Assembly (NCBI GenBank): GCA_963828755.1
Contig: CAWHFY010000017.1
Coordinates: forward strand, 27,524-91,523
Direction: 5' to 3'
Source of the DNA: an uncultured Solirubrobacterales bacterium
GTDB lineage: Bacteria; Actinomycetota; Thermoleophilia; Solirubrobacterales; 70-9
Length of the DNA stretch: 64,000 nt
Shown here one piece after another: positions 1 to 64,000 of the stretch. Position 1 is the stretch's first letter. Every line of letters starts with the position of its first letter. The notes beneath the pieces are model-generated. The model saw only the letters and a program-made list of their open reading frames with translations. It was not told the origin of the DNA and made no database searches. Both the position numbers and the translations under genes were made by a program.

Positions 1-366
1 ATCCCCGGAGGCGGCGGCACCCAGCGCCTCGCCCGCGCGGTCGGCAAGCAGCGGGCGATGGAGCTGATCCTCACCGGGCGCCGCTTCGACGCCGAGGAGG
101 CGGCCCGGATGGGCATCGTCAACCAGGTCACCGGCAGGCGCGACTGGCTCTCGGCAGCGCTGGAGCTCGCCGCGCGGGTCGCCTCGCGCCCACCGCTCGC
201 CTCGAAGCTCGCCAAGCAGGCGGTGCTCGCCGCCGAGGAGACCGGGCTGACGGCGGGTCTCGAGCACGAGCGTCGCCTGTACGAGCTCGCGATGGCGACC
301 GAGGACCGGGTCGAGGGGATGCAGGCCTTCCTGGAGAAGCGCCGCCCCGAGTACCGCGGCCGGTGA
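1..366 (+). CDS. enoyl-CoA hydratase/isomerase (crotonase) family protein, C-terminal part (5' end outside window)
   Basis: Open from nt 1 in the frame of ORF 58..366: IPGGGGTQRLARAVG..AMELILTGRRFDAEEA. Crotonase-fold pattern. Stop overlaps the next start (GTGA). Confidence 0.85.
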   Translation: MPGGGGTQRLARAVGKQRAMELILTGRRFDAEEAARMGIVNQVTGRRDWLSAALELAARVASRPPLASKLAKQAVLAAEETGLTAGLEHERRLYELAMATEDRVEGMQAFLEKRRPEYRGR

Positions 367-1805
367 GCGTGGCCGAACGGGTCGGAGTCGCGGGCGCCGG
401 GACGATGGGCGCCGGGATCGCGCAGCTCGCGGCGCTCGGCGGCTACGAGACGTTCCTCCACGACCCCGACGCAGCGGCGCTCGAGGGCGGGCTCGAGCGG
501 CTGCGGGGTGACCTCGCAAAGGGCGTCGCGCGCGGTCGGTGGAGCGACGCGGCGGCCGCCGAGGCGACGACGCGGCTGCACGGGGTCGGCGAGCTCGAGG
601 ACCTCGGCGGCTGCGACCTGGTGGTCGAGGCGGCCCCCGAGGACGTCGAGCTGAAGCGCTCGTTGTTCGCGCGACTCGAGCGCGTCTGCGATCCCGACGC
701 GGTGCTCGCAACCAACACCTCGTCGCTGTCGGTGACCGCGATTGCCGCCGGGGCGCAGCTGCCCGAGCGGATCTGTGGCATGCACTTCTTCAACCCCCCG
801 GCGCTGATGCCGCTGGTCGAGGTGGTCGCCGGGGAGGCCACGGGCCCGGCCGCGCTCGAGCTCGCGACCGAGGTCGCCGAGCGCATGGGGCGCACGCCCG
901 TGCGCGCCGCCGACGGGATCGGTTTCCTCGCCAACCGAGCCGCGCGGCCGTTCGGCCTCGAGGCGCTGAGGCTGCTCGGCGAGCGGATCGCCGAGGTTGA
1001 CCAGATCGATCGGATCGTGCGGATCGGCGGCGGTTATCGGATGGGGCCGTTCGAGCTCCAGGACCTGATCGGGATCGACGTAAACCTCAGCGTCGCCCGC
1101 TCGTTCTTCGACCAGAGCTTCGGCGAACCGCGCTGGCGCCCGCATCCGCTCCAGCAGCGGATCGTCGACTCGGGGCGGATCGGGCGCAAGGCCGGCGGCG
1201 GCTGGTACCGCTACGACGACGGCCCGCACCGCCCCGACGACCCTCCCCCGCTCCCGGCCCCGGCCTCGCCGCCGTCGCGGGACCCTGAGGTCGAGGCCGG
1301 CGTGCGCTGGGTCGCGCTGCCCGATCTGGAGCGCGCCACCGTGGTCGAGATCGCGGCACTGCCCGGCGGCGACCCGGCCGCGCTCGGCGCCGCCGGCCGC
1401 TACTTCACGGCGCTCGGAAAGCACGTCGAGTGCACGCCGGGCGAGGCCCCGGGGCTGGTGCTGGGCCGGATCGTCTGCCAACTCGTGAACGAGGCCTGCT
1501 TCGCCGCGGGCGAGGGGGTCGGGAGCCCGGACGACCTCGACACTGCCCTGCGCCTCGGCTTCAACCACCCGCGCGGCCCGTTCGAGTGGGGCCGCGAGAT
1601 CGGCCCCGCGAACGTGCTAGCGACGCTCGAGGCGCTCAGCGCCGAGCTCGGTGCCGACCGTTACCGCCCGGCTCCCCTCCTGCGCCGCTGGGCCGTCGCC
1701 GGCGGTCCGGCTCCCGCCGCATTAGCGCGCGCGGGCTGCGGCCCTCGACCGCGAGGTAGGACCCGACCAGGATCAGAACCAGGCCGCCAATCATCGCCGG
1801 CGTGA
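363..1805 (+). CDS. 3-hydroxyacyl-CoA dehydrogenase family protein (NAD-binding N domain plus C domains)
   Basis: GVAGAGTMGAGIAQ Rossmann motif, NTSSLSV, MHFFNPP. The 3' end is uncertain: the last ~100 nt lie antisense to the EamA gene and lose third-position GC bias. Confidence 0.8.
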   Translation: MSVAERVGVAGAGTMGAGIAQLAALGGYETFLHDPDAAALEGGLERLRGDLAKGVARGRWSDAAAAEATTRLHGVGELEDLGGCDLVVEAAPEDVELKRSLFARLERVCDPDAVLATNTSSLSVTAIAAGAQLPERICGMHFFNPPALMPLVEVVAGEATGPAALELATEVAERMGRTPVRAADGIGFLANRAARPFGLEALRLLGERIAEVDQIDRIVRIGGGYRMGPFELQDLIGIDVNLSVARSFFDQSFGEPRWRPHPLQQRIVDSGRIGRKAGGGWYRYDDGPHRPDDPPPLPAPASPPSRDPEVEAGVRWVALPDLERATVVEIAALPGGDPAALGAAGRYFTALGKHVECTPGEAPGLVLGRIVCQLVNEACFAAGEGVGSPDDLDTALRLGFNHPRGPFEWGREIGPANVLATLEALSAELGADRYRPAPLLRRWAVAGGPAPAALARAGCGPRPRGRTRPGSEPGRQSSPA

Positions 1806-2592
1806 TCCGCTCGTCCAGCAGCGTGACGCCGTAGACGACCGCGAACGCGGGCGCCAGGTAGGTGACGATGTATGTGCGCGCCGGGCCAACCGCGGCGATC
1901 AGCCAGTAGAAGATCGCGAACGCGATTCCGGTGCCCAGGATCCCGAGCACCGCGACCGCGGCAATCGGGCCGAGCGCGGGGGCCGAGTCCGGAAAGCCGA
2001 TCACCGCGGCCGGGACGAGCAGCCCCGCGCCCGCGACGAGGACCCAGGCGGCGACGCCGATCGGCGGGCGGTCGGCGAGCCGGTGCTTCGCGAGCAGCGC
2101 GCCGATCGCGTACCCGAGGCCGGCGAGCAGCACGGCGAGCCCGCCGAGCAGCTGGTCGGCGGAGCCGACCAGGTCGACGCCGAGCAGCAGCGCCACCCCG
2201 ACGACGCCGAGAAGCACGCCGACCAGTCGCAGCCCCTCGGCGCGCTCGTCGGCGTCGAACCAGATCGCCAGCAGGGCCGTGAACAACGGCGCCGAGGCCA
2301 CCAGGATCCCGGCGAGCGAACTCGAGATCTCCTGCTCGCCGGCGGCGATCAGGACGAACGGGCCCGAGACCTGGGTCGCGGCGACCGCGATCACCCAGCC
2401 GGCGCGCTGGCCGAAGCCGCCCAGCGCCCGGCGCCCGGCGGCGATGCCGACGAGGACGACGGCGGCGAAGGCGACCCGGCCGAAGGCGACCATTCCGGGC
2501 GAGAGGTCGCGCAGGCCGATCTTGATCAGCAGGTAGCTGCCGCCCCAGATCGCGCCGAGGATCAGCAGCAGGGTCCAGGCCCGGCGTCGCAT
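1636..2592 (-). CDS. EamA/DMT-family membrane transporter
   Basis: 318-aa polytopic hydrophobic ORF with a typical EamA N-terminus (LLLILGAIWGGSYLLIK). The C-terminal ~40 aa basic tail overlaps the convergent gene, so the end is uncertain. Confidence 0.75.
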   Translation of the reverse strand: MRRRAWTLLLILGAIWGGSYLLIKIGLRDLSPGMVAFGRVAFAAVVLVGIAAGRRALGGFGQRAGWVIAVAATQVSGPFVLIAAGEQEISSSLAGILVASAPLFTALLAIWFDADERAEGLRLVGVLLGVVGVALLLGVDLVGSADQLLGGLAVLLAGLGYAIGALLAKHRLADRPPIGVAAWVLVAGAGLLVPAAVIGFPDSAPALGPIAAVAVLGILGTGIAFAIFYWLIAAVGPARTYIVTYLAPAFAVVYGVTLLDERITPAMIGGLVLILVGSYLAVEGRSPRALMRREPDRRRRPSGAGGEPGGNGRHRARR

Positions 2593-2671
2593 CCATTCAA
2601 GGTAGCCGCGGCAGGCTCGCGCCGAGTACGACGCGCTGGCCGAGGCCCGAGCGGGCGCGGACGGCGCCTAA

Positions 2672-3692
2672 CTACTCACCGAGGGTCGGCGCGACCTCGA
2701 TCGGCTCGCCCTGCGGCAGCCAATGCGCCTCCGGCGAGGGCGGCGTGTCGCGCAGGTACCACTCGGCGTCGAGGGCGCCCATGCAGCCGGTGCCGGCGGC
2801 GGTGACCGCCTGGCGGTAGGTGTGGTCGACGAGGTCGCCGACCGCGAACACCCCGTCGAGCTTGGTGCGGGTCGACTTGCCCTCGGTCAGCACGTAGCCG
2901 TCCTCGTCGGTCGGGACCTGCTCGGCGACCAGCTCGGAGCGCGGGATGTGGCCGATCGCGACGAAGGCCCCGCCGACCTCCAGCTCCTCGGTCTCGCCGG
3001 TCTCCGCGTGGCGCAGGCGCACGGCGCGGAGCTTGCCGTCGTCACCGGCGATGAACTCCTCCGGCACGTACGGCGTCTTCAGCTTGATGTTCGGCCGCTC
3101 CCTAGCGCGGTCGAACATGATCTGCGAGGCTCGGAACTCGTCGCGGCGATGGACGATCGTCAGCTCGGAGGCGTACTTGGAGATGAAGATCGAGTCCTCC
3201 ATCGCCGAGTCGCCGCCGCCGATGACCGCGACCTTCTGGCCGTTGAAGAAGGCTCCGTCGCAGACCCCGCAGGTGGAGACGCCGCGGCCGGAGAGCTCGA
3301 GCTCGCCCGGGAGGCCGAGCCGGCGCGGCTCGGCGCCCATGGCCAGGATCACGGCTCTTGGCGGAGTACACGTCGTCGCCGATGAAGATCCGCTGGACGC
3401 CACCGTCGGAGAGCTCGACCCGGTCCGCGTCGTCGGTGACGAAGCGGGTGCCGAACTTCTCAGCCTGAGCGCGGAACTGGTTCATCATCTCCGGCCCCAT
3501 GATCCCCTCCGGGTAGCCGGGGTAGTTCTCGACGTCGGTGGTGTTCTGAAGCTGGCCTCCCCATTGGAAGCCCTCGATCACCAGCGGCTCGAGGTTGGCG
3601 CGTGCCGCGTACAGCGCCGCCGTGTAGCCGGCCGGGCCGCCGCCGAGGATGATCAGGTTCTCAGTCTTTCGTTGCTCGTCGTTCATATCCAT
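2672..3692 (-). pseudogene. trxB: thioredoxin-disulfide reductase, frame broken by a 1-nt insertion near 3356 (probably a sequence error)
   Basis: The N-terminal frame gives [20 protein letters not shown]...[11 protein letters not shown]. The next frame continues [43 protein letters not shown]. Removing one base from aagAgcc restores ..SAKAVILA.. Confidence 0.9.
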
Positions 3693-3727
3693 GAGTCTTT
3701 CCGATGGGGATTCTATATCACTTTACT

Positions 3728-4918
3728 TTATGAAGTAATGGCGGATCCGGGAACCGGGTCGGTGAGCGAGCGGCGCTCCGGGCGACGCGTCTCCTCCCAC
3801 TCGTGGACGGTCTTGCGAAGCTGCAGGAAGGCGACGACACCGGGCGGGATCGGGAGCCAGAAGGCCATGATCCGGTAGAGCAGGATCGCGGCGAAGATGT
3901 TGTGGACACCGAAGAGCGCGAAGGCGCCGAGCATCCCCGCGTCGACCCCTCCGACCCCGCCGGGGAGCGGGATCAGGTTGGCGAACATGCCGACGAAGAA
4001 GGCCTGGACGACGACCGCGAGCGGCACCGAGACCCCGAAGGCCCGGAACGAGGCCCAGAGGATCCCGATCTGAGCGGCCCAGAAACCGACCGCGCCGAGC
4101 AGCGCGAGCCCGCCGCGCGACGGCTCGCGGACGAACCGCAGGGCCTCCCGGGTGCCGACCGCGGCGGTCGCCGGGACGGTCGCCAGGCGGCGCGCGATGC
4201 GGCCGGTCAGCTTCTCCTGCGAAGCCCCCGAGAAGCGACGCTCGAGATCCCCCGGGACCAGCGACATCAGCAGGAAGACGAGGATCACCCCGCCGGCGAT
4301 CGCGGCCGGGACGATCGTCATGCCCGGCGGCGCCGGGCCGCTGAAGACGCCGGTGCTCATCAGGATCCCGTTGATCACCAGGGTGACCATGTACACCGCG
4401 TACAGCAGGACGAGAAAGGCGACCATCCGCGCGGCGGTCTCCTTGCGCGGCATCCCGGCCTTGCGAAGCGCCCAGTAGGTGAGGACGATGCCGCCGGCGC
4501 CGCCGGCCGAGAACAGCCGGGTCGCCGCGAGGCCGGCCATCGTGATGTCGTAGGAGTCCTTCCAACGCAGCTTCACCCGCTCGCCGACGACGCCGCGAAA
4601 CAGGGCCACGTAGGCGCCGAACATGACCACGGCGAACCCGAACGAGACCGCGACCCAGACGGGCTTGGCGTCGCCGAGCTTGGCGCTTGCGTTCTGGTCG
4701 GCAACCAGCTTCGGCAGCAGCACGTAGATGCCGACGACGAGCACGAGGATGATCAGCGCCGACTGCGCGAGGCGCTTGGGGTTCTCGAAGAACGACGGCT
4801 CGTAGTCCTCCTCGTCGTCGTCCTCGTCGGACTCGACCCCAGGCTCGGCAGCCGTATCCGTCAGCATCTTTTCGAGCTCATCCCCCTTGTCACGATCGGT
4901 CGGATCAGGGCTCCCCAT
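3728..4918 (-). CDS. flippase-like membrane protein (lysylphosphatidylglycerol-synthase TM-region / UPF0104 family)
   Basis: 396-aa polytopic protein with an acidic N-terminus and the family-typical IPLPGGVGGVDAGMLGAF motif near the C-terminus. Confidence 0.7.
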   Translation of the reverse strand: MGSPDPTDRDKGDELEKMLTDTAAEPGVESDEDDDEEDYEPSFFENPKRLAQSALIILVLVVGIYVLLPKLVADQNASAKLGDAKPVWVAVSFGFAVVMFGAYVALFRGVVGERVKLRWKDSYDITMAGLAATRLFSAGGAGGIVLTYWALRKAGMPRKETAARMVAFLVLLYAVYMVTLVINGILMSTGVFSGPAPPGMTIVPAAIAGGVILVFLLMSLVPGDLERRFSGASQEKLTGRIARRLATVPATAAVGTREALRFVREPSRGGLALLGAVGFWAAQIGILWASFRAFGVSVPLAVVVQAFFVGMFANLIPLPGGVGGVDAGMLGAFALFGVHNIFAAILLYRIMAFWLPIPPGVVAFLQLRKTVHEWEETRRPERRSLTDPVPGSAITS

Positions 4919-4966
4919 CCAGGTTCATCCTCGCAGGCCCGCCCGTCGATACGCCGTCAGGCGCGC

Positions 4967-6102
4967 TCAGGCCGCGTTGGCAACTTGCTCGAGGCGGCGC
5001 AGGACGCGGTTCACGGCCTCGACCGCGGGCTCGGCCAGCGGCTCGCCGGCGCGGACCGCCGCGACCAGCGCGGCGCCCGCGATCAGGTCGGTCACGTAAT
5101 GCTCGCCGAGGTAGACGAGCGCGAAGGCGAGCGTCCCCGCGTACCCCCAGCCGATCGCCCCCGGGATCCGTCCCGCCTCGCGCAGGTGGATCGCTGCCAT
5201 CAGCGAGGTGGCGAAGTGAAGCGAGGGCATCGCCGCCCACGGGTTGCCGTTGAACCGGTCATAGAGCGGCTCCCAGGCCTGGCGCCACACCTGCTCGCCG
5301 GCGTCGACCATGATCCTCCGGACCTCGATCCCCTCCGCCTCGGCGACCTCGGCGGCGACGTGCTCGACGGGCGGGTCGATGTAGCCCTGCTCGGCCGACC
5401 ACCACGGCGGCGCCGTCGGGACGGCGAAGTACACGGCGCAGCCGAGGTCGTAGGTGGCGGCGAGCTGTCGCGCGGCGCGCGGGAAGCGGTCCGGGTGGCG
5501 CGCCTGGACGAAGAGCAGCGAGGCGTGCGGCTCCATGAACCAGACCCAGTGGACGGCCGAGAGCAGGCGGTCGAGCGCCGTCACGCGCCCGGGGCGGCTG
5601 AAGGTGCGCTGCAGGCGGGCGTTCGGCAGCTCGGCCGAGCCCGAGCGCGCGGTCGATCACGATCGGGTAGCGGATCCGCAGCCGGCGCCCGCAGCGCCGC
5701 CGGATCGTCGTAGGGGAGCTCGTGGGCCATCACGAACCCCCACATCTGGACGAGGTACAGGAGGATGTCGCGACCACGGGTGCGCGGACGCAGGACGGCG
5801 ACCGCCATCGGCCCGGCGACCAAGGCGCCGACGGTCAGACTCGCCGGGATCTCGCGCTTGCGGCGGAGCACCGGCAGCACGAAGGCGGCGGCGAGCACCC
5901 CGGCGGCCGCGACGCGGACCGCGGTCCGCTGCGTGGGCGAGGGGCGGCGCGAGAGGCGTGGCGGGCGCAAGGCGGGGCGAGTGTAATCGCCGCCGCTCGC
6001 CGTCGCCGCTCGCCGCTCGTATCGTCCGCCGCATGAGCCCAGAGCACGCGAGTGGCGGGGTTTGACGGCGCGGTCGCCGACGTCCGTCGATCGGCGCGGC
6101 AC
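4967..6102 (-). pseudogene. PAP2-superfamily membrane phosphatase, split over three frames (breaks near 5684 and 5633); start uncertain
   Basis: Frame 1 gives ..ILLYLVQMWGFVMAHELPYDDPAAL. Frame 2 gives RLRIRYPIVIDRALGLG. Frame 3 gives ELPNARLQRTFSRPGRVTALDRLL..PSLHFATS..YLGEHYVTD (PAP2 motifs). Confidence 0.65.
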
Positions 6103-6263
6103 GGCATCGATCCAGCGGGCCGAACCCGAGCTCGGCTGGGCCGCGAATCGCTCTCGATCGCGGTCTGGAGCGGTGCGCGGCGTGGGCGCGCGAGCGTGGC
6201 CTCGCGCCCGCGATCGCGGCCGGCGACGGTAGACCGCCGCTTGGCGATTAGAATGGCGCCGCC

Positions 6264-7181
6264 TTGAGCCGTCGGACCATCCTGCTCGCCGCCACCACCG
6301 CCGTGCTCGCGCTCGCGTGGGCGGCGGCCCCTGCCTACGCGGTCGACCTCGCGCCGCCGGAGCCGCACTCGCCGAACGCGGAGACGATCCACTCCAGCTA
6401 CGTGGTGATGTTCGTGGTCACGATCGCGGTCATCCTGGCCGTCAACGTCGCCCTGATCGCTGCTGTCGTCCGCTTCCGCGAGCGTCGCGGGGTCGAGCCA
6501 GCCCGCTTTGCCGCCGGCCGCGGCGCGCTGCGCCCGGTGATCGGCGTACTCAGCGTCCTGGCGGTCGCGATCTTCGTCTACGGCGTGATCCAGACCGACG
6601 ACGCGCGCACGATCGAGCCGAGCGGACCTGACGGGTTGACCTCGAACCCGACCGCCCAGGTGGGGATCAAGGGCCTGTCGCCGTTCGCGACCACCGACGA
6701 CGAGCAGTCCGCGACCGGCTCGTTGCCGGTCGGCGGCTCAGAGCCGACCGAGTCGGCGCCGCTGCAGATCGACGCGATCGCGCAGCAGTGGCTGTGGCGC
6801 TTCGAGTACCCGGGCGGGCGTCCCGGCGCTCGCACCTTCTCGTACGGCGAGCTGGTCGTCCCGGTCGACACCACCGTCATCCTCAACATCACCTCGACCG
6901 ACGTGCTCCACAGCTGGCACGTTCCGGCGCTCGGCGGCCAGGTTCAGGCATCGCCCGGCGAGGTCGTGCAGACCTGGTTCAAGGCCGACTCGGTCGGCCG
7001 GTACTCGGGCTCTTCGACCGTGTTCTCCGGGACCAGCTTCCCGGCGATGCGCTCCTGGGTCCGGGTCGTGACGGTGCCCGAGTACGAGGCCTACATCAAG
7101 GACCTCGGCGCCCAGCTCGACAAGGCCCAGACGACCGTGCTCGACGTGCAGCAGAGCGCGAGTGAAGCGACCGCCCCATGA
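6264..7181 (+). CDS. cytochrome oxidase subunit II-like protein lacking the CuA ligands
   Basis: Signal peptide, 2 TM helices and a cupredoxin-like domain (QQWLWRFEYP, DVLHSWHVPALG). The CuA loop reads SGSSTVFSGTSFPAM where the in-window canonical CtaC has VCTELCGTGHATM. Confidence 0.8.
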   Translation: MSRRTILLAATTAVLALAWAAAPAYAVDLAPPEPHSPNAETIHSSYVVMFVVTIAVILAVNVALIAAVVRFRERRGVEPARFAAGRGALRPVIGVLSVLAVAIFVYGVIQTDDARTIEPSGPDGLTSNPTAQVGIKGLSPFATTDDEQSATGSLPVGGSEPTESAPLQIDAIAQQWLWRFEYPGGRPGARTFSYGELVVPVDTTVILNITSTDVLHSWHVPALGGQVQASPGEVVQTWFKADSVGRYSGSSTVFSGTSFPAMRSWVRVVTVPEYEAYIKDLGAQLDKAQTTVLDVQQSASEATAP

Positions 7182-9035
7182 CCCCTCCCGCCGCCACCCA
7201 CGGGGCCCGCCCCGAGATCGTCAGCCGCGAGCTGAAGTCATCGCGCCAGGCTTGGATCGAGCGCGCGACGAGCGCCGACCACAAGACGGTTGCGCTGATG
7301 TTCATCGCGACCGCCGGCACCTTCCTCGCCCTCGCCGCGACCCAGTTCGCGCTCATGCGTCTGCAGCTGATGGTCCCGGACAACACCCTGATCAAGCCGG
7401 AGATCTTCAACCGGCTGATGACCGGGGCGACGGTCAGCTTCCTGATCCTGGGCTGCTTCCCGCTGCTGCTCGGCCTGATCGGCTACATCGTGCCGCTGCA
7501 GATCGGGGCCCGAGGGGTCGCCCTGCCGCGGCTCAACCAGTTCTCCTACTACCTGTACCTGGCCGGGGGCGTGACCATCCTCGGCAGCTTCCTCTACAGC
7601 GCCCCGGAGACCGGCACGGCCGCCCTGCCGCCGCTCTCGGACCTGGTCTATTCGCCCTCGAACGGCGCCGACGCCTGGATCGCCGGCGTGGCTCTGGCGA
7701 CGCTCGGCTTCGTCTGCTTCGCGATCAACCTGATCGTCACCCTGCGCAAGCTGCGCGCCCCCGGGCTCGCCTGGCGCCGCGCACCGCTGTTCACCTGGGC
7801 GTCGGCGGTGATCGGGTACATGGTGCTGCTGATCGGCCCGGTGATGATCGCGGCCCTCACCATGCTGGAGATCGATCGCCGCTTCGACGGCGTCTTCTTC
7901 GACTCGCAGGAGGGCGGCGCGCCGCTGCTCTACGAGCACCTCTCCTACATCTACTTCACCGGCCTCTACCTGGCGATCTTCATCGGCGCCGCCGGGATCA
8001 TCTCGGAGATCCTGCCGACCTTCGGGCGCAAGCCGATCTTCAGCCGCCGCGCGGTCAGCACCTCGTTCGTCGCAGTCGCCGCGCTGGGCCTGCTCGCCTG
8101 GATGCAGAACATGTACATCGCGCCGCTCAACGAGGGCTGGACGATCATGGCGATGGCGTTCGCGCTCGCCCTGGTCGTCCCGATCGGCGTCGTGTTCTAC
8201 AACTGGATCGCGACGATCTGGGGCGGTGTGCTCGAACTCCGCGCCGCCACCTGGTACGCGCTCGCCGCGATCATGACGATGTCGTTCGGGCTCGCCGGCG
8301 AGCTCTCCTACTCGGTGATCCCGGTCGGCTGGGCGCTCGACTACACGACCGCGAGCCAGGGCGACACGCTCTACGTGCTCGTCGGCGGCGGCGTGATCGG
8401 CGGCTTCGCCGGCCTGCACTACTGGTTCCCGAAGCTCAACGGGCGGCTGCTCGGCGAGGGCATCGGCAAGGCCGCGCTCGCGCTGATCGTGATCGGGATC
8501 AACGTCTACGTGTTGATGATGTTCCTCGCCGGGCTCGAGGGCCAGCCGGTCGACATCTGGCGCTTCGCCGAGGACACCGGCGTCGACGGCTACAACCTGA
8601 TCGGCTCGATCGGCGCCTTCGTGCTCGTGATCGGGATCCTGCTCGAGCTCGGCAACGCCGCCTACAGCTGGCACAACGGCCTCCTCGCCCGCGGCCACGA
8701 CCCGTGGCGCGGCTCGACCCTCGAGTGGTACGCGCTTTCACCGCCCCCGCCGCACAATTTCGACGCGGTCCCGGACGTGCGCAGCGCCGAGCCGCTGCAC
8801 GACATCCGCGAATCGATCGCCGTCCGTGAGCGCACCTTCGTCGCGCCCGCTGGAGTCGAGCGGCTCGCGGCGTCGGAGCCCACGCCGAACCCGGGCCGCC
8901 GCGCAGGAACCCGAAGCGGTCGCCCCCGAGGCTTCGCCGAGCGCGACCGCGGTCGCCGAACCGGAGCAGGGAACGGAGCCGCCCGAGGAGTCGCCCGGCG
9001 ATTCCGACGACGGCGATAGCGCCCCGGTAGCCTGA
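7178..9035 (+). CDS. heme-copper oxidase subunit I-like protein lacking all six canonical His ligands; probable 1-nt insertion near 8897 before an acidic tail
   Basis: Collinear with the in-window CtaD (ADHKTVALMF, PRLNQFSYY, VPIGVVFYNW, HYWFPK, STLEWY). Ligand positions read TGA, FTG, QN and VGGG. After ~8897 GC3 bias moves to the frame of ORF 8826..9035 (..EPEAVAPEAS..DSDDGDSAPVA). Confidence 0.8.
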
Positions 9036-9040
9036 GCCCC

Positions 9041-10070
9041 ATGAGTGCAGTCGCCGCTCGTAGCGATGCGGACGAGCTTTCCCGCTTTCGCCGCCTCGTC
9101 ACCTTCACGATCGTCGCCACCTTCGCCCTGATCCTGATCGGGGGCGTCGTCCGAGTGAGCGATTCCGGGCTCGGCTGCGGCGCCGAGGGCAGCGGCACCC
9201 ACGGCTGGCCTCTGTGCGAGGGCGGCGTCCTCCCGGCCGACTCGGCCGAGTCGGTGATCGAGTTCAGCCACCGTGTCGCGGCGACGATCGTCGTCGTGCT
9301 GATCGCGCTGCTCGCCTTCAAGGCCTTCCGCCGCCTGCGCAGCCACCGGCTGCTCGTCCGGGGCTCCGTCGCCGCCGGCCTCCTGGTCGTCGCCCAGGCA
9401 GCGCTCGGTGGGCTCACGGTCGAGAAGGGACTCGAGGACGAGCTGGTCGCCGCGCACCTCGGGCCTCGCGATGCTGCTGCTCGGCCTGCTGTTCGTGCTG
9501 CGCCGCGGGGCCGAGACCACCGCGCCCCCCGCCTCCGAGTCCGTCCGCGGGCTGCGGCCGCTGAGCATGGTCACCGCGGGCCTGGTGCTGGCGACGATCG
9601 TCGCCGGCGGCTACGTCGCCGGGACCGAGTACCACGGCACCCCCGATCAGCCGCTGGTCGGCGCCCACTCGGCCTGCGGCACCGGCTGGGACACCGCCCA
9701 GTTCCCCGGCTGTAACGGGCAGGGGGCCCTCTCGTTCGGCCAGTCGCGGCTCGCTGACATCCAGCTCACCCACCGCCTGTTCATGTACCTGACCGCGATC
9801 TCGGTCGTGGCGATGGCGGCCGTCGCGCTGCGTCGCCGCGCGCCCAGCCGCGCCTTCTGGGTCGCGCCGCTGATCCTCATCGGCCAGATCGCGCTCGGCG
9901 CGATCAACGTCTGGGCCGGCAAGCACGCCGGGCTGATCATCGGCCACCTGGCGCTCGGGACGACACTGTGGGCGACCGTGGTCTACGCGACCGCTACTCT
10001 GCTGCCGGCCTCGGCGCCGGCGCCCCGAACGAGTCGGGAGCTCGCAGGCGACCGGAGCGGCACCGGCCTG
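9041..10070 (+). pseudogene. ctaA: heme A synthase (CtaA/COX15 family), 1-nt insertion near 9464; reads through into ctaB as sequenced
   Basis: GGVVRVSDSGLGC..WPLC, EFSHRVAATIV, then after the shift LAMLLLGLLF..QLTHRLFMYL..GHLALGTTLW. There is no in-frame stop before the CtaB part. Confidence 0.8.
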
Positions 10071-11018
10071 ATGGAAAGCGCGACGACAACGACGCCCCCC
10101 GTGGACGCTGGGATCGAGGCGGGCATCGGCACCCGCTCGCGGCTTGGCGAGAGCTCGTTCGCCGGGACGGTCCGCGACTACGTCACGCTCACCAAGCCGC
10201 GGATCATCTCGCTGCTGCTGCTGACCACCGTGGCGACGATGATCGTCGCCAAGGGCGGTTTCCCCGAGGTCTCGACGATGCTGTGGACGATGCTCGGCGG
10301 TTACCTGGCCGCCGGCGGCGCCGGGGCGATCAACCACTACATCGATCGCGACCGCGACGCGCGCATGGCCCGCACCCGCAGCCGGCCACTGGTCGCCGGC
10401 CGGATCGAGCCGCTGCACGGGCTCGCCTTCGGGATCGTGCTCGGGGCGCTCGCGGTGGTCGAGCTGGCCCTGACCGTCAACGTGCTGTCCGCGGTGCTCG
10501 CGCTCACCGGGCTGCTCGGCTACGTGCTCGTCTACACGATCTGGCTGAAGCCGATGACGCCGCAGAACATCGTGATCGGGGGCGCCGCCGGCGCCGTCCC
10601 GCCGCTGGTCGGCTGGGCCGCGGCAACCGGCGGCCTCGCCCCGGAGGCGCTCTACCCGTTCGGGATCGTCTTCCTCTGGACCCCACCCCACTTCTGGGCC
10701 CTCTCGCTGTTGATCAAGGACGACTACGCGCGCACCGGAGTGCCGATGCTGCCGGTCGTCAAGGGCGAGGCGGTCACCAGGCGCCAGATCCTCATCTACA
10801 CGCTGGTCCTGGTCGCGTTCACGCTGCTGCCGGTCGCCACCGGCTTCCTCGGTGCGATTTACGCGGTCGCCGCGGTCGTCCTCGGCGCCGGGTTCATCGC
10901 GCTCGCAGTGCGCCTGCTGCGCGACCGCAGCCGCGCGGCCGCGCTGCGCCTCTATCTGTCCTCCCTCGCCTACCTGGCGCTGCTGTTCTGCGCGATGGCC
11001 GCGGACCGGGTCGTCTGA
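10071..11018 (+). CDS. ctaB: protoheme IX farnesyltransferase (heme O synthase), UbiA family
   Basis: TLTKPRIISLLLLTT, GAINHYIDRDRDARMARTRSRPL, FLWTPPHFWAL. The ATG at 10071 overlaps a TGA in the neighbouring frame (TGATG). Confidence 0.85.
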   Translation: MESATTTTPPVDAGIEAGIGTRSRLGESSFAGTVRDYVTLTKPRIISLLLLTTVATMIVAKGGFPEVSTMLWTMLGGYLAAGGAGAINHYIDRDRDARMARTRSRPLVAGRIEPLHGLAFGIVLGALAVVELALTVNVLSAVLALTGLLGYVLVYTIWLKPMTPQNIVIGGAAGAVPPLVGWAAATGGLAPEALYPFGIVFLWTPPHFWALSLLIKDDYARTGVPMLPVVKGEAVTRRQILIYTLVLVAFTLLPVATGFLGAIYAVAAVVLGAGFIALAVRLLRDRSRAAALRLYLSSLAYLALLFCAMAADRVV

Positions 11019-11033
11019 TAGAACGACCTGAAC

Positions 11034-11144
11034 GTGGACCGCACCCGCGCCACATCGACCCTCGGATCCGGCCTGATCACGGCCGCCCTGGCGCTCGTCG
11101 TCTTCGGGCTCGTGTTCGTGATCGCGATCGTCTACATCGGCTGA
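11034..11144 (+). CDS. hypothetical 36-aa single-pass membrane micro-protein
   Basis: Own translation: GTG..VDRTRATSTLGSGLITAALALVVFGLVFVIAIVYIG*. High GC3. Sits between ctaB and the next ORF. Too short for the ORF track. Confidence 0.3.
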   Translation: MDRTRATSTLGSGLITAALALVVFGLVFVIAIVYIG

Positions 11145-11145
11145 G

Positions 11146-11424
11146 ATGAGCGCCGAGAGCCGCAACGGAGAGCCGGTCGAGCTCGTTTACGTGCCCGCGT
11201 CCTCATGGCAGCCGGCGCTGATCGCGTTCGGGCTCGCCGCGGTGCTCGCCTCGCTGTTCACCTGGTGGCCCTACGGCGTTGCAGGAGCGATCGTGGCGCT
11301 GTTCGCGCTGCGCTCCTGGATCCGCGATGCGCGCCGTGACTACACCCGCCTGCCGCGCCAGCAGCGGGTCGCGACCGCGGTCATCCCCGCGGTGCCGCTG
11401 CAGCGCCCCGCCAAGAGCGACTGA
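11146..11424 (+). CDS. small membrane protein (two predicted TM helices), function unknown
   Basis: 92-aa ORF, ..WQPALIAFGLAAVLASLFTWWPYGVAGAIVALFALRSW... Starts 1 nt after the micro-ORF stop. Confidence 0.55.
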   Translation: MSAESRNGEPVELVYVPASSWQPALIAFGLAAVLASLFTWWPYGVAGAIVALFALRSWIRDARRDYTRLPRQQRVATAVIPAVPLQRPAKSD

Positions 11425-11666
11425 GCGCGCTCGCGCGGCGCATCCGGGTGGCGGTAGGCGCGCGCTGACAGCGCCGTCCACTAGTGGGCGCCCGCCCGGT
11501 GCGGAGACCCGGTCGCTCAGGTCGGATGCGGGCGTCGCGAGTGTCGCCTCAGGCACGGTTCCCGGGCCTCAGACGACTTCGGCCGTGCCACACGATGGTG
11601 TCGCACGCTGTGAAGTGAGCTCGCGACGCGTTCGCGCCGCTCAGCGTGCGACCGAGGGCTGCGCGG

Positions 11667-12100
11667 CCGCGCGGCCTCAGGCCGCGCTCTGCTCGGCGTC
11701 CGGGGAGGTCGTGCTGGCCGTCGCGCCTTCGGTGGTCCAGACGCGAACGATGTCGCGCATCGAGAGCACGCCGACCAGCCTCGCCGCCGTCGACGATGAC
11801 CAGGTGGCGGATGTGGCGCCGCGACATCTCGACGGCGGCCCGTTCGAGGCTCCAGTCAGGCGCCGCGGAGATCACCGTGTCCGTCATGTGGTCGCCGACC
11901 CGCTCCGAGTCTGGGTCCTGGCCGTGGCCCAGCGAGTTGAGGATGTCGCGCTCCGAGACCATCCCCGGGCCCGGCAGCTCCTCGTCGATCACGACCGCCG
12001 CCCCGACGCCCTTCTCGGTCATCAGCCGTGCCGCCTCGCGCAGGCTGTGACCCGGCCCGACGGTCAGTACGACGCTCGACATCCCCTCGCGGACTTCCAT
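11667..12100 (-). pseudogene. CBS-pair domain protein, 1-nt insertion near 11779
   Basis: ..VVIDEELPGPGMVSERDILNS..RHIRHLVIVDGGE, then in the next frame LVGVLSMRDIVRVWTTEGATAS..SAA* (stop at 11667). Confidence 0.8.
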
Positions 12101-12211
12101 CTTTGCCCGTTCCTCAGCTCTCTCGGCAGCTAGTGCAGATCGGCTCGAACCCTAGCCGATGTGCGGCGCGCGTGGTGCGGGTCGAGCCTCCCGGATAGAT
12201 AGGATTGCGCT

Positions 12212-12928
12212 GTGCGTTCTCCTCTTGCCCGCAGTCGCCGGCGGATTGCCCCCAGCCGCCTCGGAGTCGCCGCTGCCGCGATCGCCGCGGCCGCGCTCGT
12301 GGCCGGCTGCGACGCGACCGAGGACGCCAACGTCGACCGCGGCCGCGCCCTGTTCCAGCAGAACTGCGGCACCTGCCACGCGCTCGCCCAGGCGGGCACC
12401 AGCGCGAACATCGGCCCTGACCTCGACGCCGCGTTCGCCCAGGCCCGCGCCGACGGGATGGACAACGACACGATCGAGGGCGTCGTCCAAACCCAGATCG
12501 AGTCGCCGCGCTATGAGCGAAAGGCCGCCCAGGACTTCGACCGCGTCTATATGCCGGCCGAGATCGTCACCGGCCAGGATGCCGAGGACGTCGCGACCTA
12601 CGTCGGCAGCGTCGCCGGCGTGCCCGGCGCGAAGCCGCCGCCCCTCGGTACGCCCGATCAGGTGTTCGCGGAGAAGTGCAGCCAGTGCCACGGCCTCGAG
12701 GCCGGCACGGGCAGCGGCGTCGGCCCAAACCTCGGCGACGACCTGGTCGGCAAGGACGCCGCCTACATCAAGCAGTCGATCATCGACCCGAACGCGGTCA
12801 TCGCGCAGGGCTACCCCTCCGGCGTGATGCCGCAGGACTTCGAGCAGCAGATCCCGGGCAAGGACCTGGACGCGCTGGTCCAGTACATCCTGGATCAGGT
12901 CAACCAGGGCGCCGCCAAGGGCGGCTGA
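12212..12928 (+). CDS. dihaem c-type cytochrome, probable lipoprotein
   Basis: Two CxxCH motifs (CGTCH, CSQCH). Lipobox LVAGC after a basic/hydrophobic leader. Confidence 0.85.
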   Translation: MRSPLARSRRRIAPSRLGVAAAAIAAAALVAGCDATEDANVDRGRALFQQNCGTCHALAQAGTSANIGPDLDAAFAQARADGMDNDTIEGVVQTQIESPRYERKAAQDFDRVYMPAEIVTGQDAEDVATYVGSVAGVPGAKPPPLGTPDQVFAEKCSQCHGLEAGTGSGVGPNLGDDLVGKDAAYIKQSIIDPNAVIAQGYPSGVMPQDFEQQIPGKDLDALVQYILDQVNQGAAKGG

Positions 12929-12935
12929 GCGCTCC

Positions 12936-13136
12936 TCAGGGGCCCTGGCGCCGCCTGCGGCTGAACCAGACTCCGATCCCGATCCCGACCTCGAAGCCGA
13001 GTACCAGCGCCGCCCAGCCGGGTCCGGCGATCACGCTCACCACCAGCACCGGCAACAGCGCGAGGCCAACGCCCACCACGACCTTGAACATCGCCTGCTC
13101 GGAGGGCAGCGGGTTGTTGGGGGCGTCATCGGTCAT
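12936..13136 (-). CDS. small hydrophobic protein, function unknown
   Basis: 66-aa ORF with two hydrophobic stretches and a basic C-terminus. No recognisable family. Confidence 0.4.
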   Translation of the reverse strand: MTDDAPNNPLPSEQAMFKVVVGVGLALLPVLVVSVIAGPGWAALVLGFEVGIGIGVWFSRRRRQGP

Positions 13137-13246
13137 CGGTCCAGAGCCGGGACGCTACCGCCCCGTTGGCGCCCGGCGCCGATAGGTTGCCTCCCACGAC
13201 ACCGGCGACGCGGCGGCCGGCCTGGCGCTCGCGCCGGGCCGCCGGC

Positions 13247-15265
13247 TTAGCGCTTTCGCTTGCGCTTCAACTTAACCTTCGTCGTTTCCGTGTTGGACAG
13301 GCCACCGGTCGGGGTGAAGGTGATCTTCGGCTTCACCTTCGCCTTGCCCTTCTTCTTCAGCTGCTTCTTCGCCTTGCCCTTGGCCACGACCTTGAGCTTG
13401 AAGGTCCCGGCGGCGCTGACCGGCTTTGACGCCCCGGACCGCGCGTGCGCCGGACGCTGTGGCTTGAGGCTCTTGCCGCTGAGCGCGAGCTCGCCCGCAC
13501 CCGGGACCGTGACCTGGATCGTCGCCGTGCCCTTCTTCTTGTTCAGCTTCTTCTTGCCGATCGTGAAGTTGTTCGGCGGGCAGCCGTCGGTCGTGTTTAG
13601 GTCGGGGGTCGTCGGGCAGGCATCCTGAGCATCGGCGATCCCGTCATGGTCGGTGTCCGCGCAGCCGGGAACCTTGAAGTTGCCGATCGCGGTCTTCCAG
13701 CTGTTGAGCGAGGTGGTGCTGTAGTACTGATTCGTGTACCAGAAGGTGCAGTCGTCGGCGGGGTCTACGGTCATCGAGCTGTAGTCGCCCCAGCGGTCGC
13801 CGAGGCTCGTCTGCGAGCCGCCGCCGGCCTTCATCACCTGTTCCGCACCGAGCGTTCCGGCGGGATCGCCGGGCGCACGGGTCGCGTAGCGGATACTCGG
13901 GAACGCCGTGCTGCTGGAGGCCGAGTAGCCGAGCGCAAGGTCGCCCTGGACGTCGAGGGCGGTGCTGCCCATGAATCGGTTCAGGCCACTGCCCGGGTCG
14001 TAGGTCCCCTCCTGGAACAGGCTCCACGCGGCGCCCGTATTGCGCAGCTCGAACCAGCGGGGAGCCGCGCCCGGCGATGCGCTGCCGCCGCCGACGGTGA
14101 AGTTGCCGACCAGCGCCTGGTGGTCGCCGAACCGGCGGTAGGCGAGTCGCTGCATCGGCCACTCGCTCACCGCGTCGACCTTCTCCGCCGTTCCCGCCTG
14201 CGGGATGCAGCTGAGGTTGAAGAAGCCGCAGACGGTGTATGTGAACGGCGCCACGTCGAAGCTGCCGGCCGACGTGAACGTGCTCGACGCCGGCGTGGCG
14301 AAGTTCGGGCTGAACGCGAACAGCTCGATCCGATCGGTCGGCACTCCGTGGTCGGGGAAGCTGCTGTCCTTGAACGTGTAGAAGAGGCCGGGGTCGCCGG
14401 ACCCGGGAGTCCGCGGCCCGTCGACGTCGGCCGGAAGCAGCAGGTTGGTCTGGCCCGGGAAGCGAACACCCGACGCGGTCGGGTCGCCGGCGAGCATCTT
14501 CGCCCGATCGAACGCATAGGCCGTGTAGGTCGACTCGTTGTCGGACACGTAGTAGCCGTTCGGCCACACGCCGACCTTGAAGTAGTCGGGGAGCTCGGGC
14601 GTGCTGAAGGCGTAGGTGAAATAGGCCCCGGTCGGGTCCGGAGTCTGCGAGATCGCGAAGCAGAGGAAGAAGGGGCCGCCACCCCCGTTGAGGACGAACT
14701 GCGCCAGCAGCCAGCGGTCCGCGATCGAGTCGTAGAGGACCTGCGGATCCCCGTCGTTGCTCGTGCTGCAGGAGCCGCTAGAGAACAGCGTCGAGAGGTC
14801 GAAGGCGGGCTCGAGCAGCGTGCCGGCCTTGTTGTAGATCGCGACCTTGGTTGCGTTGACCACCTGGACGTAGTGGTTGGGTCCGACGTCACCCGTCGTG
14901 TCGGGCGGCGAGCAGGTACCGCAGGCGAACGGGTTCGAGCTGCCGTCGAAGACGGCGCTCGGCGCCGGCGTGCGGGCGGTCGCGGATCCGCGAGCGGCGA
15001 GCGGGTCCGACGGGCTCGAAGCGCCCTCCCCCGTGCCGCGCGTTCCGGGCCTCGGTGACGAGCCGAGCGGGTTGAGGCGGGCAGCGCCGCCGCTCGAGTC
15101 AGACGACGCCGACGGGCCGAGGTCCGCAACCGCCGGGCTGACGCCGAAGTCCTGCAGCTCGACTCCCTGCGCCGCCGCGGCCGAGGCAGTGGAGGCCGTC
15201 AGGGAGAAGGCGAGTGCGGCGACAACGCCGACGACGCAAGTCACCCGGAACCTGGACAAGCTCAT
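13247..15265 (-). CDS. large secreted protein of unknown function with a thrombospondin-type-3-like Asp-rich motif and a Lys-rich C-terminal module
   Basis: Signal peptide (VVGVVAALAFSLTASTASA), CADTDHDGIADAQDACP motif. The tail reads KKKLNKKKGTATIQVTVPGAGELALSGK...KLKRKRKR. Confidence 0.7.
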   Translation of the reverse strand: MSLSRFRVTCVVGVVAALAFSLTASTASAAAAQGVELQDFGVSPAVADLGPSASSDSSGGAARLNPLGSSPRPGTRGTGEGASSPSDPLAARGSATARTPAPSAVFDGSSNPFACGTCSPPDTTGDVGPNHYVQVVNATKVAIYNKAGTLLEPAFDLSTLFSSGSCSTSNDGDPQVLYDSIADRWLLAQFVLNGGGGPFFLCFAISQTPDPTGAYFTYAFSTPELPDYFKVGVWPNGYYVSDNESTYTAYAFDRAKMLAGDPTASGVRFPGQTNLLLPADVDGPRTPGSGDPGLFYTFKDSSFPDHGVPTDRIELFAFSPNFATPASSTFTSAGSFDVAPFTYTVCGFFNLSCIPQAGTAEKVDAVSEWPMQRLAYRRFGDHQALVGNFTVGGGSASPGAAPRWFELRNTGAAWSLFQEGTYDPGSGLNRFMGSTALDVQGDLALGYSASSSTAFPSIRYATRAPGDPAGTLGAEQVMKAGGGSQTSLGDRWGDYSSMTVDPADDCTFWYTNQYYSTTSLNSWKTAIGNFKVPGCADTDHDGIADAQDACPTTPDLNTTDGCPPNNFTIGKKKLNKKKGTATIQVTVPGAGELALSGKSLKPQRPAHARSGASKPVSAAGTFKLKVVAKGKAKKQLKKKGKAKVKPKITFTPTGGLSNTETTKVKLKRKRKR

Positions 15266-15471
15266 CCCTCCAACTCCGCTGACGTTCGACGGCCGGACAC
15301 TCGCACACAGCCGTTCGGCGTGTCAAGTCAGGCCGCCAGTGCCTCGGGCGCGTGGACTCGACTACTCCCACCCTCCCTACGGGTCGGGTAGGTCGGTGGT
15401 GCCCGCCGTCAAGCTGTGGGGCACCGACTTGCCTGCCTGATGGGGAGGTGCGGCCCCCAGCGCGACGCCTA

Positions 15472-16611
15472 CTAACCGTTGACGACCGACTCGAAGGCCT
15501 GTGTAATCCGCTGCTCCTCATTGCCCGAGATTGGCGGCGCCGAGTCGCACTTCGCGGTGAACTGCTCGTCGGGGAAGATCAGCTGGTTCTTGGCGATGCT
15601 CGGGTCGTCCTTGAGCAGGACCTCCTTGGTGCCCGCGACCGGTGAGACGTAGTTGACGTAGGACTCGATCTGCGCCTGGTTCTTGGGGTCGTAGACGTAG
15701 TTCATGAACGCCTCGGCGGCGACCGGGTTCGGGGCGCCGATCGGGATCACCATGTTGTCGGACCAGAGCATGCAGCCCTCCTCCGGCATCCGGAACTCGA
15801 TGTTCGGGTCGTCGGCCTGCAGCTGGACCGCGTCGCCCGACCAGCCGATCACCGCGACCGCGTCGCCCGAGGTCACGTCGCGCGCGTAGTCGTTGCCGGT
15901 GAAGCGGCGGATCTGGCCCGAGTCGGCTGCGTCGGAGATCTTCTGGATCGCGTCGAGCCAGTCCTGCTCGCTCGCCTGGCTGAGGTCGACGCCCATGCAC
16001 TTCATGACCAGCGGCACGGTGTCGCGCATCTCGGTCAGCATCTCGACCTTGCCCGCGTACTGGGAGTCGAACAGGTCGCAGATCGAGGTCACGTCCGGCG
16101 CCAGGTCCTTGCGCACCACCAGCCCCGTCATCCCCGTCTGCCACGGCATCGAGTAGTCGCGGTTGACGTCGAACGGCGGGTTCTGGAGGCTCGGCACCAA
16201 GTTCTCGAGGTTGTTCGGCATCGCCGACTTGTCGAAGTTCTGCAGGTAGCCGAGCTCGTGCATCTTGTTCGCCATCCAGTCGGTGACGACGAAGATCGAG
16301 CGCCCACCGGACTCGCCCTGGTCGAGCTGCGGCTGCACCTTGCCGAAGAACTCGGCGTTGTCGTTGACGTCCTCGATGTACTTGACCGTGACCCCGGTCT
16401 CGTCCTCGAAGTCGGCGATCGTCTCCTTGTCGATGTAGAGCGGCCAGTTCGAGATCACCAGCTCACCCGACGGCTTGCCGGAGGCGTCGACGGTCGGGGC
16501 GCCGGACGTCGCGCCGCCGCCGCTGTCGTCGCTGCTGTCGTCGCTGCCACAGGCCGTGATCGCTAGCGTCGCCACCAGCGCCGCGAGCGCGAAGCCAATC
16601 CGCATCGCCAT
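15472..16611 (-). CDS. polyamine (spermidine/putrescine)-type ABC transporter substrate-binding lipoprotein
   Basis: PotD/PotF-like sequence (ISNWPLYIDKETIADFEDETGVTVKY..). Likely start MAMRIGF.. with lipobox ITAC. The ORF track extends to 16698. Confidence 0.75.
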   Translation of the reverse strand: MAMRIGFALAALVATLAITACGSDDSSDDSGGGATSGAPTVDASGKPSGELVISNWPLYIDKETIADFEDETGVTVKYIEDVNDNAEFFGKVQPQLDQGESGGRSIFVVTDWMANKMHELGYLQNFDKSAMPNNLENLVPSLQNPPFDVNRDYSMPWQTGMTGLVVRKDLAPDVTSICDLFDSQYAGKVEMLTEMRDTVPLVMKCMGVDLSQASEQDWLDAIQKISDAADSGQIRRFTGNDYARDVTSGDAVAVIGWSGDAVQLQADDPNIEFRMPEEGCMLWSDNMVIPIGAPNPVAAEAFMNYVYDPKNQAQIESYVNYVSPVAGTKEVLLKDDPSIAKNQLIFPDEQFTAKCDSAPPISGNEEQRITQAFESVVNG

Positions 16612-16854
16612 CCCTCTCCCGCTCCTTCCGTTACCCGGTCTGCCTCTCAGAGAGGCTCCTCGCCTGCGGGCCTGAAGCGGCCGCTGACCCTTGCGCATCG
16701 CTTGAGGCTAGCCCACGCCCGCACCGCGGGGCCCCTGCAGCTCGCCCACCCAACCAAACCGGCCCCGCGGTGGTCCTCTTTCGGGCTGTTCAAACGTCCT
16801 CCCTCGGCGACACGGTACCGCTTTGCATGGAAAGCGAACCGATCTACTTCGGCT

Positions 16855-18021
16855 TCACTTCGACAGCTTCAGCTTGCTGACCAACCCGCCGTGGTCGGAA
16901 GCGACGACGCCGCCGGCCCCGGTCACGGACGGATCATCACCGGTGACGTATGCACTGATCTGATTTACCTCTGGCTTGACGAGCACGTGGTCGACCGTGT
17001 GATCGAAGCGGTAGGAGCCGATCGCCGACTGGAACACATCGGGGTAGCAGCAGGTCTGCCGCGTTCCCAGGTTCGTCATCCCGAAGTCGCCGGTGAGGGC
17101 GTTATACGCACCCTCGTCCCCGGGGGTGGTGAACCCGGTGCCAACCCTGTCCAACGGCCCGCCCGAGTTGATGTCGCCGACCAGGATCAGCTGCTCCTGC
17201 GTCTGCAGCGGCCCGCCCGGTGCGAACAGCTCACGCGCCTGTGACTCGCGGATCGACGGTGCGCCAAATGCCTCGAGGTGGGTGTTGACGAAATGGAATG
17301 TCGACTTCTTCATCTGGGCGTCGACCGACACCCAGCCGCGCTTGACGTCGACGGGGATCACCCCGCCGAGAATCACGTGGTAGAGGTTTTGGAACTGCCC
17401 CCTCTGCGGGTTGGAGACCACAATGTCGCTTTGATCGCGGACGAGGATCACGTCACGCATCGTCAAGCGGCCGTCCTCGTCGGCCCCGCAGATGAACTCG
17501 TTGGTCGCGTCGCTTCCGTCGCGATCGGCAGGTAGCTCCTGGTCGAACTCGTCCTGACTCACCGCGACGGAGTAGTCGGCGCGGTTGGCCTCGAGCTGAT
17601 CCTGAAGCAGCTGCAAGAAGTCGTAACGGATCGCCGTCGCGGGGGTCGCCGTAAAGTCGGAGCGCTCCTGGTATCTCCAGAGCGCGACCTCTTGAAGCCC
17701 GACCAGATCAGGCTTCGCCTTCGCGATCTCGGCCGCGAGAAGCTTCGCCCTCTCGGGAAAATTGGATGCATCAACATCATTGAGGATCTTGCCGCCGGCG
17801 TCGATTGCGCCGCAAGTGTTGGGCGCGTTGATCGCCGGACTGAGATCCGCTCCCAAGTAAAGGTTCCGGGACATCACCGTGACCGTCGAGCCGTTCGGCG
17901 GTGCCGGGGTTTGAGCCGCGCCGCCCGCCGAGGGCGCCAGCAGGCCGAGAACGACCAGTCCGAGCGAGGCCAGCAGGATGGTTGGCCGGCGCGGCACGCT
18001 CACACCAGTCCGATCGGTCAA
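16855..18021 (-). CDS. secreted endonuclease/exonuclease/phosphatase (EEP) family protein
   Basis: Signal peptide, VMSRNLYLG, DLVGLQEV, VNTHLEA, LVGDINS, SDHGGL motifs. Confidence 0.8.
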   Translation of the reverse strand: MTDRTGVSVPRRPTILLASLGLVVLGLLAPSAGGAAQTPAPPNGSTVTVMSRNLYLGADLSPAINAPNTCGAIDAGGKILNDVDASNFPERAKLLAAEIAKAKPDLVGLQEVALWRYQERSDFTATPATAIRYDFLQLLQDQLEANRADYSVAVSQDEFDQELPADRDGSDATNEFICGADEDGRLTMRDVILVRDQSDIVVSNPQRGQFQNLYHVILGGVIPVDVKRGWVSVDAQMKKSTFHFVNTHLEAFGAPSIRESQARELFAPGGPLQTQEQLILVGDINSGGPLDRVGTGFTTPGDEGAYNALTGDFGMTNLGTRQTCCYPDVFQSAIGSYRFDHTVDHVLVKPEVNQISAYVTGDDPSVTGAGGVVASDHGGLVSKLKLSK

Positions 18022-18135
18022 GGGATTCTCCTCTGATCTGGGTACCGGGGCGGCTTCCCGGCCGCCCCTGGAGAGGACCCTAACGATTCATCACGTTTCA
18101 GCGGCTGGCGCCGCGCCTCGCGGCGAAGAGTCTCC

Positions 18136-18735
18136 TCAGAGTCCGGCCCGAAACGAGACGTTGCTGAGACTCAAGAAGCTCTCTCCGCCTCCGAAGACAA
18201 CTCCGACCTGACCGTCTGGAGTCACCTGGAGATTGGTGGCATCGCCCCCACCTCCGTAGACGATGAAGTAGACGAACTCCGCGGGCCGGTAACCGGGAGG
18301 CAGTGTGAACACGAAGGCCGCGGAAGGGCCCGAGTGAGAGGCGCTTCCCTGAAGGTGGACGATTCCGTAAGCGTCCTTGTAGAACGAGAGGCGCTCATCC
18401 ACCGAGGCGGTCGGCTCCGTCCATCCATTGGTGTACGGCTCCCCGGGCCCGCCGACCACGTGGGCTGCCTCGAGGCCTGATGGGGCGAACGCATCGGGCC
18501 CTTGGCCTTGGAGGGTGTTCGCGTTCGCGGCGTCGGGCACGGTCTCCAGGCTTGACTCTCTGACCTGCTTGCCGGTGACGGTGTCTGTCTTCAGGCGGTT
18601 TCCGGGCTCAGAGCCCTTCTTTATCTGCTTGCCGTTGATCTGGTTTGCTGCATAAACGGTGCCACCGAGGGCAACGCACAGCGCGAGCAGCGCTACGAGC
18701 ATCGCGGGCGACGGCAGCCGGACTAGCTTCGACAT
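18136..18735 (-). CDS. secreted/membrane-anchored hypothetical protein
   Basis: 199-aa ORF with an N-terminal hydrophobic anchor (MLVALLALCVALGG). No recognised domain. Lower GC than surroundings. Confidence 0.6.
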   Translation of the reverse strand: MSKLVRLPSPAMLVALLALCVALGGTVYAANQINGKQIKKGSEPGNRLKTDTVTGKQVRESSLETVPDAANANTLQGQGPDAFAPSGLEAAHVVGGPGEPYTNGWTEPTASVDERLSFYKDAYGIVHLQGSASHSGPSAAFVFTLPPGYRPAEFVYFIVYGGGGDATNLQVTPDGQVGVVFGGGESFLSLSNVSFRAGL

Positions 18736-19008
18736 CGAAACCCTCCTTCACCTGGGACGGGTGCGGCTAGCTCAACGGAAGAACCCGATCTCTCAACCCT
18801 ATGCGAGTGCACTGCGGCCGTAAAGCCTTATCGCCGCTGTCTTGTCGCCGCAACGCTTCAAGCCGGTCGCGTGTGCTCATGGAATCGAATCCTCGCGCAC
18901 CTTGGCCGAGCGGAGTAGGCGATGTCGCAGGAGAGGCGGCGAATTGACCGGCTGTGCGGCCCCGGATAGGGTCGGCTCACCTCCACCACTCGGAAAGAGA
19001 GGGCCTAC

Positions 19009-19446
19009 ATGCGCAAGGTCATCCTGGCCGCAGGTCTCGCGGCGCTCGGCTCCGCCGCGCTCGCCGTCCCGGCCTTCGGCTCGTTCGATCACCACTTCAC
19101 GGTTTTCGAAAACGCGCGCTTCCACATACTGTCGAACGAGCGCGTATTCACGATCAGGGGAGGGCTCTACGATCCACTCAATCACGACGACCGGGTCGGT
19201 AGTGACCATGCTCGGTGCCAGATCCGGCCACACGAGACGTTGAGGTGTCGGGGGGTCATTCACCTCAACGGTGAGATCGGTGGCTCTGGCGACATCAAGT
19301 ACCGGGGCAACGTTTCCCCCCACGACTCCAGGCTCAACGTCACCGGCGGCTCCGGCGACTTCAATGGGGTCGCCGGAAAGTGGGTGTTCGAAAACCTGAA
19401 CGAGTCCGGAACGAAGTCGCTGGATAGGTTCTCCCTCGTCCGCTGA
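19009..19446 (+). CDS. small secreted hypothetical protein
   Basis: 145-aa ORF with a signal peptide (AAGLAALGSAALAVPAFG). The ending GGSGDFNGVAGKWVFE.. is faintly dirigent/AOC-barrel-like. Lower GC. Confidence 0.6.
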   Translation: MRKVILAAGLAALGSAALAVPAFGSFDHHFTVFENARFHILSNERVFTIRGGLYDPLNHDDRVGSDHARCQIRPHETLRCRGVIHLNGEIGGSGDIKYRGNVSPHDSRLNVTGGSGDFNGVAGKWVFENLNESGTKSLDRFSLVR

Positions 19447-19518
19447 CGGAGTGACATAGAGGCCGAGCGACGGCACAGGGCGGGGCTCGAAACCTTCGCG
19501 CAACCCTGGCCGGGCGGA

Positions 19519-19815
19519 CTACCAGCGCTCGAGGATGCCGGCTGGCCCGTCGTCGCCGACCGACCGCAACAGGACCGCGACCCTCGAGCGCGAGACATTG
19601 GGAGAGGCCCCGGTCAGATCAGCGAATGCGTCGATCAGATCGGCGCCGAGCTCGAGCCCGACCTGGGGATGCCTCGCAAGCCAGAAGCCAATCCAGCGGA
19701 CCAGGGCGCGTTCGTAACGACTGTCTCGCTCGTCGCCCATCATCAGGGCGGCGCGCGAGGCTGAGAACCGCTTGCCTAAGCGGTTTCTAGAGGAGATATA
19801 CGGCTGTGAAGACAA
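19519..19815 (-). CDS. hypothetical protein (start more likely the internal Met near 19743)
   Basis: 98-aa ORF with no recognisable family. Its 5' end would overlap the ctaE stop. Confidence 0.3.
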   Translation of the reverse strand: MSSQPYISSRNRLGKRFSASRAALMMGDERDSRYERALVRWIGFWLARHPQVGLELGADLIDAFADLTGASPNVSRSRVAVLLRSVGDDGPAGILERW

Positions 19816-20425
19816 TCAGCCACATCACGTCGACGAAGTGCCAGTAGATGCCCGGCACCTCCACCCCGAGGTGGTCCTTGGCCTCGGGGCCGAAGTGACC
19901 GCGCCAGGCGCGGATGTTGGCGAACGAGAGCAGCACCAGCCCGACGAAGACGTGGGCTCCGTGAAGGCCGGTGAGGCCGTAGAAGATCGAGCCGAAGGCG
20001 CCGTCGCGGGCGCTGAAGCCGACGTGGATGTACTCGTTGATCTGGATGAAGAGGAAGGTCGCGCCGAGGAGCCAGGTGAGCGCCAGCCCCATCTTCATGC
20101 CGTTGCGGTTACCCCGGCGCACCGACTCGAGCGCCCAGTGGACCGTGAAGCTGGACGAGACCAGGATCGCCGTGTTGACCGCGGCGACCGAGACCGGGAG
20201 GTCGAAGCCCTCCGGCGGCCACGGGCCCTCGTTGGAGACGACGCGGAGGAAGAAGTACGAGGCGAAGAACGCCCCGAACAGCATGATCTCCGAGATGATG
20301 AAGAGCAGGATGCCGAGCGTCTGGCGGTCGATCCGCGAGCTCTGATGGGCCTCGGGCGGACCGTGGTGCTCGTGCTCGTGGGCGCCGGAGGAGGAGCCCG
20401 GAACCGGAATCGAAGCGGATTCCAT
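19787..20425 (-). CDS. ctaE: cytochrome c oxidase subunit III
   Basis: MESASIP..LGILLFIISEIMLFGAFFASYF..HVFVGL..WHFVDVMWL. The ATG at 20425 overlaps the upstream stop (TGATG). The ORF track extends to 20551. Confidence 0.85.
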   Translation of the reverse strand: MESASIPVPGSSSGAHEHEHHGPPEAHQSSRIDRQTLGILLFIISEIMLFGAFFASYFFLRVVSNEGPWPPEGFDLPVSVAAVNTAILVSSSFTVHWALESVRRGNRNGMKMGLALTWLLGATFLFIQINEYIHVGFSARDGAFGSIFYGLTGLHGAHVFVGLVLLSFANIRAWRGHFGPEAKDHLGVEVPGIYWHFVDVMWLIVFTAVYLL

Positions 20426-21348
20426 CAGGCCGGAACCTCCGTGGAGTCGTTGCTCGTTGCTCGTTGTTCGGCCGCCCCACGGGCCTCGTAGTGCTCGACC
20501 GGGAGGTCGGTGACCTCCTTGACGCGGTCGATCAGGCCCTCCTCGACCCACTTCGACTGCTGGCCGGCCAGGGTCGAGATCAGGATCTCGTCGATCCGGT
20601 AGTGGTCGATCGCGTTGGTGATCGCCGCGAACGGCTCCGGGCTCATCGGCTGGCCCGTAGCGTCGATGTCATCGCGGTAGAGCTCGGCGAGGGTCGCCGC
20701 GAGCCGCTCGCACACCTGCTCGCGGCTGAGATCGCCCGAGCGCGGGCAGATCACCGTGTAGCGGTGCGGCTTCTCGGCGGCGCGCTCCTTGAGGCGCGCG
20801 ACCAGGTCGGGGCTGTTGATCGTCTGCGTGCCGACCACCAGGGTGTGGACGACGTCCCAGCGCACCGCGTCGTCGTCGACGCGGACCGGGATGTGGGTGA
20901 CCGGGACCTCGATGTTGGCTTTCGCCCACTCGACAAGGTCCTTGCGCGTGAGCCCAAAGCGGGTCTCGTAGAGGGCGGAGAGCAGCACCTCGTCGGGCTG
21001 GAAGGCGCGGACGGCATCATCGAGGGCGAGCGAGGGCAGCGGATCCATGACCGCGCCCACAGCCTCGATCCCGAACGCCTCGAGCACCCGCTGCGTCACC
21101 TCGACCCGGCTCTGGGCGGCGTCGCGGATCTCGTCACGATCGACGATCTGGCCGACGGTCGGCAGGTTCTGCGGCGCCGCGACGGCGACGTGATCGGCGC
21201 CCGCCTCGACCCGGTCGCGGACGGCCTGGAGCAGCTTGCGCCCGCCGGCGACCTCGTTCACGAACGCGAGCACGGTGCCGCCATCGGACCAGTCGACCGA
21301 GCTGGTCGGGTCGTCGACGGGATAGTCGGCGTGTTCGGCGTCGGTCAC
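20425..21348 (-). CDS. tandem USP-like (Rossmann-like alpha/beta) two-domain protein, function unknown
   Basis: Two ~140-aa internal repeats. They end DEVLLSALYETRFGL..VEWAKANIEVPVTHIPV and DEILISTLAGQQSKWVEEGLIDRVKEVTDLPVEHYE. Start and stop overlap ctaD and ctaE. Confidence 0.6.
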   Translation of the reverse strand: MTDAEHADYPVDDPTSSVDWSDGGTVLAFVNEVAGGRKLLQAVRDRVEAGADHVAVAAPQNLPTVGQIVDRDEIRDAAQSRVEVTQRVLEAFGIEAVGAVMDPLPSLALDDAVRAFQPDEVLLSALYETRFGLTRKDLVEWAKANIEVPVTHIPVRVDDDAVRWDVVHTLVVGTQTINSPDLVARLKERAAEKPHRYTVICPRSGDLSREQVCERLAATLAELYRDDIDATGQPMSPEPFAAITNAIDHYRIDEILISTLAGQQSKWVEEGLIDRVKEVTDLPVEHYEARGAAEQRATSNDSTEVPA

Positions 21349-23279
21349 GGACTACTCCCTGCGGTCTCGGTCCCGGCACCTGCCCCGACCGTCGCCGGCT
21401 CGTGCTCGCGCACTTCGGCCTCGGACGGGCCCATGATCGCGTGGCGCGCGCCCGGGACGCCGAACTCGTACGGGCCGCCGACCACGCGCGGGATCTCGTC
21501 GAAGTTGAAGACTGGCGGCGGCGAGGAGACCTGCCACTCGATCGTCTTCGCCCGCCACGGGTTCGCGGTCGCCTTCGGCCCCCACTTCCAGCTCACGGCC
21601 ATGTTGTAGAGGAAGATCAGCTGCGCGATCCCGAGCACGAACGAGGAGATCGAGATCACGAGGTTCCAATCGCCGAACTGGGCGGCGTAGTCGGCCACTC
21701 GGCGCGGCATGCCCTCCATCCCGATCCAGTGCATCGGGATGAACGTGCCGAGCATCCCGATCAGGGTGAGGTAGAAGTGCGCGCGCCCGAGCCGCTCGTC
21801 GTACATGCGCCCAGTCATCTTCGGGAACCAGTGATAGATCCCGGAGAAGATCGTGAACACCGAGCCGCCGAACAGCACGAAGTGGATGTGGGCGACGATG
21901 AAGTAGGTGTCGGAGACGTGGATGTCGATCGGCACCATGCCGAGCATCACCCCGGAGATCCCGCCGATCACGAACGTGACGATGAACCCGAGGCTGAACA
22001 GCATCGCGGTCGATTTGAGGTGGATCTTTCCGTCGAAGAGGGTCGCCAGCCAGGAGAAGATCTTGATCCCGGTCGGGACCGCGATCAGCAGCGTGGTGAT
22101 CATCATCGGCACGCGCAGCCAGCTGAACATCCCGCTGACGAACATGTGGTGTGCCCACACGGTGTAGGACAGGACGACGATCCCAAGCAGCGCCAGCGCC
22201 ATCAACCGGTAGCCGAAGATCGGTTTGCGGGCGTGGGTGGAGATCACCTCGGAGACGATCCCGAACCCGGGCAACATCATGATGTAGACGGCCGGGTGCG
22301 AGTAGAACCAGAAGATGTGCTGGTAGCTGAGCACGTCGCCGCCGAACGTCTCCTGGAAGAAGTTGGTGTTCAGGGCGCGGTCGAAGAGGACCATGAACTG
22401 GACGCCGGCGATGAACGGCGTCGCCGCCACCACGAGCAGCGAGGTCGAGAGGTTCGCCCAGACCAGCAGCGGCATGCGCCAGAAGGTCATTCCGGGCGCA
22501 CGCATGGTGATGATCGTGACCAGGAAGTTGAGTGCGGTCGCGATCGATGAGGCGCCTGCGAACTGCACTCCGAGGTTGAAGAACGACTGCCCGAGCGGGG
22601 CCCCGGTGGAGAGCGGCGCGTAGCCCGTCCAGCCGGCGTCGAAGGCGCCGCCGGGGACGAGGAAGCTGGCCAGGAACAGGAGTCCGGCCATCGGCAGCAT
22701 CCAGAAGGAGAGGGCGTTGAGCCGCGGGAACGCCATGTCCGGCGCGCCGATCATCAGCGGCAGCACGTAGTTGGCAATCCCGGCGAAGATCGGGATCACG
22801 AAGACGAAGATCATCAGCGCCGCGTGGGTCGAGAAAAGGCCGTTGTAGAGACCCGGGTCGACGATCTGCGTGCCCGGCTGGGCAAGCTCGGCGCGGATCA
22901 GCATCGCGACGAGGCCACCGCAGAGGAAGAAGAAGAAGGTGGTGACGATGTACTGGATCCCGATCACCTTGTGATCGGTGTTGAACTTGAAGTAGTCGCG
23001 CCACGACTTGGCCCCGTGCTGGGAGTGGTCGTCGGGCACGGTCGGGGCGCCGATCGCCCAGCGGAACCAGTAGTCGAAGGCCCCGAGCCCGATCAGGAAG
23101 CCCAGTGGGCCGGTGATCGCCGGAACGATCAGGTGCGGGTAGCCGGTCTGTTCGGTCTGGAAGATCTCAAGCCCGGAGATCGCGCGCAGCGCAACGACGA
23201 GCCCGAAACCGAAGCCGGCGCCGATGATGAACCCGAGGCCCGCCCGGATCAGACCTGGTGACTTCACTGCCGCTGCCAA
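21345..23279 (-). CDS. ctaD: cytochrome c oxidase subunit I (A2-type)
   Basis: All ligands present: STHAALMIF, FWFYSHPAVYIMMLPGFG, WAHHMFVSG, DTYFIVAHIHFVLFGG. VPTGIKIFSW carries the K-channel Lys. Confidence 0.95.
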   Translation of the reverse strand: MAAAVKSPGLIRAGLGFIIGAGFGFGLVVALRAISGLEIFQTEQTGYPHLIVPAITGPLGFLIGLGAFDYWFRWAIGAPTVPDDHSQHGAKSWRDYFKFNTDHKVIGIQYIVTTFFFFLCGGLVAMLIRAELAQPGTQIVDPGLYNGLFSTHAALMIFVFVIPIFAGIANYVLPLMIGAPDMAFPRLNALSFWMLPMAGLLFLASFLVPGGAFDAGWTGYAPLSTGAPLGQSFFNLGVQFAGASSIATALNFLVTIITMRAPGMTFWRMPLLVWANLSTSLLVVAATPFIAGVQFMVLFDRALNTNFFQETFGGDVLSYQHIFWFYSHPAVYIMMLPGFGIVSEVISTHARKPIFGYRLMALALLGIVVLSYTVWAHHMFVSGMFSWLRVPMMITTLLIAVPTGIKIFSWLATLFDGKIHLKSTAMLFSLGFIVTFVIGGISGVMLGMVPIDIHVSDTYFIVAHIHFVLFGGSVFTIFSGIYHWFPKMTGRMYDERLGRAHFYLTLIGMLGTFIPMHWIGMEGMPRRVADYAAQFGDWNLVISISSFVLGIAQLIFLYNMAVSWKWGPKATANPWRAKTIEWQVSSPPPVFNFDEIPRVVGGPYEFGVPGARHAIMGPSEAEVREHEPATVGAGAGTETAGSSP

Positions 23280-23297
23280 CGCCTTACCTCCTCAAGC

Positions 23298-24101
23298 CTA
23301 TGTCCCGCCGGACGATGCCGCGGACCCGCCGCCCGCGGTCGCCGACTGCGCTTTCGCCTGCTCGGCGAGCCAGGCCTCGAACTCCTGTTGTGACTCGACC
23401 ACCACGGGGGCCCGCATGGTCGCGTGGCCGGTGCCGCAGAGCTCCGTGCAGACGAGGCTGAAGCTGCCCTCTTGGTCCGGGGTGACGACGAACTGGTTGT
23501 CGATCCCCTCCGCCTCCGGGTCCTCGGCCGGGACCGCGTCGCGCTTGATCCCCCACTCGGGCACCCAGAAGGAGTGGAGGACGTCGAGCGCCGTCATCGT
23601 CACTTCGAGCTGGCGGTCGACCGGGACGTGGAGCTCGCTGGTCGTCACCGGGGTCGCGTTATCGCCCGTGCCTACCATTTGCTCGGGGTATTCGAAGGTC
23701 CACTTGAACTGCTGGCCGGTCACCGTGACCGGCATCGCATCCGGCTCCTTGGCCTCGATGTCGTCGAGCACGACCCAGCTGTAGCCGGCGCCGAACAGGA
23801 CGATGATCGTCGGGATCACGGTCCAGGCGATCTCGAGCTTGGTGTTGCCGTGGATCGGCTTCCCGTCGCCTTCGTCGCCCGGCTTGACGCGGAACTTCCA
23901 GATCGCGTAGCCGAACATCACGCACACGATCGAGAAGACGAACGACGAGAGCACGACCATGACGTTGAAGAGCGTGTCGATCGGGCCACGCTGCTCGGAG
24001 GCTGCGTCGCCGAACCAGTTGAACTGGAGCAGGATCACGGACATCACTGCCCCGATCACGATCATCGCGGCGACAAGCCGCACATAGGTCACCCGGGTCA
24101 C
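23298..24101 (-). CDS. ctaC: cytochrome c oxidase subunit II with intact CuA site
   Basis: 2 TM helices plus a cupredoxin domain. DVLHSFWVPEWG and CTELCGTGHATM. Confidence 0.95.
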   Translation of the reverse strand: MTRVTYVRLVAAMIVIGAVMSVILLQFNWFGDAASEQRGPIDTLFNVMVVLSSFVFSIVCVMFGYAIWKFRVKPGDEGDGKPIHGNTKLEIAWTVIPTIIVLFGAGYSWVVLDDIEAKEPDAMPVTVTGQQFKWTFEYPEQMVGTGDNATPVTTSELHVPVDRQLEVTMTALDVLHSFWVPEWGIKRDAVPAEDPEAEGIDNQFVVTPDQEGSFSLVCTELCGTGHATMRAPVVVESQQEFEAWLAEQAKAQSATAGGGSAASSGGT

Positions 24102-24168
24102 TGCGCGCCGATTCTATTGATCGGGGAGGCTGGGCTGTACGCACGTTCTCGAGCTAGTCGCATGCGTC

Positions 24169-25674
24169 TCAATCCCCCACCGGCCGCGGCAGCCGGTCGA
24201 GGCGCCCGGCGGCGGCATCGAGGACGCCGTCGGCCACTCCCGCCCAGCTCCAGAGACGGTCGACGGTGGCCCTGAGCGCGGCACCGACCGTCTCGCGCTC
24301 GCCTGGTTCGAGCATCAGCCAGGCGTCGATCCGGGCCGCGATCGCCGTGACGGCGTCCTCGTCGAGGTCGAATGAGACGAGGCCGGAGATCCGCTCGGGA
24401 AGGTCCGCGGCGAGAGCCGAGCTGACCTCGGCGGCGCCCGAGTGTGCGGCCGACACCGGCAGCGCGCCGGCCGCCGCCGCCTCCGCGGCGACCATCCCGA
24501 ACGCCTCGGGGAAGGTGCTTGGGAAGACGAGGGCCTCAGAGCAGGCCACCGGGGTCGCGACCTCGCCGTGCTCGAGGCGGCCGGCGAAGTGGACGCTGCC
24601 GGCTGCCGCGCGCGCGAGCTCGGCGTAGTCGGCCGGCGCGCGGTCGAGGAAGGCCGAGAGGAAGCGGAGGCGCTCCGCCTCGCCCCCCTCGAGCCCTCGC
24701 CCGGCGGCGGCGAGCTCGCGCAGCGGCCCGAGGTCGCCGGCGGCGAGCCCGGCCTCGACCTCGCGGAGCGTGCGCTCGGCAGCGCCGAAGCCGACCACGA
24801 GCAGCCGAGCGTCCGGGTGCCGGGCGTGGACCAGCGGCCAGGCCGCGAGCAGCAGGTCGATCCCCTTCGACACGATCAGCTTGCCGACGAAGATGACGCG
24901 GGGGCCCCGGGCCTCGGCGTACCAGTCGATCGCTTCCGCCGCTGCCTGAGCATCTCGGTCCCACGATGAGCCCGCCTCGGGACTCGGCGCGGGTTCGGGC
25001 GCCGTCGCGCGGAGCGCTTGGGCGAGCGATTCGAGGGCGACCGGGCGCTCGGATCGGGGGATCGGGGAGAAGGTGTCGACGTCCACCCCGGGTGGGCCGA
25101 GCCGGACCTTCGCGTTGGTCTCCGGGTCGTCGACCGCGAGCCGCAGGCGGGCGGCGATGTGAGAGGACCCGACCAGGATCCCGGCGGCGCCGGCGACCGC
25201 CTCCTCCGCGAAGGGGTGGAAGCGGTCGAGCTCGGGCAGCACCGTGTAGGAGAGGTCGGAGCCGTGGACCTTGAGCGCGTAGCGGAGCCCGGCGCGGGCG
25301 AGGATCACCGGGCCCATCACCAGATGGTTGGCGAGCGCCGCGTCGACGCCGCCGAGCGACTCGACCACCCCGGTAACTGCGGTCAGATTGGCGTCGAGGT
25401 AGCGATCGAGTTCGGCGTCGCTGAGCTCGGCGAAGGTCTTCACCTCGAAACCCTCGTAGCGATCGCGCACATAGACCGGTAAGAGGCCGCCGATCTCGGG
25501 GTTGTGGACCGTCACTGAGCCGGGCGCGCCGGCGCCGAGGTCGGGTGGCTCGCGGTCCTGACAGATCAGGTGGACCTCGTGGCCGGCAAGCGCGAGCGCG
25601 CGAGCGAGGCTGGCGTTGTAGACGTTCGAGCCGGTCCCGCGCAGCAGGTAGCCGTGGAAGATCAGAACCTTCAC
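24169..25674 (-). CDS. glycosyltransferase family 4 (GT-B) protein
   Basis: MKVLIFHGYLLRGTGSNVYNASLARALALAGHEV.., C-terminal ..FPSTFPEAFGMVAAEAAAAGALPV.. Confidence 0.8.
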   Translation of the reverse strand: MKVLIFHGYLLRGTGSNVYNASLARALALAGHEVHLICQDREPPDLGAGAPGSVTVHNPEIGGLLPVYVRDRYEGFEVKTFAELSDAELDRYLDANLTAVTGVVESLGGVDAALANHLVMGPVILARAGLRYALKVHGSDLSYTVLPELDRFHPFAEEAVAGAAGILVGSSHIAARLRLAVDDPETNAKVRLGPPGVDVDTFSPIPRSERPVALESLAQALRATAPEPAPSPEAGSSWDRDAQAAAEAIDWYAEARGPRVIFVGKLIVSKGIDLLLAAWPLVHARHPDARLLVVGFGAAERTLREVEAGLAAGDLGPLRELAAAGRGLEGGEAERLRFLSAFLDRAPADYAELARAAAGSVHFAGRLEHGEVATPVACSEALVFPSTFPEAFGMVAAEAAAAGALPVSAAHSGAAEVSSALAADLPERISGLVSFDLDEDAVTAIAARIDAWLMLEPGERETVGAALRATVDRLWSWAGVADGVLDAAAGRLDRLPRPVGD

Positions 25675-25727
25675 CGCGCCAGCCTACGCAGCGCGACGGC
25701 GGGGCCAGCGGATACATTTCACGACCG

Positions 25728-25997
25728 ATGCAGAACCCACGCCAGATCTACCGCCTGCGCGCGCGCGCCTCCGGCCGCGAGGCGCTCGCCCCGGCCGAGC
25801 CGGGCGGCGTCTACCTCGACCGCGAGACCGGCGAGGAGATGGAGCCGGTGACCAAGGTGCTACCGCTGGCCCCTTCGGACTCGGCGCTGCTGCGGACCCC
25901 GGCCAACCTGCGAGCGTGCCGGCGCTGCGATCAGCTGATCGGCGTCGACGTCAGCGACTGCCCGTACTGCGGACTGCGCCAGCCTCCGCTCGCGTGA
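25728..25997 (+). CDS. small zinc-ribbon protein, function unknown
   Basis: MQNPRQIYRL..CRRCDQ..CPYCG (paired CxxC). Internal Met of ORF 25545..25997. Confidence 0.5.
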   Translation: MQNPRQIYRLRARASGREALAPAEPGGVYLDRETGEEMEPVTKVLPLAPSDSALLRTPANLRACRRCDQLIGVDVSDCPYCGLRQPPLA

Positions 25998-26344
25998 GCG
26001 ACCGCCGCGCGCTCACCGCGTTCGCGACCCTGGCCGCCGCCGCGGCCCTGACCGCGTGCGGCGGCTCCGACGGCGAGCAGCCCTCGACGATCACGGTCAC
26101 GGCGCCGACGAGCTCGACGACCTCCTCGTCCACCTCGACCACGACCTCGTCGTCGACGACCACGAGCTCGACCAGCCCGTCGACGACCACCACGACCTCG
26201 ACCCAATCGACCACCACGACGACCGGGCCGCCGGTCGGTGAGAACTCGAGCGCGGGCGGTGGCAACGACAGCGGCGGGGTCTCACCGGACGGTTCGTCGA
26301 GCTTCGACGAGTTCTGCACCGAGAACCCGGACGCCTGCGAGTAG
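25994..26344 (+). CDS. Ser/Thr-rich lipoprotein
   Basis: GTG overlapping the previous stop (GTGA). Lipobox LTAC. Long S/T tract, C-terminal CTENPDAC. Confidence 0.55.
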   Translation: MSDRRALTAFATLAAAAALTACGGSDGEQPSTITVTAPTSSTTSSSTSTTTSSSTTTSSTSPSTTTTTSTQSTTTTTGPPVGENSSAGGGNDSGGVSPDGSSSFDEFCTENPDACE

Positions 26345-26440
26345 GCCGGCTACGCGCCCCCGGACCGGCCGACGGGTCGAAACCGTTGCCCTGTCTGGCG
26401 AAATCAACCCGTCGGCATCGGTGGCGACCGATACGCGGGC

Positions 26441-27190
26441 TCAGCGCGGGACGTAGTAGCCCCAGTAAAGGAGCCGGGCGCCCTTGTAGTCGCAGCCGTA
26501 CTGCCGGCTCGACCCGACCTTCTGCTGCGGCTTGCCGTTCTTGATCTGATTCGGGTCCGTGGCGCCGCACTGGCCGGCATCCCGGCTCGAGCGCCACAGG
26601 TTGCTGTCGCTGCTCAGGCCGACCGCGAACGACGGCGCCCAGGTCGGGATCGTCAGCGCGAGGAACTCGCCCTTGCGGATCTTCAGCGGGTCGGTGAGGG
26701 TGAAGGTCTGGCGGGTGCCGAGGACCGAGTTCAGGCCGACCACGGGGCTTTGCGACTTGAGCTTGTAGTTGCGCTCGTCCTTGCGCTTGATCACCGAGAT
26801 CCGCGCGGTCGGCGCCATCCCGAACTGATTCGACTCATAGAAGTCGCCGAAGAAGTTCGCCTCGGACTTCTTCGGCTTCGAGAGATCGACCGCCCAGGCG
26901 ACCAGGGTGCCGTCCTCGCGCGCCTTGAACGGCGCTCGGACGCCGTCGGCGACCATCTGGAAGCCGGTGACGCTGCCCACCGCCTCGCAGGAGTCGTTCG
27001 GCCCGTTTTTCGGACAGGAAGGCGCCGGCGTGCGCTTCGTCTTGCCGAGCGTCTTCGCCGGCTTGGCCGCTGCGATCGAGGCGCCGAAGCAGAGCAGGCC
27101 GACGGCCGCGACCAGCGCGGCAAGCGTGAACGCCCTCGCCGGGCGCGAATCTGTGTTCATGCGGGTCATCTCGTAGGCAAACACGGGCAA
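26441..27190 (-). CDS. secreted hypothetical protein
   Basis: 249-aa ORF with a signal peptide (LAALVAAVGLLCFGASIAAA). No recognised domain. Confidence 0.6.
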   Translation of the reverse strand: MPVFAYEMTRMNTDSRPARAFTLAALVAAVGLLCFGASIAAAKPAKTLGKTKRTPAPSCPKNGPNDSCEAVGSVTGFQMVADGVRAPFKAREDGTLVAWAVDLSKPKKSEANFFGDFYESNQFGMAPTARISVIKRKDERNYKLKSQSPVVGLNSVLGTRQTFTLTDPLKIRKGEFLALTIPTWAPSFAVGLSSDSNLWRSSRDAGQCGATDPNQIKNGKPQQKVGSSRQYGCDYKGARLLYWGYYVPR

Positions 27191-27263
27191 ACGATGCGGG
27201 TTTCGGTCCTCCAGCGGCCCCGTAGCTTAGGCCGCTTCGCCCCCGCCGGTAGATTGCCCACGC

Positions 27264-28229
27264 GTGCCTGCAATCGAGGTAACAGGGCTCGAGCGCGAGT
27301 TCTCGGGGGGGATCAAGGCCGTCGCAGGCGTTGACCTCGAGGTCGCCGACGGCGAGATCTACGCGTTTCTCGGCCCAAACGGAGCCGGCAAGACGACCAC
27401 GGTGCGAATGCTGACCACGCTCTTGCGCCCGACCGGCGGCCGCGCGACCGTGGCCGGCCACGACGTCGTCGACGATCCGGCGGCCGTCCGGCGCTCGATC
27501 GGGGTCGCGCTGCAGGAGGCGGCGCTCGACCCGCTGATGACCGGGCGCGAGCTGATCCGCCTGCAGGCGACCCTGCACGGGCTGATCGGCGCCGAGGCCG
27601 AGCGCGACTGCGACGCGCTGCTCGAGCGGGTCGGGCTGACCAAGGCGGCCGACCGTCGCGTCGGGACCTACTCGGGCGGCATGCGGCGGCGCCTCGACCT
27701 CGCGTCGGCGCTCGTCCACGGCCCGCAGGTCCTGTTCCTGGACGAGCCGACCACCGGCCTCGACCCGGTCAGCCGCAAGGCGATCTGGGAGGAGGTAGCG
27801 CGGCTCAACGACGAGGGCACGACCGTCTTTCTCACCACCCAGTACCTCGAGGAGGCCGATCAGCTCGCCGACCGGGTCGGGATCATCAGCGGCGGGCGCA
27901 TCGTCGCCGAGGGCACCCCGTCGTCGCTGAAGGCCGAGGTCGGCAAGTCGCACCTCGAGCTCGGGATCCTCGACGGCGGCGGCGAGCGCGCGAACGAGGT
28001 GTGCGCGGCGTTCGGCAGGCTGCTGCCGGAGCGCGACGGCAAGCTCCTCGTCGAGCTCGACGGCGGCGCCAACGACGTCGCCAAGGTCGTGCGCGCGCTC
28101 GACGACGCCGGGGTCATGTTCGACTCGCTCGAGCTGGTCGAGCCCACCCTCGACGACGTCTTCGTCGCCAAGACGGGCGAGCACATCGAGGGCGAAGACA
28201 CGCCGTCCGCGGCTGCGGACGAGCGATGA
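27264..28229 (+). CDS. ABC transporter ATP-binding protein (DrrA/ABC-2 type)
   Basis: Walker A GPNGAGKTT, signature YSGGMRRRL, Walker B LFLDEPTTGLD. Confidence 0.9.
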   Translation: MPAIEVTGLEREFSGGIKAVAGVDLEVADGEIYAFLGPNGAGKTTTVRMLTTLLRPTGGRATVAGHDVVDDPAAVRRSIGVALQEAALDPLMTGRELIRLQATLHGLIGAEAERDCDALLERVGLTKAADRRVGTYSGGMRRRLDLASALVHGPQVLFLDEPTTGLDPVSRKAIWEEVARLNDEGTTVFLTTQYLEEADQLADRVGIISGGRIVAEGTPSSLKAEVGKSHLELGILDGGGERANEVCAAFGRLLPERDGKLLVELDGGANDVAKVVRALDDAGVMFDSLELVEPTLDDVFVAKTGEHIEGEDTPSAAADER

Positions 28230-29008
28230 GGTTCGCCTACAACGCCCGCGTGGTCGGCGCCCTCGGGCTGCGCTCGGTCAAGCAGACGTTTCGCCGTCCC
28301 CAGCTCGTCTCGCCAATCGTCATCTTCCCCACGCTGCTGCTCGCGATCCAGACGGGCGGCGCCGGCCGCGCGGTCGACCTCCCGGGATTCCCCGAGGTCG
28401 ACAACTTCCTGAGCTTCATGCTCGCCGGCGCGATGCTGCAGTCGACGCTGCTCGCCGGCAACTCGGGCGGGATCGCGCTCGCCGTCGACCTCGAGATGGG
28501 GTTCACCGACCGCCTGCTGGCCGCGCCGATCTCGCGCTTCGCGATCGTCCTCGGCCGACTCGCGGGGACCTTCGTGCTCGGCGCGGTGAGCGCGCTGTGG
28601 TTCATCGCGATCGGGCTGATCTTCGGTGCCTCGTTCGCGCTCGGCGTCCCGGGGATGCTGCTGATGATCCTGTTCACCTCGCTCGCGGCGGTCGCCTTCG
28701 GCGGGCTGAGCGCGGCGATCGCGCTCTACACGGGCCAGGCGTCGGTGGTGCAGGGGCTGTTCCCGCTGATCTTCGTGATCCTCTTTCTCTCGAGCGCCTT
28801 CTTCCCGGTCAACCTGCTGCTCGAGCCCGCGGCCTCGATCGCGGAGTACAACCCGCTCTCGTTCATCGTCGAGGGGATCCGCGAGCCCGTGATCGGGGCG
28901 CTCAGCGTGGAGACCGTGCTCAAGGCGTTCGGCGCGCTCGCGCTCGTCGGCGGGATCTCGTTCGTGCTCAGCGCCATCGCCCTGCGACGCCGGCTGCGGG
29001 TGGGCTAG
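28226..29008 (+). CDS. ABC-2 type transporter permease
   Basis: ATGA overlap with the ATPase gene. About 6 TM helices. Begins MRFAYNARVVGALGLRSVKQTFRRPQL.. Confidence 0.8.
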   Translation: MRFAYNARVVGALGLRSVKQTFRRPQLVSPIVIFPTLLLAIQTGGAGRAVDLPGFPEVDNFLSFMLAGAMLQSTLLAGNSGGIALAVDLEMGFTDRLLAAPISRFAIVLGRLAGTFVLGAVSALWFIAIGLIFGASFALGVPGMLLMILFTSLAAVAFGGLSAAIALYTGQASVVQGLFPLIFVILFLSSAFFPVNLLLEPAASIAEYNPLSFIVEGIREPVIGALSVETVLKAFGALALVGGISFVLSAIALRRRLRVG

Positions 29009-29060
29009 CGATGCAAAGCGAGGCAGAGCAGAGCCGCGCCGTTGTTGAGGCGTCTGGCTG

Positions 29061-29834
29061 ATGGGCCTGGCCGCCGACCTCGCGACCGTGCGGGCCCTGA
29101 TCCGCCGCGCCGCGAACGAGCTCCTCCGCGTCCCCGGGGCGGCGATCCCGGGCGTGCTCGCGCCGACGATCTTCTTCCTCGGCCTGACCTCGGTGTTCGG
29201 CAACCTGACCGAGCTGCGCGGCTTCGACACCGACAGCTACCAGAGCTTCATCATCCCGGTGAGCATGCTCCAGGGTGCAGGGTTCACCGGCGCCGCCACC
29301 GGGGTCAACCTCGCGCGCGACATCGAGCAGGGCTGGTTCGACCGCCTGCTCGCCTCCCCGGCGTCGCGCCCGGCGCTGCTCGCCGGGATGGTGATCTCGG
29401 CGAGCCTGCGCTCGCTGATCCCGGCGACGGTGCTCCTCACGGTGGGCTTCGCGATCGGGGTCGGCTGGCCAGGGCTCGGCGGCCTGCTGCTCGCGCTGCT
29501 GTGCGTCATGGGCACCGGGACGATCGCCGCCTGCTGGGGCGTGACGCTCGCGCTTCGCTACAAGACCCAGAGCGCCGCGCCCCTGATGCAGGCGGGGATG
29601 TTCGTCCTCGTCCTGACCACGACGGCGTACGCGCCGCTCGCGCTCCTGCAGGGCTGGCTCGCCGACATCGCCCGGATCAACCCGCTGACCCAGGTCGTCG
29701 ACGCAGCTCGCCAGGGCTTCATCGGCGAGACGATCACCTGGGCCGACACCTGGCCGGCGATCGTCGCGCTCGCCGGGCTGCTGGCGATCCTCGTCTTCTT
29801 CGCCCTGCGAGGAATGAACCGGACCGCGGATTGA
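29061..29834 (+). CDS. ABC-2 type transporter permease (second subunit)
   Basis: 257-aa polytopic paralogue of the preceding gene. Confidence 0.8.
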   Translation: MGLAADLATVRALIRRAANELLRVPGAAIPGVLAPTIFFLGLTSVFGNLTELRGFDTDSYQSFIIPVSMLQGAGFTGAATGVNLARDIEQGWFDRLLASPASRPALLAGMVISASLRSLIPATVLLTVGFAIGVGWPGLGGLLLALLCVMGTGTIAACWGVTLALRYKTQSAAPLMQAGMFVLVLTTTAYAPLALLQGWLADIARINPLTQVVDAARQGFIGETITWADTWPAIVALAGLLAILVFFALRGMNRTAD

Positions 29835-31455
29835 GCGACGCCACGCCCCCGGCCCTCAGCGAACTCGCGGCGCGCTGCCGGGCGGTGCTCGAGGCCTCCC
29901 ACGCCGAGGGCGAGCGCCGCGGCGTGCCGTACTCGTACACGCGGCCGAGCCCCACCCGGTATCCGTGGCAGTGGTACTGGGACTCGTGCTTCGCGGCGAT
30001 CGTCTGGCGGCGCTTCGATCCCGATCGCCCGCGAGCCGAGCTCGAGACGCTGCTCAACGCGATGCGCCCGGACGGGTTCATCGGCCACGTCGTCTTCTGG
30101 GACCAGCCGCTCAGTTACCGGCGGCTCGTCTACTACAACGTCACCTCCCGCCACGCCGAGATGACCGGGACGATCCAGCCGCCGCTGCTCGCCTGGGCGT
30201 GGAAGCTGGCCGTCGGCGATCCCGCGGAGGAGCCTCGGATCGCCGCCCATCACGAGTGGCTGCGCAGCAACCGCGACCTCGACGGCGACGGGCTGCTGTG
30301 GCTGGTGCAACCCGACGAGTCGGGGCTCGACTCGTCGCCGAAGTTCGACCCGGTGTGGGGTCGGCTCAAGCACGGCGGCTACGGCTTCCCGCTGCTGGTC
30401 GCGCGCAACCGGCACCTCGGCTGGGACGCGCGGCGGATCCGCGATCGCGGCTGGCCGGTGCTCTGCGAGGTGATGACCAACGTGCTCTGGTGCCTGGCGC
30501 GGATCTCGGCGGGCGAACCGTCGATCACCCCGGCGATCGTCGACCGGCTGTGGGACGAGCGGCGGGGGCTCTTTCTCGACGAGGTACAGCCGGGAGGCGC
30601 GCGCCCAGGCATCTCGACCTGGGCCGCCCTCTCCCCCCTCGCGCTGCCCGACCTGCCCGACGAGATCGGCCACCGGCTGATCCGCGAGCACCTGCTCGAC
30701 CCGCAGCGCTACTGGCTGACCAACCCACCGCCCTCGGTCTCCGCGCAGGAGCCGACCTTCGAGCCAAACCGCGGCCCGGGCTGGAAGCTGCGCTACTGGC
30801 GCGGGCCGACCTGGGTCAACGCCGCGTGGATGCTGTGGCTCGGGATCCGCCGGCTCGGCTACGAAGCCGAGGCCGCGCTGATGGCCGAGCGGCTCTCCGG
30901 GCTCGTGCTCCGCGAGGGGCTGCGCGAGTACTACGACCCGCACACGGGCGAGGGGCTCGGGGCGCGCGAGTTCGCGTGGACGACCCTGATCCTCGAGCTC
31001 GCGGAGCCGGAATACCCGCCACGTCCTCGGCGTTCGCCTCCGGGCGTGCGGGTGCCGACGTGGAGCGCGAGCTGCGCGCGGACATGGCGGCGGCGCGCGA
31101 GCCGATGCCCGCCGCTCGGGTGCTCGACGAGCGGCTCGCCAACTGGTCGGGCGGGCGCCGCTACACCTGCCCGAGCTACGAAATCGAGCGGCTCGCCGAT
31201 GGAGTGCGGATCTCGGTCCCCGGCTTTCAGCCGTTCGCCGCCTACGACGTCGTGTTCGCGAACCTCGTCCCCGGACTCGACCGCTGCCCGCCGCCCGCCG
31301 ACGCCGCCGAGGTGCTCGAGTGGGCGGCCGGTGCCGCTGGCCTCGAGGAGGTCGCGACGGTGATGGACATCGAGCGCGATGAGGCCCGCGAGCAACTCAG
31401 CCGGATCGCCGACGAGGAGCACGTCGGCGCCGACGGCTTCTGGTCCCTGCGATAG
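29831..31455 (+). pseudogene. GH63/trehalase-like (alpha/alpha)6-barrel glycoside hydrolase with a ~145-aa C-terminal extension; probable 1-nt deletion in a C-run near 31015
   Basis: YPWQWYWDSCF, QPDESGLDSSPKFD, YWRGPTWVNAAWM. Coding bias switches frame exactly at ..LAEPEYP|ATSSAF.. and continues to the stop at 31455. Alternative: a separate ORF from GTG 31060 or ATG 31084. Confidence 0.55.
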
Positions 31456-31472
31456 CCCGTCCCTCGCCGCGT

Positions 31473-31499
31473 CCGCGCCGCGAGCGAACGTCGGCGCGG
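31473..31499. terminator. GC-rich hairpin between convergent genes (candidate terminator, no U-tract)
   Basis: ccgcgccg-(11 nt)-cggcgcgg, a perfect 8-bp stem between the stop at 31455 and the infA stop at 31502. Confidence 0.35.
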
Positions 31500-31501
31500 G
31501 A

Positions 31502-31720
31502 CTACTTGTAGCGGTAGGTGATGCGGCCGCGGTCGAGGTCGTACGGCGAGAGCTCGATCTTCACGCGGTCGCCCGGGAGGATGCGGATGTAGTGGCGCCG
31601 CATCTTGCCCGAGATGTGACCGAGGACCTCGTGGTCGTTGTCGAGCTTCACCTTGAACATCGTGTTCGGGAGGGCCTCGGTGACCTCGCCCTCCATCTCG
31701 ATCTTCTCTTCTTTGCCCAT
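31502..31720 (-). CDS. infA: translation initiation factor IF-1
   Basis: [72 protein letters not shown]. Confidence 0.97.
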
Positions 31721-31740
31721 GCGCCGGGTGAGGGTAGCGG

Positions 31741-32532
31741 CTACTTGCCCTCGAACTTGGCTTTCCCAGGCCCATCTGCAAGGAACGAACGCACCGCTCC
31801 TTGCAGATCCTCGCTCTCGAACAGCCCGGCGAACTGCTCTGGCGTGACCGCGTCGGCGCGCTCGATCCCGCCGTCGCTGAACGCACGCACGATCCGCTTG
31901 GTGGCGGCGTGGGCCTTGGTCGGCCCGGCGGCGAGGCGCGCGGCGAACCGCAGCCCCTTCTCGTGCACGGTGCCGTCGGGGACGACCCGGTTGATCACCC
32001 CCCAGCGCTCGAGCGTCTCGGCGTCGTAGAGGCCCCCCGTCATCACGAACTCACGCGCCCTGCCCGGACCGGCGCGCTCGGCCATCCGCTGCGTCCCGCC
32101 CGCGCCGGGGGTGAGCCCGACCACGGCCTCGACGAGGCCGAACTTCGACGACTCCTCGGCCCAGAAGATGTCGCAGCCGAGCGCGACCTCGAGCCCCGCG
32201 GTCAGGCAGAGCCCATGGATCAGGGCAACGGTCGGGATCTCGAGCGCCTCGAGCCGCTGCACGCCCTCGATCAGCGGCCCGGCCATCCCGCTCGCGGCCT
32301 CGGGCGAGTCGGCGTCGACGATCGCCTGGAAGGCGTGCACGTCGACGCCGCCGGTGAAGATGTCGCCCTCGGCGCACCAGACCAGCGCCCTGGCGTCGGA
32401 GCCCTCGACCTGGTCGAGGCAGTCCATGAGCTCGTTGAAGGCGTTGTCGGTGAACAGGTTGAGCGGCGGGTTGGAGAGCACCACCTTCGCCACCGCCCCC
32501 TCGCGCTCGAGCGTGATCGTCGGCTCACTCAT
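31741..32532 (-). CDS. enoyl-CoA hydratase/isomerase family protein
   Basis: [27 protein letters not shown].., crotonase fold. Start taken at the internal Met of ORF 31741..32583. Confidence 0.85.
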
Positions 32533-32941
32533 CGCTCTCTCCTCTGATCTTCCTCGCGGTCGCGCCGATCTCGTCCGGGTCACCCGGGCTCGGCACCCAG
32601 GGAAGCTCGAGCGGGTCGTCGGCGTGGCGCGGCACGACGTGCAGGTGGAAGTGGAAAACGGTCTGCCACGCGGCGGCGCCGCAGGCGTTGATCACGTTGA
32701 AGCCCTCCGGGTGGAGGGTGTCGCGCAGTCGCCCGGCAAGGCGCTTCGCGGCGACCATGGTGTGCTCGAGGTCCTGAGGCGAGATCTCGAGCAGGTCGGC
32801 CGAGTGGCGGCGGGGGATCACCAGCGCGTGGCCCGGGACGGCCGGGTTGATGTCCATGAAGGCGATCGTGTGCTCGTCGGAATCGATGATCTCGGCCGGC
32901 GCGTCGCCGCCGACGATCGCGCAGAAGATGCAGTCGTTCAC
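32525..32941 (-). CDS. HIT (histidine triad) family protein
   Basis: CIFCAIV.., histidine triad HFHLHVVP. Confidence 0.9.
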   Translation of the reverse strand: MNDCIFCAIVGGDAPAEIIDSDEHTIAFMDINPAVPGHALVIPRRHSADLLEISPQDLEHTMVAAKRLAGRLRDTLHPEGFNVINACGAAAWQTVFHFHLHVVPRHADDPLELPWVPSPGDPDEIGATARKIRGESDE

Positions 32942-32977
32942 GGCGCGGACAATAACCGCGGCCGACCTGACTCGCTC

Positions 32978-33036
32978 CGACGTTAACCGAGCTCGCGTGC
33001 GACCGATCGACGTTAACCGAGCTCGCGTGCGACCGA
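32978..33036. repeat. tandem direct duplication, two 29-nt identical copies with a 30-nt period, spanning the cca stop codon
   Basis: cgacgttaaccgagctcgcgtgcgaccga occurs at 32978-33006 and again at 33008-33036. Confidence 0.95.
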
Positions 33037-34437
33037 GATCGCGTCGTCGGCGCTGACGACCTCGCCGGTGAAGACGCGTTTCTCGACCTCACCCAGCAGC
33101 CGCCCGAGCTCCGGCCCCTCCTCGATGCCGAGCGCTTCCGCCAGCTCGTTCCCCGCGATCGGGGACTTCGGAGCGCCGTCACGGTGCCAGGCGAGCGCCG
33201 CCGGGAGCACCTCGCGGGCGAGCTCGAGGTGGGCCTCGATCATCTCCGGGGTCGCGGTCGAGCCGGTGCCGCGCGCGGCGAGACGGTCGGCGACCGTCAG
33301 CAGGGTGACGTCGGCCGCAACCGGCTCGGTCAGCTTCAGGTACTCGTAGAGCCGTTCCCTGGTCAGCGGCCGCTCGTGAGTCATGAACCCGAGATGGAGG
33401 TGGTGCAGCGTGAGCGCCTGCAGGTGGCGCGAAACCGCCCGGCTCGTCTTCAGCCGCGCGCAGGCCTCGGCGACGATCCGCGCCCCCTCGCGGTCGTGGC
33501 CGACGAAGGAGACGAAGCCCCCCTCGTGCTCGACCCGCGTCGCGGGCTTGCCACAGTCGTGCAGGATCGCGCCGAACCGCAGCGCGTCCCCGCGGGTGAG
33601 CTCGTCGCCGAGCGGCTCGTCGAGCAGCGCCCGCACCTCGGCCGCCGCGTCGCCGGCGTAGCGGTCGAGGTCGGACTCGACCTCGAGCAGGTTGGCCAAC
33701 ACCTCAAGCGTGTGGCCGTGGACGTCCAGGTGGTGGTTGGGGTTCTGGCCGACGCCGCGCAGCGCCTCGAGCTCCGGCAGTATCTCGGCGGTCGCGCCCA
33801 GCTCGTCCAGCAGCTCGAGCCCGCGCAGCGGCTCCGGGCCGGCGAGCAGCAGCCGCAGCTCGGCCAGTTGGCGCTCCCCCGCGGGCTCCGCCGCGCGCGC
33901 CGCCGAGTCACGGGCGAGGCGCACCGTCTCGGGATCGAGCGCGAACCCGAGTTCGGCCCCCAGCCGGGCCGCGCGCAGGATCCGCAGCGGGTCGTCGGCG
34001 AGCGCGCGCTCGGAGACCGGCCGCAGGACCCTCGCCTCGAGATCGGCCGCGCCGCCCTGCGGGTCGATGATCTCGCTGCCGTCGGCGAGCTGAAGCGCGA
34101 TCGCGTTGACCGTGAAGTCGCGCTCGCCCAGGTCGGCCTCGATCGAATCGCCACGCAGGCGACTGACGTCGGCGTGCCATGAGCGGTCGCCGGCCAGCGC
34201 CCGCCACGTCCCGAAGTCGGATGAGAGCTCGAACGCCGGCCCACCGGCCTGTGCGGCGATCCGGCGCGCCGCCTCGCGCTCGTCGCCGCCGACCGCGAGG
34301 TCGAGGTCGACGACGGCACGGCCGAGCAGCGCGTCGCGAACCGCGCCGCCGACCGCCCAGGCGCCGGACCAGTCGGCGAGCGCCGCCCGTGCCGCGGCGG
34401 CCGCGGGCGAGTCGAGCCGCGGCGCGGCGCCGCTCAT
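33013..34437 (-). CDS. cca: CCA-adding tRNA nucleotidyltransferase with HD domain
   Basis: GGAVRDALLGR..DLDLAV head-domain motif. HD region ..ILHDCGKP... Confidence 0.85.
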   Translation of the reverse strand: MSGAAPRLDSPAAAAARAALADWSGAWAVGGAVRDALLGRAVVDLDLAVGGDEREAARRIAAQAGGPAFELSSDFGTWRALAGDRSWHADVSRLRGDSIEADLGERDFTVNAIALQLADGSEIIDPQGGAADLEARVLRPVSERALADDPLRILRAARLGAELGFALDPETVRLARDSAARAAEPAGERQLAELRLLLAGPEPLRGLELLDELGATAEILPELEALRGVGQNPNHHLDVHGHTLEVLANLLEVESDLDRYAGDAAAEVRALLDEPLGDELTRGDALRFGAILHDCGKPATRVEHEGGFVSFVGHDREGARIVAEACARLKTSRAVSRHLQALTLHHLHLGFMTHERPLTRERLYEYLKLTEPVAADVTLLTVADRLAARGTGSTATPEMIEAHLELAREVLPAALAWHRDGAPKSPIAGNELAEALGIEEGPELGRLLGEVEKRVFTGEVVSADDAISVARELG

Positions 34438-35549
34438 CGGGCGCCGGCGAGCTCGCGCGGCACCCGCGGCGAGATCCCGCAGGTGATCTCGTAGTTGATC
34501 GTCGCGAGGCGCTCGGCGAGCTCCTCGGCGAGCACCCGCTCGCCGCCCTGAGCGCCGATCAGGACGGCCTCGGCGCCAGGCTCGACCGCCGGCTCGGGCC
34601 CGAGGTCGACCGTGAGGTTGTCCATCGAGACGGTGCCCACCAGCGGGTAGCGACGGCCGCCGATCAGCACCTCGGCGTTGTTGGAGAGCGCTCGGCGGAC
34701 GCCGTCGCCGTAGCCGATCGGCAGCACGCCCACCGAGGTCGGCTCCGATGCCGTCCAGGTGCGCCCGTACCCGGCCGAGTCGCCGGGCTCGAAGCGCTTG
34801 ACGTCGGCCACGTACGAGCGCAGCTCGAGCGCGGGCTCGAGCCCGCGCGTGGACGGGTCGGCGCCGAAGGGGTCGAGGCCGTAGATCGCCACCCCGCAGC
34901 GGACCATGTCGAGGTGGGCGCGCGGCTCTCGCAGCGTCGCGGCGCTGTTGGCCGCGTGCAGGATCACCCCGAGCTCCTCGCGCAGCGGCAGGGCGAGATC
35001 GAGGAAGCGGTCGAGCTGCAGCTCGAGGAACTCGGCGTCGGTCTCGTCGGCGGTCGCGAAGTGGGTCCAGAGGCCGACGAGGTCGACGTCGGGGCTCGCA
35101 GCCGCCGCCCGCGCAAGGCGGCCGACCACCTCAGGGTCGCGCTCGCCCAGCCGCCCCATGCCGGTGTCGTACTTGACGTGGACCTGGGGGCGGATTCCGA
35201 GCTCGCGCCCGCGCTCGGCGACCAGGTCGAGGAAGCCCGGGCGCCAGACGGCGAGGTCGGCGCCGGCCCCGAGCGCCAGGTCGAGCTCGGTGGGCGCCAT
35301 CGCGCCGAGCACCAGTAGCCGGGCGCGCTCGGCGAGCTCGCCGCGAAGCTCGACCGCCTCGGCCGCGGCGGCGACCGCCAGCCAGGAAGCGCCGCCTGCG
35401 AGCGCGGCCGCGGCGGCCGGAACCGCACCGTGGCCGTAGCCGTCGGCCTTGACCACCGCGCAGAGCGCCGTCTCGGGGCCGAGCTCGGAGCCCAGGCGCC
35501 GGCAATTGCGCTCGATCGCGCCGGCGTCGATCACCGCCCGCGCCCTCAA
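34434..35549 (-). CDS. alr: alanine racemase
   Basis: AVVKADGYGHG PLP-Lys motif. 371 aa. ATGA-type overlaps with both neighbours. Confidence 0.9.
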   Translation of the reverse strand: MRARAVIDAGAIERNCRRLGSELGPETALCAVVKADGYGHGAVPAAAAALAGGASWLAVAAAAEAVELRGELAERARLLVLGAMAPTELDLALGAGADLAVWRPGFLDLVAERGRELGIRPQVHVKYDTGMGRLGERDPEVVGRLARAAAASPDVDLVGLWTHFATADETDAEFLELQLDRFLDLALPLREELGVILHAANSAATLREPRAHLDMVRCGVAIYGLDPFGADPSTRGLEPALELRSYVADVKRFEPGDSAGYGRTWTASEPTSVGVLPIGYGDGVRRALSNNAEVLIGGRRYPLVGTVSMDNLTVDLGPEPAVEPGAEAVLIGAQGGERVLAEELAERLATINYEITCGISPRVPRELAGAR

Positions 35550-37076
35550 GCGTCGACCTCAGGGCGCAGCGCTGCGGCGATCGAGTCGATCACATCGGTG
35601 GCGATCACCGACTCGGGCGCTCCGATCGCCGCGGCCGCGGAGCGCCCGGCGCGGGTGTGAGCGTGGACCGCGGCCGCGGCCGCCGCGCGCGCCTCGAGGC
35701 CGCGGGCGAGCAGCGCCGCGACCATGCCGCTGAGGACGTCGCCGGTACCGGCCGTCGCCAGCGCCGGGCTGGCGAGGCCGTTGATGATCGGCGCCTCGCC
35801 GGGCGCGACGACGATCGTGTCGTCGCCCTTCAGGACGACGATCGCGTCGGCCCGCGTCGCTGCTTCGAGAGCCAGCTCGAGCCGCCGCGCGTTGACCTCG
35901 GCCGAGTCGATTCCGAGCAACCGTGCCAGCTCGCCGGCGTGCGGCGTGAGCACGGTCGGCGCGCGCCGCGCGGCGATCAGCTCCAGCCGCCCGGCGACCG
36001 CGTTGAGCCCGTCGGCGTCGAGGACAAGCGGCGCCTCGATCCGACCGAGCAGCGCGGCGACCAGCTCGGCGATCGGCTCCGCGCGTCCGATCCCGGGCCC
36101 GAGGACGACCGCCGCCGCCCGCTCGGCCGCCGCGGCGATCGGCTCTGCGGCGGCCGACGTGAAGGCGCCGTCGGCGCTCGGGCAGGCGACCGACATCACC
36201 TCGGTCAGCTTCGCCTCGAAGATCGGCTCGAGCTCGGCCGGCACGGCGACCGTCGCGTAGCCCGCCCCGGACCGGGCCGCCGCGATCGAGGCCATGCAGG
36301 GGGCTCCGGTGAGCCCGCGCGAGCCCCCGGCGACCAGCACCTCCCCGGAGGTGAACTTGGTCGAGTCGGGGCCGCGGCGCCGGAGAAGCTCGAGCACCGA
36401 CGTGCGGATGAGGCCGCCGCTGGGCTGATCGGGGGCGCCGTCGGGGATCCCGATCGGCGCCACCTCGAGCCGGCCGGTGTGGCGCTTGCCCGGCGCGATC
36501 CAATGCCCGAGCTTGGCGGCGTGAAAGCTGACCGTGGCGGTGGAGCTGACCGCGGCACCCTCGACCTCGCCGGTCGAGGCGTCGACCCCGGAGGCGATGT
36601 CGGCCGCGACGACCGGGGCGCCGCAGTCGTTGATCGCCGCGATCGCCGCGGCTGCCGGGTCGCGCGGAGCGCCGCTGAAGCCGGTCCCGAAGATCGCGTC
36701 GATGACGACCCCGGAGCCGACCAGCGCCGCCTCCGCCTCGCCGGCGGCGAGCTCGCGCACCTCGCCGTGGAAGCGGTCGAGGTTCGCGGTCGAGTCGACC
36801 GAGAGCTCGGCGGCCGGCCAGAGCAGCAGCACTTCGACGCGGTGCCCGGCGTCGGCAAGATGGCGGGCGGCGACGAGGCCGTCGCCGCCGTTGTTGCCCT
36901 TGCCGCAGACGACCCGCACGGGCCCGTCGGCCGCGTGGCGCTCGGTCGCCTCGGCGAGTGCCCGCCCGGCGGTCTCCATCAGCTCGAGCGACGGCACCCC
37001 GCGCGCGCTCGATCGCCCACGAGTCGACCGCCCGCATCGCCTCGGCGTCGTAAAGCGGCTCGAGCCAGCGCTCCAT
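35546..37076 (-). pseudogene. nnr: bifunctional NAD(P)H-hydrate repair enzyme (epimerase/dehydratase), 1-nt insertion in a GC-repeat near 37001
   Basis: MERWLEPLYDAEAMRAVDSWAIERA, then in the next frame GVPSLELMETAGRA..CGKGNNGGDG..GTGDVLSG. Confidence 0.85.
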
Positions 37077-37108
37077 CGGCCGCAGCGTACCCCCGCCGGA
37101 GGCGCGGG

Positions 37109-37484
37109 CTAGGCCGCGGGCTCGCGGACGACGACCGCGGCGGCGAGCTCGTGCGAGTGGGTCAGCGAGACGGCGAGCGAGATCCCCTCGCTCGCGGCCG
37201 CGCGCCGCGGCCTCCCCGTGCAGGACGAGGCGAGGCGGGCGGTCTCCCCCACCCTCGACCTCGACCTCGTGCAGCCGCAGGCCGCCGAGCCCGAGCGCCT
37301 TCAGCGCCGCCTCCTTCGCGGCGAACCGGGCCGCGAGGTGGCGACCGGGCCGCCCGTGGCGGCTCGCGTACTCGCGCTCGCCGTCGCTGAACACCCGCGC
37401 GGCCAGCGCGGGGCGGCGCTCGAGCGCCCGCTCGAGCCGCGCGATCTCGATCAGGTCGAGGCCGATCCCTGGTGCCGTCTGCAC
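37109..37484 (-). pseudogene. acpS: holo-[acyl-carrier-protein] synthase, 1-nt insertion near 37198
   Basis: GIGLDLIEIARLE..FAAKEAALKALG..LVLHGEAAAR, then in the next frame AASEGISLAVSLTHSHELAAAVVV..* (stop at 37109). Confidence 0.85.
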
Positions 37485-37500
37485 GGCCGCAACGCTACTG

Positions 37501-39169
37501 CTACTCGGACGCGAGCGAGACGGTGAGCCTCGAATGGACGAGCTGGCCGTCGACGTTGCTGCCGGCGATCAGATTTGCGAACGCGTCCAGGTAAGGACGC
37601 AGCGTCTCGTAGTCGATGTCGCCGTCCGAGCCCGCCTCGGCGACCGTGAAGAACGAGGGCAGGTCGATGTAGAGGCTCGGCGCGTAATCGTCGCCCAGCC
37701 GGTCGACCGCGCTCTGGAAGTCCTCGTTGTCGCCGAGGGTTTCGTCGGGCTCGAGCGCCTGGCTCGCGGTCGCGCCAACCACCGCGACGAGCTCGTCGCC
37801 CACGACGCCCGCCTCGGCGCCGCCGCCGACACCCGGGAGGCCGATCGAGAACCCGTAGTCGGCGCCCTCGGGCGGGCCGCTGGAGCGCAGCCCCGACTCG
37901 CGCTCGGCGAGCCTTCGGCCGGCCTCGAGCAGCGCCCGCGGCGCCTCCGGGTCAGTCGTCTCGGCGATCAGCCCGGCGCTGAACCCGGGCACGCCCGTGC
38001 CCTGGACGAAGGCGGCAGCGTCGCCGAGCCAGCTGAACACGTCATCGGATAGGTCGAGCCCGGTCGCGGCGTGCAGGCGGCGCTGCAGCTCCCCGGCGCC
38101 CGGCAGGCCGCTCGAGGCGAGCTGATCGAGACCGCGCGCAAGGGTCTCGCCGAGGTCGGGGACGGCGATCGCGAACCAGGACCCGCCCGGCAGTTCGGCG
38201 AGCAACGAGGACTCGGTGCCCAGCGACGATCCGGAGTCGACCATCGCCGAGATGTCGAGGCTGGCGGCATCCGGCGTCGCGCTCAGCGAGGCGGCCACCG
38301 GCTGCGAGAGCGGCCCGCCGAGCAGCGGCTCCAGCGCCTGCGCGCGCACCGAGTCGAGCCCCTCCGAGGCGATCGCCGCCTCGATCGCCGACGCAGGCTC
38401 GAAGAAGGCGGTCGCGAGCGTGTCGTCGGGGAGCGCGTCGATGCGGTCGGTGTACTCCTCGCTCTCGCTGAGCGACTCGCCGGCGGCCGAATCGACGGCG
38501 ACCTTGAACGCCGTCTCGGTGCCGATCACCAGCGCTTGGTCGTTGATCACCCCGGCCGCGAAGCCGCCGCCGGAACTGAAGTACTGGGTGTCCTGATAGG
38601 TCCGCTTCTGGTCGGGCGACGGGTCCTGATCGAGCAGTCGCTGCAGGAACGAGCGCGCGGCGTCGGCGTCGGTCGACCTCGACCATCGCCGCGAAGTCCG
38701 GCGTCCCGGAGGCCTGCGGCTTGAACGAGCTCACGAACACCGCCCCGTGCTCCCCCAGCCACGGCTCGATGTCGTCCGAATAGGTGATGTCGACCCCGTT
38801 CGACGCGAACAGCTCGTCGACTGCGGCGATCACGTCGGCGCCCGGGTCGTCGGTCTGGCCGACCCGCTCGGCGAACGAGTCGATCGCCTCCGCCTGGTCG
38901 CCATCGGGCCGGATCACTCCCTGGATGAACAGCGGCGCGTCGGGCGGAGCCAGCGAGGCGAGGCCGGCCGAGCTCGAGTCGTCGCTCCCGCAGCCGCCGA
39001 TCAGGGCGGCGATCACGGGCAGGAGGGCGAGGAAGCGGTGGCGGGGGGCTCCGAGCAAGGGCGGCACTCTAGCGAGCGGGATCCACGTCTCCGCGGACCT
39101 CAACGGGAGGCGGATGTGGACCCGCGAACGGGCCCGCTCGCCGTCGCCGGCCGGACCGGACGCGCGCAC
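37501..39169 (-). pseudogene. hypothetical lipoprotein (possibly DUF3352-like), 1-nt insertion near 38671; start uncertain
   Basis: Lipobox LIGGCGSDD. ..FAAMVEVD, then in the next frame DADAARSFLQRLLDQDPSPDQKRTYQDTQYF..GVINDQALVIG.. joins ORFs 38042..39169 and 37501..38550. Confidence 0.65.
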
Positions 39170-39176
39170 GACACGG

Positions 39177-41050
39177 TTACTCGACGGTGACCGTCTTCGC
39201 GAGGTTTCGCGGCTGATCGACGTTGAGATCGTTGAGGCGGGCGATGTAGTAGGCGAGGAGCTGCAGCGGGAGAATCGCGAGGATCGGCTGCAGGAGCCAA
39301 TCGGTGCGCGGGACGAGGATCGTCTGGTCGGCCGTCTCGGCGACCCGATCGTTGCCCTCGGTGGCGACGGCGATCACGTCGGCTCCGCGGGCGCGGACCT
39401 CGGCGACGTTCGAGAGCACCTTCTCGAGCACCGGGCTGTCGGTGGCCACCGCGACCACCGGGGTGTCCTCGTCGAGCAGTGCGATCGGGCCATGCTTCAT
39501 CTCGCCGGCGGCGTAGGCGTCGGTCGGGATGTAGGAGATCTCCTTCAGCTTCAGCGCGCCCTCGAGGCAGACCGGGAGGCCGATGTTGCGGCCGAGGTAG
39601 AGGAAGAAGCGCTGGTTGGCGTGGCTGCGGGCGACCGCGCGGACGCGCGAGTCGACCGACACGATCGTGTCCTGGATCAAGTGCGGGAGCGCCTTCAGCT
39701 CGCCGATCAGCTCGGCGCGTCGGTCGGCATCCATCGTCCCGCGCTCCTGGGCGAGCCACAGGCCGAGCAGGTACATCGCCGCCACCTGGCTCACAAAGGT
39801 CTTGGTGGCCGCCACCCCGATCTCGATCCCGGCGCGGGTGTAGAGGACGGTGTCGGCGTCGCGAGTCGCCTGGCTGCCCATCACGTTGGTGACCGCGAGC
39901 ACGCACGCGCCGCGCTCGCGCGCGAGCCGCATCGCCGCCAGCGTGTCGGCGGTCTCGCCCGACTGGGTGATGCCGATCACCAGGTCATCGGAGTTGACCA
40001 CGGGTCGCGGTAGCGGTACTCGGAGGCGACGTCCATCTCCACCGGGACGCGGGCCCACTGCTCGATCGCGTAGCGGCCGACGAGGCCGGCGTGGTACGAG
40101 GTCCCGCAGGCGACGATCACGATCCGGCGCAGGCGCTTCGGCAGATCGTCGGCGAACTCGAGCTCCGAGAGGTCCACCCGGTCGACCTCCGGCAGGCGAT
40201 CGGCGATCGTCTCGGCGACCGCGTCGGGCTGCTCGTGGATCTCCTTCATCATGAAGGTCGGGTAGCCGCCCTTCTCGGCCGCCTCCTCGTCCCAGGTGAC
40301 CACCTCGACGTCACGCTCGACCACGGTCGCATCGGCCTCGGTGATCGAGGCGCCGTCGGGGGTGACGGTGACGATCTCGCCGTTCTTGAGCCCGAGAACG
40401 TGGCGCGTCTCGGCGAGGAAGGCCGGGATCGCCGAGGCGACGAAGGTCTCGCCCTCGCCGAGCCCGACGATCAGCGGGCACTCCTGCCGCGCCGCGACCA
40501 GCGTGTCCGCGTGCTCGGCGTGCATCGCGACGAAGGCGTAGTGGCCGCGCAGGTCGGAGAAGGCGTCGCGGACGGCCGTGGTGAGGTCGCCGTCGTAGTG
40601 CTTCTCGATCAGATGGGCGACGATCTCGGCGTCGGTGTCGGAGCTGAACACGTGGCCCTGGTCGGTGAGCTCCCGACGCAGGTCGGCGTGGTTCTCGACG
40701 ATCCCGTTCAGGACGATGTGGACGCTGTCGGAGCAATCGCCGTGGGGATGCGCGTTCTCCTCGGTGACCCGACCGTGGGTGGCCCAGCGGGTATGGCCGA
40801 GGCCGATCGTCGCCGGCGGCGCGGCGACCGCGACCGCACCGTGGCCCTCGGTCACCGGGTGGTCGGCGTCGAGGCCGACCGCCGCGCGCAGATTGGCGAG
40901 GTTCCCGACCGCGCGCACCGTGTCGATCTCGCCGTCGGCGAGCAGCGAGATGCCCGCCGAGTCGTAACCGCGGTACTCGAGCTTCTCGAGCCCCGCGATC
41001 AGCAGATCACGGCACGGACGCTGGCCAACATATCCGACGATTCCGCACAT
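39177..41050 (-). pseudogene. glmS: glutamine--fructose-6-phosphate aminotransferase, 1-nt deletion near 40002
   Basis: MCGIVGYVG (Ntn Cys), ..ASEYRYRDP then a frame change to VVNSDDLVIGITQSGETADT (SIS). Ends ..NLAKTVTVE. Confidence 0.92.
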
Positions 41051-41088
41051 GGGAGGCCGTCCAGGGTAGCGCCGGGCAGGCGCCCGAT

Positions 41089-42417
41089 CTAGGCCAGCTC
41101 GGCCTGGACGATCTCGACCAGGCGGGCGCAGACGGCCTCGGCCTCGGCCTGCTCGGGCGCCTCGACCATCACCCTGACCAGGGGCTCGGTGCCCGAGGGG
41201 CGGACCAGGACCCGCCCGCGGCCCTCGAGCGCCCCGCTCTCGCGCTCGACCGCGTCCCATAGCTCTGCGGCGCCGTCGATCGCCTCCCGGTCGGCGACCG
41301 CGACGTTCTCGAGCACCTGCGGCAGCCGGGTTATCGGCCGTGCCTGCGCCAGCTCGCGGCCGTCGAGCGCGGCGAGCGTGAGCAACGCGGCGCCGATCCC
41401 GTCACCGGTCGGCGCGTAGTCGGACCAGATCAGGTGGCCGGACTGCTCGCCGCCCAGCGTCCAGTCGCGGCGGTCGAGCTCGGTCGAGACACTGCGGTCG
41501 CCGACCGCGGTCGTCGCGACCTCGATCCCGGCCTCCTGCATCGCGTTGTGAAAGCCGTAGTTGCTCATCACGGTGACCGCGACCCCACCGCCGAGCCGTC
41601 CGGTGCGCTGCAGGTGCAGCGCGGCGATCGCGATCAGCTCGTCGCCGTCGCGGACCGCGCCGGTCGAGTCGACGGCGAGCACCCGGTCGCCGTCGCCGTC
41701 GAAGGCGAAGCCGAGCGTCGCGCCGCTCGCGCGACCCGCTCGGCGAGCGCCTCGGGGTGGGTCGAGCCGCAGCCCTCGTTGATGTTGCGCCCGTCCGGGT
41801 CGGTGGCGATCGCCTCGACCTCGGCGCCGAGCCGGCGGAAGATCTCCGGCCCCGCGAGGTGGGTGGAGCCGTTGGCGCAGTCGATCACCAGCTTGAGGCC
41901 CGAGAGCTCGAGCGGGAACGCGCGCTCGAGCTCGCGCAGGTAGTCGTCGAGGCCGCCCTCGAGCGGGCGCACCCGGCCGATCGACGCGCTGCGCGGTGCG
42001 TCGACCGGCGCCGCGTCGCTCACCGAGCGCTCGATCCTGGCCTCGGTGTCGTCGCCGAGCTTGCGTCCGTCGGCGTCGAAGAACTTGATCCCGTTGTCGC
42101 GCCACGGGTTGTGCGAAGCGGAGATGACGACAGCGAGATCGAGCCCGAGCCGGCGGACCATGATCGACGCCGCCGGCGTCGGGAGCACCCCCGCCACGAA
42201 CGCGTCCCCGCCTTCCCCCGCGACCCCGGCGGCGAGCGCGGCCTCGAGCATCGGCCCCGACTCGCGCGTGTCGCGGACGATCAGCACCTGCGGTCGGTCG
42301 GCCGCGCGACTCGAACGTCGCCGCCCGTCCCAACGCGACGGCCAACTCAGCCGAGAGCAGCTCCCCGGCGACCCCGCGAACGCCATCGGTTCCAAAGAGT
42401 TTTCTCGGCTGAGGCAT
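41089..42417 (-). pseudogene. glmM: phosphoglucosamine mutase with an insertion (~42301) and a deletion (~41733) that put ~190 codons out of frame
   Basis: Frame A gives MPQPRKLFGTDGVRG.. and ..GFAFDGDGDRVLAVD..VRPSGTEPLVRV. The middle lies in frame B (..RPQVLIVRDTRESG..ISASHNPWRDNGIKFF..GSTHPEALAERV). Confidence 0.9.
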
Positions 42418-42555
42418 GTTCTGGCAGTAAGCGGTGGAGGCTGCGAAAGCCGAGCAGGTCAACGACACAGGTTGGACGCCGACGCGAGCGTAGCGGCGCT
42501 ACGTGAGCGAGGCGTCCAAGCGAGGACGCCGAGATTCCGAAGGTTTGCAGCAGCC

Positions 42556-43448
42556 TCAGCGCTTCGAGAACTGCGGACGCTTGCGGGCTTTCTTCAACCC
42601 AGCCTTGCGGCGTTCCTTCTTGCGCGCGTCCCGGGTCAGGAGGCCGCGGCGCTTCAGCTCGGGGCGCAGCTCCGGGTCGATGTCGGTCAGCGCCCGGGCG
42701 ATCCCGTGGCGAACCGCGCCGGCCTGGCCGGCGATCCCGCCGCCGTGGACGCGGGCGACGACATCCACGGAGGACTCATAGCCGGCCGTCAGCAGCGGCT
42801 GGCGAGCCATCGTGCGGAGCGTCTGGCGCGGGAAGTAGTCGTCGAGCGGCTTGCCGTTGACCTCGCACGTGCCGCTGCCGGGGCGCAGGATCACACGCGC
42901 GATCGAGCTCTTGCGCTTGCCGGTGGCCTGGATCAGGGCGTCGGGCTTGAGCTCGACCTGCGGGCCACGGCGGGCGAGCGGCTCGTCGCCGGCCTCGGCC
43001 TCGGCCTCACGGCGGACGCGCTCCTCCTCCTCGGCCTCGAGTCGAGCGCGCTCCTCGGCGGAGAGCTCGCGCTCGGGCTCGAGCGCGATCGGCTCGAGAT
43101 CAGCGCCGGGCGCCTGCTCGGGCCTCTTCTCCGTGGCAGCGGGAGCGGCGGCGGGCTCGGGCGTCGGAGCCGCGGGCGGCGGCTCGGAGACGGGCTCCGG
43201 CGCGCTCGGTTCCTCGACGGGCTCGGCGGGCTCTGGCGCCTCGGCCGCGGACTCGGCGGGCGCCTCAGGCTGCTCGGCCGGCGCCTCGGCCTCGGGCGCG
43301 GCGGCGCCGGAGTCTCGGGCTCGGCGCCGGCGCCTCGGGCTCGGCGGCGGGCGTCTCGGGCTCGGCGGCCTCGGCGGCGGCGCTCGGGCGCCTCCGGCTC
43401 GGCGGCGTCGGTCGCCTCGTCGGGGTTCTGCTCAGGCTCTTCGGCCAT
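42556..43448 (-). pseudogene. rpsI: 30S ribosomal protein S9 with a ~170-aa acidic Ala/Pro/Glu-rich N-terminal extension; at least two frame breaks in the extension (~43382, ~43315)
   Basis: Core [19 protein letters not shown]...[22 protein letters not shown]. My translation upstream in the same frame gives ..[42 protein letters not shown]... The ATG at 43448 ([22 protein letters not shown]) is in another frame. Confidence 0.85.
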
Positions 43449-43882
43449 CAAGTCTCAATCTCCATCGGCTTCGGCTGCTGGGCAGCATGGGGGTGATCGG
43501 GGCCCGCGTAGACCTTGAGCTTGCGCAGTTGCTGGCGGGCGAGGCGGTTGCGGGGCAGCATCCCGTGGACCGCCTTGCGGATCACTTCCTCGGGTCGGCG
43601 CTCGAGCATCTCGTTCAGCGTCCTCGAGCGGATGCCACCGGGGTAGCCGCTGTGGCGCCAGTAGAGCTTGTCGGTGCGCTTCTTGCCGGTGACCGCGACC
43701 TTCTCCGCGTTGATGACGACGACGAAGTCGCCGGTGTCGCAGTGAGGGGTGTATTCGGGCTTGCGCTTGCCGCGGAGGGCGTCGGCGATCTGGGTCGCGA
43801 GCCGGCCCAGGGTCTTGCCCTCGGCGTCGACGACGTACCAGTCTCGCTGGCGGTCCGTGGGCTTGGCAACGTAGGTCTTCAT
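43448..43882 (-). CDS. rplM: 50S ribosomal protein L13
   Basis: [39 protein letters not shown].. Stop overlaps the rpsI ATG (TGATG). Confidence 0.97.
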
Positions 43883-43959
43883 CGTGCGAAAAGCCGCCCC
43901 GACGCGACTCGCTTCGGGCGCGGCCGGATGATGTTAGCCGCTCCGAGCGAGGCTATAGT

Positions 43960-44120
43960 GTCCGCCGCAGAACCGCCGAATCCCGCGCGTCACGACGCCC
44001 GGGAGCGGGGGAACCGTTGGCGCGGTGTCGAATCACCGTCCCAGGGGCGAATCGGGCCCGTTCGAGCCCGTAGCGCCGCTCTTTCGGCGCGAGCCCGTCA
44101 GCTAACCCCGCAGGCTCGAG
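43960..44120 (+). promoter_or_regulatory. ydaO/yuaA-type cyclic-di-AMP riboswitch
   Basis: GCCGAAUCC...GCGGGGGAACC...GGGGCGAAUC...GAGCCCGUCAGCUAACCCCGCAGGC. These match the conserved blocks of the B. subtilis ydaO element as I remember it (CGCUUAAUC, GCGGGGGACCC, GGGGUGAAUC, CCCGUCAGCUAACCUCGUAAGCG). Followed by RBS GAAGGAGA and the ATG at 44140. Confidence 0.8.
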
Positions 44121-44139
44121 AAGGAGAATCGCAGCAGTC

Positions 44140-45300
44140 ATGCAGCTCGGGGCGCCCGCGCAGGTGCGCAGTCGGCGGAGATCGGCACCGGTCGCGGTCG
44201 CGATCGCCTCGCTGACCGTCGGCGCCGCGGCTGCGGCCGCCTCAGGCGGCGGCGGGGTCGGCACTCCGGATCCGCCCGTGCTGACCGGCGTCCTGTGCCT
44301 CGAGCGCTGCGCCGACGTGCGCGAGGCCACCGTCGGCTCCCGCGTCCAGCTCAGCGGCCGCGGGCTCGACGGGGTCGACGAGGTTCGCTTCGCCGCCGAC
44401 GGCGGCGGCCGAGTCGCGGCGGCGCCGAGTTCGGTGTCGGGGGCCACGGTCGAAGTCAAGGTCCCGGCCAAGGCGGCATCGGGGACGGTGCGCGCGAGGG
44501 CTTACGGGACCGAGGCCGAGACGCCGAGCGACCAGCCACTGAAGATCGTCGATCCGGGCCAGATCCCGACCGGCGGCCAGTTCAAGCTCACCGCCGCCGA
44601 GGCGACCCCGCATCAGACCTTCTACGACGGGCTGCGGGCGCCGCGGGTGTCCTACATCTTCCAGGGCCCCGACGCCACCGACGTCCGGGTCGCGATCGTG
44701 AACCGCGAGACCAAGGAGGTCGTCGACACCTTCATCCAGGACGACGCCAAGCCCGGAACCCGCAACGTCGCCAAGTGGGACGGGCGGACGACCGACGGCG
44801 CACCGGCGCCGGGTGGCGACTACAAGTTCGAGCTCGGCAGCGCGGCGGGCGGCGCGACCCTGGCCACCGAGGACTCGGACTTCGGCTACCACCTCTACCG
44901 CTTCCCGCTCGACTCGCGCCACACCTACGGCGACGGCTACGGCGCGGGCCGCGGGCACCAGGGCCAGGACGTCTTCGCGAAGTGCGGCACGCCGATCCAC
45001 GCCGCCCGCGGCGGTCGCGTGCAGACGGTCGACGTGCAGTCCGCAGCGGGCAACTACGTCGTCCTCGACGGCAAGGGCACGAAGTTCGACACCTTCTACG
45101 CCCACCTGATCCGCCGCTCGCCCCTGCGGGAGGGCGCCCGGGTGCGCACGGGCCAGGTGATCGGCAACGTCGGTCAGACGGGCAACGCGTCCGGCTGCCA
45201 CCTGCACTTCGAGATCTGGAGCGGGCCCGGCTGGTACGAGGGCGGTCACCCGCTGCCGAGCGTCGGCGACCTGCTGCACAACTGGGACAGCTGGAGCTGA
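44140..45300 (+). CDS. secreted M23-family metallopeptidase with IPT/TIG-like and FlgD-Ig-like N-terminal domains
   Basis: HQGQDVFAKCGTP..., GNASGCHLHFEIW. N-terminal ..KWDGRTTDGAPAPGGDYKFEL. Confidence 0.85.
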   Translation: MQLGAPAQVRSRRRSAPVAVAIASLTVGAAAAAASGGGGVGTPDPPVLTGVLCLERCADVREATVGSRVQLSGRGLDGVDEVRFAADGGGRVAAAPSSVSGATVEVKVPAKAASGTVRARAYGTEAETPSDQPLKIVDPGQIPTGGQFKLTAAEATPHQTFYDGLRAPRVSYIFQGPDATDVRVAIVNRETKEVVDTFIQDDAKPGTRNVAKWDGRTTDGAPAPGGDYKFELGSAAGGATLATEDSDFGYHLYRFPLDSRHTYGDGYGAGRGHQGQDVFAKCGTPIHAARGGRVQTVDVQSAAGNYVVLDGKGTKFDTFYAHLIRRSPLREGARVRTGQVIGNVGQTGNASGCHLHFEIWSGPGWYEGGHPLPSVGDLLHNWDSWS

Positions 45301-45305
45301 GCGCC

Positions 45306-46116
45306 GTGCGCCCGGTCGCGGTCGCGATCCTCGCGGCGCTCGTCGCCGCCTGCGCCCCGGCCGCCGCGGCCGCGAAGCCGGCGGGAGCCGGGTTCGAGCT
45401 CGGCAAGGCGCGAGTGAAGCCGGCGACCGTCTACTTCGACGGCGAGCGCGAGGCGCAGGTCCGCTTCACGTTCAAGGCCCGCCGGCGGCTCGACGTCGTC
45501 GTCAGGGTCGTCCACGCCGACACCGGGCGCGGTGTGCGCCGTTACGTCGAGCACAAGCTCGCCCCCGGGAAGTTCCACCAGCTCACGCTGGGACGGGCGG
45601 CGCGCCAACCGCGGCGTCCCGGGCGACGGCGCCTACGAGGTCAGGATCGGCCCGGTCGGCCACGACGGCGCCACCGTCGGGCGGTTCGAGTTTCACGACC
45701 ACGTCTTCCCGGTGGCCGGGTCGCACACGTACGGCGACCAGTTCGGGGACCCGCGCAGCGGCGGGCGCGTGCACGAGGGCCAGGACCTACCCGCGGCCTG
45801 CGGGACGCCGCTGATCGCCGCCCGCGGCGGCCGCGTCGCGGCGACCGGCTACAGCGACGCGCTCTACGGGTACTACGTGCTGATCGACGGCACCGCGACA
45901 GACCGCGACTACTTCTACGCCCACCTGCAGGCGCCGACCCCGCTGCACGAGGGCGACCGAGTCCGGACCGGCGAACGGGTCGGCGAGGTCGGCAAGACCG
46001 GCAACGCGCGCAACGAGTTCTGCCAGCTTCACTTCGAGCTCTGGCCTCACGGCTATCACGACGGCGGTCCCGAGGACCCGGCTCCCGCGCTGCGGCGCTG
46101 GGATGCCTTCTCTTGA
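45306..46116 (+). pseudogene. second M23-family metallopeptidase, 1-nt insertion near 45588
   Basis: GTG start, signal peptide. ..KFHQLT, then in the next frame WDGRRANRGVPGDGAYEVRIGP..HEGQDL..FCQLHFELW. Confidence 0.8.
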
Positions 46117-46131
46117 GCGCAAGCGGGTAGC

Positions 46132-47530
46132 TTGGCCGCGATGAGCTCGCCGCAGCAGACACAACCGCCCGCCGAGGAGGCCGTCGCCGAGACGCGCCAG
46201 TACGGGCGCTCGGCCGGCCTGCTGACGATCGCCCTCGGCACCGCCGGGCTGCTCGCGTACGCCTTCTTCGCGGTCTCGTCGCACACGCTCGACAGCGCCG
46301 ACTACGGGACGATCGTCGTCCTCTGGTCGGTCAACTTCATCGCCGCCGCGACCCTGTTCCGGCCGATCGAGCAGCTGCTTTCCCGCAACCTCGCCGAGCA
46401 CGAGGAGATGGGCGAGGGCTCCGGCCACGTGCTGCGGATCGCCGCGCTGATCCAGGGTGGGGTGACCGCGGTCGCGGTGATCGTGATGCTGGCTCTGCGC
46501 ACCCCGATCACCGACGAGCTGCTCGACGGCTCCAACGTCCTCTACTGGGTCCTGGTGGTCGGGATCGCCGGCTTCGGCGCCGCCTACTACGCGCGCGGCT
46601 TCCTCGCCGGGCGCCGCCAGTTCGGCCTCTACGCGACCCTGCTCGTGCTCGAGGGCGGCTCGCGGCTGATGTTCCCGGTCGCGGTCGCGGTCGGGCATCG
46701 CGGAGGGGGTCGACGCGGTCGCGCTCGGCGTCGCGGTCGCCCCGCTCGCCAGTCTCACGGTGCTGCCGTTCGCCTTCGCGCGCCATCGCCAGGGCACGGT
46801 CACCGTCGCGCCGGGTGACTCCGGGCTCGAGTTCACGCTCGCCCGCGGCGGCGCCTTCGCAGCCGCGGTGTTGCTGATGATGCTCTCCGAGCAGGTCCTG
46901 GTCAGCTCCGGAGCGCTGTTCGTGCGCGGCGCGCTCGACGCCGACGCCGCGGGCCGGATCTTCAACATCCTGATGGTCGCGCGGGCGCCCTTGCTTCTGT
47001 TCCAGGCGGTCGCCGCCAGCCTCCTCCCCCACCTCACCCGGCTGCGCACGCGCGGTGACTCGACCGGCGAGAACGCCTTCCGCATGTCGATCAACAACAC
47101 CCTGCTGATCATCGCCGGGTTCGCGGCCGCCGTCACCGTCGGGGTGCTCGCGATCGGACCCGAGGTGATGCAGATCGCCTTCGGCGACGACCACACCTAC
47201 GACCGCGAGGGCCTCGCGATCGTCGCGATCGGGATGGGCTTCTACCTCTCCGCGGTGACGCTGAACCAGGCCGCGCTCGCCCAGGGCCAGGCGCGCCGGG
47301 CGGCGCTCTGCTGGGTCGCCTGCGCGGCCGCATTCATCGTCTTCAACCTGGTCCAGCCGCTCGACCCGTACCGGACGGTCGAGGTCGGGTTCATGGCCTG
47401 CGCGGCAGTGCTGTCCGGGCTGCTCTACCTGCTGTACCGACGCCCGCACCCGATCGCCGCGGACGCGCTCGCCCCCGGCTCGGCGCGCGAGCTCGAGGCC
47501 CAGCTCGCAGCGGTCGACGAGATCGGCTAG
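46132..47530 (+). pseudogene. polysaccharide/oligosaccharide flippase-like (Wzx/MOP superfamily) membrane protein, 1-nt insertion near 46696
   Basis: Polytopic. ..LMFPVAVAVG, then in the next frame IAEGVDAVALGVAVAPLASLTVLPFAF.. joins ORFs 46132..46818 and 46760..47530. Confidence 0.55.
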
Positions 47531-47662
47531 GCGGAGACCCCGATCAGCTCGGCGGCGACCCGCTCGCCGAGCGCGACCGCAGGCTCGTCATCGCCACCGC
47601 CCCGCCCGCCGAATTTCACCTGAACCACCTCATGGGTGGTTGAGATGAAACTCGCCGAGGGG

Positions 47663-49348
47663 CTACTCCCACTCGATCGTGGCGGGGGGCTTCGAGCTGA
47701 TGTCGAGCGCGACGCGGTTGACGCCGGCGACCTCGTTGATGATCCGGTTCGAGACCCGCTCGAGCAGGTCATAGGGCAGCCGCGCCCAGTCGGCGGTCAT
47801 CGCGTCCTGCGAGGTGACCGCGCGGATCACGATCGGGTAGGCGTAGGTGCGCCCGTCGCCCTGGACGCCGACCGAGCGAACGACCGGGAGCACGCAGAAG
47901 GATTGCCAGAGGTCGCGATAGAGGCCAGCGGCCTTGATCTCCTCCTGGAGGACCGCGTCCGCGTCGCGGAGGATGTCGAGCCGCTCGCGATTGACCTCGC
48001 CACCGACGATCCGGATCGCGAGCCCGGGGCCCGGGAACGGCTGGCGCCACACGACGCGCTCGGAGAGGCCGAGCTCGGCCGCGACGGCGCGGACCTCGTC
48101 CTTGAACAGCATCCGCAGCGGCTCGACCAGGTCGAAGCCCAGGTCCTCGGGCAAGCCGCCGACGTTGTGGTGGGACTTGATCGTGTCCGCCGTACGGCCG
48201 TCGCCACCGGACTCGATCACGTCCGAATACAGCGTCCCCTGGACCAGGTAGCCAACGCCCTCGAGCTTCGCCGCCTCGTCCTCGAACACCCGGATGAACT
48301 CCTCGCCGATGATCTTGCGCTTGCGCTCCGGGTCGTCGACCCCGGCGAGCTTGTCGAGGAAGCGCTGCTCGACGTCGGCGCGGATCAGCTTCACGCCCAG
48401 CTCCTCCATCGCCGCGACCACCTGGTCGGCCTCGTTGAGGCGCATCAGGCCGTGGTCGACCAGCACGCAGGTGAGCTGGTCGCCGACCGCTCGGTGCACG
48501 AGCGCCGCGGCGGTGGCGGAATCGACCCCGCCCGAGAGCCCACAGAGCACGCCCGCGTCGCCGACCTGGGCGCGGATCTTCTCGACCTGCTCGTCGATCA
48601 CCGAGGCCGGGGACCAGTCCGCATCGCACCCGGCGATCTCGGTGAGGAAGCGATCGAGGATCTGCTGGCCGTACGGCGTGTGCACGACCTCGGGGTGGAA
48701 CTGGATCCCGTAGAGGCCGCGCTCGTTGTCCTCGAGCGCAGCGACCGGCGAGCCGGGGCTTGAGCCGAGCGCCGTGAACCCGGGCGGCGGCTCGAAGACC
48801 GCGTCACGATGGCTCATCCAGCACTGCTGCTCAGGCGGCAGGCCGGCGAGCAGCCGGCCGCCGTCGCCGACCAGCTCGAGCGCCGTGCGCCCGAACTCGC
48901 CCGCGTCGGCGCCCTCGACCTTGCCGCCGAGCTCGAGCACCATCGCCTGCATCCCGTAACAGATGCCGAGCACCGGGATCCCGAGCTCGAGCAGCTCGGT
49001 TCGGAGCCGCGGGGCGCCGGGCGAGTAGACCGACGCCGGGCCGCCGGAGAGGACCAGAGCCGCGGGGGCGCGCTCGCGGATTCGCTCGATGTCGAGGTCG
49101 TGGGGAAGCAGCTCGGCGTACACGCCGCACTCGCGGATCCGGCGCGCGATCAGCTGCGAGTACTGGCCGCCGAAGTCGAGCACGAGGACCTCCTCGTGCG
49201 CGGTCGCGGGCGGCGCGACCTCGATCGCCGCATCGACGCCGGGCTCTGCGGGCAGCGCCGGATCGCCGACTGCGATCGGCCCGCGCGACCCGTCCGGCGG
49301 GCGCACCTCGTCCCTCGGCTCGGCCTCGGGAACGAGGCGATCAGCCAT
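47663..49348 (-). CDS. guaA: GMP synthase (glutamine-hydrolysing)
   Basis: GICYGMQ (GATase Cys), LSGGVDS PP-loop. Ends ..[11 protein letters not shown]. Start MADRLV.. at 49348 overlaps the upstream stop. Confidence 0.95.
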
Positions 49349-50594
49349 CGCCCGCGGTGGCCTCCTCCGGCTCCGGGGTCGGCGTCCCGGTGCCGTTGCC
49401 GTTCGCGATCCCGTTCGAGGCGCGCTCGCGGCCGCTGGCGCCCATCCCCACCTGCTGCGAGCGCTGCAGCTGCTTGCCCTCGGTCTGGAGCGCCGGGGCG
49501 ACCATGACCTCGGCGCGCTGAAAGTCGCGGATGTCCTCGTAGCCGCAGGTGGCCATCGAGGTCCGAAGGGCACCGATCAGGTTGAAGGTGCCGTCGTTCT
49601 CGTGGGCGGGGCCGTTGAGGATCTCCTCCATCGTCCCGTCCTGCTGGGTCTTGACCCGGGTGCCCCGCGGCAGCGAGGGATGGAACGTCGCCATCCCCCA
49701 GTGGTAGCCGCGGCCCGGCGCCTGCTTGGCGCGCGCGAGCGGCGAGCCGACCATCACCGCGTCGGCGCCGACCGCGATGGCCTTGGAGATATCACCGCCC
49801 GTGCGCATGCCGCCGTCGGCGATCACGTTGCAGTACTCGCCGGTCTCGAGCATGTGCTGTGAACGGGCGGCGGCGACGTCCGCGATCGCGGTCGCCTGCG
49901 GGACGCCGAGGCCGAGCACGCCGCGGGTGGTGCAGGCGGCGCCCGGCCCGACGCCGACCAGCACGCCAACCGCGCCGGTGCGCATCAGGTGCAGCCCGGT
50001 CGAGTACGAGGCGCAGCCGCCCATCACGCACGGGATCGGGATCTCGTGCGTGAACTCCTTCAGGTTCAGCGGCTCGGTCTTGGTCGAGACGTGCTCGGCC
50101 GAGATCACGGTGCCCTGGATCACGAGGATGTCGAGCCCGGCCTCGATCGCGACCTCGTAGAACTCGGTTACCCGCTGCGGGGTCAGCGAGCCGGCCGCGA
50201 CCGCGCCGGCCGCCTTGATCTCCTCGACCCGCTGCGCGATCAGCTCCGGCTTCACCGGCTCCTCGTAGATGCGCTGCATCAGATGGGTCGCGTGCTCGGG
50301 CGGCGCCGCAGCGATCTCCTTCAGCTTCTCGTCGGCGTCCTCGTAGCGGCTCCAGATGCCCTCGAGGTTGAGCACCCCGAGGCCGCCCAGGGCGCCGAGC
50401 TCGGCCGCGGTCTGCGGGCTGACCACCCCGTCCATCGCCGAGGCGAGCAACGGCAGCTCGAATCGGTACGGGCCGAGGTTCCAGGAGATGTCGACGTCGT
50501 CGGGGTCACGGGTACGCCGTGACGGCACGATCGCGATGTCGTCGAACCCGTAGGCCCGCCTGCCCTTCTTGCCGCGTCCGATCTCTACTTCCAT
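49341..50594 (-). CDS. GuaB3-type IMP dehydrogenase-related protein (no CBS insert)
   Basis: [17 protein letters not shown].., ..[27 protein letters not shown]... Confidence 0.85.
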
Positions 50595-50625
50595 CTGGCT
50601 CCAAACCTAGGGGTGTTCGCGGACG

Positions 50626-50647
50626 AAAAAAGCCCCTCGAAAGGGGC
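50626..50647 (-). terminator. intrinsic terminator on the minus strand (stem-loop plus U-tract)
   Basis: The minus strand reads GCCCCUuucgAGGGGC followed by UUUUUU. Lies downstream of the pfkB-family gene and upstream of the guaB3 start. Confidence 0.8.
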
Positions 50648-50756
50648 CTGGAAAGCCGCTGTTTGCGGCCGAACGGCCCCCGTATCAACGCTCATCGCGA
50701 GGCCTTGGCGATGATAACAGCGGTCAACCCGCGCTTCGCGTGGGTCACACGGCGCG

Positions 50757-51716
50757 CTATGCGACCTCGGCGGTCGAGGCGAGCTCGTTCACGCTCACCC
50801 GCGGTAGCAGCCGCTCGACCTCGCGGCGGTCGAGCGTGCCGGCACCGAAGTGCTGGGTCGACTCCGCCCCGCAGGCGACTCCGAACGCGAGGCAGTCGCG
50901 GGGGTTCGAGTGCTCATAGCGAGCCGCGACGTAGCCGGCCAGGAAGCAGTCGCCCGAGCCCACCGAGGTGACCGGCTCGAGCTGGTCGATGCGGACCTCG
51001 TAGCGGCGGCGCTCGGCACCCTCACCGACGACCGCGACGCAGCCGTCCTCGGAGGTGATGATCGCCTCCCCCGCCCCCATCTCGAGCAGGCCGCTGAGCC
51101 CGAGGGCGAGATCGTCGGCGTCGTTGAACTCGTGGCCGACCGCCTCCTCGGCCTCGCCCACGTTCGGGGCGACGACGGTCGGTTCGGCGCGCAGCGCCGT
51201 TCGCATCCGCTCGCCGTCGGTGTCGAGCACGGTGATCACGCCGAGCCCGCGCAGCCCGGTGATCAGACGGCCGTAGACGTCCTCGCCGATCCCCGGCGGG
51301 GTGCTGCCGGCCAGCACGCATACGCGCGCCCCCTGGGCGAGGTAGAGCAGCCGCTCGATGAAGTGCTCGATCTCGGCCTCGCCGATCTCCGGGCCGCGAT
51401 CGTTGATCTCGGTTTGCTCGCCCGTGGTCGGGTCGATCACCGCGAGGTTGGTCCGGGTCTCGCCGCCGATCCGGGTGAACGCGGTCAGCACCGACTCGCT
51501 GCGGAGCTCGTCGAGCAGCCGGGTCCCGGACGCCCCGCCCGCCATCCCGGTCGCGATCACCGGCCGGCCGAGCAACCGGAGCGCGCGCGCGACGTTGACT
51601 CCCTTGCCGCCGGCCATCGTCCGCGCCTCGACCGCCCGATGGCGTTGGCCGAGGCGGAAGTTGGGGACGGCGACCGTGCGGTCGATCGCGGCGTTGAGGG
51701 TGACGGTAAGGATCAC
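50757..51716 (-). CDS. 1-phosphofructokinase/tagatose-6-phosphate kinase (PfkB family)
   Basis: MILTVTLNAAIDRT.., GGKGVNVA, C-terminal ..GSGDCFLAGY... Confidence 0.85.
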   Translation of the reverse strand: MILTVTLNAAIDRTVAVPNFRLGQRHRAVEARTMAGGKGVNVARALRLLGRPVIATGMAGGASGTRLLDELRSESVLTAFTRIGGETRTNLAVIDPTTGEQTEINDRGPEIGEAEIEHFIERLLYLAQGARVCVLAGSTPPGIGEDVYGRLITGLRGLGVITVLDTDGERMRTALRAEPTVVAPNVGEAEEAVGHEFNDADDLALGLSGLLEMGAGEAIITSEDGCVAVVGEGAERRRYEVRIDQLEPVTSVGSGDCFLAGYVAARYEHSNPRDCLAFGVACGAESTQHFGAGTLDRREVERLLPRVSVNELASTAEVA

Positions 51717-51733
51717 TCGCGCTCGCGAACAGG

Positions 51734-52811
51734 CTAACCGCTTTCGCGGCTGTCACCGCGCGGCGGCCAGACGGCCAGGCCGAGCCTAGGCGGAGCTCGC
51801 CCGGCAGCGCCGAGCTCCGCCCCGATCAGCTCGCGCAGCCGGGCGAAGTACTCGCGGTAGGTCCAGGCGTCGGCGCGGGCCCGCGCGGCGTCGCGCAGGC
51901 GCAGGCGCCGGGCCGGGTCGGCCAGCAGCGCGTCGACGCGGTCGCCGAGAGCGCGCGGGTCACCGGGCGGCACGAGCTCAGCGGTCTCGCCGGCGACCGC
52001 GTAGCCGTCGAGCGCGCGGACGGCGGAGATCACCGCGGGCACCCCGGCCTCGACCGCCGCCATCAGCCGCACCTGGCCGGCGCTCGGGCCGCGATCAGCG
52101 AGCGCGATCACGTCCACGGCGGCGGCGCGCAAGGCGCGGTCGTGGCGATCCCACTCCACCTCGACCTCGACCGTCGCGCCGCTCGCCTCGGCCAGCGCCC
52201 GCACCCGGTCGGCGTCGGCGCGCGAGCAGATCGCTGTCAGGTCCCAGTCGCGCCCGGCCGCGGCCGCGAACAGGGTTTTCCAGTCGCAGGCGGCACGCCC
52301 GGACGCTGAACACCGCCCGCGAGCCGGGCTCGACCGCCGCCGGCTCGCGGTCGCCACCCTCGCGCCAGGCCCAGGGGACGAGCGCGAGTCGCTCAGGGCC
52401 CAAGCCCAGCGCGGCAGCGTATTCGCGGCGCTCCCACTCGGTCATCACCTGGCCGGCGCGCATCCCGCGGCGCAGCGCCGGGCGCTCGACCAGCGCCACC
52501 CAGACCGCGTACGCGAGCCGGAGCGTGGCCCTCCCCGGGGTCGGACGCCGCAACAGCTCGAGCACGAACAGCCGCGGGCGGGCCGGTGGCAGCCCGCAGA
52601 CGAGCAGCGCCGCGAGCGAGCCGCGCTCGCGGCGGATCACCGCGATCCGCTCGCCGCGCCGCGCGAGCAGTCCGAGCGCGAGCCCGCGCGCGGCGACGAA
52701 GCGGCCGGCCAGCGCGGCGAGCGGGCCAGGCAGGCGCGCCGCGATCAGCTCGGCGTGGTCCACGAACCCGGGCCCGAGCCGCTCGGCGTAGAAGCGCGGC
52801 GCGCCGATCAT
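51734..52811 (-). pseudogene. glycosyltransferase (GT-B, group-1-like), 1-nt insertion near 52304
   Basis: ..EPGSRAVFS, then in the next frame SGRAACDWKTLFAAAAGRDWDLT.. joins ORFs 52095..52811 and 51734..52357. Confidence 0.6.
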
Positions 52812-54016
52812 CGGCGCCGATCCCAGACCGCGATCGCGCCGATCCCGATCGCGGCGATCGCCGCGATCGCGAGCACCCAGGCGAACGCTCGCGGTCCGGG
52901 TACGGCGGCGTCGTAGCGCTCGACCAGGGTCGCGGCGGCGGCCGAAGAGGTCGCCTCGAGCGGGGCGCGCGCGGCGGGCTCGCCTCCGACCGAGACGACG
53001 ACGGTGCCCAGCCGGTCGCCGCGGGTCACGGGCCCGTCGACCTCGGCCGGCGCGTCGATCCGGGTGTCGAGCCGCTGGCCCGAGCGCACGGTCACGCGCA
53101 GGTCCTCGGGGGCGGCGAGCTCGACCGTCGCGTCGCGGTCGGCGATCGCGACCTCGCTCAGCGGCTCGCCGGCGCGCACCGGGGTGCGGCGCTTGTAGAG
53201 CGAGAAGCCGTAGTCGAGCAGCGACATCGTCGCCGCGTCGCGCTCGGACTCGCTCGGCGCCCCGAGCACCGCCGAGACCAGCTCCACCCCCTTCTGCTCG
53301 CCCGAGCCGACCAGGACGTTGCCGGCGTCGAGCGTGTAGCCGGTCTTCACCCCGTTCACGTACGGGACCGTCTGGACGAGGACGTTGCGGTTGACCAGGC
53401 TGCGCGGGTGGTCGCCGCTCTCGATCGTGGTCGAGGCGGTGTCGAAGATCGTCCTGAAGAGCTTGTCCTCGCGCAGTTCGATCGCGAGCGCGACGAGGTC
53501 CTCGGCGCTCGAGTAGTTGCCCGCCTCGTCGAGCCCGATGGGGTTCGCGTAGGAGGTGTCGTCGAGCCCGAGCCGGCGCGCGGCGCGGTTCATCTCGGCG
53601 ACGAACGCGTCCTCAGAGCCCGCCGCGGCCTGCGCAAGCGCCTCGGCGGCGTCGTTGCCGGAGACCAGCAGCAGCCCGTAAAGCAGGTCGCGCACCTCGA
53701 TCCGCTCGCCGGCTCGAAGGCCGAGCAGCGACTCGGCGGCGAGCGCGTCATACGGGGGCGCGACGACCGTCTCGTGCAGCTTCAAAGCACGGCGCGCGAC
53801 GTACGCGGTCATCAGCTTCGTCGTCGACGCGATCGAGAGCGAGCGCTTCGCGTGGTGGGCAGCGAGCACCTTCCCGTCGTCGGCGTCGACCAGGATCCAG
53901 GCGCTCGCCGGGAGGTCGCGAGGCGGCGCGGCAAGGGTGGGACCCGGGGCCGCGAGGACGAGCAGCGCCGCGAGCGCGAGCGCCGCGGCGCTCAGCCGCC
54001 GGCGAGCTTCTTGCAA
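52808..54016 (-). CDS. D-alanyl-D-alanine carboxypeptidase (S11, PBP5-like)
   Basis: SIASTTKLMT (SxxK), VSGND (SxN), VKTGYT (KTG). A TTG at 54016 gives the signal peptide MQEARRRLSAAALALAALLVLAAPG. C-terminal TM anchor. Confidence 0.85.
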   Translation of the reverse strand: MQEARRRLSAAALALAALLVLAAPGPTLAAPPRDLPASAWILVDADDGKVLAAHHAKRSLSIASTTKLMTAYVARRALKLHETVVAPPYDALAAESLLGLRAGERIEVRDLLYGLLLVSGNDAAEALAQAAAGSEDAFVAEMNRAARRLGLDDTSYANPIGLDEAGNYSSAEDLVALAIELREDKLFRTIFDTASTTIESGDHPRSLVNRNVLVQTVPYVNGVKTGYTLDAGNVLVGSGEQKGVELVSAVLGAPSESERDAATMSLLDYGFSLYKRRTPVRAGEPLSEVAIADRDATVELAAPEDLRVTVRSGQRLDTRIDAPAEVDGPVTRGDRLGTVVVSVGGEPAARAPLEATSSAAAATLVERYDAAVPGPRAFAWVLAIAAIAAIGIGAIAVWDRRR

Positions 54017-54369
54017 CCGTCGGGGACGAGGTCGACGCAGTTCTGCACCTGGAGGCCGAACGGGTCGAGGTTCGGGTTGAGCTGCTGCAAGCGCTCCTCT
54101 GGGATGCAGGTCTGGTCGGCGATCGTGGTGAAGGTGTCGCCCTCCTGGACCACGTAGTAGCCGTTCTTGATCGCGTCCTCCGAGCCGCCAGGACAGCTGC
54201 TGGCGGCCGACTGCTTGCCGCCACCACCGTCGTCGCTCGAGTCGTCGTCGCCGCTCAGCGAGCCACTGATGATGAGCACGATCGCGGCGGCGACGATCAA
54301 CAACAGGACGGGCGCGAGCACCCTCGCGGTCCAGCTCGTCGGCTTGCGATCGTCGCTCGGCCCGGGCAT
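53992..54369 (-). CDS. membrane-anchored LysM-domain protein
   Basis: MPGPSDDRK.., TM helix VLAPVLLLIVAAAIVLII, LysM YVVQEGDTFTTIADQTCIPEERLQQLNP. Confidence 0.75.
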   Translation of the reverse strand: MPGPSDDRKPTSWTARVLAPVLLLIVAAAIVLIISGSLSGDDDSSDDGGGGKQSAASSCPGGSEDAIKNGYYVVQEGDTFTTIADQTCIPEERLQQLNPNLDPFGLQVQNCVDLVPDGCKKLAGG

Positions 54370-54419
54370 GAGGAGCGGAATCGTAGGCGGTCGTTGGCCG
54401 CGAGGACGGTGGCACGGCG

Positions 54420-55307
54420 CTAGCGGGCGGCGCTTTGCGAAGCGGCCCAGACCTGGTCGCGAAGCTGCGCGGCAGCCGCGGCCGGGTCGGCGGCCCCGGC
54501 GATCGACCGCGACGCCGGGACCAGGACCGAGGCCGGGTTCGCGGAGAACGCCGGCGCCAGGTCGGCGGCGTCGCCGCCCTGAGCCCCGACCCCCGGGGTG
54601 AGGAAGATCGCCGCCGGCATCAGCTTGCGCAGCCGCCCGAGGTGGCCCGGCTCGGTCGCGCCGACCACCGCGCCCATGCCGCTGAGTCCGCTTTCGCCGG
54701 CGAGCCGCCCAGCCAGCGAGGCAACGAGCGCGGCGAGCCGCTCGTGCAACGGGCCCCCGTCGGTCTCGAGGTCGAGGACGTCGGCGGCTCCCGGATTCGA
54801 GGTGCGGACCAGGGCGAACAGCCCGCCCCCCGCCGCCGCCGCGGCCTCGACCAGCGGCTCGAGCGCGTCGGCGCCCATCAGCGGGTTCACGGTCGCCGCG
54901 TCGGCCCCCAGTCCGTCGACCTCTCCCCACGGAGTCTCGATCGAGCCGAACAGCGCCTGCCCATAGGCGCGGGCGCTCACCGGAACGTCTCCGCGCTTGC
55001 CGTCGGCCACGACCAGCAGGCCGGCCTCACGCGAGGCGGCGACCACCTGGGCCAGGGCCGCCCAGCCGCGCGCGCCGAGTCGCTCGAAGCAGGCGAGCTG
55101 GGGCTTGACCGCGACGCAGTGCGGCGCCGTAGCCTCGATCACCGCCCGGCAGTGGGCGGCGACCGCCTCGGCCGCAGCCTCGGCGGGCTCAACGCCCGGC
55201 CGGGGCTGCGGCTCGAGCCCGGACGGATCCGGGTCGAGTCCGAGGCAGACCTGGCTGCGGCGCTCTGCGACGAGCGCCGCGAGCCGGTCGGCGAACGGTG
55301 CTTCCAG
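54420..55307 (-). CDS. pyrF: orotidine 5'-phosphate decarboxylase (type 2); start codon unclear
   Basis: ..LCLGLDP.., VAVKPQLACFE, VADGKRGDV, LTPGVGAQGG. There is no ATG or GTG between the hup stop and the conserved core. A CTG at 55307 is in frame. The ORF track extends to 55397, inside hup. Confidence 0.8.
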   Translation of the reverse strand: MEAPFADRLAALVAERRSQVCLGLDPDPSGLEPQPRPGVEPAEAAAEAVAAHCRAVIEATAPHCVAVKPQLACFERLGARGWAALAQVVAASREAGLLVVADGKRGDVPVSARAYGQALFGSIETPWGEVDGLGADAATVNPLMGADALEPLVEAAAAAGGGLFALVRTSNPGAADVLDLETDGGPLHERLAALVASLAGRLAGESGLSGMGAVVGATEPGHLGRLRKLMPAAIFLTPGVGAQGGDAADLAPAFSANPASVLVPASRSIAGAADPAAAAAQLRDQVWAASQSAAR

Positions 55308-55314
55308 GGTGTCC

Positions 55315-55590
55315 CTAGCCGCCCTTGACGGCGGACTTGAGACCGGCGCCCGCGGAGAACTTCGGCACCTTGCCGCCCGCGATCGTGATCCGCTCACCGG
55401 TGCGCGGGTTGACGCCCTGGCGAGGGCCGCGCTCGGCGACGCTGAACTTGCCGAAGCCGGTGAAGCTGATCTCCCCGCCGTTCTTGAGCGTGTCGGCGAT
55501 CCCGTCGAGGACCGCGTCCACGGCGTCAGCGGCGGCCTTCTTACTGTCGAACTTGTCGGTGATGCTCTCGACGAAGTCGGACTTGGTCAC
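55315..55590 (-). CDS. hup: HU-family DNA-binding protein
   Basis: MTKSDFVESI..GFGKFSVAERGPRQGVNPRTGERITIAGGKVPKFSAGAGLK. RBS AGGAGG upstream of the GTG. Confidence 0.95.
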   Translation of the reverse strand: MTKSDFVESITDKFDSKKAAADAVDAVLDGIADTLKNGGEISFTGFGKFSVAERGPRQGVNPRTGERITIAGGKVPKFSAGAGLKSAVKGG

Positions 55591-55645
55591 TGTCTTCCTC
55601 CTGGCTTGTGCGGGGGTCGTTGATCGCCGAGCAACATAACAGCGC

Positions 55646-56340
55646 TCAAAGACGGCTTGAACAGGCGGGTTGTGCGGTTCCCCACGCAGCGCCGCGCCAA
55701 CGGCCCGCGGCTAGCATCCGGTCGGTGAGCCGTCCCGGCCGCGCAGGCGCCGGGTTCGATCGCCACCGAGCTCGCCGCCCACCCTCTCCGGTACCACACG
55801 CTCGAGCTTCTTCAACCACTACAGCGCCGCGCTCAAGGCCCGCCGCCATCGCCTCGAGCGGCACGATCCCGAACGGCTCCGGCCACTCGACGCAGAAGCA
55901 GAGCGCGTCGGCGCCGGCCAGCACGCCAGGGATCGCCGCACGGTCGACGCGATCGAAGCTGACCCGGCGCCCGACCCCGGCCGCGGCCGCGACCTCGGCG
56001 AGCTCGGCGAGATGCCCGGGATCGCCCGCGCCGACGCAGCGCAGCGTGCACTCCGGGAGCTCGCCCAGCGCCCCGATCACCGTCGCGACGCCCTTGCGCG
56101 AGTCGACACGGCCGAGGCACAACAGCCGCCCCTCCCACTCCCGAGGCCGCGATGGCGCGAACCGGCCGGTCTCGATCCCCGGGTGGGAGACGGTCGCGGC
56201 CCAGACCTCGACTCCGGCGGCGGCCGCGCGTTCGCGCAGGTAGTTGCTCGCAAACAGCCAGCTCGCGGTCGGGCCGAGCTCGAAGCCGGAGGGCACGCCG
56301 GCGAGCCGGCCGACCAGCCGCGAGCGCCCCGGCCCGCGCC
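55646..56340 (-). pseudogene. GT4 glycosyltransferase remnant: N-terminal domain missing, C-terminal domain interrupted after the EAMAAG motif
   Basis: ..LLCLGRVDSRKGV..CFCVEWPEPFGIVPLEAMAAG, then 40 nt where ~6 are expected before VVPERVGGEL (now in another frame). The upstream end abuts an A8 tract. Confidence 0.7.
55809..55845. repeat. copy 1 of a ~40-nt element (tcttcaaccActacagcgccgcgctcaaggccc..)
   Basis: Direct comparison with the copies at 56354 and 56560. Lies inside the GT4 remnant. Confidence 0.85.
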
Positions 56341-56353
56341 GCCAGAAAAAAAA

Positions 56354-56399
56354 TCTTCAACCTCTACAGCGCCGCGCTCAAGGCCCCGCCGGCGAGCGG
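56354..56399. repeat. copy 2 of the element, immediately preceded by A8 (56346-56353)
   Basis: tcttcaacctctacagcgccgcgctcaaggccccgccggcgagcgg, 46/46 identical to copy 3. Confidence 0.9.
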
Positions 56400-56559
56400 T
56401 GCGCCCATCGGCCAGATCACGCTCGACGAGGGATATCGAAGCCGGCGGCGCGCCGCGAGCCGGCCCTCATCGGCGGATCCCGCGCTCGACCCGGCCGCTC
56501 GGCGCGCGCGCCTGGGCGAGCGCCGACCTCTATTACCGCCAGCGGCTCGCGCCGGCGTT

Positions 56560-56605
56560 TCTTCAACCTCTACAGCGCCGCGCTCAAGGCCCCGCCGGCG
56601 AGCGG
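56560..56605. repeat. copy 3 of the element
   Basis: Identical 46-mer 206 nt downstream of copy 2. A second shared block (atcggcNgatcccgcgctcgacccggccgctcg) occurs at 56468-56501 and 56611-56645, with a degenerate copy at 56406-56427. Confidence 0.9.
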
Positions 56606-56649
56606 GCGCCGATCGGCCGGATCCCGCGCTCGACCCGGCCGCTCGCAGC

Positions 56650-57191
56650 GACCTCAGCGGCCGCGGCGAACGGACGGAAACCTGCAACATCGCCTACCCG
56701 CGGGAGCTGCTCGAGCGGATCGATGGTTTCGACACGGTCACCTTCGGGCGCGAGCCGGGCGGCGAGGACTGCGACCTCGCCTGGCGGGCGATCGCAGCCG
56801 GGGCCCGGCCGGTGTTCGCCCCGGGGGCGCTCGTTCACCACGCGGTCGACGATGTCGGCCCGCTCGGCAAGCTCCGCGTTGCCGCCCGCTGGACCACGCC
56901 GATGGCCGCCTACGCCCGCCACCGGAGCTGCGCCGTGAGGCCTTCCGCTTCGGGGTCTTCTGGAAGGACATCCACTGGATGCTCTTCAAGGCCGTGGTCG
57001 CGCTCCTCCTGCCGAGCCGGTGGCACCTGCTTCGGGCCTGGCTCGCCTATCCGTACCTGCGGGACGTGTGGGCGCGCGGCAAGGTCGAGGGCGGCGGCCC
57101 GGCGCCCGCCCCGTACTTCGTCGCCCACGACCTGATCGAGGTCGGCGCCGTCGCCCGCGCCGCCGTTCGCAACCGCACCCCGATGCTCTGA
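56650..57191 (+). pseudogene. GT2 glycosyltransferase C-terminal fragment (catalytic N-terminal half absent), 1-nt deletion near 56923
   Basis: ..ETCNIAYPRELLERIDGFD..GGEDCDLAWRAIAAGARPVFAPGALVHHAV..AAYARH, then a frame change to PELRREAFRFGVFWKDIHWML..NRTPML*. Confidence 0.6.
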
Positions 57192-57228
57192 GCGATGCCG
57201 GCCGCGAGCCTCGCGGTACGCGGCTGAG

Positions 57229-58881
57229 TTACATCCGCTCGGGCGCGCTCACCCCGAGGAGCCCGAGCGTGGTCGCGATCGTGCGCTTGGTGGCGACGCA
57301 GAGCCCGAGCCGCGCGGCCTCGGCACCAGGCTCGGGCGCACCGACCACCCGGCAGTCGCGATAGAAGGCGTGAAAGTCGGCCGCGGTCGCCATCGCGTAG
57401 GCGCAGAGCCGGTGCGGGGCCCGCCGCTTCGCGGCCTCCGAGATCTCGCCGCCGAGCTCGAGCAGGCGGCGGACGAGCGCGCGCTCAGCGGGCTCGGCAA
57501 CGGCCTCGGCACCGGCGGCGGCGTTGGCGACGATCTCCTCCTCGGAGCCGGCGACCCCCTCGTCGGCGGCCTTGCGCAGGATGCTCGCGACCCGGGCGTG
57601 CGCGTACTGGACGTAGTAGACGGGGTTCTCCTGCGAGGTCGAGCGGGCGAGCTCCAGGTCGATGTCGATCGGCGTATCGCTGGAGCGCTGCAGCATGAAG
57701 AAGCGCGTCGCGTCGACGCCGATGTCGTCGATCAGCTCGTCGAGCGTGACGAACTCGCCACTGCGCTTGCCCATCCGCTTGCGCTCGCCGCCCTCGACGA
57801 TGTTGACCAGCTGCATGATCTGGGCCTCGAAGCGGTCGGGCTCGAAGCCGAGCGCCGCGAGCGCCGCGCGCATCCGCGGCACGTAGCCGTGGTGGTCGGC
57901 GCCGAGCACGTTGATGAGCCGCTCGTGGCCGCGCTCGAGCTTGTCGAGGTGGTAGGCGATGTCGGGGGCGAAGTAGGTCGGCTCGCCGTCGGCGCGGATC
58001 AGGACCCGGTCCTTGTCATCACCGAACTCGGTTGTGCGAAGCCAGATCGCGCCTTCGCTCTCGTACACGTGCTCGCGCTCGCGCAGCTGCTCGATCGCGC
58101 GCTCGACCGCGCCCGACTCGCGCAGCGCGCGCTCCGACGACCACGTGTCGTAGCGCACGCCGAACCGCTCCAGCGTCGCCTCGATCCGCGCGCGCATCGC
58201 GTCGGTTGCCGCGACCTCGAGCGCCTCCAGGTCGTCCGGGTCCGAGCTCGGCGCGAGCTCGGCGGCGAGGTCGGCGACGTAGTCGCCCGCGTAGCCGTCC
58301 TCGGGCGGTTCCTCGCCCCGCGTCCGGGCCGCCACCGATGCCGCGAACAAGCGCACCTGGGTGCCGGCGTCGTTGACGTAGTACTCGCGCTCGACCATCT
58401 GGCCGGTGCGCTCGAACAGCCGCGCCAGTGCGTCGCCGTAGGCCGCCCCGCGGCCGCTCGCCGCGGTCACCGGGCCGGTCGGGTTGGCGCTCACGAACTC
58501 GACCATGATCCGCTCGGGCGGCTCGGCGACGCTGGCGCCGAGCCGCTCGCCGGCGGCCAGCATCCCGGCCGCAGCGGCGCGGTACCACGAGTCGGCGAAG
58601 AACAGGTTGAGAAAGCCGGGGCCGGCGACCTCGATCCGCTCGACGCTGCCGGCGAGGCGTCGCTCGAGCTCGACCCGCAGCCGCTCGGCGACCTCCCGCG
58701 GCGGCGCGCCCGCGGTCGGCGCCAGCAGCAGGGCCGCGTTGGTCGAGTAGTCGCCGAGCTCGGCCTTCGGCGGCCGCTCGAGGCTCAGCTTCGGGCCCGG
58801 ATCGCCGCCGATCACCGCAGCGGCGCCGAGCACGGCGGCGCGCAGCTCGCTGAGCGGATCGGTGACGGGGCTGATGGCCAC
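57229..58881 (-). CDS. argS: arginine--tRNA ligase
   Basis: 550 aa. ..VEFVSANPTGP.., ..GADHHGYVPRM.., ..MGKRSGEFVTL.., ends ..LLGVSAPERM. Confidence 0.95.
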   Translation of the reverse strand: MAISPVTDPLSELRAAVLGAAAVIGGDPGPKLSLERPPKAELGDYSTNAALLLAPTAGAPPREVAERLRVELERRLAGSVERIEVAGPGFLNLFFADSWYRAAAAGMLAAGERLGASVAEPPERIMVEFVSANPTGPVTAASGRGAAYGDALARLFERTGQMVEREYYVNDAGTQVRLFAASVAARTRGEEPPEDGYAGDYVADLAAELAPSSDPDDLEALEVAATDAMRARIEATLERFGVRYDTWSSERALRESGAVERAIEQLREREHVYESEGAIWLRTTEFGDDKDRVLIRADGEPTYFAPDIAYHLDKLERGHERLINVLGADHHGYVPRMRAALAALGFEPDRFEAQIMQLVNIVEGGERKRMGKRSGEFVTLDELIDDIGVDATRFFMLQRSSDTPIDIDLELARSTSQENPVYYVQYAHARVASILRKAADEGVAGSEEEIVANAAAGAEAVAEPAERALVRRLLELGGEISEAAKRRAPHRLCAYAMATAADFHAFYRDCRVVGAPEPGAEAARLGLCVATKRTIATTLGLLGVSAPERM

Positions 58882-58937
58882 GCTCCGATACTAGGGCGGG
58901 CGATCGCGAGGCGGGGTGGCCACTATGCTGCACCCCG

Positions 58938-59879
58938 ATGCGGGCTTTGGTGACCGGGGGGGCGGGCTTCATCGGCTCGCATGTGGTCGACGCGCTGGTT
59001 GCGCGTGGCGACGACGTCGTCGTCCTCGACGACCTCTCGACCGGCAAGCGCGAGAACCTGGCCGGGGCGATCGCTGCCGGCGCCACGCTGATCGAAGGCG
59101 GAATCACGGACGAGGCCGCGGTCGCCGATGCTTTCGCCCGTGCCGAACCCGAGGTCGTCTGCCACCTCGCGGCGCAGATCGACGTCCGCCGCTCGGTCGC
59201 GGACCCGCTCTATGACCTCGGGATCAACGTCGGCGGGACGCTGCGGCTGCTCGAGGCCGCGCGGCTCGCCGGCACCCGCCGGTTCATCTTCGCGTCGACC
59301 GGCGGTGCGATCTACGGCGAGGGCGAGGGGCGCGCCCTGCCGTTCACCGAGGATGCGGAGTGCCGGCCCGACGCCCCATACGGGCAGTCGAAGCTCGCCG
59401 CCGAGGGCTACCTCGGCCTCTATCGACGCCTCTACGGCCTCGACACCGCCGTGTTACGGCTCGGCAACGTCTTCGGCCCGCGCCAGGACCCGCGGCTCGA
59501 GGCCGGCGTGGTCGCGATCTTCTGCGGCGCGCTGACCGCGGGCGAGACGCCGACCGTGTTCGGCGACGGCGAGCAGACGCGCGACTACGTCTACGTCGGC
59601 GATGTCGCCGCCGCGTTCGCCGCCGCTTCGACCGCGGCCGGCGGCGGCCCGTACAACATCGGCACCGGGGTCGAGACCAGCGTGCTCGAGCTCGGCCGGC
59701 AGGTCGGCGAGGCCTGCGGGAAGGTGTTCGAGCCCGAGTTCGCGCCGGCGCGCATCGGCGAGATCCAGCGGACCGTGATCGACCCCGCCCGCGCCGGCGG
59801 AGGAGCTCGGCTGGCGCGCGAGCGTGACCCTGGTCGAGGGCCTCGAGCCCATCCTCGGGACGATCTCCGACCCGGCCTA
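58938..59879 (+). pseudogene. NAD-dependent epimerase/dehydratase (UDP-glucose 4-epimerase-like), 1-nt insertion near 59796
   Basis: VTGGAGFIGSH, YGQSK (YxxxK). ..VIDPARA, then in the next frame AEELGWRASVTLVEGLEPILGTISDPA* (stop 59877-59879). Confidence 0.85.
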
Positions 59880-59889
59880 GGCTGCGGCG

Positions 59890-60772
59890 ATGAACGCCGC
59901 GGCGGCCGATCTCGACGTCGTCATCGTCTCCTACCGCTGCGAGGAACTGCTGCGGGAGTGTCTGACGAGCCTGTACGCGAACCCGCCGGCCGGGCGCCTG
60001 CGGGTCGAGGTGGTCGACAACGCCTCCGGCGACGGGACCGCGGAGATGGTCGCGCGCGAGTTCCCCGACGCGATCCTGACCGTGAACGCCCGACAACGCC
60101 GGCTTCGGCCGCGCCAACAACCCGGCGCTGGCGCGCGGAGGAGCGCCGTACGCGCTCGTCCTCAACCCGGACACGCGAGTCACGCCCGGGGCGCTCGACT
60201 CGCTGCTCGCGCAGCTCGAGGCGCACCCCGAGGTCGGGATGATCGGGCCGCGGCTTGAACGCACCGACGGCAGCTTCGACCACGCCTCGAGCCGCGCGTT
60301 TCCGACCCCGCTCAGCGCTCTCGGCCACTTCACCGGGGTCGGGCGCCGCGCCGGGGCGAGCGGCGCGCTCGCCGCTTACCGCGCCCCCGAGGACGTCGCC
60401 GGCCCGGTCGACGCGATCAACGGCGCCTTCATGCTGATCCGCCGCCGCGCCCTGGCTGAGGTCGGGATGTTCGACACGCGCTACTGGATGTACATGGAGG
60501 ACCTCGACCTCTGCTACCGGTTCGCCGCGGCCGGCTGGACGACGTGGTTCGAGCCCTCGGTGACCGTCACCCACGTGAAGGCCGGCACGAGCGGCGAGCA
60601 CCGCTCGCCGCGGCTCAACCGGGCGTTTCACTACGGCATGTTCCGCTTCTATCGCGACCACTACGCGGCCGCGAACAGCCCGCTGCTCAACGGCGCGGTC
60701 TACGCCGGGATCGCCGTCAAGCTCGCGGCGGCGATGTGGCGCAGCGCACTCGCCGGGCTTCGCCAGCCGTAA
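59890..60772 (+). pseudogene. GT2-family glycosyltransferase, 1-nt insertion near 60090
   Basis: LDVVIVSYRCEELLRECL..VDNASGDGT..ILTVNA, then in the next frame DNAGFGRANNPAL..GMIGPRL..WMYMEDLDLCYR. Confidence 0.85.
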
Positions 60773-60804
60773 GCCCGGTGCGTGTCCGTTGGCGAGCGCG
60801 GCGT

Positions 60805-62067
60805 CTAGGGCTGTCCCCGTTCGCTCGCCAGCGCCGCCCCGATCCGCTGCACCGTGGTCGGGTGCGTGCCGAACAGCGCCGCGAACCAGCCCGGCGGGTC
60901 GGGATCGGAGATGTTCGCTCGCGCGAGCTCGACCTGCAGCGCGACGAGCGCCTTCGGGTCGTGGGTGAGCTCGAGCGCGAACTGGTCGGCCGACGCCTCG
61001 ACCTGGCGCGAAAGCTGGTTGCCGGGAATGTTGAGGACGAAGACCGCGAGGGTGATCGCGAGCAGATAGATCGGGACCGCCGCCGGTCTCGCCGGGTCGA
61101 TGTCCTGGCGTCGGGCCATCGCGAGCGCGAGCTCGCGCACGAACAGGAGCCCGAACGGGGCCACGATCGCGACGTAGGTAAGCCCGCGGCGGATGTCGTC
61201 GTTGGCGACGTGGCCGAGCTCGTGGGCGACCACCGAGCGCAGCTCGGGCCGCTCGGCCTCGCGCAGCAGGTTGTCGTACAGGACGACCCGCTTGCTGGAG
61301 CCGATCCCGTCGACGAACGCGTTGAGCGAGGTCACGCGGCGGCTGGCATCGATCCGGTAGACCTCGCCGATCTCGACCCCGGCCTCGCGGCCGAGCTCGA
61401 GCACGTCGGCGCGCGCCTGGCTGCCCTCCGGCAGCGCCTCGAACTTGTTGAAGATCGGCGCCAGCACCACCGGCGCGATCCAGACGAAGACGATCGCGAG
61501 CCCGGTGGCCACCGCGGCGCCGGGAATCCACCAGCGGCGCGGGAAGCGGCGCACCAGGGCGATGAGCAGCGCGGCGCCGCCCGCGGTCAGCAGCGCCGTG
61601 ATCCCTGCGGAGCGGGCGACGTCCCACAGCCACGAGTCCAGCGACTGGGTCGAGAGGCCGATGTCGACGGCGCGCTCGTGCGAGATCAGCGACACCGGCA
61701 GCGTCGCGAGGGTGACCGAGAGCGAGACCGCTGCCCCGGCCAGCGCGGCGCCGCGCAGCGGCCGCTCGGCGAGCCGCTCGAGCCGGCGGCGCAGCGGCGC
61801 CGGGCGTCCGAGCGCGATCGCGGTCAGCACGGCGGCCTCGATCGCGAGGCTCGCGATCAGCAGCAGCCGCTGCGGCGCGCGGTAGTCGCGCGCGCGGTCG
61901 AGCTCGGCAGCGCTGAAGTAGTCGCGCTCGTCGACCGCGACCGGATCCGGGCCCCGGTCGGAGGGGGCAAGCACCCACACCGCCGCCTCGGCGACGATGA
62001 CCATCACCACCGCCGCACAGCCCACGCGGACCGCGGTTGAGCGCGGCCAGGAGCCCGCCAGCCTCAT
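60805..62067 (-). CDS. M48-family (Ste24/HtpX-like) integral membrane zinc metalloprotease
   Basis: IFNKFEALPEG.., HELGH, ..GTHPTTVQRI. Confidence 0.85.
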   Translation of the reverse strand: MRLAGSWPRSTAVRVGCAAVVMVIVAEAAVWVLAPSDRGPDPVAVDERDYFSAAELDRARDYRAPQRLLLIASLAIEAAVLTAIALGRPAPLRRRLERLAERPLRGAALAGAAVSLSVTLATLPVSLISHERAVDIGLSTQSLDSWLWDVARSAGITALLTAGGAALLIALVRRFPRRWWIPGAAVATGLAIVFVWIAPVVLAPIFNKFEALPEGSQARADVLELGREAGVEIGEVYRIDASRRVTSLNAFVDGIGSSKRVVLYDNLLREAERPELRSVVAHELGHVANDDIRRGLTYVAIVAPFGLLFVRELALAMARRQDIDPARPAAVPIYLLAITLAVFVLNIPGNQLSRQVEASADQFALELTHDPKALVALQVELARANISDPDPPGWFAALFGTHPTTVQRIGAALASERGQP

Positions 62068-62107
62068 CGCCGCCTACGATAGTCGGCCTCGTCCCGGGGG
62101 TCCGAAA

Positions 62108-62860
62108 TTGCGTCTCGCGCTGATCAGCGACATCCACTCGAACCTGCCCGCCCTCGAGGCGGTGCTCGCCGACGCCGACGCGGCCGGGGTCGAGCGGATC
62201 TGGTGCCTGGGCGACGTGGTCGGCTACGGCGCGCAGCCGGACGAGTGCGCGGCGCTCGTGCGTGAGCGCTGCGAGGTCTGCCTCGTGGGCAACCACGACC
62301 TCGCCGCGCTCGAGCAGCTCGACATCTCCACCTTCTCGCCCGCCGCCGCCGCCGCGGTCCGCTGGACCAGGGAGCGGATGAGCGACGAGACCCGCGACTT
62401 CCTCGCCGGGCTCGACCCGTCGGACGAGAGCCGCGAGGTCGGTCTCTACCACGCGTCGCCGCGCGACCCGGTCTGGGAGTACGTGCTCTGGCCCGATCAG
62501 GCGGCCGAGTGCATCCGCGCCCAGGCGCGACGAGTCAGCTTCGTCGGCCACTCGCACGTCGCCCTCTTCTTCGCCCTCCCCGACTCGGGCGCAGCGCCCG
62601 GCGCCGCCGACGACGCGCGGGGCGCCCAGGCGGGGGCCGGGACCAGCCTCGAGGTCGGCCGCGGCCGCTGGCTGATCAACCCCGGCAGCGTCGGCCAGCC
62701 GCGCGATGGCGACCCGCGCGCCGCCTGGCTCGAGCTCGACACCGAGGCCTGGCACGCTGACTTCCACCGGGTCGCCTACGACATCGACCGCGCCGCGGAC
62801 GCGATCGTCGCCACCGAGCTCCCCGAACACCTCGCCCGGCGACTCTACGTGGGCCAATGA
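62108..62860 (+). CDS. metallophosphoesterase family protein
   Basis: ISDIHSN, LGDVVGYG, GNHD, GHSH, NPGSVGQPRD. A TTG at 62108 is assumed as start. The ORF track starts at 61997, inside the divergent gene. Confidence 0.8.
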   Translation: MRLALISDIHSNLPALEAVLADADAAGVERIWCLGDVVGYGAQPDECAALVRERCEVCLVGNHDLAALEQLDISTFSPAAAAAVRWTRERMSDETRDFLAGLDPSDESREVGLYHASPRDPVWEYVLWPDQAAECIRAQARRVSFVGHSHVALFFALPDSGAAPGAADDARGAQAGAGTSLEVGRGRWLINPGSVGQPRDGDPRAAWLELDTEAWHADFHRVAYDIDRAADAIVATELPEHLARRLYVGQ

Positions 62861-62901
62861 GTGACCCGGGGCGGCGCAAGCCAATTACTAGACTCGCCGC
62901 G

Positions 62902-63450
62902 ATGCCCCGTCGCGGCCCGATCTGCCTGCTCTCGTGCGTTTTCGCTCTGGCTTTCGCCAGTTGCGGGTCAAGCAACGACGGCACGATTCCACCCGACGAA
63001 GCGGACACCCTGTTGACGCTCGTGGCCGCTGTCAAGAACGATGTCGTCAACGGCGAATGCGACCGGGCCAAGGCCCACGCCCAGGAGCTGGTCAGCGAGG
63101 TCGACCAGCTTCCGAACGAGGTCGACCCTGACGTCGCAGACGAGCTCGCCAAGGCGGCAACCAACCTCGAGGGCCTCTCCGAGACGGACTGCACCGACAC
63201 CGGCGCCTCGGGCGAGACCGGCGTCGCGACGACGTCGACCACCTCGTCGACGACCACCGAGGTGACGACCGCGCCAACGACCACCGAGGAGACATCGACG
63301 ACGAGCACGACAACCGACCAGCAGCCCACCGAGCAGCCGAACCAGACGCCGCCGACCGGTCAACCGGACCAGGGCGGCGGTCAGACGGGCCAGGGCGGCA
63401 CGGGCGGCCCGGCGAGCGGCGGCGTCACCGGCGGCGGGAACGCGGGCTAA
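62902..63450 (+). CDS. lipoprotein with a Thr/Ser-rich and Gly/Gln-rich C-terminal tail
   Basis: MPRRGPICLLSCVFALAFASCGSS lipobox. Internal Met of ORF 62857..63450. Confidence 0.6.
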   Translation: MPRRGPICLLSCVFALAFASCGSSNDGTIPPDEADTLLTLVAAVKNDVVNGECDRAKAHAQELVSEVDQLPNEVDPDVADELAKAATNLEGLSETDCTDTGASGETGVATTSTTSSTTTEVTTAPTTTEETSTTSTTTDQQPTEQPNQTPPTGQPDQGGGQTGQGGTGGPASGGVTGGGNAG

Positions 63451-63453
63451 CCG

Positions 63454-64000
63454 ATGAACGCGACGATCTCAGACCGTTACGAGCTCGGCGATCGGCTCGG
63501 CTCCGGCGGCATGTCGACCGTCTACCGGGCAACCGACCGGGTGCTCGAACGAACCGTCGCGGTGAAGATCCTCGCCGAGCACCTCTCCGACGACGACAAG
63601 TTCGTGGCCCGCTTCCGCCGCGAGGCGCTCGCGGTCGCGAAGCTGATCCACCCGAACATCGTCCAGGTCTACGACACCGGGGTCGACGCCGAGCGCCACT
63701 ACATCGTCATGGAGTACGTCGAGGGCAAGTCAGTCGCGCAGCTGCTGCAAACCAAGGGCCGGCTCGGCGCCGACTCGACCGCCGAGATCGGTATCCAGGC
63801 GTGCGCCGGGCTCGAGTACGCGCACCGCCAGGGGATCATCCACCGCGACGTCAAGCCCGGGAACCTGATGGTGATCGGCGGCCCTGCCGGTCGCCGGCGC
63901 CGCGACAGCTCCGCGCACGAGCCGCCGACCGGCGAGATGACGATCAAGCTCACCGACTTCGGGATCGCCCGCGCGACGGCGCAGTCGCGCCTCACCCAGG
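63454..64000 (+). CDS. Ser/Thr protein kinase, N-terminal part (3' end outside window)
   Basis: Own translation: MNATISDRYELGDRLGSGGMSTVYRA..VAVKIL..HRDVKPGNLMV..LTDFGIARA. Confidence 0.9.
   Translation, partial: MNATISDRYELGDRLGSGGMSTVYRATDRVLERTVAVKILAEHLSDDDKFVARFRREALAVAKLIHPNIVQVYDTGVDAERHYIVMEYVEGKSVAQLLQTKGRLGADSTAEIGIQACAGLEYAHRQGIIHRDVKPGNLMVIGGPAGRRRRDSSAHEPPTGEMTIKLTDFGIARATAQSRLTQ

What the first reader, a model, noticed from the sequence alone, without database searches (positions are those of the whole stretch)
6264..9035. Heme-copper oxidase subunit I/II paralogue pair in which every redox-metal ligand is substituted
I aligned the subunit I-like ORF position by position with the canonical CtaD in this same window.

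The fold-level landmarks are conserved: DHK, PRLN, VPxG..F.W, HYWFPK, EW.

The ligand positions are not:
- The heme a His (STHAAL) reads TGATVS.
- The CuB His with its cross-linked Tyr (YSHPAVY) reads YFTGLYL.
- The HH pair (WAHHMF) reads WMQNMY.
- The heme a3 and heme a His pair (VAHIHFV) reads LVGGGVI.
- The K-channel Thr and Lys (PTGIK) read PIGVV.

The partner subunit II-like ORF keeps the cupredoxin scaffold, but its CuA loop reads S-T-V-F-S-G-T-S-F-P-A-M where CtaC has C-T-E-L-C-G-T-G-H-A-T-M. Both Cys are replaced by Ser and the His by Phe.

Both ORFs are long, free of stops, overlap start on stop (7178/7181) and show coding-type GC3 bias. That looks like a maintained cofactor-less pseudo-oxidase rather than random decay. 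I do not know of a characterised family with this signature.
Basis: partly seen in the sequence, partly recalled or inferred. Interest (0 to 1): 0.85.

Follow-up and report, generated by a model that had tools for sequence, protein, structure and literature searches.

The report
Metal-free cytochrome oxidase look-alike pair
Next to its haem-A synthesis genes this soil actinobacterium keeps intact, selectively maintained copies of cytochrome oxidase subunits I and II that have lost essentially all haem and copper binding residues, so they cannot respire and most likely serve as a structural helper for making the real oxidase.

Summary
ORFs 6264-7181 (subunit II-like, "pCOX2") and 7178-9035 (subunit I-like, "pCOX1") are clear COX2/COX1 homologues. 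pCOX1 has none of the six His ligands, no cross-linked Tyr, no D/K-channel residues and no haem-propionate Arg pair. pCOX2 has no Cys at all.

It is not decay. The pair is intact in all 80 species-level genomes examined, drawn from several hundred motif hits, all named Solirubrobacterales, Thermoleophilia or other Actinomycetota. dN/dS is about 0.1-0.3. The order pCOX2-pCOX1-(ctaA)-ctaB-small membrane ORFs is near-invariant, about 10 kb from an intact aa3 oxidase.

- The helix X alignment was out of register (His to Asp and Leu).
- pCOX2 keeps the first CuA His and the Met.
- The window carries 1-nt homopolymer indels that scramble the pCOX1 tail and break ctaA, probably sequencing errors.

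Function is inferred only. I favour a non-redox scaffold in haem O/A synthesis or oxidase assembly.

There is a partial precedent: a ligand-less COX1-like gene kept beside ctaB in Acetobacter (PMC10715153). A related family in Acidimicrobiia keeps only the low-spin haem site. I rate this a new variant of a barely characterised kind.

The parts
6264..7181 (+). pCOX2: subunit II-like protein, 305 aa. Signal peptide, 2 TM helices, a disordered linker and a cupredoxin domain. The CuA loop reads S-T-V-F-S-G-T-S-F-P-A-M. No Cys anywhere. The first CuA His (H216) and the Met (M262) are kept.
   Evidence: Pfam COX2, 56.5 bits; TIGR02866 scores 119, below its cut-off of 147.7.
7178..9035 (+). pCOX1: subunit I-like protein with 12 TM helices. 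All six His ligands, the cross-linked Tyr, the D- and K-channel residues and the propionate Arg pair are replaced. As written in the window the ORF stops at 9019 (613 aa). This is because single C bases are missing at 8884 and 8895. The repaired protein is 619 aa with its stop at 9033-9035.
   Evidence: Pfam COX1, 275 bits; TIGR02891 scores 392, below its cut-off of 670.75.
9041..10071 (+). ctaA (haem A synthase), starting 5 nt after the repaired pCOX1 stop. In the window it is broken by +1 indels at 9464 and 10021, which also fuse its frame to ctaB. The gene is intact (342 aa) in the 98%-identical contig L010.
10071..11018 (+). ctaB (haem O synthase, UbiA family). It lies next to the pseudo-oxidase in 78 of 80 related genomes.
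   Evidence: (NF003349, 372 bits).
11034..11144 (+). orf36: a single-TM 36-aa ORF. A 36-37-aa gene is called at the same position in relatives.
11146..11424 (+). orf92: a 2-TM protein and a weak homologue of the C-terminal half of actinobacterial oxidase subunit IV (CtaF). Present in 68 of 80 loci.
   Evidence: 16 of 26 members hit Pfam Cyt_c_ox_IV, best E 2e-4, all below the curated cut-off; PDB 9wcx_m, E 4.7e-4.
19787..24101 (-). Context: the canonical aa3 oxidase operon, with all ligands present. It comprises CtaC (23298-24101), CtaD (21345-23279), a conserved unknown 307-aa gene (20425-21348) and COX3 (within 19787-20551).
3728..5584 (-). Context: conserved, divergently transcribed neighbours. 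These are LPG_synthase_TM (3728-4918) and PAP2_3 (4967 onwards; its 5' part is disrupted in the window by indels at 5630 and 5686).

Best explanation
**Shown.** pCOX2 and pCOX1 are translationally coupled paralogues of A-family haem-copper oxidase subunits II and I.
- They keep the fold and the conserved surface loops.
- They have lost the residues needed to bind haem a, haem a3, CuB and CuA, and the proton channels.
- They therefore cannot reduce O2 or pump protons.
- The pair is conserved under purifying selection across Solirubrobacterales/Thermoleophilia.
- It sits in one operon-like unit with ctaA, ctaB and two small membrane proteins, next to an intact aa3 oxidase.

**Inferred.**
- The pair is the relic of an ancestral oxidase operon of the ctaC-ctaD-ctaB type.
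- Its catalytic role passed to the second oxidase, and its proteins were retained as a non-redox membrane scaffold.
- The most likely role is as a partner that stabilises or organises haem O synthase (CtaB) and haem A synthase (CtaA), or acts as a docking module during hand-over of haem A and assembly of the true CtaD/CtaC.
- The haem a3 pocket appears to be filled by side chains rather than left open.
- Cofactor loss seems to have been stepwise. A related Acidimicrobiia family still has the bis-His low-spin haem site. Distant Thermoleophilia members have Tyr/His there. The window's clade has Ala/Leu.
For: **Loss of ligands**
-.

**Fold kept**
-.

**Pocket filling**
- Canonical invariant Gly in helix IX is replaced: G372 to Leu and G375 to Glu/Lys.
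- V264 becomes Tyr and A309 becomes Met.

**Maintenance**
- All 80 pCOX1 matches are single uninterrupted matches covering at least 540 of 568 residues.
- At least several hundred GTDB species genomes carry the family motif.
- dN/dS in close pairs is 0.09-0.3, against ctaB 0.10-0.35 and CtaD 0.05-0.10.

**Operon structure**
- 4-nt overlap between pCOX2 and pCOX1.
- 5-nt gap between pCOX1 and ctaA.

**Synteny in 80 genomes**
- pCOX2 in 78, ctaB in 78, orf92 in 68.
- ctaA is variable in position.
- The same order holds for members only 35-51% identical.

**Recurrence of the ctaB link in other degenerate COX1 lineages**
- Acidimicrobiia (L092, L095): ctaB/ctaA/CtaG, then COX1-like, COX3-like and a thioredoxin-like gene, directly upstream of a canonical caa3 operon.
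- L094: COX2-like, COX1-like, UbiA.
- Acetobacter, from the literature, where the same structural role was suggested.

**Other**
- orf92 resembles oxidase subunit IV.
Against: - No experimental or expression data exist for any member.
- The link to ctaB may be purely historical. 5 of 19 canonical COX1 loci sampled from metagenomes also have ctaB within 3 kb. Within one order, synteny is inherited rather than independently evolved.
- The protein evolves about three times faster than CtaD: 80% against 93% identity for the same genome pair.
- Its substituted 'ligand' positions vary within the family. That fits a scaffold, but also fits weak constraint.
- I could not model a complex with CtaA or CtaB.
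- Non-His ligation of haem (Tyr, Met, Asp) cannot be excluded from sequence alone.
Confidence: 0.4

Rival explanations
1. A permanent non-catalytic structural subunit pair of the respiratory machinery. It could be an inactive partner that pairs with the active CtaD/CtaC, or a spacer in a bcc-aa3-type supercomplex. In this reading it is independent of haem synthesis.
For: - Surface loops shared with canonical subunit I are the best-conserved parts: DHK, PRLN, RAPG, RKPIF, HYWFPK and LEW..SPPP.HNFD.
- The pair lies within about 10 kb of the canonical oxidase and a dihaem cytochrome c in most genomes.
- orf92 is CtaF-like.
Against: - The tight operon is with ctaA and ctaB, not with the canonical oxidase genes, which are on the other strand.
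- There is no dedicated COX3-like partner.
- Nothing here tests stoichiometric association.
Confidence: 0.2
2. The oxidase fold has been repurposed for a new non-redox activity, such as ion or small-molecule conduction. The proposed site is the polar cluster that replaces the binuclear centre (Thr, Gln, Asn, Asp, Glu and Asp).
For: - In the window's clade the substitutes are themselves conserved: T261, Q310, N311, D396, E375 and D459.
- D459 is conserved in 78 of 81 members of the wider family.
Against: - Q/N conservation in the 80 loci is partly circular, because the search motif was AWMQ[NS]MY.
- Deep members found without that motif have QS, LN, LR or TT at these positions.
- D396 is Ala in 29 of 81 members.
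- Both canonical channel entrances are lost.
- No transporter-type neighbours are conserved.
Confidence: 0.1
3. The pair still binds haem O or A without His ligation, through Tyr, Met or Asp, or through the farnesyl pocket only. In this reading it works as a haem carrier or chaperone between CtaB/CtaA and CtaD.
For: - Operon link to haem O and A synthases.
- The Acidimicrobiia relatives keep a bis-His haem site.
- 30 of 81 Thermoleophilia members keep the helix X His together with Tyr in helix II.
Against: - In the window's clade both low-spin positions are Ala/Ser and Leu.
- The propionate-binding Arg pair is Val-Asp in nearly all members.
- The haem a3 pocket glycines are replaced by Leu and Glu/Lys.
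Confidence: 0.12
4. The genes are functionless relics (pseudogenes) in slow decay.
For: - They evolve faster than CtaD.
- The window copy has a frameshifted C-terminal tail.
Against: - The genes are intact in all 80 species genomes examined.
- dN/dS is well below 1 and similar to neighbouring functional genes.
- GC3 is 0.93-0.94.
- The start/stop overlap is conserved.
- The window's indels sit in C/G runs. They also hit ctaA and PAP2, and are absent from two independent 98%-identical contigs, so they look like sequencing errors.
Confidence: 0.03

Closest known systems
Acetobacter 'deranged COX1-like protein' retained in the ctaB cluster (Matsutani et al. 2014, as described in Degli Esposti et al. 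2023, PMC10715153)
   Same: - A subunit I homologue that lacks all conserved metal-binding residues.
- It is kept next to haem O synthase.
- A structural role stabilising CtaB has been suggested.
   Different: - It is in Alphaproteobacteria that have lost cytochrome c oxidase altogether.
- Here the ligand-less protein has a matching ligand-poor subunit II partner.
- Here it coexists with an intact aa3 oxidase.
- Here it is conserved across a whole actinobacterial order.
Homology versus convergence is therefore untested.
Canonical A-family (A2-type) aa3 cytochrome c oxidase CtaD/CtaC, including the copy in this window and the C. glutamicum and M. smegmatis enzymes (PDB 7q21, 6adq)
   Same: - 12-TM subunit I fold, TM-score 0.82-0.86.
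- About 30-33% identity.
- Conserved loops.
- Cupredoxin subunit II with two TM helices.
- Gene order II then I.
   Different: - No haem or CuB ligands, no Tyr, no D or K channels, no propionate Arg pair, no CuA Cys.
- Scores fall below both NCBIfam equivalog cut-offs.
Quinol oxidase subunit II (CyoA/QoxA) and gNOR subunit II
   Same: A cupredoxin subunit II that has lost the CuA site (PMC11214002, and general knowledge).
   Different: - Those partners serve a fully liganded catalytic subunit I.
- TIGR01433 scores 66 against a cut-off of 266, and TIGR01432 scores 62 against 241.
gNOR family of the haem-copper superfamily
   Same: An HCO family in which an active-site His is replaced.
   Different: gNOR replaces one His by Asp and is still thought to be catalytic. 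[quoted passage not shown] Here all six are gone.
Acidimicrobiia COX1-like family found here (P0300, P0355, P0391-P0508)
   Same: - Lacks the CuB His and the haem a3 His, the Tyr, and the K and D channel residues.
- Lies beside ctaB, ctaA and CtaG.
- Shares derived states G372L, Y290R/H, R458V and F368L with the window's family.
   Different: - Keeps the bis-His low-spin haem site (118-120 of 120).
- Is paired with a COX3-like gene rather than a clear COX2-like gene.
- Belongs to a different class of Actinomycetota.
Analogy only: 'rogue' and 'super-rogue' D1 (ChlF) paralogues of photosystem II (PMC10535343 listed, not read; the statements here are from own knowledge)
   Same: A paralogue of a cofactor-rich core subunit that has lost catalytic metal ligands and is tied to cofactor biosynthesis.
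   Different: - An unrelated protein family.
- ChlF has a demonstrated enzymatic activity. Nothing of that kind is shown here.

Membership tests
Haem-copper oxidase superfamily, subunit I (Pfam PF00115 COX1) | Sequence and fold homology to the 12-TM core | tested here: met
   275 bits against a cut-off of 34.8, covering profile positions 2-436 of 436. The AF2 model matches A-family subunit I with TM-score 0.82-0.86.
Haem-copper oxidase superfamily, subunit I (catalytic member) | Six invariant His: two for the low-spin haem, one for the high-spin haem and three for CuB/FeB | tested here: not met
   0 of 6 present in three independent alignments. There is no mid-membrane His.
Haem-copper O2 reductase (A family) | Cross-linked active-site Tyr, and the D and K proton channels | tested here: not met
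   Tyr is Leu, Lys is Val, Thr is Ile, the D-channel Asp is Gly and Asn is Gly.
NCBIfam TIGR02891 CtaD_CoxA and NF050116 cyt_aa3_Actin (equivalogs) | Score at or above the curated cut-off | tested here: not met
   392 against 670.75, and 350 against 880.
Cytochrome oxidase subunit II (Pfam PF00116 COX2) | Cupredoxin-domain homology | tested here: met
   56.5 bits against a cut-off of 22. HMMER alignment to R. sphaeroides subunit II. The AF2 model has low confidence (pLDDT 55) but shows 2 TM helices plus a beta domain.
CuA-containing subunit II (CoxB/CtaC, TIGR02866) | CuA motif H...C-x-E-x-C-x3-H-x2-M, and a score at or above the cut-off | tested here: not met
   Only the first His and the Met remain. 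There are no Cys in the protein. The score is 119 against a cut-off of 147.7.
Quinol oxidase subunit II (CyoA TIGR01433, QoxA TIGR01432) | Score at or above the cut-off, and partnership with a liganded subunit I | tested here: not met
   66 against 266, and 62 against 241. The partner subunit I has no ligands.
Nitric oxide reductases of the HCO superfamily (cNOR, qNOR, eNOR, sNOR, gNOR and others) | Both haem sites plus an FeB/CuB site built from His (with Glu or Asp) | tested here: not met
   There are no His at any of these positions. For the family definitions see PMC11214002.
Ligand-less COX1-like protein retained beside ctaB (the Acetobacter type) | Subunit I homologue without metal ligands, encoded in a cluster with ctaB | tested here: met
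   Ligands are absent. ctaB is on the same strand within about 1.1 kb in the window and present in 78 of 80 relatives.
Ligand-less COX1-like protein retained beside ctaB (the Acetobacter type) | Common descent with the Acetobacter protein | not tested

The most novel reading that the evidence does not exclude
The pair is an essential, cofactor-free 'dummy oxidase'. It organises CtaB and CtaA into a haem A-synthesising complex and hands haem A to the real subunit I. In this reading it belongs to an ancient Actinomycetota-wide module that lost first its binuclear centre (the Acidimicrobiia state) and then its last haem (the Thermoleophilia state). It would be a dedicated haem A delivery device of a kind not described in bacteria.
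Probability: 0.2. Interest if true: 0.85.

Novelty: new variant of a known kind. Interest (0 to 1): 0.62.

Why it matters
A recent survey describes the active-site histidines of haem-copper oxidases as completely conserved in all families but gNOR, which replaces one (PMC11214002). Here the two core subunits have shed essentially all redox ligands. They are nevertheless kept under selection throughout Solirubrobacterales, the order in which every recovered homologue sits.

That makes the pair a clean natural case of a membrane pseudoenzyme. It shows what the oxidase scaffold does apart from catalysis.

The fixed position of the pair in the haem O/haem A synthase operon gives a concrete, testable handle on an open problem. 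We do not know how the farnesylated haems are passed from CtaB and CtaA to subunit I, or how those synthases are stabilised. The same association appears in Acidimicrobiia and, per the literature, in Acetobacter.

There is also a practical consequence. These genes are annotated as 'cytochrome c oxidase subunit I/II' or 'cbb3-type ... subunit I'. Metagenomic surveys that count such names will therefore overcount terminal oxidases in these lineages.

Tried and rejected
1. **A COX1-CtaA 'fusion' protein (P0109, 1069 aa).** I considered it as Rosetta-stone evidence. I rejected it because only CtaA profile positions 2-54 match, so it is a frameshift read-through.
2. **NG86 dN/dS on distant pairs.** It gave medians of 0.4-0.8 for all genes. 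With GC3 above 0.9, synonymous sites saturate at a low plateau. I used only close pairs.
3. **Metagenome scan with the Acidimicrobiia family alignment.** The patterns chosen are shared with canonical COX1, and all 80 loci returned were HHYHHHH. I used them only as a baseline for ctaB adjacency, which was 5 of 19.
4. **pCOX2 structure prediction.** Confidence was too low (pLDDT 55) for a fold search.
5. **Promoter/terminator scan and Rfam.** Nothing informative near the locus.
6. **NJ tree.** The family is monophyletic and groups with other degenerate COX1 lineages. Long-branch attraction cannot be excluded, so I do not rely on the deep topology.
7. **Literature.** Ten full-text searches found no description of this actinobacterial family. 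The only relevant hit was the Acetobacter remark (one search went to the ChlF analogy).
8. **ctaA as a real pseudogene, or a real ctaA-ctaB fusion, in this genome.** Rejected as most likely sequencing error.
Full report
**1. What is there**

The window has about 72% G+C. On the + strand there are two ORFs:
- 6264-7181, 305 aa, called pCOX2 here.
- 7178-9019, 613 aa, called pCOX1 here.

They overlap by ATGA and have GC3 of 0.93 and 0.94.

Family scores:
- Pfam assigns them to COX2 (56.5 bits) and COX1 (275 bits, full-length).
- Both score below the NCBIfam equivalog cut-offs: CtaD_CoxA 392 against 670.75, and CoxB 119 against 147.7.

A fully canonical oxidase lies on the minus strand. CtaC is at 23298-24101 and CtaD at 21345-23279, followed by a 307-aa unknown gene and COX3.

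**2. Ligand check**

Three independent alignments give the same result:
- MAFFT against the window's own CtaD and CtaC.
- MAFFT with 120 homologues.
- HMMER against C. glutamicum CtaD and R. sphaeroides subunit II.

In pCOX1:

| Canonical position | Residue in pCOX1 |
|---|---|
| Helix II haem a His | Ala |
| CuB His | Thr |
| Cross-linked Tyr | Leu |
| HH pair | QN |
| Helix X haem a3 His | Asp |
| Helix X haem a His | Leu |
| K-channel Lys | Val |
| D-channel Asp | Gly |
| Propionate Arg-Arg | Val-Asp |

The protein's eight His all lie at helix ends or in loops.

In pCOX2 the two Cys are Ser and the second His is Phe, and the protein has no Cys at all. The first CuA His and the Met are retained in 121 of 121 homologues.

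The AF2 model of pCOX1 has pLDDT 73 and pTM 0.77. It superposes on A-family subunit I structures with TM-score 0.82-0.86.

Residues that are invariant and small in canonical enzymes around haem a3 are bulky here: G372 to Leu, G375 to Glu/Lys, V264 to Tyr and A309 to Met. This suggests the pocket is filled rather than vacant.

**3. Sequence quality of the window**

Two independent contigs 98% identical to the window, L010 and L011 (short-read-style 'NODE_' assemblies), differ from it by 1-nt indels in C/G runs.
- Both have an extra C at 8884 and at 8895. Adding these back turns the Arg-rich 613-aa tail into a 619-aa protein. It ends in the acidic family consensus ...DDGDSAPVA, with its stop at 9033-9035.
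- Extra bases at 9464 and 10021 break ctaA and fuse it in frame to ctaB. In L010, ctaA (342 aa) and ctaB (315 aa) are intact.
- Similar indels at 5630 and 5686 hit PAP2.

Many relatives are 'MFD' MAGs, whose contig names suggest long-read assemblies, though I did not verify the platform. I read these indels as sequencing errors, not biology.

**4. Is it maintained?**

*Distribution.*
- The 120 closest homologues of each protein (65-98% identity) all carry the substitutions.
- A scan of one genome per GTDB species used the family-specific motif AWMQ[NS]MY plus a C-terminal motif.
- The best 80, at 47-86% identity, are all named Solirubrobacterales, Thermoleophilia, Conexibacter(aceae) or Actinomycetota.
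- In all 80 the pCOX1 match is one uninterrupted segment covering at least 540 of 568 residues.

*Selection.* For close genome pairs (dS 0.03-0.28), dN/dS values are:

| Gene | dN/dS |
|---|---|
| pCOX1 | 0.09-0.3 |
| pCOX2 | 0.14-0.48 |
| ctaB | 0.10-0.35 |
| Canonical CtaD | 0.05-0.10 |

*Rate.* For one genome pair, pCOX1 is 80% identical and CtaD is 93% identical.

The genes are therefore under purifying selection at the level of ordinary genes, though much less than the real oxidase.

**5. Context**

Across the 80 loci the order is nearly fixed:

Pyr_redox(-) LPG_synthase_TM(-) PAP2_3(-) | pCOX2 pCOX1 (ctaA) ctaB orf36 orf92 (+) | CBS(-) | dihaem cytochrome c (+) (ctaA) | COX3 orf307 CtaD CtaC (-)

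- Counts are pCOX2 78, ctaB 78, orf92 68 and ctaA 54.
- ctaA lies either between pCOX1 and ctaB, or after the cytochrome c gene.
- Gaps are 4-nt overlaps or 5-90 nt.
- Members only 35-51% identical to the window protein (P0241, P0243, P0247, P0264), found by an unbiased HMMER search of 1.84 billion representatives, have the same arrangement.
- orf92 is a 2-TM protein with a weak but consistent similarity to the C-terminal half of actinobacterial oxidase subunit IV. 16 of 26 members hit Pfam Cyt_c_ox_IV, and the profile hits PDB 9wcx_m at E 4.7e-4.

**6. Variation inside the family and relatives outside it**

*Inside the family.*
- The CuB positions are always non-His.
- The Q/N identity is partly circular in the 80 loci, because of the search motif. 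It is not kept in the deepest members.
- The low-spin haem positions drift. Distant members have Tyr in helix II and His in helix X (30 of 81 keep that His). Intermediate ones have Phe/Phe or Tyr/Tyr. The window's clade has Ala or Ser with Leu.

*A second family in Acidimicrobiia.*
- This family comprises P0300 and 119 homologues.
- It keeps the bis-His low-spin site (118-120 of 120).
- It lacks all three CuB His, the haem a3 His, the Tyr (now Trp) and the channel residues.
- It lies between ctaB/ctaA/CtaG and a canonical caa3 operon, followed by a COX3-like gene, a roughly 330-aa protein and a thioredoxin-like gene.
- It shares derived states with the Thermoleophilia family: G372L, Y290R/H, R458V and F368L.
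- An NJ tree groups them, but long-branch attraction is possible.

*A third type.* In L094, a COX1-like protein lacking five of the six ligand His (one CuB His retained) sits in the order COX2-like, COX1-like, UbiA.

**7. Literature**

- Murali et al. [quoted passage not shown]
- Degli Esposti et al. 2023 cite Matsutani et al. 2014. [quoted passage not shown]
- ctaB and ctaA there are described as functional remnants of a lost oxidase cluster (PMC6915089).
- I found nothing on the actinobacterial family. The primary Acetobacter paper is not held.

**8. Interpretation**

*Shown:*
- The pair is not redox-competent.
- It retains the oxidase fold.
- It is selectively maintained.
- It is co-oriented and tightly spaced with the haem O/A synthase genes.

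*Inferred:*
- The pair is the relic of an oxidase operon.
- It was kept as a non-catalytic scaffold for CtaB/CtaA, or for assembly of the true oxidase.

*Support for the inference:* the same association recurs in Acidimicrobiia, in L094 and in Acetobacter.

*What weakens it:*
- ctaB is also within 3 kb of 5 of 19 canonical COX1 genes sampled.
- Synteny within one order is inherited.

*Rivals that remain open:*
- A permanent structural subunit of the oxidase or supercomplex.
- Non-His haem carriage.
- A new transport-type function.

Simple decay is effectively excluded.

**9. Verdict**

This is a new, widespread actinobacterial variant of a phenomenon so far noted only in passing for Acetobacter. 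Its function is untested. I score interest at about 0.6.

Noticed in passing
window 5630, 5686, 6001, 8884, 8895, 9037, 9464, 10021 (and further sites 11453-11783): Single-base indels in C/G runs relative to two 98%-identical contigs (L010, L011). They disrupt PAP2, the pCOX1 C-terminal tail and ctaA, and fuse ctaA to ctaB. The pattern looks like long-read homopolymer error, so other ORFs in this window may also be falsely broken.
   Followed up: yes
L092 7001-8677, L095 7551-9230, proteins P0300, P0355, P0391-P0508: A separate Acidimicrobiia family of COX1-like proteins. It keeps only the bis-His low-spin haem site and lacks the CuB and haem a3 ligands. It lies between ctaB/ctaA/CtaG and a canonical caa3 operon, followed by a COX3-like gene, a roughly 330-aa protein (faint cupredoxin hit) and a thioredoxin-like gene.
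   Followed up: partly
L094 998-4549 (protein P0287): A third degenerate arrangement: COX2-like, then a COX1-like protein with ligand signature NQGRHQG (five of six His lost, one CuB His kept), then an overlapping 411-aa UbiA-family gene. The lineage is unknown. The top-150 representative list holds several more ligand-poor COX1 types (P0281, P0313, P0358, P0375, P0350 and others).
   Followed up: partly
window 11146-11424 (+) and 11034-11144 (+): Two conserved small membrane ORFs lie downstream of ctaB. The 92-aa one is a weak homologue of the C-terminal half of actinobacterial oxidase subunit IV (CtaF). The canonical oxidase operon in this lineage has no recognisable ctaF of its own.
   Followed up: partly
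window 20425-21348 (-): A conserved 307-aa soluble-looking protein with no family match sits between canonical CtaD and COX3 (its start overlaps the ctaD stop). It is present at this position in about 50 of 80 related loci.
   Followed up: no
window 21345-23279 (-): The canonical CtaD is 644 aa, with an N-terminal extension of about 95 residues before the DHK motif. From reading the sequence, the extension appears to contain two extra hydrophobic helices (not tested). The length is conserved (644-645 aa in L001 and L002).
   Followed up: no
window 43964-44131 (+): A c-di-AMP riboswitch (RF00379, 72 bits, E 1e-14) lies immediately upstream of an M23 peptidase gene at 44140-45300.
   Followed up: no
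window 13247-15265 (-): A 672-aa ORF with high GC3 (0.90) has no Pfam or NCBIfam match, apart from a sub-threshold thrombospondin type 3 repeat hit.
   Followed up: no
window 3728-5584 (-) and all related loci: The divergently transcribed trio Pyr_redox_2, LPG_synthase_TM and PAP2_3 is conserved upstream of the pseudo-oxidase, even in members only 35-44% identical. I could not tell whether this is functional linkage or inherited synteny.
   Followed up: partly
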